Origin: Trichlorobacter lovleyi SZ
Lineage (GTDB): Bacteria > Desulfobacterota > Desulfuromonadia > Geobacterales > Pseudopelobacteraceae
Length of the DNA: 32,000 nucleotides
Assembly: GCF_000020385.1 (NCBI RefSeq)
Contig: NC_010814.1
Coordinates: forward strand, 930,001-962,000
Direction of reading: 5' to 3'
In this document: piece after piece, positions 1 to 32,000 of the stretch
Layout: the number at the start of each line of letters is the position of its first letter
Numbering within the stretch: the stretch's first letter is position 1
Notes under the pieces: model-generated
Database searches by the model: none
What the model was told of the DNA's origin: nothing
Seen by the model: only the letters and a program-made list of their open reading frames with translations
Made by a program: the position numbers and the translations under genes

Positions 1-158
1 CTGATGTACGCACATTCGCCTGGCGAGCTGCAGGTATACGCGGCGCCAGCAGATCCTACGGTCGCAACGTGAAGGGGGAGAAGAAAGAAAGGAGGTGCAA
101 CAACAAAGAGAATCTCGGCTAAGCAGTTGTCAAACTAACTGAAAGGATAGGTAAAGCA

Positions 159-2429
159 ATGAAAAAAGAATGGAAAGTACAGAACGAAGATGGATCATAT
201 ACCGTTAGAACCTGTGGTTGGTCACCTCCGGGGGATCACCCGGTAGGCTGCGGCATGAAGCTGCATGTTAAGAACGGCAAGCTGGTCAAGGTTGAGGGTG
301 ACCCTGAGCATCCGATCACCAACGGTCGTTTGTGTATCCGTTGTCTGACGCTGCCCGAGTATGTCCACCACCCGCAGCGGATCACTCACCCGATGAAGCG
401 TGATCCGAAGAACCGTGGTAAAGACGCCTGGACCAAAATCTCATGGGATGAGGCCTGGGATATCATTGTACCCAAGATCAAGCAACTGAAGGCTGATCAC
501 GGCGCGGAATCCATCGTCGTGTTTGGTGGAACAGGTCGTGAGGCCTGCCTGTATTACTATCCGCTCGGCTTTGCATCAATCGGTACCCCGAACGTCTGCT
601 ATCCGCTCAGCGGCTGGTCATGCTACGGTCCCCGTTGTGCAATCACCGACTACATCCTCGGTGCCGGTTATCCCGAGATCGACAACGCCGGTTACTATCC
701 GGACCGTTTTGACAACCCCAAATATGTACTGCCCAAGTACATCATGGAGTGGGGTAAGAACCCCCTGATGTCCAACCCTGACGGCTTCTTCGGTCACTCC
801 CTGATCGATATGATGAAGCGCGGCTCCAAGATGATCTGCATCGACCCGCGGATCACCTGGCTGGGTACCCGTGCCGAACATGTCTGTCAGCTGCGTCCGG
901 GTTCCGACACCGCTCTGGCACTGGGCTTCCTGAACGTCATCATCAATGAAGACCTGTATGACCACGACTTCGTCGATAACTGGACCTACGGTTTTGACGA
1001 GTTGAAAGAGCGTGTTCAGGAGTATCCGCCCGAGAAGGTTGCGGAGATCACCTGGGTACCGAAAGAGAAGATCATTGAAGTTGCCCGTGCCTTTGCCACC
1101 AACAAGCCATCCACCATCCAGTGGGGCCTGGCAGTGGACGAAAACCCCAACGGCGTACAGCTTGGCCATGCCATTCTGTCCCTGGCTGCCATCACCGGTA
1201 ACATCGACGTTCCGGGCGGCATCACCATCGGCCCGCCTGCCGCACTGTTGGGCAAATGGCGTGTTGAGACCCGCCGTAACCTCTCCGAAGAACTGTGGGA
1301 CAAGCGGATCGGCGCCAAGGAATGGCCTGCACTCAGCACCGCCATGGCAACCACCCACCCGGACGAGACCCTGGATACCCTGGAGACCGAGCGTCCCTAC
1401 AAACTGCGGATGGGCTGGTTCAACAGCAGTAACTTCCTGTCTCCGACCTGCTGCGCCTGTCCTGACCGCTGGTACAAGGGACTCAAGAAGCTTGAGTTCA
1501 ACGTGGTACAGGATTGCTTCATGACCCCGACGGCAATGGCCCTGGCAGATATCTTCCTGCCGCTGCCTACCTTCGCCGAGCATGATGGCGTGGTTATTAC
1601 CCACTTCGGCCGTAACGCCGTATTCCTTGGTGCAATCAACGAGGCACTGCGCGTTGGCGACACCAGATCAGATATCGAAGTATGTATCGAGCTTGGCAAG
1701 AAACTCCACCCCGATATGTGGCCCTTCGATGACGTGCCTGACTTCTTCACCAAGCAGCTCAAGCCTGAGCTGGGCGTTGACTTCGACGGTCTGCGTGAAC
1801 TTGGTGTATGGCAGCCTGACTACACCTATCGCAAGTTTGAAAAAGGTGGTCTGCGTACCGACGGTGAGCCGGGCTTCAACACCGTTACCGGTATGGTCGA
1901 GCTGACTTCCACGCTGTTTGAGGCATGGGGCGACGATGCCCTGCCGTACTTCAAAGAGCCTCCTTACAGCCCCTACAGCACACCGGAACTCTGGAAAGAG
2001 TATCCGCTGGTACTGACCACGGGAGCACGGAAGTTCACTTCATTCCACTCCGAGCACAGACAGATCGGTACCCTGCGTGAAATCGATCCTGATCCGATCG
2101 TCGAAATCAATCCGGCGACCGCCAAGGCGCTGGGTATCATCGACGGCGACAACGTCATGATCGAGAACATGTTCGGCAAGTGTAAGATGAAGGCACAATT
2201 GACTCCGACCATCCATGAGAAGGTGGTGCATTGTACCCACGGCTGGTGGTTCCCCGAGAAGGCTGCAGAAGAGCCAAGCCTGTACGGTGTCTGGGAAGCC
2301 AACGTCAACACCCTGGTGCCGCACAAGCATATCGGCAAGCTGGGCTTCGGTGCCCCGCACAAGCAGATGATCTGCAAGATCTACAGGGTTGACCCCGGTC
2401 ATACCTTCACGCTGGATAGCCTGAGCTGA
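159..2429 (+). CDS. Molybdopterin (Mo/W-bisPGD, DMSO-reductase superfamily) oxidoreductase, catalytic subunit, cytoplasmic type
   Basis: 756-aa uninterrupted ORF. N-terminal Cys cluster TCGWSPPGDHPVGCG...GRLCIRC (C19, C31, C59, C62), then sequence typical of bisPGD enzymes. No twin-arginine signal. A small ferredoxin-like ORF follows immediately. Confidence 0.85.
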   Translation: MKKEWKVQNEDGSYTVRTCGWSPPGDHPVGCGMKLHVKNGKLVKVEGDPEHPITNGRLCIRCLTLPEYVHHPQRITHPMKRDPKNRGKDAWTKISWDEAWDIIVPKIKQLKADHGAESIVVFGGTGREACLYYYPLGFASIGTPNVCYPLSGWSCYGPRCAITDYILGAGYPEIDNAGYYPDRFDNPKYVLPKYIMEWGKNPLMSNPDGFFGHSLIDMMKRGSKMICIDPRITWLGTRAEHVCQLRPGSDTALALGFLNVIINEDLYDHDFVDNWTYGFDELKERVQEYPPEKVAEITWVPKEKIIEVARAFATNKPSTIQWGLAVDENPNGVQLGHAILSLAAITGNIDVPGGITIGPPAALLGKWRVETRRNLSEELWDKRIGAKEWPALSTAMATTHPDETLDTLETERPYKLRMGWFNSSNFLSPTCCACPDRWYKGLKKLEFNVVQDCFMTPTAMALADIFLPLPTFAEHDGVVITHFGRNAVFLGAINEALRVGDTRSDIEVCIELGKKLHPDMWPFDDVPDFFTKQLKPELGVDFDGLRELGVWQPDYTYRKFEKGGLRTDGEPGFNTVTGMVELTSTLFEAWGDDALPYFKEPPYSPYSTPELWKEYPLVLTTGARKFTSFHSEHRQIGTLREIDPDPIVEINPATAKALGIIDGDNVMIENMFGKCKMKAQLTPTIHEKVVHCTHGWWFPEKAAEEPSLYGVWEANVNTLVPHKHIGKLGFGAPHKQMICKIYRVDPGHTFTLDSLS

Positions 2430-2488
2430 TGGTAACACCCCCCCCGGTGTTACCGGGGGGGAACTATAACGATTGGAGGCAATTGTAC

Positions 2489-2824
2489 ATGTCAAAAAAC
2501 GGTTTGTTGATAGATTACGAATACTGCACAGGCTGCCATAGCTGTGAAGTTTCGTGCAAGAACGAGCACAACATCCCACGTGGTCAGTGGGGTATCAAAC
2601 TGACCCAGGTTGGCCCGTTTCAGATAGATGCCGACAAGTGGGAGTGGAACTACGTACCGGTTCCGACCCAACTGTGTGACCTGTGTGAAAAAAGGACAGC
2701 CAACGGAGATGTACCATCCTGCGTCCTGCACTGCCTCGGCGGCTGCATGCAGTATGGTCCTGTGGAGGAACTGGCCAAGAAAGCGGCTGATAAGGGCACC
2801 AAGGTCGCAATCTTTGTACCGTAG
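2489..2824 (+). CDS. 4Fe-4S ferredoxin-like small subunit of the upstream Mo oxidoreductase
   Basis: CTGCHSCEVSC (CxxCxxCxxxC) plus CDLC...CVLHC motifs. GGAGG lies 9 nt upstream of ATG 2489. The ORF-track start at 2429 sits inside a hairpin and has no RBS, so the internal Met21 start is preferred. Confidence 0.75.
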   Translation: MSKNGLLIDYEYCTGCHSCEVSCKNEHNIPRGQWGIKLTQVGPFQIDADKWEWNYVPVPTQLCDLCEKRTANGDVPSCVLHCLGGCMQYGPVEELAKKAADKGTKVAIFVP

Positions 2825-2841
2825 TACCATGGGCTGACGAT

Positions 2842-2881
2842 GTCAGGCAGCACCCTTCCGATGGAGAAGGGGCTGTCTGAC
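2842..2881. terminator. Imperfect hairpin between convergent genes (possible bidirectional terminator)
   Basis: gtcaggcagcaccc / ggggctgtctgac arms around a 13-nt loop, between the stop at 2824 (+) and the stop at 2901 (-). No clear U-tract. Confidence 0.4.
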
Positions 2882-2900
2882 ACAAGCCAGGCAGAAGAGT

Positions 2901-3170
2901 TTAGTTGGAGTCTGCCGGGGTATGACAGCTGCAGGTGCCGGTCACCCCATCATCAGGAGTTCTTTTATGCTTGTTGCAGGGAACCGTGCAGATCTCTCCG
3001 ATATACAGGCAGAGAACCGGTTCGGGCTTTGGTGGTTCAGGCAGCTTGGCACCGCACTTTTTGCAGTGGGTAAACTCCGGGAAGGTGAAGGTCTTACAGG
3101 AAGGGCACTTGACAGGTTTTGGTTTGGGCGGTTTACAGCCACCGCAGTATGGATTACATGACCAACACAT
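2901..3170 (-). CDS. Cys-rich (15 Cys) small zinc-ribbon-like protein, paralogous to the N-terminus of the CDGSH protein at 15900-16241
   Basis: 89-aa ORF with AAAGGAA RBS before the ATG. CPSCK...CKKCGAKL...PKPEP matches CPNCK...CPFCKTAL...PKPEP of the 113-aa protein. Both start with MC(W/F). Confidence 0.6.
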   Translation of the reverse strand: MCWSCNPYCGGCKPPKPKPVKCPSCKTFTFPEFTHCKKCGAKLPEPPKPEPVLCLYIGEICTVPCNKHKRTPDDGVTGTCSCHTPADSN

Positions 3171-3267
3171 GGTGTTCCTTTCTCTGTTCTCTAAACATAT
3201 AGAGTAGTTAAATATACTGTTACTATATGTACTACATAAAATGACGTCAATACCATAGTTAGTTTAT

Positions 3268-3295
3268 TTGCAGAAACTTATTTTATTTTTATAAG
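3268..3295 (+). promoter_or_regulatory. Putative sigma-70-type promoter (TTGCAG-N16-TATAAG) in the AT-rich intergenic region
   Basis: -35/-10-like hexamers about 30 nt upstream of the RBS of the 3326 ORF. Sequence match only. Confidence 0.3.
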
Positions 3296-3325
3296 TTTAG
3301 TAACTAAACAGATAAGGAGATAATC

Positions 3326-3526
3326 ATGTCAGACAATCCAGTACGTAAAAAAATTGAAAAGCCGCTCAACCCTCTGGCAATGAAGCCTGGTCAAAAGTAT
3401 GACAAGCCTACATTTGTTCCTACTAAAGAATACAATGGCGGCAAGCTGAATGATTCTGGAGACAAGACAGTAGGTGCAGTTGACGTTGTAGAAAATGCTG
3501 CAAAAGAAAAAGAAAAAGAAAAATAG
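3326..3526 (+). CDS. Small Lys-rich hypothetical protein (66 aa) with KEKEKEK tail
   Basis: AAGGAG RBS 7 nt before the ATG. Lies in a visibly AT-rich islet. No recognisable family. Confidence 0.45.
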   Translation: MSDNPVRKKIEKPLNPLAMKPGQKYDKPTFVPTKEYNGGKLNDSGDKTVGAVDVVENAAKEKEKEK

Positions 3527-3588
3527 AAATATCTGCTTGGTATAATCATACATAATTGCTGACAGCAGTTGTGATTAACCAGACAGCA

Positions 3589-3687
3589 ATGCAGCCTATT
3601 CGCTGATTACTAACAAGTCTTACACTGACGTGTTCTATGAAACACCAGTAAGAAAAAATCATACCTACTACGGCGAATAGGCTGCAT
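3589..3687. other. ~100-nt extended imperfect hairpin closed by a perfect 15-bp inverted repeat
   Basis: atgcagcctattcgc (3589-3603) is the exact reverse complement of gcgaataggctgcat (3673-3687). There is further internal pairing (cttacac..gtgttc / gaaacaccagtaag). Confidence 0.6.
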
Positions 3688-3780
3688 CTGCTTTTCAACA
3701 CCCACAGCAACAACCACTGTCCGGCAACGCCGGGCCAGTGCCACAAGGCAGACAATCTGCCGCCCTGCAAGGTACTTTCC

Positions 3781-4884
3781 ATGCATGAGACCAATTACCC
3801 TGCCATTCTGGAACACTGTAACGGATGCGGCATCTGCAGAGACAGCTGCCAGTTGCTGAGAGAGTCGGGTTGCACACCGTTTGAGATGGCACGACAGGGT
3901 GTCACGCTCAGTGAGGCGCTTAGCTGCTCTTTTTGCGATGCCTGCGCAGCAATCTGTCCGGAGAAACTTTCAACCGGTGCGTTATGTGCCGCCAGACGTA
4001 GAGAGGGTGTCGATTCAGGTGAGTTTGAAGTTGATGCGTTTCGCTATCTTTTTCCGGATCGTCCGAACAATCTGATGGGTATGTACCGGCAGCATCACGG
4101 TATTGACTATTCGGACCTGGCTTCAAGGGCCAACACCGGTACCTGCTTTTTTCCGGGCTGCACCTTGATGACCTATTCCCCCGGCTTGACACGAGAGGTT
4201 TTCAGCCGCTTGCAGAAGAGCGTTCAGTGCCGGGCCATCTGGACTGACTGTTGTGGTAAGCTGCTGGAACAACTGGGACTGCATGGGCGTCTGCAGCTGT
4301 TCCAGGACCGGCTGCGTACCTATGCACACGAACATGAAATCAAGCGAATAATAACCGCTTGCCCCGGCTGTTATTACGATCTGGCTAAAGTTTTTCAATC
4401 CTGTGACGTCATCATTCAGACGGTCTATGAAACCCTTGATTTTAAAAAAGCCCCTGGCAGCACACAGCTTGGTTGTACGGTACACGACTCCTGTCCTGAT
4501 CGGTTTTCCGGTCTGTTCGGCAGCCAGGTCCGTACTGCGCTCCAGCAGCAGGGGGTTGCGACGCCTGAGATGCAGCACTTTGGTAAAACAACCATCTGTT
4601 GCGGCAGTGGCGGCCAACTATCGCACTTCAGGCCGGACTTCGTTGATGAACTGGTTGATCAGCGTCAGGCAGAATTCATACAGACGGGGGCCAACAGCAT
4701 GGTGGCATACTGTCTGAGTTGCGTATTAAAGTACGACAGCATGCCGAACGATCTTCCGGTGACCCACGCACTGAATCTGCTGCTTGATCTGGAACCGGAT
4801 TACCAGGGGGCAAAGCAGCGGGCGATCAGTATGTTTGATGGCCCTGAGGGAGAACAACGCTGGGCCGCCATTATGGCAGACTGA
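3781..4884 (+). CDS. Fe-S oxidoreductase with 2x[4Fe-4S] motif and two CCG (Cys-rich) domains (HdrD/GlcF/GlpC-like)
   Basis: CNGCGICRDSC and CSFCDACAAICP ferredoxin motifs. CCG-type motifs CFFPGC...CCGKLL and CTVHDSCP...CCGSGG. Confidence 0.8.
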   Translation: MHETNYPAILEHCNGCGICRDSCQLLRESGCTPFEMARQGVTLSEALSCSFCDACAAICPEKLSTGALCAARRREGVDSGEFEVDAFRYLFPDRPNNLMGMYRQHHGIDYSDLASRANTGTCFFPGCTLMTYSPGLTREVFSRLQKSVQCRAIWTDCCGKLLEQLGLHGRLQLFQDRLRTYAHEHEIKRIITACPGCYYDLAKVFQSCDVIIQTVYETLDFKKAPGSTQLGCTVHDSCPDRFSGLFGSQVRTALQQQGVATPEMQHFGKTTICCGSGGQLSHFRPDFVDELVDQRQAEFIQTGANSMVAYCLSCVLKYDSMPNDLPVTHALNLLLDLEPDYQGAKQRAISMFDGPEGEQRWAAIMAD

Positions 4885-4913
4885 AGTTTGAGAGGAAGAT
4901 CGAGAGGGCTCAT

Positions 4914-5717
4914 ATGGATATTGAACGGTTTCTCAAGCGTATCGGCATTACCTCTCTTCCTGACTCACCTCACAGTCGGCTTCGGGAAATTCACCGTGCC
5001 ATGACGCAGTCTGTGCCTTTTGAAAATCTTGCGATCCTGGAGGGGCGTGAAATAGACCTGGCCCCCACTGCGCTCTTTGTAAAAGTAGTAGAGCAGGGGC
5101 GAGGCGGCTATTGTTTTGAACTCAATGCATTGCTGGCCGAAGTTTGTGAGTCGCTTGGCTACAAGGTGGAGCGCCTGCTTGGCAGAGTCTGGTCCAGTGG
5201 TGCGCCATCGCCCCCGCTCACCCATATGGCCCTGCGAGTGATGGTTGATCATCAGTATTACCTGTGTGATGCAGGCTTTGGCGGAGGCACACTTAGAGAT
5301 CCTCTGCCCTGGAATTTTTACGCGGCAGTGAACCAGACGCCGGACAGCTATCGTCTGGAAGAAACTGACAATCAGGAAGTCATGCTTTCCCGATTTACCG
5401 GTTCCCGCTGGAAAAACCTGTACAGTGTTCTCCCTTGTCCAGTGCAACCTCAGGATTTTATTCCGGCAAACCATTACACCTCCACGCACCCGGATTCGTT
5501 TTTTACGCAGGCGCCAGTTGCCGCACTGACAACCGCTGAAGGGCGTATTACGCTCCGTGGCCGGCTCTTTCGCAGAGTCGAGGGCACTGATGAGTGTGAA
5601 CGGGAGTTAGCGACATTTGAGGATTTTATCAACGTACTCCATGTCGATTTTGGTCTGACCGGCCTGAATGGAGCACTCCTTGAGAGGCGTCTTTCCGGGC
5701 TGTTTGGTAAAGAATAG
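4914..5717 (+). CDS. Arylamine N-acetyltransferase (NAT family)
   Basis: PFENL, GRGGYCFELN (catalytic Cys), THMAL (His) and CDAGFG (Asp) motifs at the spacing characteristic of NATs. Confidence 0.85.
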   Translation: MDIERFLKRIGITSLPDSPHSRLREIHRAMTQSVPFENLAILEGREIDLAPTALFVKVVEQGRGGYCFELNALLAEVCESLGYKVERLLGRVWSSGAPSPPLTHMALRVMVDHQYYLCDAGFGGGTLRDPLPWNFYAAVNQTPDSYRLEETDNQEVMLSRFTGSRWKNLYSVLPCPVQPQDFIPANHYTSTHPDSFFTQAPVAALTTAEGRITLRGRLFRRVEGTDECERELATFEDFINVLHVDFGLTGLNGALLERRLSGLFGKE

Positions 5718-5764
5718 AAGATGTTTATGATGGTCAGACTCAGGTAACCGGTCACCTGACCTGT

Positions 5765-6861
5765 GTGAGCTGCAGAATCATGAGGCTCGGTAAAATGGGA
5801 ATCAACTCGTTAAGCGGACGTGCCATAGCTGTGTTGGCGGCATGTATTTTTACTGCCTTTGCCGCATTTTCCATACGCTACAGCTACGGCGTACTTCTGC
5901 CTGAAATGCTGTCTCCGCTCGGCATGACAAAGACACAGGCGGGTACCATCTACGCATCCTATTTTGCGATTAACTGCCTGTTATCACCTGTTGTAGGGAT
6001 TATCTCTGACAGGTGTAATCTGCGGATGCTGCTCACTGCATTTGTCGTACTCATGGGAACGGGAACATTCCTCATGCAGTATGCAACATCTGTCATGCAA
6101 GCGTCTGCTTGTTTTGCGCTGGCAGGGATGGGGGCTGCCGCTTGCTGGGCCCCGGTTATGGTGATAGCCCAGAGATGGACCGGCGACAGCATACGTGGCA
6201 CGGTCCTTTCCCTGGTGGATGCCGGCAGCTCGCTCGGGGTGATGGCTGCCGGCACACTTGTCCCGCTCTTTGTGGCCAGGTCAGGCTGGCAATCCGGGTG
6301 GACTTTTCTGGGATTGATGGCAGTTACGGCTGGAGCTGTAAACTTTATCTGTATCCGTAATCGTCCCCCGCAGGTTCCTGACGTTTTGGTAACTGAAAAA
6401 AAATGCGCTATCTTGGGTAGTGAACCGGTAATCAGCTACAGATCCCTGTTCAGCAACCGGCTTTTCTGGATAATTGCGCTGGCTTACCTGTTCAACGGGT
6501 TTGCCATAATCATCCCCTTTACCTTTCTCAACACCTATGCCTGTAAAGAGCTTGCAATGTCATACGAAGCAGCAGGCTTCCTGATTACCCTTACAGGCAT
6601 TGGCGGCCTTGTCGGAAAACTTGTTCTTGGGCCGCTTTCAGATACATTTGGGCGCGTAGTCATTATGCTCGTTTGCGCTGTTCTTGTGACCATGGGGGCC
6701 TTGGGGATGGTCTGCAGCACGGGAGCTGCACTGCAGACGGTCACCTTTCTCTTTGGGGTTGGCTATGGCGCCTGCTGGGGCATGTACGCTGCATGCGCCT
6801 CTGACTATTTTTCTAAAAAGTTGATCGGAGCCATCCTCGGAACCTGGTCGTTGTATCTGGG
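5765..6861 (+). pseudogene. MFS transporter, N-terminal ~365 codons, truncated by IS21-family insertion
   Basis: Multi-TM hydrophobic ORF typical of MFS (OFA-like). The reading frame runs into the IS end at 6862 (...GTWSLYLG|). The exact start is uncertain (alternative Met codons within the first 11 codons). Confidence 0.8.
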
Positions 6862-6980
6862 TGTGAATCGGCATGCAATATTGACCCACTTTCGGGTGTA
6901 ATCGGCGTCCAAAATTGACCCACCTCAGCACCTCCTCCATTCTCTTTGGCATCATCCAGAGAGAGGAGCTTTGAAAGGAG

Positions 6981-8495
6981 ATGCTGCTAGTGGAATCCAT
7001 CCGTAAAATCCGCCAGGCTTACCACCGGGACAAGAAACCAATCAGGCAGATAGCCCGTGAGTTTCATCTGTCTAAGAACACCGTCAAGAAAATCATCAGA
7101 AGTGACGTAACCGATCAGGTTTATACCCGCACCGAACAGCCCAGGCCAAAGCTTGCTGCATTTGAAGAACGTCTCAAAGGACTGTTGTCTGAAGATGCCG
7201 TAAAGCCAGTCCGCCATCGTCGTAGTGCCCAGTTATTGTTTGAGACGCTACAGCGGGAAGGATTTGAAGGTGGCTATGACAGCGTCCGTCGTTACATCCA
7301 GCAGCAGCGCAAAGAGACCGGCGGCGGCGTAGCCGCAGCCTTTATTCCGCTATCCTTTGATCCTGGTGAGGCATTTCAGTTTGACTGGAGCTATGAGCAG
7401 ATTGAGTTGGGTGGGATCATCGTAAAGGTCAAGATTGCTCAGTTTCGCCTCTGTAACAGTCGGATGCCATTTTGCGTGGCCTACACACGTGAGAGCCTGG
7501 AGATGGTTCTGGATGCTCATATCAAGGCATTCAGCTTCTTTGGTGGTGCCTGTCGGCGTGGTATCTACGACAACCTAAAAACCGTAGTAACCAAAGTCCT
7601 GATGGGCAAGGATCGTGTATTCAATCGTCGGTTTTTGAGTCTGGCCTCCCACTACCTGTTTGAACCGATAGCCTGCACTCCTGCTGCAGGCTGGGAGAAG
7701 GGGCAGGTAGAGAATCAGGTAGGCCTTGTGCGCAAGCGTTTCTTCGCCAAACGGCGGACATTTACCAACCTTTCTGAGCTAAACCAGTGGCTGCAGGAAC
7801 AATGTCTGGACTACGCAGCAACCCAGAAACATCCTGACAACCCACTCCTGACGATCAATGACCTGTTTAAGGAGGAACGCCGGCAGCTTCTCACGGTAAC
7901 GGTTCCGTTTGACGGTTATCTGGAAAGCGATGCCAAGGTATCTTCTACCTCCCTGGTCTCATTTGACCGCAACCGTTACAGCGTCCATGTCTCTGCTGTT
8001 GGCAACCCGGTCACGGTACGGGCCTATGCTGATCGTCTGACCTTTGTCCAGAGCGGCAGAACCGTAGGATTCCACAAACGGCACTTTGGTCGTGATCAGG
8101 TCTTCTATGATCCCTGGCACTATCTGGAGGCACTGAAGAAGAAGCCGGGAGCACTCAGAAACGGTGCACCGTTTAAGGAATGGAATTTGCCGGAATCTAT
8201 TGAGCAAATCCGTAGTGCCCTTGCCAAGCACCGTGATGGTGACCGGCAGTTTGTCGGGATACTGGCGGTTGTCTCCTACTATGGCATTGAAGCAGTAACA
8301 CAGGCATGCACTGATGCATTGGCAGCCAATACCATCAGTCGGGATGTCGTGCTTAATCTGTTGTCCCGAAACGATGAAGAACCGACACCAACGGCAGATC
8401 CTGCAGCAAAACTGCCGGTTTTGATCATACCGCCTGTAGCTGACTGCAGGCGGTATGACCTGCTGCTTGCCGGAGGTGCCTGTGCTACTGCGTGA
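6981..8495 (+). CDS. istA: IS21-family transposase IstA
   Basis: 504 aa with an N-terminal HTH ([18 protein letters not shown]), a DDE integrase-like core, and the typical overlap with istB. The start could instead be GTG 6990. Confidence 0.9.
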
Positions 8496-9219
8496 GAAAC
8501 TGCAAAAGGCCATGGAGACCCTTGGGCTGCATGGCATGAAGACTGCCTGTGACGAGCTGATCGCCACAGGCATCAAACAACGGGCCACACCGGAGAAGAT
8601 CCTGTTTGAGCTGCTTAATGCAGAGCTGGCTGAACGGAGAATCAGAAGTATCCGCTACCGCCTGAGTCAGGCAAGGTTTCCAGTAGAGAAGGACCTGGAT
8701 CACTTTGAGTTTACGGATACACCGATCAACGAGACACAGGTCAGAATGCTGTATGAGGGAGGCTTTCTTACTGAAAAGAGTAATATCATTCTGGTAGGTG
8801 GAACCGGTACCGGCAAGACCCATCTGGCCATTGCCATTGCACGGCAGGTGATCAGAAACGGTAAGCGTGGCCGATACTTCAACCTGCTGGATCTGGTCAA
8901 CCAACTAGAACAGGAAAAGCTAAGCGGACGCGGAGGAAAGCTTGCAGAGGCACTCTGCAGGCTTGATCTGGTTGTGCTGGACGAACTGGGCTATCTGCCG
9001 TTCTCAAAGGCTGGAGGACAGCTGCTGTTTCACCTTATATCAAAGCTGTACGAGAGAACATCGCTTATCATTACCACTAACCTGACCTTTGGAGAATGGC
9101 CGCAGGTGTTCGGTGATGGCAAAATGACCACGGCACTTCTGGACAGGGTTACCCATCACTGCGAAATCGTCGAAACAGGAAATGAAAGCTGGAGAATCAA
9201 AACCAGAAACTCAGACTAA
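8455..9219 (+). CDS. istB: IS21-family helper ATPase IstB
   Basis: Walker [12 protein letters not shown], Walker [10 protein letters not shown]. Overlaps the istA 3' end. The true start is probably GTG 8482, which follows a GGAGG. Confidence 0.9.
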
Positions 9220-9289
9220 AATCAACCGCTGAGGTGGGTCAATTTTGGACGCCGATGGTGGGTCAAATTTCAATGCCGATTGACATCTG

Positions 9290-9460
9290 GGGATCGGTTC
9301 CTTTATTGCACCAATTGTTGCAGGCTGGGCGGCCGATAGTAGTGGAACCCTTCAATCGGCCTTTATTGTTGCAGCGTGCGGAGGGGCCGTATCGTTACTT
9401 CTTTTGCTGCCTTTGCTGAAAATACAGAAACAGGGTATCCATAGCACTGCTACCCCGTAA
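9290..9460 (+). pseudogene. MFS transporter, C-terminal fragment (continuation of 5765-6861)
   Basis: Removing the IS and one TSD copy restores ...LYLG-IGSFIAPIVAGWAADSSGTLQSAFIVAACGGAVSLLLLLPLLKIQKQGIHSTATP* in frame. Stop TAA at 9458-9460. Confidence 0.8.
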
Positions 9461-9555
9461 TATGCTGTTTTTGGGAACGTTCTTGATTTTCTTTGTGTTC
9501 GTAGCGGCGTTGTGTGAGTAAATGGCGTTTTCAGATTGATTTTAAGGAGACCACG

Positions 9556-9951
9556 ATGACTAACGGGTATGTATCAGCAGCTGAATTTGATTGTCTGGAG
9601 TTGTACCGCTCTTTTCTCGAACAGGAAACCGACCTGACCGGTACCGTGGTCATGCACCACGGCAGGGTAAAACGGCCCGGTAAACAGGTGCCTGACTTTT
9701 CCTCTGTCGAGCTGAAACCGCTGGCCTTTGATCTGGACAGCAGGATGAGGGCAATTGCCGAGCAGGCGAAGACTCAGTTCAAGTTGAATCAGGTCCTGGT
9801 GGTACACCGGCTTGGCATCATCAATGCCTGTGATACGGTGCTGCTGGCGGTGGTCTCCGGCGCAACCCGGGATCGCTGTTTTGCCGCCTGTTCCTGGATC
9901 GTTGATGAGATCAAACGGGAAGAGTTCATTCAACTGATTGAACATCCCTGA
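9556..9951 (+). CDS. MoaE-like protein (molybdopterin synthase large-subunit family, divergent)
   Basis: AAGGAG RBS before ATG 9556. GTVVMHHGRVK and VLVVHRLGII...LLAVVSGATRDRCFAACSWIVDEIK align with MoaE blocks (VVTFTGKVR; VIHRIGEL...VGVTSAHRSSAFEA...DYLK). Confidence 0.6.
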   Translation: MTNGYVSAAEFDCLELYRSFLEQETDLTGTVVMHHGRVKRPGKQVPDFSSVELKPLAFDLDSRMRAIAEQAKTQFKLNQVLVVHRLGIINACDTVLLAVVSGATRDRCFAACSWIVDEIKREEFIQLIEHP

Positions 9952-9974
9952 TGCCGGAGGGGGGAGGTTGTGGC

Positions 9975-10562
9975 ATGACCGCACCGGTCTTTCAGGACAT
10001 AACCGGTATCATCCTGGTCGGGGGCAAGAGCCGCAGAATGGGGCAGGACAAGGCGTTACTTTCTGTTCAGGGGAAAACGCTGATTGAACGGGCACTGGAA
10101 CCATTTCAGCAATCCTTTGAACAGGTGCTGCTGATCGGGGACAGGCCGGAGCGGTTTGCCGCCTTTCGGCTGCCTGTTGTGCCAGACCTGTACCCCGGCA
10201 GTTCACTCGGCGGCCTGTACACCGGCCTTTACCACGCCAGGACCGAGCATATCTTTGTCACCTCCTGCGACCTGCCGTTTCCCAACCCTGCAATCCTGCG
10301 CTACCTCTGCGATGCCAGGGGCCGCTATGATGCCATCATCCCCTGCAGCAGTCAGGGCAGTGAGCCGCTCTTTGCCTGTTATCGCAAGAGCTGTCTGGAT
10401 GCCATGCGCGACCGGCTCGAACAGCAACGTTTCTCGATTTCTTCCGTCTGTTCTAGTCTGCGTACCAGGCTGGTTCCGTATCAGGATATAGCGTCGTTTG
10501 ATCCTGCAGGGACGGCATTCCTTAACCTGAACACGCCTGAAGATATTGCGCTGCTCAGCTGA
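9975..10562 (+). CDS. mobA: Molybdenum cofactor guanylyltransferase MobA
   Basis: GIILVGGKSRRMGQDKALL N-terminal motif. About 195 aa. GGAGG-rich RBS before ATG 9975. Confidence 0.85.
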   Translation: MTAPVFQDITGIILVGGKSRRMGQDKALLSVQGKTLIERALEPFQQSFEQVLLIGDRPERFAAFRLPVVPDLYPGSSLGGLYTGLYHARTEHIFVTSCDLPFPNPAILRYLCDARGRYDAIIPCSSQGSEPLFACYRKSCLDAMRDRLEQQRFSISSVCSSLRTRLVPYQDIASFDPAGTAFLNLNTPEDIALLS

Positions 10563-10604
10563 GACCTGCCCCTCGGCCGGCAACAGTCAGATCCCGTGAT
10601 CTGA

Positions 10605-10829
10605 TCATGCCTGGGCTTTTTCAAGCTCCTTTGCCCTGGAAAAGAACTCCTGCGCCTTGATCTGCCCCAGTGTCAGGTTGTTTATCAATACCTCGGTCTG
10701 CTGCGAGTCGCATGGCGGAAGACGCTCCGCGTACTCTTTTGAGGTGTCAAACAGGCCCCTCAGCATCAGGAAGGCCCTTTTCATGTCCCTCAACTCTTTT
10801 GCCGCTATCGTTGCCGTCTGTGCGTCCAT
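10605..10829 (-). CDS. Small hypothetical protein (74 aa, predicted helical)
   Basis: AGGATGGGGA RBS-like sequence directly upstream. No family recognised. Confidence 0.45.
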   Translation of the reverse strand: MDAQTATIAAKELRDMKRAFLMLRGLFDTSKEYAERLPPCDSQQTEVLINNLTLGQIKAQEFFSRAKELEKAQA

Positions 10830-10936
10830 ATCCCCATCCTTTCTTTGTATAAATTGTCTGCTGTAGTAGCAAAAGCTGTTCCTGACATTAAGGCTACAGT
10901 GCTCCTTGAGCGGGTAGCGGGCTTGACAGCAGTTGC

Positions 10937-11962
10937 TTAAGGAGCAATATCACAACAGGCCAGGCACTGCTGCAAACGTCTGAGATCCGCCATCAAGGCC
11001 TCAAAGCCGGGAAAGGTCAGGGATTGAGGGCCGTCGGACAAGGCCTTTTCAGGCTCGGGATGCACCTCTACCAGAACACCGTGGGCACCGGCCACCAGGG
11101 CAGCCTTGGACATCGGGGTGACCAGGCTCCGTTTGCCGGTGGCATGGGAGGGATCAACCATGACCGGCAGGTGGGTCAGTTCCTTGACCAGCGGTACCAT
11201 GGCCAGGTCAAGGGTGTTGCGGGTGGCGGTCTCAAAGGTGCGGATGCCCCGCTCGCAGAGGATGACTTGGTCATTCCCTTCGGCCAGGATGTATTCGGCG
11301 GCGGCCAGAAATTCTTCAATGGTGGCGCTCATGCCACGCTTCAGCAGGATCGGCTTTCTGATCCTGCCCAGTTCACGCAGCAGGTCAAAGTTCTGCATGT
11401 TGCGGGCACCGACCTGCAGCAGGTCGGCATACTCGGCCACCAGGGCAACGTTGTCGGGGCTCATGACTTCGGTGACGATCGGCAGGCCGGTGGCTGCACG
11501 GGCCTTGGCCAGCAGTTTTAACCCTTCTTCCCGCAGCCCCTGGAAGGTGTGGGGGCCGGTGCGGGGTTTGAAGGCGCCGCCCCGCAGCAGGTCTGCTCCG
11601 CACTGTTTGACAAAGCGGGCGGTCTTGAGGATCTGTTCTTCCGATTCAACGGCGCAGGGACCGCCAACCACCACCGGACGCTCTCCCTCGCCGATCTTGA
11701 CGCCGGCCACGTCAACGATGGTGTTGTCCGGGTGAAAGTCACGGGAGACCAGTTTGTACGGCTTGGAGACATGGATCGCCTGTTGTACGCCGGGCAGGTC
11801 GCGGATCGTGCTGTCATCCACATACCCCTTGTTGCCCAGGACGCCGATGGCGGTCCGCTCACCACCGGGAATCGGGGCGGCGGTAAATCCCATCCCGCTG
11901 ACTACCTCAATGACCTTGTCTATATCGGCCTGGCTGGCGGTGTGATTCATTACGATCAACAT
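10937..11962 (-). CDS. aroF: 3-deoxy-7-phosphoheptulonate (DAHP) synthase, type I-beta with N-terminal regulatory (FL/ACT-like) domain
   Basis: 341 aa. The N-terminal ~70-aa domain followed by a KDO8PS/DAHPS-like TIM barrel ([22 protein letters not shown]) matches Thermotoga-type DAHPS. Confidence 0.85.
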
Positions 11963-11986
11963 TACTTAAAGCCTTTCCTGGTCCTG

Positions 11987-13438
11987 CTAAAAGGGATACT
12001 GCCGTGTCTCCATTTCCAGAGTAACCCACTGTTGCTCGGTGAATTCGTGCATCGCTTCAATGCCGAATTTCCCCCATCCGCTATTGTTCACACCTCCCAA
12101 AGGGGCATGGGTTTCACCATAGAGTGGAGAATCATTGACATGGCAGGCACCGGACTCAATCCGGCGCGCCAATGCTAGTCCCTGCTGCATGTTGTTGGTG
12201 AGTATGCCTGCAGAAAGCCCATAAGCTGAACTGTTTGCCAACCGTAAAGCGTCATCCGCGTCTTCAGCAACAATGATCGGGGCTACCGGACCAAAGGTTT
12301 CTTCATGAAAGATTGACATGTCTTCGCGTACATTGCCCAGTACTGTCGGATGATAGCAGAGCCCGTTTCCATAGCCTCCGCATAGCAATTCGGCGCCTTC
12401 AGCCACCGCCCGATTTACTTGACCCTCCAAGGTTTCGTACTGTTTGTGATTAATCAGGGGGCCGATTACGGTCGCAGCATCCAGAGGGTTACCCACCTTT
12501 AATGCTGAGGTTCGAGCCACAAATCTTGCGGTAAACTCTTGAGCTACCGTTTTTTCTATAATGAGTCGTTTGGCGTTCATGCAGACCTGCCCCTGATGAA
12601 GAAAACGTCCAAAAATAGCAGCATTGACGGCATGATCCATGTCTGCATCGTTCAAAACGATCAGCGGATCATTGCCGCCCAGTTCCAGAGCTATTCGTTT
12701 GAGATGCCTTCCACATTTTTCGGCAAGTTCACGCCCGACCCGGGTAGAACCGGTAAAGCTGATCCTCTTGACCCGCCGGTCCTGAATAAAGAGATCGCCA
12801 ACTTCGCTGCTTCTGCCATAGCCATGGGTTACGATATTGAACACGCCCTTGGGAAAACCCGCTTCTTCAAACAGCTCTGCCAAGAGAATGCCGCCACTGA
12901 CCGGAGACTCCTCTGACGGTTTCAGTACCACGGTATTGCCGTAGGCCATGGCAAAACAGACTGCGCGCAGACTGAGTACAACGGGACAGTTCCAGGGAGA
13001 TATCCCGGCAACGACACCGACAGGATGTCTCATTACCATTGAAACCTTAGTGGTTTCCGAGGGGAGTATCGTGCCTGTGACCCGATGTGCCTGTGAACCG
13101 GCCTCTCGCAAATAGTTGGGGCCGGCAGCTGCCTGATAGGCGGCAAAAGGCCGTGCTGCGCCGGTTTCCCGGGCAAGCAGGTCAATCAGCTCATCCTTGC
13201 GCTTTTCAAGCAGGTCGGCCGCCTTCAAGAATAAGAGGCGCTTTTGGGAGGGGGCAACGGCTGCCCAGTCTGGAAATGCGTCAGCTGCTGCGTTAACAGC
13301 CAACAGCGCATCCTGTTGGCTGCCGTTTGCCACCGTTGTCAATATCTCTCCCGTGTAGGGATTGAAATCATCAAACCAGCTACCGTCTGCAGAATCCTGC
13401 CACGTGCCGTTGATATACATCTGATAGCCGCTTCTCAT
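11987..13438 (-). CDS. NAD(P)+-dependent aldehyde dehydrogenase (possibly aromatic-aldehyde clade)
   Basis: ELGGNDP and FLHQGQVCMNAKR (catalytic Cys) motifs, 483 aa. HQGQ(I/V)CM resembles benzaldehyde/vanillin dehydrogenases (recalled from memory). Confidence 0.85.
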   Translation of the reverse strand: MRSGYQMYINGTWQDSADGSWFDDFNPYTGEILTTVANGSQQDALLAVNAAADAFPDWAAVAPSQKRLLFLKAADLLEKRKDELIDLLARETGAARPFAAYQAAAGPNYLREAGSQAHRVTGTILPSETTKVSMVMRHPVGVVAGISPWNCPVVLSLRAVCFAMAYGNTVVLKPSEESPVSGGILLAELFEEAGFPKGVFNIVTHGYGRSSEVGDLFIQDRRVKRISFTGSTRVGRELAEKCGRHLKRIALELGGNDPLIVLNDADMDHAVNAAIFGRFLHQGQVCMNAKRLIIEKTVAQEFTARFVARTSALKVGNPLDAATVIGPLINHKQYETLEGQVNRAVAEGAELLCGGYGNGLCYHPTVLGNVREDMSIFHEETFGPVAPIIVAEDADDALRLANSSAYGLSAGILTNNMQQGLALARRIESGACHVNDSPLYGETHAPLGGVNNSGWGKFGIEAMHEFTEQQWVTLEMETRQYPF

Positions 13439-13458
13439 GGCGATAGCATTTCCTTTAG

Positions 13459-13600
13459 CAGGCTGTTGAAAAACTACTACGGAGCCCGTCTACGGCGTTG
13501 CGCGGTGCTCGCTCCTTCTCCTAACTATGCGTTATGTCTCAGTCGCTGTGCGCCGTGCGCCTTGTAGCCGTGCTTCCTCATAACGTTTTTCAACAGCCTG
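13459..13600. repeat. 142-bp palindromic (MITE/REP-like) intergenic element
   Basis: Perfect 16-bp terminal inverted repeat CAGGCTGTTGAAAAAC (13459-13474) / GTTTTTCAACAGCCTG (13585-13600). The interior is partially self-complementary and GC-rich. Confidence 0.65.
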
Positions 13601-13657
13601 TTAGACGGTTTTACGGGGTGCACTAAACTGTAGCATGGCCTCTGAAAGGCCTGGCGC

Positions 13658-14089
13658 TCAACAGATCCGGCTTACCATGTCAACCGGCCGGATGGTTCCG
13701 CCGGCAATCACCCTGGCAAAGATCCCTTCCTTCGGCATGACGCAATCCCCGGCCTGGTGGTAGATGGCGCAGCGGTTATGGCACTCCTTGCCGATCTGGG
13801 TCACCTCAAGAACGGTCTGGCCGACCTGCAGACGGCTGCCGATCGGCAGAGAAACCAGGTCAATACCGCTGGTGGTGATATTCTCGGCAAAATCACCGGT
13901 GGTGACATCCAGGCCTAAAGCTCGCATTTTATCGATACTTTCCTGGGCCAGCAGGCTGATCTGGCGATGCCACTCTCCGGCATGGGCATCACCGACAATG
14001 CCGTGGTTTTCCTGCACCAGCACGGATTCCGCGGGGGTCTTGCGCTGACCTTTAGCGGAACTTACACAGACAGCAATCACCTGAGCCAT
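13658..14089 (-). CDS. MOSC domain-containing protein
   Basis: GIVGDAHAG...HRQISLL...GDFAENITT.G..L..LPIG..L.VG...LEVTQIGKECH pattern. GGAGG RBS before the ATG at 14089 (the ORF-track start at 14101 is less likely). Confidence 0.8.
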   Translation of the reverse strand: MAQVIAVCVSSAKGQRKTPAESVLVQENHGIVGDAHAGEWHRQISLLAQESIDKMRALGLDVTTGDFAENITTSGIDLVSLPIGSRLQVGQTVLEVTQIGKECHNRCAIYHQAGDCVMPKEGIFARVIAGGTIRPVDMVSRIC

Positions 14090-14129
14090 ATATTCCTCCA
14101 ATCAAAGCAAACTGGTCTACTGAGCTGCA

Positions 14130-14651
14130 TCAAGCGGCCATGCCCTGCACAACCCGCTTTATAATGAATTCTGCAACCTGGGCCGGGTTGTTCAGGTCCA
14201 GGACCGGCACATCCAGCTGCAGCGGTTCATCGCTGGCCACTGCCAGCAGGGCCGGATCATGATATTCACCCCGGCAGATCAGCTTCGCCTCTCCCGCACG
14301 GCGGTGAACCTCAATCTTGGGCAGCGTGCTGCGCTTGAACCCCTCAACAAGTACCAGATCCACGTCCTCAAAATAGGCGGCAATCAGCTCCTCCGGAGAG
14401 GGGGAGGCGGCATGGCGTTTTACCAGCGCCAGGGTCTCCGACGAGGTGATGACCGTGGTATCGGCACCGGCATGGGTGAAGCGGTAACTGTCCTTGCCCG
14501 GGTGATCGATCTCAAAGCGGTGGGCATCGTGCTTGATCGCGCCGACCCGTACTCCCCGTGCCTTAAGTGCCACGATGACCTTTTCGAGCAGCGTTGTCTT
14601 GCCGGTTCCTGAAGGGGCAACGAATGAGACGACCGGTTTGTGCATGTTCAC
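14130..14651 (-). CDS. mobB: Molybdopterin-guanine dinucleotide biosynthesis adapter protein MobB
   Basis: VSFVAPSGTGKTTLLEKVI (P-loop), IKHDAHRFEIDHPGKDSYR. Confidence 0.85.
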   Translation of the reverse strand: MNMHKPVVSFVAPSGTGKTTLLEKVIVALKARGVRVGAIKHDAHRFEIDHPGKDSYRFTHAGADTTVITSSETLALVKRHAASPSPEELIAAYFEDVDLVLVEGFKRSTLPKIEVHRRAGEAKLICRGEYHDPALLAVASDEPLQLDVPVLDLNNPAQVAEFIIKRVVQGMAA

Positions 14652-14762
14652 CTCACCGGTTCGCCTGCAGGGCGACCGGTATCTTCATGACGTTTATCTG
14701 CCTGGTGCCGTGTAACTCTCATTTTTACGGATACTCCTCCCGCCTGCTGAATCTCTCTTTCT

Positions 14763-15823
14763 CCTGATTAGCGCCAATCTTCCGCTTGGCGAAGTTTTGC
14801 TTCCGGCAGCTTCTTTGTTTTGACCGCTGCCGCCACGAGTCGCTTTAGCATGCCAGCCAGATCAAAGCGGCGGTTGAAACGATATTGAAACTCGCCAAGG
14901 TAGCGATAGGCATATTTCTCAAAGTCAAAGGCATGGTAGGTGCCAGTTATAGAGTTTTTCAGATTGCCGAGAACCGTATTGATCCAGCTGAAGCATTTCA
15001 TGCTGGTACTTTTTCTGTCTTTACCAACGACCTCACGCTGATGAACACATCCGGCAGCCTCAACTGCCTGGAAACACCAGAGGCCATCGGATACGATTAA
15101 AGCTGATGGTGCAAGGAAACTTTTGGCCCATATTTCGACTTCTTCCTTGCAGAAGCTCTTTACCGTACTGAATACCGCATAGAGTGGATGGCCTTGGTTG
15201 TTGGTCTGTACAGCAGCAATAAACGGCACCTTGTTTTCAGAGCCGCGGCCAACCTTGCCACCGGGTAGTTCACCGCCGAGGTAGGCATCATCTACCTCAA
15301 CGCGGTCTGATAATACGGTTGTTTGCTCACGTTCAAACATGGCCTGCATTATTTTGTGCTTGATGCGCCAGGCAGCACGATAGCTGATACCAGCCAGACG
15401 TCGGAGTTCCAGGATCGATACATTATTCTTGCTCTGTGTCAGAAAGAACATGGCCTGGAACCAGATCGTCAGCGGTAACTTTGTTGAGTGAAAGAGCGTC
15501 CCCTCAGTAAGGGTAGTCTGGGTTCTACAGGAACTGCACTGGAACACCTTGACTGAAACACCACGCCGATAGGTGAAGTGGTGAGTATTACCACATTTGG
15601 AACAGGTAAAACCGCCGGGCCAACGGGCTGACTCTACAACCGTCTCACATTGTTCCTGAGAGCCGTACAACTCAAGGAACTTGTTCAGACTAAGTCCTGG
15701 CTGAAACTGTATCAGATTCATTTTCATGGCAACCACCTCCGCATAAGTTGCCATGAATCTTAACATGCTGTAGTGACCAAATATGTCGTTTTGCCAATCT
15801 GCGGAAGATTGGCGCTAATCAGG
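14763..15823 (-). mobile_element. IS1595-family insertion sequence, 1061 bp, perfect 23-bp IRs and 8-bp TSD CTCTTTCT
   Basis: CCTGATTAGCGCCAATCTTCCGC (14763-14785) is the exact reverse complement of 15801-15823. CTCTTTCT at 14755-14762 and 15824-15831. Confidence 0.9.
14768..15727 (-). CDS. IS1595-family transposase (N-terminal zinc ribbon + DDE domain)
   Basis: CSKCGN...CSSCRTQ zinc ribbon, then VEVDDAYLGG and GRGSENKVPFIAAV typical of ISXO2-like/IS1595 transposases. GGAGGTGG RBS before MKMNLIQ. The stop lies inside the IR. Confidence 0.85.
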   Translation of the reverse strand: MKMNLIQFQPGLSLNKFLELYGSQEQCETVVESARWPGGFTCSKCGNTHHFTYRRGVSVKVFQCSSCRTQTTLTEGTLFHSTKLPLTIWFQAMFFLTQSKNNVSILELRRLAGISYRAAWRIKHKIMQAMFEREQTTVLSDRVEVDDAYLGGELPGGKVGRGSENKVPFIAAVQTNNQGHPLYAVFSTVKSFCKEEVEIWAKSFLAPSALIVSDGLWCFQAVEAAGCVHQREVVGKDRKSTSMKCFSWINTVLGNLKNSITGTYHAFDFEKYAYRYLGEFQYRFNRRFDLAGMLKRLVAAAVKTKKLPEAKLRQAEDWR

Positions 15824-15850
15824 CTCTTTCTTGAGGTGAGAGATAACAGG

Positions 15851-15874
15851 CTCCCCCCTTCGGTAAGGGGGGAG
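15851..15874 (-). terminator. GC hairpin downstream of the CDGSH gene
   Basis: ctcccccc-ttcggtaa-ggggggag, 26 nt beyond the stop at 15900. No strong U-tract. Confidence 0.4.
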
Positions 15875-15899
15875 TGAGGGGGGATGTCGTTGTTACGGA

Positions 15900-16241
15900 C
15901 TACTTTGTGTGACTGCCGTCGCAGAACGGGGCTGTCTTTGTCTTGCCGCAGTTGCACAGCTTGACCTGTTGCTTTTCCGTGATCTCGAATTCAAGCGGAG
16001 ACATGCCGCTGCCTGCATGCGATCCGTCGCAGAACGGCATGGTCTTTGATTTTCCGCAGGTACAGCGCTGATAGGTGCCGGGCTCCAGCTCGACCGTAAT
16101 CGGCTCTGGCTTGGGCTCTTCTCCGAGTGCTGTCTTGCAGAACGGACAGATCTTTTGTTTCACTCCGCCTATCGCTGCAAGCTTCTTCTTGCAATTCGGG
16201 CACTCCTGCGGCTTGTTTACTCCTGCTGGTCTAAAACACAT
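15900..16241 (-). CDS. Zinc-ribbon protein with two CDGSH-type [2Fe-2S] domains
   Basis: Two exact CDGSH signatures, CTCGKSKTMPFCDGSH and CNCGKTKTAPFCDGSH. N-terminal CPNCK...CPFCK ribbon. GGGAGGAG RBS. Confidence 0.85.
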   Translation of the reverse strand: MCFRPAGVNKPQECPNCKKKLAAIGGVKQKICPFCKTALGEEPKPEPITVELEPGTYQRCTCGKSKTMPFCDGSHAGSGMSPLEFEITEKQQVKLCNCGKTKTAPFCDGSHTK

Positions 16242-16303
16242 AGATGTACTCCTCCCTGTAGGTTTTGGAAAATTTCCGAGAAATTTACCTCTGCCTCTGC
16301 CTT

Positions 16304-16319
16304 AGCATCTGCCATGCCA
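16304..16319 (-). promoter_or_regulatory. Sigma-54 (-24/-12) promoter candidate for the CDGSH gene
   Basis: The minus strand reads TGGCATGGcagaTGCT, with GG-N10-GC spacing correct. About 60 nt upstream of ATG 16241. Confidence 0.6.
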
Positions 16320-16399
16320 TTCTTGTTGAATGCGCTAACATGTCAATTTTGCGGTAGTTGTTAATTAATGTCTGGACAGTATATTCTTCTTTTGGCATT

Positions 16400-16409
16400 G
16401 TGATTATCA
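16400..16409. promoter_or_regulatory. Candidate enhancer (UAS) TTGATAATCA (palindromic core TGATWATCA)
   Basis: Read in the promoter orientation it is the same 10-mer as at 18268-18277. The core centre is 87.5 bp from the GG of the 16304-16319 promoter. It also lies about 25 nt upstream of the activator's own start codon. Confidence 0.5.
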
Positions 16410-16430
16410 ATTTGAGATAGGGAGGATGCC

Positions 16431-18137
16431 ATGAAGATTGCCGATATGGATCTGCGGGAGATGCTTTCTTTCAACCCCGAAGGGGGGATCATACACCTGT
16501 TGGGCGAACGGGTTCTGATACATAACGCAAATGTTTCAGGGCTGCTGAAAAAAGAGCTGATCGATTCGCTGGGGGTGTTTACCGCACGCTGCATCCTGAC
16601 CCGTCTCGGCTTTGCCAACGGTTGGCAGACGGCAAAAAACCTGGAACAGCATGCTCCTGACGTCTGGAAGGAATCAAGGAAGTACGCCGGTGCAAAGCTG
16701 CATTCCCTGACCGGATTTAACAACGTTACCCTTAACACCCGTACAGATGGATCTGACGGCAAGTCCCTGATTGAATCGGTCTGGCACGACTGCTATGAGG
16801 CGGAACAGCACCTGCTGCATTTTGGCCGCTCGGAAGAACCGGCATGCTGGCGGGAGGTTGCCTTTGCAAGCGGTTTTGCATCCTATGTCGAGGGGCGGGA
16901 GGTCTATTTTATCGAGGATCAGTGCCGCGCAATGGGGCATGACACCTGCCATGTCACGGCCCGTTACAAAGAGAACTGGGGATCTGAGCTGGAGCCGTAT
17001 CTGCGGTACTACCGCATGGAATCCTCAGCGGCCATCATGCGGGAGCTGAATGAAAAGTTGATCAGTGTGGAAAAGAGGTTGCGTAAGAAGGAGGAGCATT
17101 TCGCCTTTCTTGAGGGGGCCACAACCCCCACGCTGGTTATGTCCCGCAGCCGTGCCATGAAGAACGTGGTCGATATGGCCTGGCGGGTTGCCAAGGTGGA
17201 TTCATCGGTGCTGGTCACCGGCGAAAGCGGCTCCGGCAAGGAGCTGATGGCCCGCTTCATCCATGACCAGTCGCCCCGGGCCGCACAGCCTTTTATTGCG
17301 GTAAACTGCGGCGCACTTACCGAGACATTGCTGGAAAGCGAGCTGTTCGGCCATGCCAAAGGTTCGTTCACCGGTGCGGACCGGGATCGCCCCGGTCTCT
17401 TTGAGGCTGCTGCCGGCGGCACCCTGTTTCTGGATGAGATCGGCGAGGTCTCGCCGGCCATGCAGGTCAAGCTGCTGCGCGCCCTGCAGGAGCGTGAGGT
17501 CCGCAGGGTGGGTGAGAACAAATCGCGCAAGATTGATGTGCGGGTCGTTACGGCAACCAACCGCAACCTGGCTGACGAAATTGCCCAGGGCCGTTTCCGG
17601 CAGGATCTCTACTACCGTCTGCGGGTCATTGAGCTGCAGGTGCCGCCGCTGCGGGAGCGCAACGAAGATATCCTGCCCCTGACCCGAATGTTCCTGGCCA
17701 AGCTGGTGAAACAGATGAAGCTGCAGATTACCGGATTTACCTCCAAGGCAGCTGCGCAATTTCTGCGCTACAGCTGGCCGGGTAATGTCCGCGAGCTTCA
17801 AAACGCGGTGGAGTACGCCGTTGCCATGTGCCAGGGGGCGCAGATCGATGTTGACGACCTGCCCTGCGACCTGCGGGCACTTTCCCTGAGGCCGGTGGTC
17901 TCAGACTGCATCCGTCCGTTGGAGGAGATCGAGCGGGATTACATCATCGGCGTGCTGCGTGCCCTTGGCGGCAACAAGGTGCTGGCGGCTAGCGAGCTGA
18001 ACATCGGTCTGGCCACGCTGTACCGCAAACTGAAGGAGTATGAGGCGCAGGGGGCAATCTCTCTTGATGAGCTCGGCAGCCAGACCGGCTCTACCCCGTC
18101 GGCCAAGTGCAAGTCGCAACGGCCGGAGCCTGCCTGA
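16431..18137 (+). CDS. Sigma-54-dependent transcriptional activator, XylR/DmpR type (XylR_N + V4R sensor, AAA+, Fis-type HTH)
   Basis: The N-terminal LSFNPEGGIIHLLGERVLI...ARCILTRLGFANGW resembles the XylR N-domain/V4R. GESGSGKE Walker A, ESELFGH, GSFTGA (GAFTGA variant). C-terminal HTH AASELNIGLATLYRKLKEY. Confidence 0.9.
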   Translation: MKIADMDLREMLSFNPEGGIIHLLGERVLIHNANVSGLLKKELIDSLGVFTARCILTRLGFANGWQTAKNLEQHAPDVWKESRKYAGAKLHSLTGFNNVTLNTRTDGSDGKSLIESVWHDCYEAEQHLLHFGRSEEPACWREVAFASGFASYVEGREVYFIEDQCRAMGHDTCHVTARYKENWGSELEPYLRYYRMESSAAIMRELNEKLISVEKRLRKKEEHFAFLEGATTPTLVMSRSRAMKNVVDMAWRVAKVDSSVLVTGESGSGKELMARFIHDQSPRAAQPFIAVNCGALTETLLESELFGHAKGSFTGADRDRPGLFEAAAGGTLFLDEIGEVSPAMQVKLLRALQEREVRRVGENKSRKIDVRVVTATNRNLADEIAQGRFRQDLYYRLRVIELQVPPLRERNEDILPLTRMFLAKLVKQMKLQITGFTSKAAAQFLRYSWPGNVRELQNAVEYAVAMCQGAQIDVDDLPCDLRALSLRPVVSDCIRPLEEIERDYIIGVLRALGGNKVLAASELNIGLATLYRKLKEYEAQGAISLDELGSQTGSTPSAKCKSQRPEPA

Positions 18138-18169
18138 TACCCCAATCCTGACGCCTCAGATCTTTCAGG

Positions 18170-18220
18170 CGGCATCACCTGTGACAGTTCGCTCAGTTCA
18201 CGGGTGATGCCGTTTTTTTT
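18170..18220 (+). terminator. Rho-independent terminator of the activator gene
   Basis: cggcatcacc (18170-18179) pairs with ggtgatgccg (18203-18212), followed by T8 (18213-18220). Confidence 0.75.
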
Positions 18221-18267
18221 CACCACCGTTCCCCCTCCGGCAACAACGTCCAAAAGCCGATATCATT

Positions 18268-18277
18268 TTGATAATCA
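18268..18277. promoter_or_regulatory. Candidate enhancer (UAS) TTGATAATCA
   Basis: Same 10-mer as at 16400-16409 (minus strand there). The TGATAATCA core centre is 87.5 bp upstream of the GG of the 18359 promoter. It overlaps the further short palindromes GATATC and ATCATGAT. Confidence 0.5.
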
Positions 18278-18358
18278 TGATTTTCAGTTCGACATGCTAT
18301 CGCGGCCATCCGGCCTGCTTTGGTTTGCATCAGTCTGTAATTGTTAGCTATTTGATGG

Positions 18359-18374
18359 TGGCACAATCATTGCT
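18359..18374 (+). promoter_or_regulatory. Sigma-54 promoter (consensus-quality)
   Basis: TGGCACaatcaTTGCT. 68 nt upstream of ATG 18442 and just downstream of the sigma-54 activator gene and its terminator. Confidence 0.8.
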
Positions 18375-18441
18375 CTTTCTCCTCCAGAGCAGGCATACAC
18401 CATCTGAACCAGCGCTCAGGACGCGGACAAAGGGATCTACC

Positions 18442-19230
18442 ATGCAAACCAGCATCGTCATTTTTACCAGGGTGCCGAAAACAGGCGACACCAAGACCAG
18501 GCTTACCACTGCCAGAGGCGGTATTCTCACTGATGACGAGGCACGGATGCTCTACGAGGGCTGTCTTGTCGACGTGATCAACGTTTGCATCGCAGCCGGT
18601 TGTGGTGAGGTCAAGGTCTGCTACAACGCCTCCGGCGACCGCGACTGTCTGGAGCAGTTGCTGGCACGCAGCTCGGACAGGTCAAAGATCGTTGAGGTCT
18701 ACCCTGATCAGGGAGGCAGTTTTGATGACTGCATGCAATATGCCGCCGATCATATCCTGAAAGCCGCGCCAGGGGCGCCGGAACCGGCAGCGGTGATCAT
18801 TGTCGGCGGGGATATCCCCACCCTGCAGCCGTACATCGTGCAGGATGCGGTCAAAAAACTGCATGATCTTGCCAAGGCGCAACCGGGCGGCAGCGCCCTG
18901 GTTGAAGGGGCCTGCCAGGAGGGCGGATTCTCACTGGTCGGTTTCACCTCCAGTACACCATTCGACTTCAACAAGGTCTTCTATAACATGGACGGCATCA
19001 CGGCACTGGATATGCTGGTGGCCAAGGCCGTTGACAAGAAGATTCCTCTGGCGGTGGTCGAGGCGGTGCCGGATGTGGATATTCCGGTAGACCTGGCCAG
19101 CATGATTCCGGTGGTCAAGGCGCTCAGGGCGGCATCTGTCTACAACGACGCCATTTTAGTGCCGGAGCATACGCTGCAGGTGCTGGATGAACTCGGTCTG
19201 GAGAGTACGGCGTCGCCTCCGCAGCGCTAA
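18442..19230 (+). CDS. DUF2064-like (MobA/CofC-like nucleotidyltransferase/GT-A fold) protein, paralog A
   Basis: IVIFTRVPKTGDTKTRLTT, VIIVGGDIPTLQP, EGGFSLVG and VPDVDIPVDL match the DUF2064 pattern (KaP.pG.vKTRL ... GsDiP ... DGGy.LiG ... DvD). AAGGGA RBS. The ORF-track N-terminal extension (18268) overlaps the promoter and is rejected. Confidence 0.7.
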   Translation: MQTSIVIFTRVPKTGDTKTRLTTARGGILTDDEARMLYEGCLVDVINVCIAAGCGEVKVCYNASGDRDCLEQLLARSSDRSKIVEVYPDQGGSFDDCMQYAADHILKAAPGAPEPAAVIIVGGDIPTLQPYIVQDAVKKLHDLAKAQPGGSALVEGACQEGGFSLVGFTSSTPFDFNKVFYNMDGITALDMLVAKAVDKKIPLAVVEAVPDVDIPVDLASMIPVVKALRAASVYNDAILVPEHTLQVLDELGLESTASPPQR

Positions 19231-19258
19231 CAGACCATCTACAGTCATTTGTCGCCAT

Positions 19259-20230
19259 ATGAAAGGAACCGCTGTGAACCATCAGGAATTATCCCGAGAT
19301 CTGAAAGAACTGCTTACCCTGCGATGGTCCCCCGTAGCGGTCAGGCTGCTGAAGCATGGAGAAGAAAAGCCGGCCAACGTCTTTGAGCCATCCGTGCCGC
19401 TCAGGCATTGCCAGGCCATAACCGCGGCGCGGCGGGGCAACAGCATCTACATGCCCCCTGCCAAACATGCCTGCCCCGACGGGTCGGCAATCATGGGGCT
19501 GATCCCGATGTCGCCCAAGCTGCGTTCCGGTGAACTGTACCTGCTGTTCAAGAAACTGCCCAACATAGAAATAGCCCGCAAAATGATCGCATCGCGGTCC
19601 GAGTTTGCCACCGGCACCTACCGTGCCAGCGTGGTTGCACCGCTGGAGGATGCCGAATTCACGCCCGATGTTGTCATCTTTACCCTCTACCCCGAGCAGG
19701 CGATGTGGTGCTGTTGCGCCTCAAGCTACGGCAGCGGCGACCGGCAGGTCTTCAACACCTCGGGCTTTAACTCCACCTGCTCCGATCTGACGGTGCAGGT
19801 GATGAAGAGTCAGCGGATGAATATCTCCTTCGGCTGCTACGGAGCCAGGGCGATCAGTGATATCAGCGATTTTGAGACCTACCTCGCCATTCCCTACGAC
19901 CAGCTGCCGGCGCTGATCGAATCCCTGAAAAAACTGGCGGTGAAGAGCATCCCCGAGGCGCGGCGCAAGATCTACATGCCGCCGGTCATTGACAACGTCT
20001 CCGGGCCGGAACAACAGGAAGGCTGCCATGTCTCCGTCCGGATACAGCAGGATCGCTGCAACGGCTGCGAACTCTGCGTTGCCTTCTGCCCGGATGCCGT
20101 GCTGGAGATGCGGGAGACCGAAAACGGACCCAAGGCGGTGGCGGTTGCCGAGGAAAAATGCAGCAGCTGCTATACCTGTGTCGGCCAGTGCCCGCAAAAG
20201 GCGATCCAGCTGGAACAGCGGGCGAACTAG
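19259..20230 (+). CDS. DUF169-like protein fused to a C-terminal 2x[4Fe-4S] ferredoxin domain
   Basis: WSPVAVRLL...LRHCQAI..ARRG...ACPDGSAIMGL resembles DUF169/COG2043. The C-terminus has CNGCELCVAFCP and CSSCYTCVGQCP. The start may be GTG 19274 (AAAGGAA RBS) rather than ATG 19259. Confidence 0.65.
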   Translation: MKGTAVNHQELSRDLKELLTLRWSPVAVRLLKHGEEKPANVFEPSVPLRHCQAITAARRGNSIYMPPAKHACPDGSAIMGLIPMSPKLRSGELYLLFKKLPNIEIARKMIASRSEFATGTYRASVVAPLEDAEFTPDVVIFTLYPEQAMWCCCASSYGSGDRQVFNTSGFNSTCSDLTVQVMKSQRMNISFGCYGARAISDISDFETYLAIPYDQLPALIESLKKLAVKSIPEARRKIYMPPVIDNVSGPEQQEGCHVSVRIQQDRCNGCELCVAFCPDAVLEMRETENGPKAVAVAEEKCSSCYTCVGQCPQKAIQLEQRAN

Positions 20231-20257
20231 ACCGGCTTTTGCTGCAAGGGGGAAGAC

Positions 20258-20755
20258 GTGCCATACGAAATCAGATTTGCCGACAGCACTGATGTAGAGG
20301 TCCTGCAGGGTATCTTTCTTGAGAGTGATATGGACCTGGCCGGCGAGATTGAAGAGCATATCGTGATCAGCAGGGGTGATAGCATTATCGGTGGCGGTAT
20401 GCTGACCCAGACGGATCAGGATCTGTTTCATCTGATTGTCTTTGCCATCAGCGAGCATGAACGCACCCATGGCCTGGGCCGGCTGCTGCTTGAAAGGTTG
20501 CTGCAACAGCCCTGGGCCTTTTGCCGGGACGCCAGCATGCCGGAGTGCAGCAGCTATCGGGTCACCACAGTGGCAAAGGGGAAGAGCGCCGGTTTCTACG
20601 GCAAACTCGGCTTTGTCCCGTGCGACTTCAGCGATCTGGCAGCGCCCTTTGCCGGACAGTGCGATGACTGTCCGGAGGCCGCTGACTGCTATCCGGTGGC
20701 CATGAACTGCAACTGCTCACGTATGCCGTCAGGGTCGGAGGGAGCGCTATCATGA
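20258..20755 (+). CDS. GNAT-family N-acetyltransferase
   Basis: GTG start after GGGGGAAG. The acetyl-CoA binding-type block HERTHGLGRLLLERLL and C-terminal FYGKLGFV are typical of GNATs. Confidence 0.7.
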   Translation: MPYEIRFADSTDVEVLQGIFLESDMDLAGEIEEHIVISRGDSIIGGGMLTQTDQDLFHLIVFAISEHERTHGLGRLLLERLLQQPWAFCRDASMPECSSYRVTTVAKGKSAGFYGKLGFVPCDFSDLAAPFAGQCDDCPEAADCYPVAMNCNCSRMPSGSEGALS

Positions 20756-21564
20756 GCAACGCCGCCTTTATCCTGCTGGGCAGCGGCGCCGGTCCCGGTG
20801 CCCCCTCTTTTTTCTGCGACTGTGTCGGCTGCCGGGAGGCGCGGGAACATCCCGCCGCCATCAGGACACGCAGCGGCGCACTGCTGACCACCGCCGGTCA
20901 GCAGGTGCTGATCGACACCCCGCCGGATCTCAGACAACAGTTGCTGAGGGAACGGGTTTCCGACGTTGATACGCTGTTCATCACCCACTGGCATTATGAC
21001 CATTTCGGCGGGATCGGCGAGCTTGAGTACTATGTCAAGCTGAAGCGCATGCAGCCGATCACACTCTATCTGCCCCCTTCGGCACGGGAGCTGTTTCATA
21101 ACGCCTTTCCTGCGCTTGAGGAGATCTTTACGGTGCAGACCTGGGAGTTCTTTCGATCCTACCCGCTGGGTGAGCTCCTAATTACGCCGCTACCGGCCCG
21201 CCACAGCATTGAAACCGCCGGATTCATGGTCAGTTCGCCGACTGTCCGGCTGGCCTATTTCCCGGATACCGCCGGTCTCCCCCCGGAGACGCTGCCGTTG
21301 GTGCAGGGGTCTGATTACCTGATCTGCGACGCCACCTTTAGCGGTGAAAACTGGTTTCCCAACAGCCATATGTCCATTGCCGAGGCGATTGAGCTGGGGC
21401 AGCAGGCCGAGGCAAAGACAGTGATTCTGACCCATATCTCCGTCCATTACAGCCGGCCGTTGACCAGTGTTGAGTTACAGCAGCAGCTGGCAGCGCATCC
21501 CCATGTCCGGGCTGCCCATGACGGCATGGTGATACCCCTGTCCGGTGAGGGGGTAAAACGATGA
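20752..21564 (+). CDS. MBL-fold metallo-hydrolase, PhnP/PqqB-like
   Basis: GSGAGPGAPSFFCDCVGCREAR parallels E. coli PhnP [22 protein letters not shown]. HxHxDH motif THWHYDHFGG. 4-bp ATGA overlap with the GNAT gene. Confidence 0.75.
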   Translation: MSNAAFILLGSGAGPGAPSFFCDCVGCREAREHPAAIRTRSGALLTTAGQQVLIDTPPDLRQQLLRERVSDVDTLFITHWHYDHFGGIGELEYYVKLKRMQPITLYLPPSARELFHNAFPALEEIFTVQTWEFFRSYPLGELLITPLPARHSIETAGFMVSSPTVRLAYFPDTAGLPPETLPLVQGSDYLICDATFSGENWFPNSHMSIAEAIELGQQAEAKTVILTHISVHYSRPLTSVELQQQLAAHPHVRAAHDGMVIPLSGEGVKR

Positions 21565-22148
21565 AACGCTCTCTGGGAGCAGCGACACTGTCACTTCCCT
21601 CGCCGGTCTGGGTTATCGGCAGTTTTGATGCACAGGGCCGGCCGAATCTGATGACCGTCTCCTGGGCCGGTATCTGCTGCTCGGACCCGCCCTGCGTTGC
21701 TATCTCCGTACGGAAGAACCGGCTGACCCATCGCAATATCAGCACGACCGGGGCCTTCACGGTCAATGTGCCCGGCTGCCGCCATCTTGCCCAGGCCGAC
21801 CTGATCGGGATGGTGTCCGGAGTTGTGGCCGACAAGTTTGCGACAACCGGCCTGACCGCTGTGAGCAGTGAACTGGTCAATGCCCCCTATGTACAGGAAT
21901 TCCCCCTCAACCTCGAATGCCGCGTGCTGCACAGTAGTGACCTGGGCAGCCATACCCAGTTCATCGGCCTGATCTGTGATGTCAAGGCTGATGAAGCGGT
22001 GCTTGGCAGGCAGGGAGTGCCGCTTGCCGGGCTGGTACAGCCGGTCCTGGCCAGTGCCCCGGAACGCTCCTATTACACCCTTGGTCCGCAACTGGTCAGG
22101 ACCGCGACCGCAGGCAAGGCCCTGCAGCCAGACCAGCCTGCTGTCTGA
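21561..22148 (+). CDS. Flavin reductase-like (FMN-binding split-barrel, flavoredoxin-type) protein
   Basis: SPVWVIGSFDAQGRPNLMTVSWAGICCSDPPCVAISVRKNR.TH.NI..TGAFTVNV pattern. 4-bp overlap with the upstream gene. Confidence 0.7.
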   Translation: MKRSLGAATLSLPSPVWVIGSFDAQGRPNLMTVSWAGICCSDPPCVAISVRKNRLTHRNISTTGAFTVNVPGCRHLAQADLIGMVSGVVADKFATTGLTAVSSELVNAPYVQEFPLNLECRVLHSSDLGSHTQFIGLICDVKADEAVLGRQGVPLAGLVQPVLASAPERSYYTLGPQLVRTATAGKALQPDQPAV

Positions 22149-22178
22149 TCAGCTACGAAATGTTAGGAATAGACTGCC

Positions 22179-25100
22179 ATGCCCTTTAATCATTCAGACT
22201 GGATACGGCTTCCGTTAGCCTCATCAGCACTGTACCTTGCCCCGGGACAGCCTGCCTGGTTTGTTCCCACGGCAGAGGGGGATCGCCTGCTCTGCTCAGC
22301 GGCCTCCGGCGCTGTTCTGCAGGACAGTGACTCACAACTGTTTCTGCAGCGGCTGCCAAAAGGTACGCCGGCTGTCTATCCGGGCAGAGAACTGCTGCTG
22401 CCCAGGTCTCCCGCATTGCGGGAACTCTGGTTCCATGTCACCGACGCCTGCAACATGAGCTGCAGCCATTGTCTGTTCAGCGCCGGGCCGGGACACTACC
22501 GCCAACTGCCGCTTGATCAGCTGCTGCAGCATGCCGCCACCGCCTACGGATCGCTGGACTGCCGTCTGTTCGCCCTGACCGGCGGAGAGCCGCTGATGTA
22601 TGACGGTTTCAGCCGGTTGATTGAAGGACTGCTGGAACATCAGGATGCTCAGTTGGTGATTTTGAGCAACGGCCTCCTGGCAGACCGGAAGCTTGATCCT
22701 GCCTGGCCCAGGGAGCGGATTCGCCTCCAGATCAGCCTTGACGGTTCACCTGAACAGCATGACGCCGTGCGGGGCAAGGGCAGTTTTGCGTTGCTGCAAA
22801 AACAGCTGCTGTTCCTCAAGGAAAACGGCTGGCAGTTTACCCTCAGCATGTGTCCGACACAGGCCAATCATCAGGATATCCCCTGGCTGGTTGACTTTGC
22901 TGCAGATATGGGGGCGGCAGCGGTTCATTACATGTGGTACTTCATCAGGGGCAGGGGCTCTGAGGAGCAGGCCGTTGCGCCGGTGCAGCTGCTGCCTTTG
23001 CTGGCCGCTGCCATGGAACGCTCTCACAGCAGAGGGGTGCCGATTGACAATCTTGAGGCGATCAGGCAGCGGATCTTCTCGCCGCCGGGCACGATCCATG
23101 ACGGCAGCAGCGCCGGTGTTGAGTCGGCGGCCATCGGGCCTGACAACCGCCTCTATCCCACCGCAGCAACCGTCGGAGTCCGGCAGCTGTCAACCGCTCT
23201 GGAGGCAGGGCTTGCTGCAGCCTGGCAGCAAAGCGAGGTGCTGGCGGAGATACGCCGGACCACAGCAGCTTCGCTCAATACTCCCTGGCGCTACCTCCAT
23301 GGCGGCGGAGACTTTGACCACAGCTATTTCCACGCTGGCAGCTACCAGGGGAGTGATCCCTACCAGCCCCTGATCGAATCGATCTCGCTGCTGCTGATTG
23401 AGCAGGCCGCCAATCGCTTGCCGGAACCGGCCGGAGCAGCCATCCGGCTGAAGATGGGTGAGCTGCTTGAGAACTGCAGCTCCCACGGACCGGTGGCCCT
23501 CTGCCAGAGCAACTGCCTGCTGCATGACACCCGGGACAGCCGTTCCGGGGTGAAGCAGTTCTATGCCGAGGCCGCAGGTGACCGTCGTGCCGATATCCTG
23601 AACCCGGTCTCCTATGCAGACCCGTTGTTAAGCCATATCCCGGCGGAATTCCGTTTTCGCGGCTACGGTTGCGGCAGCCCGATCCTGGATGCCGCCCTGC
23701 AGGCCGGTGAGCGGGTGGTTGATCTCGGCAGCGGCACCGGGGTGGAATGCTTTATCGCTGCCCGCCAGGTTGGTGCTGAAGGGCAGGTAACCGGGGTCGA
23801 TATGCTGGACCCGATGCTGGCACTGGCCAATCGCGGTGCAGAGCAGGTGCGGGCCACGCTCGGTTTCGACAATCTGCGTTTTGTGAAGGGCTATCTGGAG
23901 GCGCTGCCCCTTGAGACAGGCAGCGTTGATGTGCTGGTCTCCAACTGCGTCTTGAACCTGTCGCCGGACAAACGGCGGACCTTTGCCGAGATCTGCCGCG
24001 TGCTGGCTCCGGGTGGCCGGATGGTTGTTGCGGATGTGGTCTGTGAAGATCAGCCACCGGCAGCCATCCTGAATGATGATGAGCTGCGCGGTGAATGCAT
24101 TGCCGGTGCCATGACCCACAAGGATCTGGCCGGTATCGTCGCCGAAAGCGGTCTCTGGCGCTACCGGATCATCCGGCGGCTTCCCTACCGTACCGTCCAG
24201 GGCCATCCCTTTTATTCACTGACCTTCGTGGCTGAAAAGCCTGCTGGTCTGCATGACCTTTGCACGGAAAAGGTCATCTATCCCGGTCCGGCAGAGGCGT
24301 TGAAACTCTCCGGCCAGACCTGGCTCCGGGCCGGTCAACCGGCGTTGATTGCAAAGCAGGAGGCGGAGCTATTCGGGGATCAGCTCTGGAGAATCGATTC
24401 CTTCGGCTTTGTTGACAACGTGGCGATGTCCGGCGGTTCCTGTTGCTCCCAGCCGCCGGAGGCCCACCAGCAGTCTCAACCTGCCAAACCGGCGGAACCG
24501 CAGCACAGCTCCGGCTGCCTGGTCTGCAGTGCCCCGCTGGTCTATACGGCAGCACCCCAGGAAATGACCTGCCACTATTGCGGCGCAGGCGTCAGCAGCC
24601 ACGCAGCCTGCCAGAACGGGCATTTTGTCTGCGACCTGTGCCATATCGGCGACAGCCTGCAGCGTCTGGAACAGCTCTGTAGCAACTCCGGCACGGCAAA
24701 CCCGATGGAGCTGTTCTTACAGATCCGCAATCACCCCTCCTTTCCGCTCCACGGGCCGCAGTACCATGCCCTGGTGCCGGGGGTGTTTCTGGCTGCCCTG
24801 CGTAATGCCGGCCATCCGGTCAGCGATGAGCAGATCAGGACCGCCATCAGCCGCGGTGCGGAGGTGCCGGGCGGGAGCTGCGGTTTCATGGGGGTCTGCG
24901 GCGCTGCAAGCGGTATCGGCATCGCCTTCAGTGTGCTGCTGGAGGCAACTCCGCTCAAGGTCTCCCAGCGTCAGATCGTCCAGCAGGTGGTGCAGCAGGT
25001 GCTGGCAGATATCGCCTCCCAGCAGGCCGCCCGTTGCTGCCAGCGGGATTGCTGGCTGGCGCTGCGCCGTGGCCTCTTGCTGGCCGGTCAGATGTTTGCG

Positions 25101-25298
25101 CTGCCGCTGGAGGAGCTTAAGCCGCTTGCCTGCCGGCAGCTGGACCGGAATAGCGAATGTTCCGGCAACTCCTGTCCGCTCCATCCCGCATCGATCATGC
25201 AGATGCATTTATCAAATCTACAAGAGGTTTTATCAAAAGGATATATGCAGGTAGAACAGCTGATGCAGGTCGTGCTGCAACCGACTGATGTCACTTGA
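22179..25298 (+). CDS. Three-domain fusion: radical SAM domain + ArsM-like SAM-dependent methyltransferase + C-terminal Cys-rich domain (1039 aa)
   Basis: Radical SAM CxxxCxxC at C91/C95/C98 ([15 protein letters not shown]) with LTGGEPL. ArsM-like block YGCGSP...[30 protein letters not shown]...[39 protein letters not shown]...ECIAGAM (about aa 470-690). C-terminal about aa 777-1010: CLVC...CHYC...C..[9 protein letters not shown]...[14 protein letters not shown]...[14 protein letters not shown]. Confidence 0.8.
   Translation: [1039 protein letters not shown]
25208..25237. promoter_or_regulatory. Two direct TTTATCAAA repeats spaced 21 bp (candidate UAS for the internal sigma-54 promoter)
   Basis: 25208-25216 and 25229-25237. 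TTATCAA is the reverse complement of the TTGATAA core found at the other two sigma-54 promoters. The midpoint of the pair is 87 bp from the GG of the 25308 promoter. It lies within the AT-rich last ~30 codons of the 1039-aa ORF. Confidence 0.4.
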
Positions 25299-25307
25299 TT
25301 AACTGGA

Positions 25308-25323
25308 TGGCATGGAGGTTGCT
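25308..25323 (+). promoter_or_regulatory. Sigma-54 promoter (internal to the operon)
   Basis: TGGCATggaggTTGCT, 10 nt after the stop of the 1039-aa ORF and about 124 nt upstream of ATG 25447. Confidence 0.75.
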
Positions 25324-25446
25324 CTGTCAGGTATGACAGCCATGAGCGGTTGTTTCTGTCCGTTCAGGGCAACCCGGCCTTCAGCTGCCGGACGGCCCAC
25401 GGGGACGTGGAGCGCGTGACCAATTACCGAGGGGAAAGGAACCATC

Positions 25447-25797
25447 ATGTTCAAAAGCAAATTTGAGGATAACGAGTTGACCATCCTCATAGAGGAGCCC
25501 GTTCAAAAGGAGCTCATGTTTCGTGGGATCAATCCGGTTGAAGTCTGTCGCCTGATCGAGAGTTTCTCCTCCAAGATCATGGCGTCCAAAAAGGATGAGC
25601 AGATTCAGATCACCAATGAAGATACCAAGGCCAGTCTGGCGCTGGATGTCAAATGGGAGACGGAAAACAAGGTGTCGGTCCAGGTCTCGATTGTCAACCT
25701 GGATGACCTGACCCTTCAGGAGAAGCCTAAATCCAAGGTGGATCTGGCGGATTTTCCGGCCGGGCCGCTTCCGTTTGATGCACCGGCAGAGCAGTAG
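25447..25797 (+). CDS. Small hypothetical protein (116 aa), paralog 1 of an unrecognised family
   Basis: AAAGGAA RBS. Clearly paralogous to 26802-27095 (KFEDNELTILIEEPVQKELMFRG...LIESFSSKIM...LALDVKWE...VSIVNLDD versus KYEFGDLRVIFGEGVKEDLMARG...LVESFGNKLL...ILLDMQWE...VQQVNLDN). Confidence 0.7.
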   Translation: MFKSKFEDNELTILIEEPVQKELMFRGINPVEVCRLIESFSSKIMASKKDEQIQITNEDTKASLALDVKWETENKVSVQVSIVNLDDLTLQEKPKSKVDLADFPAGPLPFDAPAEQ

Positions 25798-25823
25798 GCC
25801 GGATTGCACGGGAGGCTATCTGC

Positions 25824-26603
25824 GTGCGTAATGCCGTTGTCATCTTTACCAAGGTCCCCTGCGCAGGAACGGCCAAAACGCGGCTGACCACTGAGCGGGG
25901 CGGTATCTTGAGCCAGGAGGAGGCAAAGGAGTTTTATCAGGCCTGCCTGCTGGATGTGCTTGAAAGCTGCCTGAAGGCCGACTGCTGCGACCTGTATATC
26001 TGTTATGACGCTGCAGGTGATGGCGCCTATCTGGAGCAGCTGGTGGAAACCGTTGCGCCAGCAGGGCGGGTCAGGGAACTCTTTCGTGACCAAGGCGAAA
26101 GCTTTGACAAAGGGATGCAGTATGCCGTGGATTGCATCCTGAAAAACGGTTCGCCGGAACGGCTGGCCGATGCCGTGGTGATCCTGGGCGGCGATATGCC
26201 GACGCTGCAGCCGCAGACGCTGCGGACGGCCTTCCAGCGGCTGGAGCAGCTGGCACGGCAGGACTCTGCGCTGGTGATCTCGGCTGATCAGGAGTGCGGC
26301 TTCAATATCATCGGCTACACCCACGGCACCCCCTTCAGGTTTGACGAGGTCTTTTACAACCGGCTCGGTGTCACGGCGCTGGATATGATCGCCATCAGGG
26401 CCGTGGAACAAGAGATTCCGGTCGCCCTGCTGGAGACCGTGCCGGATGTTGATCTGGTTCCGGACTTTGCCCACCTGCTGACCCTGTTGAAGACGATGCA
26501 ACTGGCACACAGACATGACAGCAGCATGCAGCTGCCCCACAGGACCATCAATGTCTTGGCGGAACTGGGCTATGAGGCAGCAGCCTTTCCGGCCGCCGGT
26601 TAA
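25824..26603 (+). CDS. DUF2064-like (MobA/CofC-like fold) protein, paralog B
   Basis: GTG start after GGGAGG. About half the residues are identical by eye to 18442-19230 (VVIFTKVPCAGTAKTRLTTERGGIL, VVILGGDMPTLQP, VPDVDLVPD). Confidence 0.7.
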   Translation: MRNAVVIFTKVPCAGTAKTRLTTERGGILSQEEAKEFYQACLLDVLESCLKADCCDLYICYDAAGDGAYLEQLVETVAPAGRVRELFRDQGESFDKGMQYAVDCILKNGSPERLADAVVILGGDMPTLQPQTLRTAFQRLEQLARQDSALVISADQECGFNIIGYTHGTPFRFDEVFYNRLGVTALDMIAIRAVEQEIPVALLETVPDVDLVPDFAHLLTLLKTMQLAHRHDSSMQLPHRTINVLAELGYEAAAFPAAG

Positions 26604-26620
26604 TCCAAAAACGGTAATGA

Positions 26621-26747
26621 GCCACAGAGGGTACGGAGAAACACAGAGAACTGTAAAGAAATCAGTCTTTAGCGTCTGCTCTCCGTAGGAATCAACCCGA
26701 TGGTCGTATTTTCAGTTTTCCTCTGAGACCTCTGTGATCTCTGTGGC
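26621..26747. repeat. Palindromic CCACAGAG-type intergenic element (REP/MITE-like)
   Basis: gccacagagggtacggagaaacacagaga (left) versus the reverse complement of the right end, gccacagagatcacagaggtctcagag. The antisense ORF translates to the junk-like PQRSQRSQRK. Confidence 0.55.
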
Positions 26748-26801
26748 AACTGTTTTTGATAGGTTACTACGCTTACACACAACGAAAGGAAGGGAACAGC
26801 G

Positions 26802-27095
26802 ATGAAAAAGACAAAATACGAATTCGGGGATCTGCGGGTTATCTTCGGTGAAGGGGTTAAAGAAGATCTTATGGCGCGGGGCAAGGAGGTCTTTATTGAT
26901 GAGATCCACCGGCTGGTTGAGAGTTTCGGCAACAAACTGCTGATGACCAAGGCAGCCGGTCCGATCGATTTCACCAACAAGACCTCGGGGATCAGCATCC
27001 TGCTGGATATGCAGTGGGAATCCGATGATTCAGCAGTGGTGTATGTGCAGCAGGTGAATCTGGATAATCCGCAGCCGGCTGCGGTTGTCGAGTAG
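26802..27095 (+). CDS. Small hypothetical protein (97 aa), paralog 2
   Basis: GAAAGGAAGGGA RBS. Paralogous to 25447-25797. Confidence 0.7.
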   Translation: MKKTKYEFGDLRVIFGEGVKEDLMARGKEVFIDEIHRLVESFGNKLLMTKAAGPIDFTNKTSGISILLDMQWESDDSAVVYVQQVNLDNPQPAAVVE

Positions 27096-27114
27096 CCCAG
27101 GGTATTCTTTGTTG

Positions 27115-27149
27115 GACAGGCCGACCACAGGTAGTGGCCGGCCTGTCCG
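27115..27149. terminator. Strong hairpin between convergent operons (bidirectional terminator candidate)
   Basis: ggacaggccgaccac / gtggccggcctgtcc, 14 of 15 bp paired, 5-nt loop. Lies between stop 27095 (+) and stop 27161 (-). Confidence 0.6.
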
Positions 27150-27160
27150 GTAGTTGGCTG

Positions 27161-27658
27161 TTATAAGGTAAACCGTTCACCGCAGTCGCTGCTGTCTCCA
27201 CGGATCTTTTCCACGGCATGTCCGATCACCTGCCAGACCGCTTCAAGATTTTCCACCGCCCCTTTCGGGCTGCCGGGCAGGTTGATGATCAGGCTCTGTG
27301 CCCTGATGCCCACCACCGCCCGCGACAGGGCTGCCATCCTGGTTTTTTCCATGCTGCGCAGGCGCATCAGCTCGGCCATGCCCGGTATCAGGCGGGTAAC
27401 CACCTGCATGGTGGCCTCAGGTGTCACATCCCGGGGGGAGACCCCGGTTCCGCCGGTGGTAAGGATCAGGTCGGCGGTATCGCTATCGGCCCAGGCGGTC
27501 AGCCTGGCAATGATCTGCTGATATTCATCCGCGATCACCTCGGCGGCAACGGTAGTTACCCCCCGCTCAGCCAGCCAGGCGCTCAGGGCAGGGCCGCTGG
27601 CATCGACCCGCTCACCCCGTGCCCCTTTGTCGCTCAAGGTCAGAATGGCCGCCCTCAT
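27161..27658 (-). CDS. moaB: Molybdenum cofactor biosynthesis protein MoaB/MogA family
   Basis: ILTLSDKG...LILTTGGTGVSPRDVTPEA...INLPGSPKG motifs. 4-bp overlap with moaC. Confidence 0.85.
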   Translation of the reverse strand: MRAAILTLSDKGARGERVDASGPALSAWLAERGVTTVAAEVIADEYQQIIARLTAWADSDTADLILTTGGTGVSPRDVTPEATMQVVTRLIPGMAELMRLRSMEKTRMAALSRAVVGIRAQSLIINLPGSPKGAVENLEAVWQVIGHAVEKIRGDSSDCGERFTL

Positions 27659-28137
27659 GCTGCCTCCTCCCGGCGATACAGGCCGCTTTTACCACCTTCT
27701 TTATAGAGCAGCCGGATGTTTGCAATGCTGATGGATTTGTCGGTCCCTTTGCACATGTCGTAGATGGTCAGGGCGGCAACCGCTGCGCCGGTCATCGCCT
27801 CCATCTCAACCCCGGTCCGTTCAAAGGCCCGTACGGTGCAGCGTGCCTGAATCCTGCAGGCTGCCGGGTCCTGATCAAACTCGATTGAGACCGAGTGCAG
27901 GGAAAGCGGATGGGAAAGCGGAATCAGGTCGTCGGTCTTCTTGGCTGCCATGATGCCGGCCAGACGTGCCACCCCCAGCACATCCCCCTTGGATACGCTC
28001 TTCCGGGCAATGGCGGCCAGCAGTTCTGCAGACATGATCACATCGGCAGCTGCCGTGGCGGTCCGCATGGTCTCCTGCTTGCTGCTGACATCCACCATGA
28101 CCGCATGGCCCTGTTCATCAAAGTGGTTAAAGTTCAT
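27655..28137 (-). CDS. moaC: Cyclic pyranopterin monophosphate synthase MoaC
   Basis: MVDVSSK..T.R.A.A, GDVLGVARLAGIMAAKKT.DLIPLSHPL, TGVEMEAMTGAAVAALTIYDMCK. Confidence 0.9.
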   Translation of the reverse strand: MNFNHFDEQGHAVMVDVSSKQETMRTATAAADVIMSAELLAAIARKSVSKGDVLGVARLAGIMAAKKTDDLIPLSHPLSLHSVSIEFDQDPAACRIQARCTVRAFERTGVEMEAMTGAAVAALTIYDMCKGTDKSISIANIRLLYKEGGKSGLYRREEAA

Positions 28138-28172
28138 CTGTATGACTCCTTCTGTTTCAGTTTTTTGATTCG

Positions 28173-28802
28173 TCAGCGCTGGGCTGTCACCAGTTTGACG
28201 GCCAGTGCGGCAAAGATCGTCCCTGCGATACGGTTCAGCAGCTTCTGGGCCCCGGCCGACTGACGGAAGCGGTCCCCCAGGGCTCCGGCCAGCAGGCTGA
28301 CGCTGCTGAAGACCAGGATGGTTGCCACGATGAACAGCCCGCCCAGCAGCAGAAGCTGCAGTGACAGGGGCCCCTTGGCCGGGTCGGTAAACTGGGGCAG
28401 AAATGCCAGAAAAAAGATCGAGACCTTGGGGTTAGTGATGTTCATGATGATACCGCGTCGGTAGAGCGTCCCCAGGCTCAGGCGGTCGACTCTGGCGGCG
28501 GCCCCCTGCTGTGTCCCGGCCCGGAACGACTGCCAGGCCAGCCAGGCCAGATAGGCGGCCCCCACAACCTTGAGCAGGGTAAATGCCAGTGCGGACTGGG
28601 CATAGACTGCTGCCAGCCCGAAGGTGACGGCGGCGGTATGCACCAGCAGGCCGGTGCAGAGCCCCAGAGTCACCAGCAGCCCCGCTTTTCTGCCCTGCTG
28701 GGCAGCCTGGGCCAGCACAAACAGGATGTCCGGCCCCGGCGCCAGGCCCAGCAGGACCGAGGTGGTAAAGAACAGGATCAGTTGCTGCGGTTCAATCATC
28801 AT
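28173..28802 (-). CDS. LysE/RhtB-family amino-acid-type exporter
   Basis: 209 aa, about 6 TM segments, N-terminal LGLAPGPDILFVLAQAAQQGRKAG signature. Confidence 0.8.
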   Translation of the reverse strand: MMIEPQQLILFFTTSVLLGLAPGPDILFVLAQAAQQGRKAGLLVTLGLCTGLLVHTAAVTFGLAAVYAQSALAFTLLKVVGAAYLAWLAWQSFRAGTQQGAAARVDRLSLGTLYRRGIIMNITNPKVSIFFLAFLPQFTDPAKGPLSLQLLLLGGLFIVATILVFSSVSLLAGALGDRFRQSAGAQKLLNRIAGTIFAALAVKLVTAQR

Positions 28803-28835
28803 CTTTTGCCTCCGCGGGAACTGTTTTTCCCGGGC

Positions 28836-31031
28836 TCATTTCTTACCACTGTCAACAGCCTGCAGGCAACAGGGAATGCCGTTGTAGGTGGCGGTACCGA
28901 TCAGCGGATCTGCCGTTGCATAGTCGGCGCTGGTCAGCAGATTGGCGTTGGCCAGCCACAGTCCGCCCAGTTCCGGCTCGGCGGCCTTCTTCTCAGGGTA
29001 CCACCAGCCATACTCGACACTGACCACGTCATCGCACATCTCGGAGATCTTGAGTGTAAAGCAGGCAGTTCCCTTTTCGGTGGTAACCCGGACGGGTGTA
29101 CCTTCTGCCAGGCCGAGCTTGTGGGCAGTTGCCCGGCTCACCTCGGCCCAGGGCTCGGGATGCAGCTTGCGCAACCCCTCAAGCTGATGAAAGCTGGAGG
29201 CGTAGTAGGGGTGATACCTGGCCCCGGTGATCAGGGAAAGCGGATACTGCTCGTCAACAGCCGCCACCGGTTTGGGGACCGGCAACGGTTCTGCCCCGAG
29301 TCCGGCAAGCAGCTCGCTGTACAGCTCAATCTTGCCGGTTGTGGTGGCAAATCCGGCGGCCTTGCCGGTGGCCGGATCGATTCTTTCGTGTTTTTCGTAC
29401 TCCTCCGGCAGCGTGTACAGGCCATGACGGCTGAAGGTCTCCCAGTCAACCCCGGTTGGGGCAAGGGTGGCCTCAAGGCTGTCCTCGAAGCTCTGCCAGG
29501 GCCAGTCTTCCTGCTGACCCAGCCGGCGCCCCAGTCCCTGCCAGAAATCAAAGTCAGGCCGCCGTTCGTAGTACGGTTCCACCGCCTTGGCGCCGCCGTA
29601 GGCCAGGTTGGCGGTGCCGGCCTTGGTCTCGAACAGGGCCCGCTCCAGCACACCGGCACTGGGTAGCAGGTAGTCGGCCAGCATGGCTGTCGGGGTCTGG
29701 AACAGTTCCAGCACCACCAGCAGATCCAGGCTCTTGAGTGCCTGGTAGACCAGGCTGGTATCCGCCTGGGTCAAGAGCGGGTTGGTGGCCATGACAATCA
29801 TGGAGCGGATCGGGTAGGGTCGGTCGGTCAGCATCGCCTGCCAGACCAGGTTGGGTTGCGTCGAGGTCAGGTAGCGCATCGGCAACCGTTTGTCCTGTTT
29901 GCTGGTCAGCTTTCTGATCTGTTCGTAGCCGTGATAGCTCTGCAGCTTCAGCTGGCCGAGCTGCTTCCTGCGTTGTGTCTCCAAAAACCGGTCACTCAGC
30001 TCCAACTCAAGCTCTGGTATGAAGTCAGGCATCCCGGTGATGCAGGAGGCCCCTTTGCGGTCAATATTGCCGGTGATGGCCCGCAGAATATCAAGGGAGT
30101 GATGAAGCGGCACGCTGTTCCGGCCGATCTGGTCGATACCCCGTCCGGTAAACAGCGCAGAGGGACACTGCAGGGCGTACAGACGGGCTACCTCCAGTAG
30201 CTGCTCCGCTGGTATGCCGGTGGCCTCTGCAACGTAGCCGGGAGTGTAGTGTTGCAGGTGTCCGGCCAGCCTGGCAAAGCCGTGGCACCAGGCCTCCACA
30301 AAGGGGGCGTCGTACCAGCGGTTCTGGATGATGGCCTGGACGAGTCCCAGGGCGAGCACCGCATCGGTACCGGGCCGGACCGGGAGCCAGTGGGTTGCCA
30401 GCTCAGCCGTCCTGGTGCGGCGGGGATCGACCACGATCAGCGGTTTGCCGGTCCGGCTGTACTGCTGGATCCTGTGCCACAGCAGTGAGTTGTCGGATTC
30501 GGCGTGGTTTGCCCCCCACAACATCAGGCAGCCGGTCAGGTCAGGTTCCAGCTCGTTATCGAGGGGCCAGCCGTAGCTGATCGCATGCAGCAGGGTGCCG
30601 GGGTTCCAGCAGATCTGGCCGATACCGACATTGTTGGGACTGCCGAAGAGGGTCATGAAACGGTGCAGGGGCCAGTAGACGGCATGGGGGCCGCCGATGC
30701 AGGTGGCCAGGGTTTCCGGCCCGAACTGTTCCTTCAGCCCGGCCAGCTTTTCCGCAATCTCGTCCAGGGCCTGGTCCCAGCTGATCCGATGCCACTGGCC
30801 GCTGCCCCGTTCACCAACCCGTTTCAGGGGGTAGTTGACGCGGTCAGGGTGGTCCAGAAACTGCGGTGCCATCCGCCAGCGATGGCAGCCGTGCTGAATA
30901 CGTTCATCACCCGGATACTGGGTCGGGTCCGGGGCAACCCCGGTCACTCTGCCGTTTTCCACGGTGGCGGTCAGGCCGCATTGATAGCCGCAAAAGCGGC
31001 AGTTTGTCTTTACTGTCTGTGGCATGGTCAT
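28836..31031 (-). CDS. Molybdopterin (bisPGD) oxidoreductase, cytoplasmic, canonical N-terminal 4Fe-4S motif
   Basis: 731 aa. C11-x2-C14-x3-C18...C49 (NCRFCGYQCG...HGC). No Tat signal. Typical DMSO-reductase-family blocks. Confidence 0.85.
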   Translation of the reverse strand: MTMPQTVKTNCRFCGYQCGLTATVENGRVTGVAPDPTQYPGDERIQHGCHRWRMAPQFLDHPDRVNYPLKRVGERGSGQWHRISWDQALDEIAEKLAGLKEQFGPETLATCIGGPHAVYWPLHRFMTLFGSPNNVGIGQICWNPGTLLHAISYGWPLDNELEPDLTGCLMLWGANHAESDNSLLWHRIQQYSRTGKPLIVVDPRRTRTAELATHWLPVRPGTDAVLALGLVQAIIQNRWYDAPFVEAWCHGFARLAGHLQHYTPGYVAEATGIPAEQLLEVARLYALQCPSALFTGRGIDQIGRNSVPLHHSLDILRAITGNIDRKGASCITGMPDFIPELELELSDRFLETQRRKQLGQLKLQSYHGYEQIRKLTSKQDKRLPMRYLTSTQPNLVWQAMLTDRPYPIRSMIVMATNPLLTQADTSLVYQALKSLDLLVVLELFQTPTAMLADYLLPSAGVLERALFETKAGTANLAYGGAKAVEPYYERRPDFDFWQGLGRRLGQQEDWPWQSFEDSLEATLAPTGVDWETFSRHGLYTLPEEYEKHERIDPATGKAAGFATTTGKIELYSELLAGLGAEPLPVPKPVAAVDEQYPLSLITGARYHPYYASSFHQLEGLRKLHPEPWAEVSRATAHKLGLAEGTPVRVTTEKGTACFTLKISEMCDDVVSVEYGWWYPEKKAAEPELGGLWLANANLLTSADYATADPLIGTATYNGIPCCLQAVDSGKK

Positions 31032-31038
31032 AATCAGA

Positions 31039-32000
31039 TTACCGGGTCTTTCGTTTCGTGCCGTCGAGGGAGGTCAATTGATAGGAACAGAACGGGACGA
31101 TGCAGCCATCAGCCCGCGATACCGTCATGCTGCACTCCTTCAGCCGTTCAAGATCCATGCTGAAGGCGTCCATGTAGTTCATCACCACCACTGAAAGGCC
31201 GGACTGGCTACCGGGAAACAGCCTTTCCGCCAGATCGGGAAAGACCGAGCCCTGCGGGCTGGACGGGTCAAATTCGCGGTGATAGTCATCCGGGGTTATC
31301 CGACGGGTCAGGGGAACCAGCGTGCCCTTATCCTCAATGATATAGGTGGCTGAACTGCAGAGCGGGTGCGAGCAGCCCAGGGGCCAGAGGTCGTACGGTT
31401 CAAGCAGGCCGTTGCTCTGTCCGGCCAGCATGAAGGCCACATCCCCCATGGTCAGACGCCGGTCAGGGGAGATGTCGAAGCGGCCCGAGCCAAAGGCCGG
31501 CTGAAAGGCAACGCCGGCAACAACATCCCGGTTGTCCAGGGCAAAACGCAGCACGTCACCCATCTCAAGTTCATTCACCCCGCTGATCACGGTCATGGCC
31601 AGCACCATCTGGATGCCGGCGGCACGGCAGTTCTGTACGGCACGCAGCTTGGTCTCAAGCAGGTCGGCGCCCCGGATGGTCCGGTAGACTTGTTTGGTCA
31701 TGCCGTCAAACTGCATGTAGACACCGCTAACCCCTGCCGAAGCCAGCTTCCTGGCATAGTCCGGGCGCCGGGCCAGCACGACCCCGTTGGTGTTGACCTC
31801 TATGGCGGAAAATCCGATCCGGCGTCCCAGTTTGACAATCTCAGGCAGGTCGGCACGCATGGTCGGTTCACCACCGGTCAGCTGAATAGCGGTATCCGGA
31901 CCGGTTTGGGCAAGAATCGAGCGGTAGATCGCGGCCAGAGCGTCAAGGTCAGGTCCCGGCGCTGCCTTGGCCTGGATCTCTTCTGCCGACATGAAGCAGA
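31039..32000 (-). CDS. Radical SAM protein (COG1964-like), partial; N-terminus lies beyond the window end
   Basis: The frame stays open to the window edge, reading ...CF-MSAEE, which is consistent with the last Cys of a CxxxCxxC motif at 31996-31998. LTGGEPTMR, NTNG and a C-terminal region with GCSHPLCS and VPFCSYQ. Confidence 0.7.
   Translation of the reverse strand, partial: CFMSAEEIQAKAAPGPDLDALAAIYRSILAQTGPDTAIQLTGGEPTMRADLPEIVKLGRRIGFSAIEVNTNGVVLARRPDYARKLASAGVSGVYMQFDGMTKQVYRTIRGADLLETKLRAVQNCRAAGIQMVLAMTVISGVNELEMGDVLRFALDNRDVVAGVAFQPAFGSGRFDISPDRRLTMGDVAFMLAGQSNGLLEPYDLWPLGCSHPLCSSATYIIEDKGTLVPLTRRITPDDYHREFDPSSPQGSVFPDLAERLFPGSQSGLSVVVMNYMDAFSMDLERLKECSMTVSRADGCIVPFCSYQLTSLDGTKRKTR

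Follow-up and report, generated by a model that had tools for sequence, protein, structure and literature searches.

Introduction

The closest described relatives of the regulatory arrangement reported here are the XylR, DmpR, MopR, AphR and HbpR systems (promoters Pu, Ps and Po), which depend on a ligand-sensing activator composed of XylR_N, V4R, AAA+ and HTH_8 domains. Activators of the XylR/DmpR type use paired sites on one helix face that are located 100-200 bp upstream of the promoter, and the canonical UAS consists of paired palindromes of 16-20 bp with centres 29-42 bp apart (PMC6449761). XylR also represses its own divergent promoter (PMC3253710).

The window (the whole stretch of DNA that was analyzed, 32,000 nucleotides of the Trichlorobacter lovleyi SZ contig NC_010814.1) carries an activator gene of the same domain composition. 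As in the XylR/DmpR systems, two units on the same helix face are found upstream of -24/-12 elements with an IHF-type box between, and, as at Pr/Ps, one predicted enhancer occupies the divergent region beside the regulator gene, where auto-repression would be possible. The same enhancer, bend site and -24/-12 logic is used by generic NtrC-family modules (nifH, glnHp2 and Desulfovibrio OrpR), from which the present locus differs in motif, very rigid spacing and regulon content but not in principle. The mechanistic surprise is low, because the element taken by itself is a standard bacterial enhancer.

Predicted sigma-54 activator and its sensor domain

The activator gene (16431-18137, + strand) encodes a predicted sigma-54 activator (bEBP) with Pfam matches to XylR_N (E-value 1.4e-27), V4R (1.3e-08), Sigma54_activat (7e-72) and HTH_8 (1.2e-11), which is the domain set of XylR/DmpR-class bEBPs. 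The activator loop reads GSFTGA, a variant of GAFTGA, and the recognition helix (IGLATLYRKLKEYEAQ) is invariant within the activator clade. Over approximately 190-220 residues the sensor domain aligns to DmpR/CapR (6IY8), MopR (5KBE) and PoxR (5FRU) with E-values of 1e-22 to 1e-24. Alignment to 6IY8 and 5KBE revealed that the residues at DmpR His100 and Trp128 and the Cys/Glu/Cys/Cys zinc ligands are kept, i.e., the positions with effector-positioning (His, Trp) and zinc-binding roles in DmpR (PMC7264223). The NCBIfam MobR model scored 364 bits on this protein, far under its cutoff of 999. The structural alignments point to a DmpR/MopR-like sensor of the phenol type, the effector of which would probably be a phenolic compound.

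A candidate sigma-70 promoter of the activator gene (TTGTTA-16-TATATT, 16358-16385, + strand) has its predicted start inside unit 2 of the P(-) enhancer described below. This candidate is weak, since it is kept only among close relatives (alignment A1) and is absent in distant orthologs. A hairpin followed by a T-run, similar to an intrinsic terminator, was found after the activator gene (18171-18220, + strand), and P(+) would therefore head an independent transcription unit.

Sigma-54-type promoters

Two sigma-54-type promoters had been proposed in a sequence-only reading of this DNA, and both were correct in sequence and position when the window was read again. P(-) (TGGCATGGCAGATGCT, 16304-16319, - strand) has a GG-N10-GC that is invariant in 9 orthologous loci, and P(+) (TGGCACAATCATTGCT, 18359-18374, + strand) is the sole zero-mismatch match to TGGCAC-N5-TTGCW in the window. 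A third promoter of this type, P3 (TGGCATGGAGGTTGCT, 25308-25323, + strand), had been missed. P3 has one mismatch to TGGCAC-N5-TTGCW and P(-) has two, the GG-N10-GC is kept in all three, and their general form is TGGCA(C/T)-N5-(T/A)TGCT. With GG and GC 10 bp apart and elements that are invariant in orthologs, the three sites have the features of -24/-12 promoters and are predicted to be sigma-54 dependent. At promoters of the sigma-54 class, transcription starts about 12 nt downstream of the GC.

A bipartite element upstream of three promoters

The sequence-only reading had drawn attention to a 10-mer, TTGATAATCA, at the same distance upstream of P(-) and P(+), and this observation was found to hold. 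Exactly two copies occur on the two strands of the 32 kb (16401-16410, - strand, and 18268-18277, + strand), the centre of the core is 87.5 bp from the GG midpoint at P(-) and at P(+), and 26 nt separate the P(-) copy from the activator ATG at 16431 (about 25 nt had been claimed). The match extends further, to TCA-WW-TTGATAATCA, at both sites. Chance was assessed by shuffling the two 150-bp upstream regions with their dinucleotide composition preserved. By this approach, an identical run of at least 10 nt was obtained at the same offset in 2 of 20,000 shuffles and, with an offset tolerance of +/-3 bp, in 15 of 20,000; with counts this low, the positional coincidence of the two 10-mers is well beyond chance. 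A chance match, or a functionless relic of a duplicated promoter region, might be proposed from the AT-rich nature of the intergenic regions and from the appearance of such a run at any offset in 46 of 2,000 shuffles (2.3%). However, besides the rarity of same-offset matches, the two window regions are without similarity beyond the element and the -24/-12 boxes, and the element has kept its position in 24 promoters tabulated across 14 sequence sources, while their flanks have diverged. The probability of a chance match or relic is regarded as vanishingly small.

Comparison with related loci suggested that the 10-mer copies are, in all likelihood, the most conspicuous part of a bipartite enhancer of about 34 bp. 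Unit 1 of the conserved element is TWTCAWWTTGAKAA and unit 2, located 19-21 bp downstream, is typically TRTCAAAACAAGAA; 7 of the 10 bases of the 10-mer fall in unit 1, at P(-) and at P(+). At P(-), unit 1 (TCTCAAATTGATAA, 16404-16417, - strand) begins 98 bp before the T of TGGCA, includes an invariant TGATAA block (alignment A1), and is followed after 20 bp by unit 2 (TGCCAAAAGAAGAA, 16384-16397, - strand), a position that reads TATCAAAACAAGAA in more distant orthologs. A GTCYAG block is also conserved after unit 2 of the P(-) promoters, with no conserved role assignable to it. At P(+), unit 1 (TATCATTTTGATAA, 18261-18274, + strand) likewise begins 98 bp before the TGGCA T, and unit 2 (TTTCAGTTCGACAT, 18282-18295, + strand), here with a period of 21 bp, is kept in 6 of 6 P(+) orthologs, in which CAGTTCGA is invariant (alignment A2). 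The third enhancer (TATCAAATCTACAA, a 7-nt spacer and TATCAAAAGGATAT; 25210-25244, + strand) begins 98 bp before the TGGCA T of P3. It sits within the 3' end of the gene for a 1039-aa protein, i.e., in coding sequence, and its two-unit layout is intergenic in locus L101; close relatives and L101 were covered in this comparison. Whole enhancers at 16384-16417 (- strand), 18261-18295 (+ strand) and 25210-25244 (+ strand) each start exactly 98 bp upstream of a sigma-54-type promoter and span approximately -124 to -91 relative to the expected transcription start.

Unit 2 is heterogeneous among P(-), P(+) and P3, and the symmetry of the element is ambiguous: an inverted repeat TTGATA-N7-TATCAA (perfect in L002, L083 and L084), TCA-N3-TGA mini-palindromes and direct repeats are each compatible with the same bases. 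With its two 14-bp units, 19-21 bp apart and within the range of 80-200 bp upstream that is used by bEBP sites, the 34-bp element is considered with good confidence to be a real enhancer of a known kind, for which activator binding is predicted.

The palindromic core TGATWATCA had been put forward earlier as the conserved unit. An activator dimer on this 9-bp palindrome, which would then be the whole of an XylR-like UAS, would be in keeping with its exact and identically placed occurrence at P(-) and P(+). However, the ATCA half falls in the variable spacer: orthologous P(+) sites read TTGAGAAATG, TTGAGAAGCG and TTGATAAACA, orthologous P(-) sites read TTGATAATAA, TTGATAAGCC and TTGATAAACC, and the half is lost at P(+) in loci with activators that are 93-95% identical (TTGAGAAATGG, TTGAGAAGCGG). 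TGATWATCA is neither the conserved nor the functional unit, since its ATCA part varies in this manner among orthologous loci. In addition, half-site centres 5-6 bp apart would be too close for a helix-turn-helix dimer, the conserved footprint far exceeds 9 bp, and the canonical XylR/DmpR spacing TTGAT-N6-ATCAA was not found at the palindrome sites. We consider it very unlikely that the palindrome is the whole site.

The same region bears some likeness to a Fur box, in that TGATAATCA is the centre of the consensus GATAATGATAATCATTATC, and iron control of the CDGSH gene and the activator would suit a first target that codes for an iron-sulfur protein. Hand alignment to the 19-bp Fur consensus gave 13 of 19 matches at P(-) and 12 of 19 at P(+), a degree of agreement confined to the window sites. 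By contrast, the Fur-like centre is lost in orthologs, where it has turned GC-rich (AAGCCGGAT, AAACCGGAT), the conserved second unit (TCAAAACAAGAA) is not Fur-like, and a Fur repressor box would provide no reason for a fixed distance of 95-98 bp to the sigma-54 promoters of unrelated operons. Control by Fur is judged extremely improbable.

Conservation and specificity of the element

Conservation of the bipartite enhancer was tabulated for 24 promoters from the window and 13 other loci. In these promoters unit 1 begins 95-98 bp before the T of TGGCA (23 promoters, contributed by the window and by 12 other loci; the 24th is P(+) of L002, with its element at -96). The activators of the tabulated loci are 59-98% identical and the intervening sequence has diverged. 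Outside of -24/-12, alignments A1 and A2 have no invariant blocks other than TCAWWTTGAKAA and the second unit. This comparative evidence favors the earlier proposal that the shared element is a putative UAS tied to both of the sigma-54 promoters flanking the activator gene.

A rigid 34-nt matrix (period 20, trained on distant loci) scored 16384-16417 at 37.9 bits compared to a shuffle maximum of 13.4. This matrix gave only 1.7 bits at P(+) and likewise did not recover P3, and it was therefore replaced by a 14-nt unit matrix with flexible period. The training set of this second matrix was confined to loci no more than 80% related to the window, a match had to contain two units 19-21 bp apart, and the unit was defined partly by our own consensus scoring. 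When the whole window was scanned on both strands, the best three matches of the unit matrix were the promoter-upstream sites at 31.1, 29.3 and 27.9 bits (the last being the third enhancer), the next match scored 19.1 bits, and the shuffle maximum was 13.5. In 77 other sigma-54-activator loci (619 kb), the unit matrix found one match of at least 22 bits and none above 22.8. The word WWTTGATAW occurs 5 times in the window compared to 0.65 expected, with 4 of the 5 upstream of the three promoters. The fifth occurrence (10682-10690) and the fourth-best pair match (8763-8796) are without a suitably placed sigma-54 site and were set aside as chance.

One enhancer directly adjoins the activator gene in each of the divergent loci. 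The P(-)-type copy in every such locus examined abuts the activator ribosome-binding site, which makes autoregulation of the activator plausible; in the window, 13 bp separate the end of the P(-) enhancer from the activator start codon. Only 5 proteins were recovered when the sensor domain was used to look for homologs and, as the clade is rare, further loci were reached through the 116-aa neighbour protein. The earlier assignment of the activator as regulator of both promoters is supported in part, by the co-occurrence of the element with the clade of this activator. Locus L102, intended as a negative control and treated as ambiguous, has a homologous gene module beside a PAS-type activator and an intergenic element scoring 33 bits, the distance of which from the local sigma-54 promoter is not the canonical one. 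Because L102 carries the element together with a PAS-type activator, the link between element and sensor type is not exclusive.

IHF-like box between enhancer and promoter

An IHF-like box (AATTGACATGTTA, 16336-16348, - strand), with 2 mismatches to WATCARNNNNTTR, is located at -29 from the T of TGGCA of P(-). A box with at most one mismatch was found at -28/-29 in 9 of 23 related promoters (shuffled sequences averaged 0.25 and never exceeded 3), and the window has only one exact match to WATCARNNNNTTR, at 5800. IHF may act at the -28/-29 box. Binding of an IHF-type nucleoid protein to the upstream element itself, or of another factor such as a ModE-type molybdate regulator, would be in line with the presence of WATCAA, the left part of the IHF consensus, in both units and, for ModE, with the many molybdenum-cofactor genes among the targets and an HTH_1 plus TOBE gene nearby in L097. 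By hand check, however, the TTR part of the IHF consensus is absent from every unit, including those that hold the 10-mer, and the better IHF-like box is the separate one at -28/-29. The position of the element is typical of an enhancer, contrary to binding of a nucleoid protein or other factor; one element always adjoins the activator gene, and the other sigma-54-activator loci lack matches beyond the score given above. Binding of such a factor in place of the activator is considered unlikely.

Comparison with canonical XylR/DmpR sites

The motif had been likened to the XylR UAS, a resemblance that proved superficial. Canonical sites are of the type TTGATCAAATGATCAA or GCTTGATCATTTGATCATGC (L027 as example). 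Canonical loci were searched for TTGAT-Nx-ATCAA and TGAT-Nx-ATCA in the DNA preceding their sigma-54 sites, which gave few sites under strict matching and a usable spacer histogram with one mismatch. The canonical loci have TTGAT-N6-ATCAA, which is absent in the clade, where TTGAT/ATCAA pairs are spaced N9. The short word TTGAT is common to the clade units and XylR/DmpR sites; by contrast to the canonical UAS geometry, the clade units are 14 bp in length, 20 bp apart, contained within 34 bp, weakly symmetric and at a fixed distance from the promoter. The recognition helix also differs, with IGLATLYRKLKEY in the clade versus LTRPALAYRLKK in the C-terminal alignment of canonical proteins, and canonical homologs read L(T/S)RPALAYRLKK. 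Similarly, the unit matrix finds nothing in canonical XylR/DmpR loci. The pairing of an XylR_N/V4R sensor with a DNA specificity and enhancer geometry other than those of XylR/DmpR would be useful for biosensor design.

Proposed mechanism

In the proposed mechanism, the activator would bind the two units, probably as two dimers, and would oligomerize once an effector, probably phenolic, is bound. The oligomer would reach sigma-54 RNA polymerase by DNA looping, probably aided by IHF at a box some 29 bp before the TGGCA T, and IHF-aided looping would explain the rigidly conserved spacing between enhancer and promoter. The promoters opened would be those of the CDGSH(-MobB-MOSC...), DUF2064-to-radical-SAM and 116-aa/DUF2064 operons. 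Transcription of the activator gene must cross the P(-) enhancer, and bound activator would therefore probably repress its own gene, as XylR does at Pr/Ps. Judged from sequence comparison, a three-enhancer switch run by a phenol-sensor-type activator is the likely arrangement of this locus. The sequence-only reading had correctly located two of its sites and was incomplete in other respects, as the 34-bp bipartite element, the third promoter at 25308 and the far larger regulon of related genomes had been missed.

Predicted target genes and regulon

The first gene downstream of P(-) codes for a CDGSH iron-sulfur protein (15900-16241, - strand; Pfam zf-CDGSH, 2.6e-18). By Pfam and NCBIfam, the P(+) operon (18442-25298, + strand) encodes DUF2064, DUF169-ferredoxin, GNAT, MBL hydrolase and flavin reductase proteins and the 1039-aa protein, a fusion of radical SAM, ArsM-like methyltransferase and DUF5714. 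The genes after P3 (25447-27095, + strand) encode the 116-aa protein, which has no family, a second DUF2064 and a 97-aa protein; a corresponding pair of 11x-aa and 9x-aa proteins is conserved beside the regulon in L097, L099, L101 and L103. When the window was compared with Rfam, the leaders held neither a riboswitch nor any other known RNA. Besides CDGSH-MobB-MOSC, the DUF2064-to-radical-SAM operon and small unknown proteins, the predicted targets across genomes include MFS transporters, MoaA and acetylene-hydratase-like molybdoenzymes. The two molybdoenzymes of the window were rejected as bona fide acetylene hydratases, the 731-aa one having Gly at the Asp13 position. By contrast to DmpR, MopR and PoxR, which have phenol hydroxylases as targets, the targets here are anaerobic molybdoenzyme and cofactor genes, and the regulon families suggest that a single inducible pathway serves an aromatic or phenolic substrate.

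A tentative and rather doubtful extension is that the clade is a phenolic/catechol sensor and the master switch of an undescribed anaerobic regulon, operated through one stereotyped module that may consist of the enhancer at 98 bp and the IHF box at 29 bp upstream of the T of TGGCA and the sigma-54 promoter. Such a regulon may couple acetylene-hydratase-like molybdo- or tungsto-enzymes without the catalytic Asp13, which are relatives of catechol dehydroxylases, to cofactor genes (MoaA, MobB, MOSC and the MobA-like DUF2064), and may include DUF169-ferredoxin, GNAT, MBL, flavin reductase and the radical-SAM/ArsM-like/DUF5714 module. If this were true, the motif would help to assign roles to several domains of unknown function. 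The cis-element is highly specific and fixed in position within about 3 bp, such that the regulon is readable from sequence in relatives of Trichlorobacter, Geobacter and Pelobacter. The predicted regulon joins CDGSH, DUF2064, DUF169, DUF5714 fusions and the 116-aa and 97-aa proteins to molybdoenzymes and cofactor biosynthesis.

Genes for MobB, MOSC, aldehyde dehydrogenase and DAHP synthase (10937-14651, - strand; Pfam) are contiguous with the CDGSH gene in L085 and L088. In the window they are parted from it by DNA that is extra compared to L085 (14681-15897) and includes an IS1595-family element (DDE_Tnp_IS1595 match; terminal inverted repeats GATTAGCGCCAATCT), the interval by BLAST being 62 bp in L085 versus 1217 bp in the window. 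The MobB-to-DAHP synthase genes probably formed the distal part of the P(-) operon in its ancestral state.

A shared sequence lies equally far upstream of two sigma-54-type promoters

The gene of a predicted sigma-54 activator (16431-18137, plus strand; XylR_N, V4R, AAA+ and HTH_8 domains by Pfam/NCBIfam) is flanked by two sigma-54-type promoters. P(-) (TGGCATGGCAGATGCT, 16319-16304, minus strand) faces the CDGSH protein gene (15900-16241, minus strand; Pfam/NCBIfam), and P(+) (TGGCACAATCATTGCT, 18359-18374, plus strand), the sole zero-mismatch match to TGGCAC-N5-TTGCW when the window was scanned, precedes a tightly packed operon (18442-25298, plus strand; Pfam/NCBIfam). A hairpin and T-run behind the activator gene (18171-18220) mark P(+) as the start of a separate transcription unit. 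The sequence-only reading had placed one 10-mer, TTGATAATCA, at the same distance upstream of both promoters, and its sequences and coordinates were all found to be correct. The 10-mer occurs exactly twice in the 32 kb (16401-16410, minus strand, and 18268-18277, plus strand), with 87.5 bp between core centre and GG midpoint in each case. When both 150-bp upstream regions were subjected to 20,000 dinucleotide-preserving shuffles, an identical stretch of 10 nt or more arose at the same offset in 2 trials and, with an offset slack of +/-3 bp, in 15. Thus, the equidistant 10-mer is not a product of chance.

Orthologous loci redefine the conserved element

Orthologous loci (L001-L003, L081-L085, L087 and L088) with activators 59-98% identical to that of the window were collected, among which P(-) and P(+) were both conserved. 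Nine P(-) and six P(+) regions were aligned. Besides the -24/-12 elements, few blocks were invariant: TCAWWTTGAKAA, common to both alignments, and, 6-7 bp beyond it, a second block, which is AT..CAAAA.AAGAA in the P(-) and CAGTTCGA in the P(+) alignment. By contrast, the ATCA half of the proposed palindrome varied. The P(+) site is TTGAGAAATGG in L085 (activator 93% identical), TTGAGAAGCGG in L082 (95% identical) and TTGATAAACAA in L084, and the P(-) site is TTGATAATAA in L001, TTGATAAGCC in L083 and L084, and TTGATAAACC in L002; more distant P(-) orthologs have a perfect TTGATA-N7-TATCAA followed by AAACAAGAA. This variation rules out the 10-mer as the functional unit, and its palindrome was the wrong definition of the motif. 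What is retained is position: TTGAKAA starts 89-91 bp from the T of TGGCA in 16/16 orthologous P(-) and DUF2064-type P(+) promoters, among which the intervening sequence diverges. A Fur box was considered as an explanation of the window sites, where 12-13 of the 19 positions agree with the Fur consensus; however, the orthologs have GC-rich spacers in place of the Fur-like centre.

A third sigma-54-type promoter, P3 (TGGCATGGAGGTTGCT, 25308-25323, plus strand), is a good match to the consensus and lies 10 nt past the stop of the 1039-aa gene that ends the P(+) operon and 124 nt ahead of a 116-aa ORF. It is preceded by two TTATCAA(A/T) words. Further loci (L097, from the same genome as L003, L099/L100, L101 and L103) were reached through homologs of the 116-aa protein, and every extra sigma-54 promoter in them has the upstream element. 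Across 23 tabulated promoters, the element consists of two 14-nt units: unit 1, TWTCAWWTTGAKAA, begins 95-98 bp before the T of TGGCA, and unit 2, typically TRTCAAAACAAGAA, lies one period of 20 bp (range 19-21) further on. The pattern T-N-TCA-WWW-YRA-K-AA describes both, and the original 10-mer is made up of positions 8-14 of unit 1 together with three bases of the spacer.

Training of a matrix for the 14-nt unit was confined to loci no more than 80% related to the window, and both window strands were scanned for two units 19-21 bp apart. By this approach, the three best matches were 16384-16417 (minus strand, 31.1 bits), 18261-18295 (plus strand, 29.3 bits) and 25210-25244 (plus strand, 27.9 bits; within the last codons of the 1039-aa gene), with exactly 98 bp from the start of each to the TGGCA T of the promoter downstream of it; the fourth-ranked match scored 19.1 bits and the shuffle maximum was 13.5. 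A further 77 sigma-54-activator loci (619 kb), canonical XylR/DmpR-type loci included, gave a single match, at 22.8 bits, and none higher. Similarly, WWTTGATAW occurs 5 times in the window versus 0.65 expected, and 4 of the 5 are upstream of P(-), P(+) or P3. Based on these comparisons, the element is a genuine conserved enhancer, of a known kind, that would serve a clade of activators without prior characterisation; no description of this enhancer-activator system was found in the literature searched. The proposal that the activator controls the CDGSH gene and the large operon appears essentially right, and the predicted regulon is larger than first envisaged, extending to P3 and the related loci.

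The fixed spacing may also involve a third component. The IHF consensus used for Geobacter, WATCARNNNNTTR (PMC7962754), is found with zero or one mismatch in 9 of the 23 promoters (shuffles: mean 0.25, maximum 3); these boxes share one orientation, and all sit at -28 or -29 relative to the T of TGGCA. In 7 more promoters, a box with two mismatches lies at -31 to -25, mostly -28 or -29. The box is perfect in L099 (TATCAATATGTTA), has 2 mismatches at P(-) (AATTGACATGTTA, 16348-16336, minus strand), is weaker at P(+), and is absent at P3. Such a fixed arrangement of enhancer, bend site and promoter would explain the equal enhancer-promoter distances. Neither unit contains the TTR portion of the IHF consensus, which argues against IHF binding to units 1 and 2 themselves.

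The activator is of the XylR/DmpR class with a probably distinct DNA specificity

By domain architecture, the activator belongs to the XylR/DmpR class. Its sensor domain aligns to DmpR/CapR (6IY8), MopR (5KBE) and PoxR (5FRU) with E values of 1e-22 to 1e-24, and the alignment shows conserved equivalents of DmpR His100 and Trp128 and of the zinc ligands. His100 is typical of phenol-responsive members, with Tyr in XylR. In DmpR, His100 and Trp128 position the phenol hydroxyl (PMC7264223). The DNA-binding helix, however, is IGLATLYRKLKEYEAQ in this activator compared to L(T/S)RPALAYRLKK in canonical homologs, and is identical throughout the clade, including the L103 activator at 71% overall identity. 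The sites differ in parallel: canonical XylR/DmpR loci have TTGAT-N6-ATCAA (e.g., TTGATCAAATGATCAA at -136 in L027), whereas the spacing is N9 in this clade. XylR/DmpR-type sites are described as paired palindromes of 16-20 bp whose centres lie 29-42 bp from each other (PMC6449761). Because the domains match while helix and site differ, the activator is assigned to the XylR/DmpR class with a non-canonical upstream site, and the earlier analogy to the XylR site was mistaken.

A ModE-type or other transcription factor may instead bind the element. The local activator is favoured since the element has an enhancer-typical position, adjoins the activator gene and is specific to this activator clade. 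One locus (L102) has a PAS-type sigma-54 activator beside a homologous module (GNAT, MBL, flavin reductase, DUF2064 and radical SAM fusion); its 33-bit two-unit element (4218-4250) lies 386 bp upstream of its recognisable sigma-54 promoter, off the canonical enhancer-promoter distance. In L097 (6684-10222; Pelobacter-like OW818642.1), the regulon adjoins a ModE-like regulator gene (HTH_1 and TOBE) and a ModABC-type molybdate transporter.

At P(-), unit 1 ends 13 bp from the activator ATG and abuts its ribosome-binding site, as in every divergent locus. A sigma-70-like candidate (TTGTTA-16-TATATT, 16358-16385), kept in close relatives only, has its predicted start within unit 2. XylR represses its own gene at Pr/Ps (PMC3253710), and a similar auto-repression would be plausible here. 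Unit 2 is followed, after a few bases, by a conserved GTCYAG block (16365-16375, minus strand; columns about 74-85 of the P(-) alignment), which reads TGTCCAGACA in the window and is a perfect palindrome, TTGTCTAGACAA, in L002. The block is restricted to promoters divergent from the activator gene and could belong to the promoter of that gene or act as a second operator.

Genes of the predicted regulon

The mechanism brings little surprise; the element is of moderate interest as a useful key to a regulon rich in genes of unknown function. The P(+) operon encodes DUF2064, DUF169-ferredoxin, GNAT, MBL hydrolase and flavin reductase proteins and a 1039-aa fusion (22179-25298, plus strand) of radical SAM, ArsM-like methyltransferase and DUF5714 domains. 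The arsenite-methyltransferase-like domain scored 203 bits against NF008823, whose cutoff is 263. DUF5714, an MbdU-like metal-binding domain, was not mentioned in the literature searched. In both L101 and L102, the fusion is conserved alongside genes for GNAT, MBL, flavin reductase and DUF2064 proteins. In L002 and L003, a different, hemerythrin-like operon lies downstream of the activator, preceded in L002 by the same kind of element at -96. Downstream of P3 come the 116-aa ORF, which belongs to no known family, another DUF2064 gene and an ORF of 97 aa. The extra promoters of the related loci precede MFS-transporter genes (with a pair of 11x-aa and 9x-aa genes behind them), MoaA-MOSC genes and molybdopterin oxidoreductase genes.

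The rest of the window encodes MoaE, MobA, MobB, MOSC, MoaC, MoCF and MoaA-like radical SAM cofactor proteins, an arylamine N-acetyltransferase, transporters, two insertion sequences and two molybdopterin oxidoreductases (28836-31031, minus strand, and 159-2429, plus strand). The nearest solved relative of both oxidoreductases is acetylene hydratase 2E7Z (336 and 272 bits). In the 731-aa enzyme, CRFCGYQC replaces the CQSCDINC of the hydratase, so that Gly takes the place of the catalytic Asp13. Catechol dehydroxylases form a sister group of acetylene hydratase, with homologs reported in Geobacter (PMC7028382), and the window enzymes may belong to a group of this type. In related genomes the enhancer is present ahead of such genes; none was found before those of the window, as their promoters fall outside it. 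Speculatively, control of such enzymes, their cofactor supply and transporters by a phenol-type sensor would make sense.

In L085 and L088, MobB and MOSC genes directly follow CDGSH, and are followed by aldehyde dehydrogenase and DAHP synthase genes (L085) or an MFS transporter gene (L088). Between CDGSH and MobB, the window has 1217 bp (14681-15897) in place of 62 bp in L085. The surplus is accounted for by an IS1595-family element, whose terminal inverted repeats are GATTAGCGCCAATCT and which probably severs P(-) from the rest of an ancestral CDGSH-MobB-MOSC-aldehyde dehydrogenase-DAHP synthase operon. Beside MoaE and MobA lies a gene pair of IS21 type (6981-9219, plus strand) that encodes an IstA-like transposase and an IstB ATPase, and the presence of both insertion sequences within the island suggests that the region is mobile or recently rearranged. 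The arylamine N-acetyltransferase gene (4914-5717, plus strand; Acetyltransf_2, 2.6e-62) is located beside genes for an MFS transporter and for an iron-sulfur protein with a CCG domain, a neighbourhood that gives a hint of aromatic amine or hydroxylamine chemistry encoded by the island.

Follow-up and report, generated by a model that had tools for sequence, protein, structure and literature searches.

The window, a stretch of 32,000 nt (32 kb) from Trichlorobacter (Geobacter) lovleyi SZ, carries an operon of nine genes, A to I, all on the plus strand (Table 1), which on its sequence is sigma-54-controlled, with statistical and phylogenetic support for both promoters. Two modules make up the operon, a core (A–E) and a putative organo-metalloid module (F, G, H and I). 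We give a probability of about 40% to the reading that it encodes an organo-metalloid pathway, anaerobic and arsenosugar-like, which is coupled to an island of Mo/W enzymes. Our analysis directly shows gene content, domain identities, a conserved cysteine triad in F, the promoters and their conservation, and co-localisation statistics. A preliminary description of this DNA had listed two sigma-54 promoters, the nine genes with ATGA overlaps of 4 nt at the C/D and D/E joins, the hairpin and the flanking Moco genes. All were found in place, every ORF at the same coordinates, and a profile-HMM check matched each of its domain calls in Pfam. For ORF B the longest frame starts at 19187; we chose the Met at 19259, which matches the homologue starts. 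Its statement that no system with such a gene combination has been described agrees with our search, which found no publication describing the operon or this combination. Overall, its sigma-54 operon, fusion and DUF2064 link stood, the fusion-centred view did not, and the amino-acid-like product and the GNAT resistance found no specific support.

Table 1. Positions of the features within the window (nt)
Feature	Position	Strand	Details
Mo-bisPGD enzyme no. 1 and small 4Fe-4S partner	159..2824	+	756 aa, no TAT signal; partner 131 aa
CCG/HdrD-like Fe-S protein	3781..4884	+	53% identical to Sporomusa in-operon copy
MoaE and MobA	9514..10562	+	
MOSC and MobB	13658..14651	-	
CDGSH iron-sulfur protein	15900..16241	-	divergent from activator gene
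Sigma-54 enhancer-binding activator	16431..18137	+	568 aa; XylR_N, V4R, AAA+ sigma-54 interaction domain, Fis-type HTH
Hairpin and T-run ending activator gene	18170..18212	+	inverted repeat, 15-nt arms, 93% complementary, then TTTTTTTT
Palindrome	18269..18286	+	TGATAATCATGATTTTCA; ~100 bp upstream of promoter 1
Sigma-54 promoter 1	18359..18374	+	TGGCACaatcaTTGCT; directly before A
A: DUF2064 GT-A-fold transferase, core subfamily	18442..19230	+	262 aa; Pfam
B: DUF169 domain + 2x[4Fe-4S] ferredoxin domain fusion	19259..20230	+	323 aa; Pfam
C: GNAT acetyltransferase, Cys-rich C-terminal tail	20258..20755	+	165 aa; Acetyltransf_7, Acetyltransf_1 (Pfam)
D: MBL-fold hydrolase, PhnP/RNase Z-like	20752..21564	+	270 aa; Lactamase_B_2
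E: flavin reductase-like protein	21561..22148	+	195 aa; Flavin_Reduct
F: radical SAM/ArsM-like/Zn-ribbon/DUF5714 fusion	22179..25298	+	1039 aa
F, radical SAM core	22437-22898	+	aa 87-240; CX3CX2C at C91/C95/C98
F, full ArsM-like methyltransferase	23526-24461	+	aa 450-761; alignment to ArsM structures
F, Zn-ribbon/Cys-His region	24516-24644	+	aa 780-822
F, DUF5714 domain	24669-25181	+	aa 831-1001; Pfam 196 bits
Sigma-54 promoter 2	25308..25323	+	TGGCATggaggTTGCT; 10 nt past F stop codon, directly before G
G: orphan small protein	25447..25797	+	116 aa
H: second DUF2064 transferase, paralogue of A	25824..26603	+	259 aa; Pfam
MITE-like insertion, terminal inverted repeats	26605..26761		157 bp
I: orphan small protein, paralogue of G	26802..27095	+	97 aa
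GC-rich hairpin	27112..27149		between convergent I and moaB
MoaB-like protein and MoaC	27161..28137	-	
Mo/W-bisPGD enzyme no. 2, acetylene-hydratase-like	28836..31031	-	731 aa, no TAT signal
Radical SAM protein, TrsS/Tes type	31039..31992	-	runs past window end

Promoters and regulation

Exact matches to the pattern TGGCAYN5TTGCW occur at only two places in the 32 kb, 18359 and 25308, each on the plus strand; 0.14 matches are expected by chance, and none of 100 shuffles contained two. Both promoters are kept in 6/6 related loci wherever the region exists: promoter 1 is conserved in L008 and L092–L094 and, with a variant spacer, in L108, and promoter 2 is conserved upstream of G in these five loci and in L005. 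No sigma-70-like promoter was observed on the plus strand between 18000 and 27400. The sigma-54 operon that had been claimed stands. The sigma-54 activator encoded directly upstream is identical in sequence to T. lovleyi ACD94640.1 (Pfam scores: Sigma54_activat 241, XylR_N 96, V4R 35 and HTH_8 45 bits), and this XylR-type protein is likely the regulator of both promoters. Enhancer-binding proteins of this type also lie close to the core in L089, L097 and L108. Since a hairpin and T-run, partly called terminator-like in a terminator scan, close the activator gene, we regard this gene as its own transcription unit; the palindrome downstream is a candidate activator binding site. The operon probably ends at the GC-rich hairpin, whose surrounding 76 nt (27090-27165) fold with -35.8 kcal/mol (z = -4.0); it carries no T-run, and a simple terminator scan gave no call there.

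The core and its molybdenum island

The conserved core consists of DUF2064, in many loci CCG/HdrD-like, DUF169-ferredoxin, GNAT, MBL hydrolase and FMN reductase genes and occurs in Desulfuromonadota and Bacillota, with a sigma-54 promoter upstream in most loci examined. Protein A matches DUF2064 with 80 bits (Pfam cutoff 25.8); to TIGR04282 it scores 75 bits, where 134 are required. Protein B (DUF169, 204 bits) has homologues of 60-80% identity in Geobacter, Sporomusa, Desulfosporosinus, Dehalobacter and Desulfitobacterium, and its invariant Cys/His residues include C51, H70, C72, C174 and C193. Protein D scores 104 bits to Lactamase_B_2 and 122 bits to PhnP (below the cutoff of 272), and E 114 bits to Flavin_Reduct. 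The DUF2064 proteins, the MBL hydrolase and the methyltransferase domain of F fall below the curated NCBIfam cutoffs for TIGR04282, PhnP and ArsM, respectively. Protein C matched no curated NCBIfam resistance acetyltransferase model, which weakens the suggested arsinothricin/phosphinothricin-type resistance.

For co-localisation we counted 24 core loci, each of at least 12 kb. GNAT genes were present in 19/24, MBL hydrolase genes in 20/24 and the CCG/HdrD-like gene in 17/24; the latter lies between the DUF2064 and DUF169 genes in most other loci and here 14 kb left of the core, and E is replaced by an OYE-type FMN reductase in some loci. Moco biosynthesis genes accompanied the core in 17 of the 24 loci and Mo enzymes of the acetylene-hydratase/catechol-dehydroxylase clade in 15, compared to 10 with ArsS, ArsM or the fusion, a balance that speaks against the organo-metalloid reading. 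A Desulfitobacterium core (L091) has neither Moco/Mo enzyme nor ArsS/ArsM/F genes within 10 kb. Molybdenum enzymes accompany the uncharacterised core gene set as it passes from one bacterial phylum to another, and the core is normally found with Mo/W enzymes of this clade and a private Moco biosynthesis gene set. Here, MoaE, MobA, MOSC and MobB lie to the left and MoaB, MoaC and a Mo-bisPGD enzyme to the right, as had been described. The Moco link is no positional accident; as it recurs across phyla, a role in pterin or nucleotide cofactor modification is favoured about as much as the organo-metalloid pathway. The main rival, that the core genes are an accessory or activation system for the island Mo enzymes, is in our view somewhat less likely than the organo-metalloid pathway. 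Sister clusters of the core speak for the latter. In Geobacter sp. AOG2 (L089) and in L097/L100, ArsS, an ArsM-like methyltransferase and an aquaglyceroporin adjoin the DUF2064-DUF169-GNAT-MBL-flavin reductase array (L089 ArsS: 406 bits, cutoff 300; a C_GCAxxG_C_C protein is also found there). ArsS occurs further in L099, L101, L102, L105, L119 and L121, and a relative of 90% identity (L092) has an additional aquaglyceroporin and ArsM-like gene in its island.

Mo enzyme no. 1 finds its best PDB match in acetylene hydratase (272 bits); it and its 4Fe-4S partner are 77% and 74% identical to Sporomusa malonica orthologues, and CDGSH proteins again stand beside a no. 1-type enzyme in L090 and L098. 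Enzyme no. 2 matches PDB 2e7z over its full length (336 bits) and retains the Cys141 ligand, whereas the catalytic Asp13 of acetylene hydratase is replaced by Gly. The radical SAM protein cut off at the window end has a full-length orthologue in L005, which matches TrsS with 387 bits and Tes with 315 bits.

The fusion protein and a possible pathway

Protein F, identical to T. lovleyi SZ ACD94646.1, combines the Pfam domains Radical_SAM, Methyltransf_31 and DUF5714, a set shared by the best 120 of 506 homologues. Its methyltransferase part aligns over its full length to ArsM crystal structures (5evj, 133 bits, aa 450-761; 4fs8/4kw7, 109 bits). The motifs YGCG, SNCV.NL and GEC..GA correspond to the As(III)-binding cysteines of ArsM, and C498, C590 and C640 are invariant across 15 fusion proteins of 48-100% identity; the N-terminal ArsM cysteine required in the first methylation step appears missing in the alignment. 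The proposed radical SAM/ArsM-like fusion is real, but its methyltransferase scores below the curated NCBIfam ArsM cutoff. Its radical SAM domain is not ArsS-type: the score is 42.5 bits, where the ArsS model demands 300, and F shows no DUF3641 domain. This domain is closer to SPASM-type maturases and MoaA-like enzymes than to ArsS.

Within 10 kb of F homologues (39-60% identical) in about 23 other genomes we found none of A–E or G–I. These genomes carry the fusion without the other operon genes nearby, so an operon 'built around' it can be discarded; the conserved unit is A–E, which is widespread without the fusion. Co-localisation holds for the core across phyla; F is mostly apart from the other operon genes. 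In three or four other lineages F adjoins bona fide TIGR04282/TIGR04283 transferases: a fused protein in L010 (Desulfobacterales), L014 (Phycisphaerae) and L016 (Planctomycetaceae), with halves of 195-198 and 196-223 bits, both above the curated cutoffs, and a TIGR04282 protein (162 bits) in L026. Among the 80 genome loci that match the fusion best, 59 have only a stand-alone ArsM-like gene. In 34 of these 59, a radical SAM gene of ArsS-like type lies no more than 10 kb away, usually right beside it, and F therefore looks like a fused equivalent of the ArsM/ArsS pair. No ars resistance genes were observed among the recurrent neighbours of F.

From these sequences we infer every chemical step of the organo-metalloid pathway, the metalloid and the inducer. 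The XylR-type activator would switch the operon on. As(III) or another soft metalloid would be bound on the cysteine triad of F and methylated with SAM, and the radical SAM domain may then add another carbon-metalloid bond, for which the 5'-deoxyadenosylation of dimethylarsenite by ArsS-type enzymes is a precedent. The Cys-rich Zn-ribbon/DUF5714 tail could serve as a metalloid-binding or redox relay. Tailoring of the ribosyl or nucleoside arsenical so formed might fall to the GNAT together with the MBL phosphodiesterase and the DUF2064 transferases. Low-potential electrons would come from the DUF169-ferredoxin, flavin reductase and CCG proteins, and the adjacent Mo/W enzymes may serve in the reduction of arsenic-oxo species or use an aromatic compound as co-substrate. 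Against this reading, the window proteins miss all curated ArsM, ArsS, TIGR04282 and PhnP cutoffs, and instead of an ArsR the operon has a regulator of the kind that responds to aromatic/hydrophobic effectors. None of arsR, arsC, acr3 and arsB is among the annotated ORFs of the 32-kb window, and we found no specific support for an amino-acid-like product, which had been proposed by analogy to arsinothricin.

Genes G, H and I and the MITE-like insertion

Like A, protein H matches DUF2064 (79 bits, Pfam cutoff 25.8) and stays below the TIGR04282 cutoff (79 bits, 134), with weak matches to MobA-like NTP_transf_3 and CofC. In L102, H-type copies stand next to ArsS, and in further core clusters, e.g. 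L099, they form the last gene; the suggested link of DUF2064 to ArsS-type chemistry holds. The paralogues G and I share 37% identity. For G we obtained only 28 homologues, no family match in Pfam or NCBIfam and no significant fold match. The MITE-like insertion does not belong to the ancestral operon; it is missing from L093 and L008, and the 171-nt segment containing it folds with -53.7 kcal/mol (z = -3.7).

Layout and predicted sigma-54 control of the operon

The preliminary description had listed nine operon genes together with their promoters, overlaps and closing hairpin, and this layout was borne out in full by ORF, Pfam, motif and folding analyses (see the table). The small genes G and I are paralogues (37% identity), while the fusion protein F and the sigma-54 activator encoded upstream are identical to ACD94646.1 and ACD94640.1, respectively. 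A 76-nt segment around the hairpin that closes the array folds with -35.8 kcal/mol (z = -4). The spacer in front of I is largely made up of a recent, MITE-like insertion with terminal inverted repeats (157 of 198 nt), which is missing from the two close relatives L093 and L008 and of which no second copy was found within the window. Both DUF2064 proteins, A and H, pass the Pfam cutoff of 25.8 bits (80.3 and 78.7 bits) and score below the curated TIGR04282 cutoff of 134 bits (75.2 and 78.8 bits), and so do the core DUF2064 orthologues of the loci L089, L099 and L102 (65-68 bits). For the DUF169-ferredoxin (B) the AlphaFold2 model was too poor for use (pLDDT 59), and the model of G (pLDDT 66) gave no match in the PDB at E <= 0.001. 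In sequence searches neither DUF169 nor DUF5714 matched a solved structure, and DUF2064 matched a single one, the structural-genomics entry 3cgx. An Rfam scan of the window found nothing, hence no Moco riboswitch.

Features of the window, with positions, strand, spacing to the preceding gene and annotation
Feature	Position	Strand	Spacing	Annotation
Mo enzyme no. 1 with small 4Fe-4S partner	159-2824			enzyme 756 aa; left of operon
89-aa ORF	2901-3170	-		Cys-rich, Zn-ribbon-like; no annotation
Low-GC stretch	3170-3780			~600 bp, ~45% GC
66-aa ORF	3326-3526			Lys/Glu-rich; within low-GC stretch; no annotation
CCG protein	3781-4884			left of operon
Arylamine/N-hydroxyarylamine N-acetyltransferase	4914-5717			Acetyltransf_2, 211 bits
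istA/istB	6981-9219			IS21-type
IS1595-family element	14763-15823			
IS1595 transposase	14768-15766	-		
Sigma-54 activator gene	16431-18137	+		XylR_N/V4R; own terminator
Promoter 1	18359			sigma-54 -24/-12
A	18442-19230	+	first gene	DUF2064 (Pfam)
B	19259-20230	+	~30 nt gap	DUF169 + 2x[4Fe-4S] domain (Pfam)
C	20258-20755	+	~30 nt gap	GNAT (Pfam)
D	20752-21564	+	4-nt ATGA overlap with C	MBL hydrolase (Pfam)
E	21561-22148	+	4-nt ATGA overlap with D	flavin reductase (Pfam)
F	22179-25298	+	~30 nt gap	radical SAM + methyltransferase + DUF5714 (Pfam)
Promoter 2	25308			sigma-54 -24/-12
G	25447-25797	+	148 nt gap	no Pfam family
H	25824-26603	+	~30 nt gap	DUF2064 (Pfam)
MITE-like insertion	26605-26761			157 bp
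I	26802-27095	+	198 nt gap	no Pfam family
Hairpin	27112-27149			
Mo/W enzyme no. 2	28836-31031	-		731 aa; right of operon
Radical SAM gene	31039-31992	-		TrsS/Tes-like

Two exact sites for TGGCAYN5TTGCW were found in the window, where 0.14 would be expected by chance, and both are correctly placed, one upstream of A and the other upstream of G. No sigma-70-like promoter was found on the forward strand of the operon region, and the activator gene stops 221 bp upstream of promoter 1. From the promoters and the nearby activator gene we predict that transcription of the operon is sigma-54-dependent. A -24/-12 element was also observed before the first gene of the conserved core (A-E, treated below) in most of 26 other loci scanned, across phyla, and at the scanned loci the second Mo enzyme or the Moco genes are often preceded by such an element as well. 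Since the element precedes the core across lineages, sigma-54 control is, judged by these promoter sites, an old and shared property of the core system. The arrangement resembles XylR/DmpR-type sigma-54 catabolic operons in that a XylR_N + V4R activator adjoins consensus -24/-12 promoters. However, the genes under control in the window are not aromatic ring-oxidation genes, and the activator type varies by lineage: some core loci have a XylR-type and others a PAS-type protein for the same core.

A conserved core and its genomic contexts

The operon had been thought to be built around F, which does not hold: the conserved unit is A-E. No homologue of A-E or G-I was found within 10 kb of F at 23 non-redundant loci with F homologues (39-60% identity), a biased sample of the matches listed in which generic ArsM genes predominate. 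The complete operon was seen only in Trichlorobacter-level relatives, two of them recovered by F identity (L008, 95%; L005, 69%) and four by the match to the DUF169 protein (L092 and L093, 99%; L094, 97%; L108, 75%), and the gene order is the same in all six. Proteins 60-80% identical to B, on the other hand, occur in Geobacter, Sporomusa, Desulfosporosinus, Dehalobacter, Desulfitobacterium and Syntrophomonadaceae. We examined the context of the core in three genomes and 47 metagenome loci and observed a recurrent array of DUF2064, in part a CCG/HdrD-like protein, DUF169-ferredoxin, GNAT and MBL hydrolase, followed by a flavin reductase or OYE; an APH-type kinase sometimes joins it. When 24 non-redundant core loci of at least 12 kb each were counted, DUF2064 was present in 23, the MBL hydrolase in 20, the GNAT in 19, the CCG protein in 17 and the FMN reductase in 14. 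At least one Moco biosynthesis gene occurred in 17 of the 24 and a Mo-bisPGD enzyme in 15, and 10 contained ArsS, an ArsM-like gene or F.

The contexts fall into recognizable types. At Sporomusa-type loci a 731-aa Mo enzyme with 4-cluster and NrfD subunits lies inside the core array, and MoaA, MoaC and MOSC follow. At loci of the Geobacter sp. AOG2 type the array is abutted by ArsS (406 bits), a C_GCAxxG_C_C protein, an ArsM-like methyltransferase and an aquaglyceroporin, after which MobA, MobB and MoeA follow. At L099 and L102 a near-complete set of Moco genes stands between the core and a second DUF2064 gene.

From these contexts it is possible, though tentative, that the core is an accessory system of Mo/W enzymes of the acetylene-hydratase/catechol-dehydroxylase clade, which would supply low-potential electrons for reductive activation or tailor a pterin or nucleotide cofactor. 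The MobA/CofC-like DUF2064 protein would then act as a nucleotidyltransferase and the MBL hydrolase as a phosphodiesterase, and F or ArsS would be an optional add-on, for example for removal of As(III), which attacks dithiolene and Fe-S centres. The Sporomusa-type loci, where enzyme and core form one same-strand array with a sigma-54 element at its head, the frequencies of Moco genes and Mo enzymes among the 24 loci, the Moco genes enclosed at L099 and L102 and the weak MobA-like and CofC matches of H all speak for such a role, as does the joint transfer of Mo enzyme and CCG protein described below; the co-localisation statistics fit it better than the arsenosugar-like pathway that we prefer (see below) and of which it is the main rival. 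Acetylene hydratase, moreover, requires a strong reductant for activity. Against an accessory role, none of the core families has, to our knowledge, a known role in Moco maturation, and the classical MobA, MobB and MoeA are present as well. It also leaves unexplained why ArsS, ArsM or F and the aquaglyceroporin recur and why F is paired with TIGR04282/TIGR04283 proteins where no Mo genes were seen, and at L091 the core stands without a Mo enzyme within 10 kb. We allow the core a genuine, if less than even, chance of being an accessory system of Mo/W enzymes of an altogether new category. The acetylene-hydratase/catechol-dehydroxylase clade is large and mostly uncharacterised, and a conserved accessory set that accompanies it across phyla under sigma-54 control offers a handle on its substrates, activation or cofactor.

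Taken together, our data support that the operon of the window is a composite of a Mo/W-enzyme-associated core (A-E, with the CCG protein elsewhere) and a putative organo-metalloid module (F with G-H-I). In the ArsS/ArsM-containing loci both modules likewise occur together, there as separate genes. At two unrelated core clusters a gene for a Rep3-like winged-helix protein (plasmid initiator) adjoins ArsS (L089, 7692-8525; L099, 3137-4051); this protein may act in regulation and not in replication.

The fusion protein F and a possible arsenosugar-like pathway

F is made up of a radical SAM core, an ArsM-like methyltransferase that is complete, a Cys/His Zn-ribbon region and, as its fourth part, DUF5714. 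Among curated families DUF5714 has a single relative, the metal-binding selenoprotein MbdU. In the radical SAM core (Radical_SAM, 60 bits) the CX3CX2C motif is present as C91-X3-C95-X2-C98 and is invariant. The top five PDB matches of the methyltransferase are all ArsM structures (5evj, 133 bits over aa 450-761; 4kw7 and 4fr0, 109 bits; 5eg5; 8xt7), and its motifs YGCG, SNCVLNL and GECIAGA align with the As(III)-binding Cys motifs (C72, C174 and C224 of CmArsM). The corresponding residues of F (C498, C590 and C640) do not vary among 15 diverse members of the family. Opposite the 'TSACT' cysteine (C44 of CmArsM, the N-terminal fourth Cys, which serves in the first methylation step) the alignment with 5evj, which is weak there, places no Cys in F; the invariant C433 and C446 lie upstream. 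F misses every curated ArsM cutoff (PRK11873, 203 of 263 bits; arsenosugar ArsM, 99 of 400; arsinothricin ArsM, 149 of 500). Its radical SAM part reaches 42.5 bits with the ArsS model TIGR04167 (cutoff 300), which ranks 15th among the radical SAM models, while the ArsS of L089, our positive control, reached 406 bits. DUF3641 (PF12345), the Cys-rich C-terminal domain of ArsS, gave no Pfam match in F.

The family comprises 506 homologues, the best 120 of which all have the same three Pfam domains; the carriers listed belong to Desulfuromonadales, Geobacterales, Desulfobacterales, Desulfobulbales, Planctomycetota and others. The commonest neighbour of other F genes is a gene of the DUF2064 family. 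At L010, L014 and L016 F adjoins a fused TIGR04282+TIGR04283 protein with both halves above the curated cutoffs, and at L026 a TIGR04282 protein; such true TIGR04282 members beside F score 162-198 bits. In the 80 best genome matches to F, an ArsS-like radical SAM gene lies within 10 kb, mostly adjacent, in 34 of 59 loci with a stand-alone ArsM-like gene only, a count from the same biased sample dominated by generic ArsM genes. Because F stands beside TIGR04282/TIGR04283 proteins and ArsM adjoins ArsS elsewhere, F appears to correspond to the ArsM+ArsS pair in fused form, with a radical SAM part of another lineage. In Dehalococcoidales, DUF5714-like and ArsM-like ORFs are adjacent at one locus (L034) and a DUF5714-like ORF occurs at another (L033), which is consistent with DUF5714 and ArsM being a functional pair outside the fusion.

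Two other assignments of F were rejected. For a pterin C-methylase, the JGI label of some F homologues, we found no support. A peptide maturase was considered as the top radical SAM matches are SPASM proteins; F has no SPASM Cys motif and no PqqD/RRE match, and a small-gene partner is absent at most F genes.

We favour the reading that the operon encodes an anaerobic arsenosugar-like pathway, with a probability of roughly 0.4. F would methylate a thiophilic metalloid and add a carbon substituent to it by radical chemistry, the transferases, the phosphodiesterase and the acetyltransferase would tailor the product, and the Fe-S and flavin proteins would provide electrons. With the ArsM/ArsS arsenosugar cassette (Synechocystis ArsM with the radical SAM protein ArsS; TIGR04167, TIGR04282, TIGR04283 and NF038099) the operon shares an As(III)-type SAM methyltransferase and a radical SAM enzyme, together with transferases of the DUF2064/TIGR04282 family, a hydrolase of the phosphoesterase type and a Cys-rich redox protein; in addition, F stands beside genuine TIGR04282/TIGR04283 genes in other phyla and genuine ArsS occurs in sister clusters of the core. 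There are also differences. In the window the radical SAM and methyltransferase parts are fused with the Zn ribbon and DUF5714, and the radical SAM domain lies outside the ArsS family (42 against 300 bits, without DUF3641). The DUF2064 proteins form a longer, separate subfamily (65-79 bits against 134) and a TIGR04283 protein is missing, whereas DUF169-ferredoxin, GNAT, FMN reductase and CCG protein are extra partners. The cluster is moreover controlled by sigma-54 with a XylR-type activator and lies inside a Mo-enzyme/Moco island of strict anaerobes. The locus bears on the steps that follow ArsS in arsenosugar-type pathways and on what the widespread TIGR04167/TIGR04282 gene sets do in anaerobes that are not photosynthetic. 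DUF169, DUF2064 and DUF5714, large families without assigned function, here belong to a tightly defined, inducible operon of a cultivated and genetically studied host, T. lovleyi SZ. If F does alkylate arsenic under anoxic conditions, this would also matter for how arsenic is methylated and speciated in paddy soils and aquifers dominated by Geobacter relatives.

Radical SAM and ArsM domains within one protein, a GNAT in the same operon and a LysE/RhtB-type amino-acid exporter nearby also recall the arsinothricin pathway, in which the non-canonical radical SAM protein ArsL and ArsM make a C-As bond from SAM and the GNAT ArsN1 confers resistance. The operon would then make an arsinothricin-like amino-acid antimetabolite, with ArsL-like 3-amino-3-carboxypropyl transfer and ArsM methylation by F, self-resistance through the GNAT and export by LysE. 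We consider this highly improbable: with the arsinothricin ArsM model F falls far short of the cutoff, the GNAT is a core member that was seen at many loci without any radical SAM/ArsM gene, and the LysE gene is on the opposite strand and missing from the near-identical strain L093. In addition, no curated resistance acetyltransferase model matched the GNAT. Equally poor are the prospects of plain arsenic detoxification, in which F would be an elaborate ArsM that volatilises arsenic among unrelated neighbours. The conserved cysteine triad of the ArsM-like domain would suit it, but the tight packing, the 4-nt overlaps and the two conserved sigma-54 promoters favour one functional unit, radical SAM and DUF5714 are invariant parts of the family, and no arsR, acr3 or arsC was found near the window operon or other F genes.

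The adjacent GNAT and PhnP-like MBL genes C and D, in one operon with a radical enzyme, resemble the phnO-phnP tail of C-P lyase operons (GNAT and MBL cyclic phosphodiesterase); the substrate of PhnP is a ribosyl cyclic phosphate. D, however, reaches 122 bits with the PhnP model TIGR03307 (cutoff 272) and there are no other phn genes among the annotated ORFs of the window, and we take the resemblance as a lead only.

That no system with this gene combination had been described agrees with the literature searched, in which we found none. Full-text searches of this literature found no paper on DUF5714 or DUF2064, and incidental mentions only of DUF169 (PMC5322559, PMC8762117 and PMC4001038), COG2043, TIGR04282/TIGR04167 and a radical SAM + ArsM fusion. 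The genome papers on G. lovleyi and P. carbinolicus do not discuss the genes of the operon or island, and two candidates, the methanogenic benzene 'Magic cluster' paper and Haft's SAO selenoprotein preprint, proved unrelated to the operon. Prior knowledge includes the NCBIfam names, by which TIGR04167, TIGR04282 and TIGR04283 are tied to the synthesis of arsenosugars.

The molybdoenzyme island

The window as a whole forms a single island. Left of the operon are Mo enzyme no. 1 with its 4Fe-4S partner, the CCG protein that is 'missing' from the operon, an MFS transporter, MoaE, MobA, MOSC, MobB and a CDGSH protein, while on its right there are MoaB, MoaC, the LysE-family exporter, a TrsS/Tes-like radical SAM gene and Mo/W enzyme no. 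2. With their counterparts in Sporomusa malonica (L090), enzyme no. 1 shares 77%, its partner 74% and the CCG protein 53% identity, from which it follows that the island moves as a unit across phyla; the identities indicate horizontal transfer between Desulfuromonadota and Bacillota.

Both Mo enzymes match acetylene hydratase (2e7z) best (no. 2, 336 bits; no. 1, 272 bits), with Psr and Fdh well behind. In enzyme no. 2 CQSCDINC of acetylene hydratase aligns with CRFCGYQC, and the equivalent of Cys141, a tungsten ligand, is kept. Since the catalytic Asp13 is replaced by Gly, we rejected enzyme no. 2 as an acetylene hydratase; it is probably a member of a clade related to the catechol dehydroxylases. 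An origin of the window in an acetylene fermenter was likewise rejected, as the organism is T. lovleyi. The placement of the Mo enzymes near the catechol dehydroxylases rests on the acetylene hydratase match and on the gene layout described by Maini Rekdal et al. 2020 (PMC7028382). According to that paper, catechol dehydroxylases are a sister clade of acetylene hydratase, the soluble Gordonibacter-type enzyme lacks a TAT signal and comes with a small 4Fe-4S partner and an MFS transporter next to it, and Geobacter is named among the carriers of dehydroxylase homologues, with the G. lovleyi genome paper cited, so that homologues in Geobacter were noted already in 2020. The layout of enzyme no. 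1 fits this description of the soluble type in all three points. The operon differs from the Gordonibacter/Eggerthella loci in that we found no DUF2064, DUF169, GNAT, MBL or radical SAM-ArsM partners described for them in that paper.

These likenesses raise the doubtful option that the whole island, under the control of sigma-54 and XylR, would serve the catabolism or respiration of an aromatic compound, with catechol-type reductive dehydroxylation and possibly aromatic arsenicals (e.g. reduced roxarsone) as substrates. The substrate or its products would be reduced, acetylated and hydrolysed by the operon enzymes, which would also methylate the As(III) set free. Besides the kinship of both Mo enzymes and the Gordonibacter-type arrangement as described in PMC7028382, the arylamine N-acetyltransferase, the XylR_N/V4R activator and the recurrence of flavin-reductase- or OYE-type FMN reductases point in this direction. 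But no ring-cleavage, CoA-ligase or benzoyl-CoA pathway genes were found in the window, the type of activator varies between lineages (XylR-type in some, PAS-type in others), and ArsS-type chemistry is left unexplained. Somewhat more improbable still is a combination in which the core and an ArsS- or F-type radical SAM/ArsM enzyme would form a hitherto unknown maturation or activation route for W/Mo enzymes of the acetylene-hydratase/catechol-dehydroxylase clade, building or installing a modified (5'-deoxyadenosyl- or organo-metalloid-derived) ligand, cofactor variant or activator. If this were true, the 'arsenosugar-type' genes of anaerobes would serve molybdoenzyme biology and not arsenic metabolism.

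We recorded several further features of the island. The arylamine N-acetyltransferase gene, beside those of the CCG protein and the MFS transporter, is an unusual find in a relative of Geobacter and hints that the substrate is an aromatic amine. Between enzyme no. 1 and the CCG protein the Zn-ribbon-like ORF and the low-GC stretch were noted (see the table). The IS21-type genes interrupt the island on its left side, where they separate the MFS transporter from moaE, and the IS1595-family element lies between mobB and the CDGSH gene. As the latter is absent from L093, a strain 98-99% identical, its insertion is recent. In L093 the similarity to the window ends directly after I (27104/27105), and its right flank (17682-20969) encodes a Sel1-repeat protein and an RHS/YD-repeat toxin in place of moaB-moaC-lysE-Mo enzyme; with the flank switching at this very point, the junction after the operon is a recombination point. 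The 90%-identical relative L092 carries, at ~808-2641 between the equivalents of mobA and DAHP synthase, an extra aquaglyceroporin and an ArsM-like gene, neither of which is in the window.

The radical SAM gene beside enzyme no. 2 is closest to TrsS, a selenoprotein family, and Tes, the tetraether lipid synthase (387 and 315 bits for 12720-14048 of L005), and a similar gene follows a Mo enzyme at L127. A pterin C-methylase was rejected for this gene in favour of the TrsS/Tes-like assignment; F is 26% identical to it over 199 residues. Finally, a single sample, Ga0316604, contributed 10 of the 47 metagenome loci (L095, L099, L101, L105, L110, L111, L112, L118, L119 and L121), which belong to clearly different organisms; its habitat seems to select strongly for the island.
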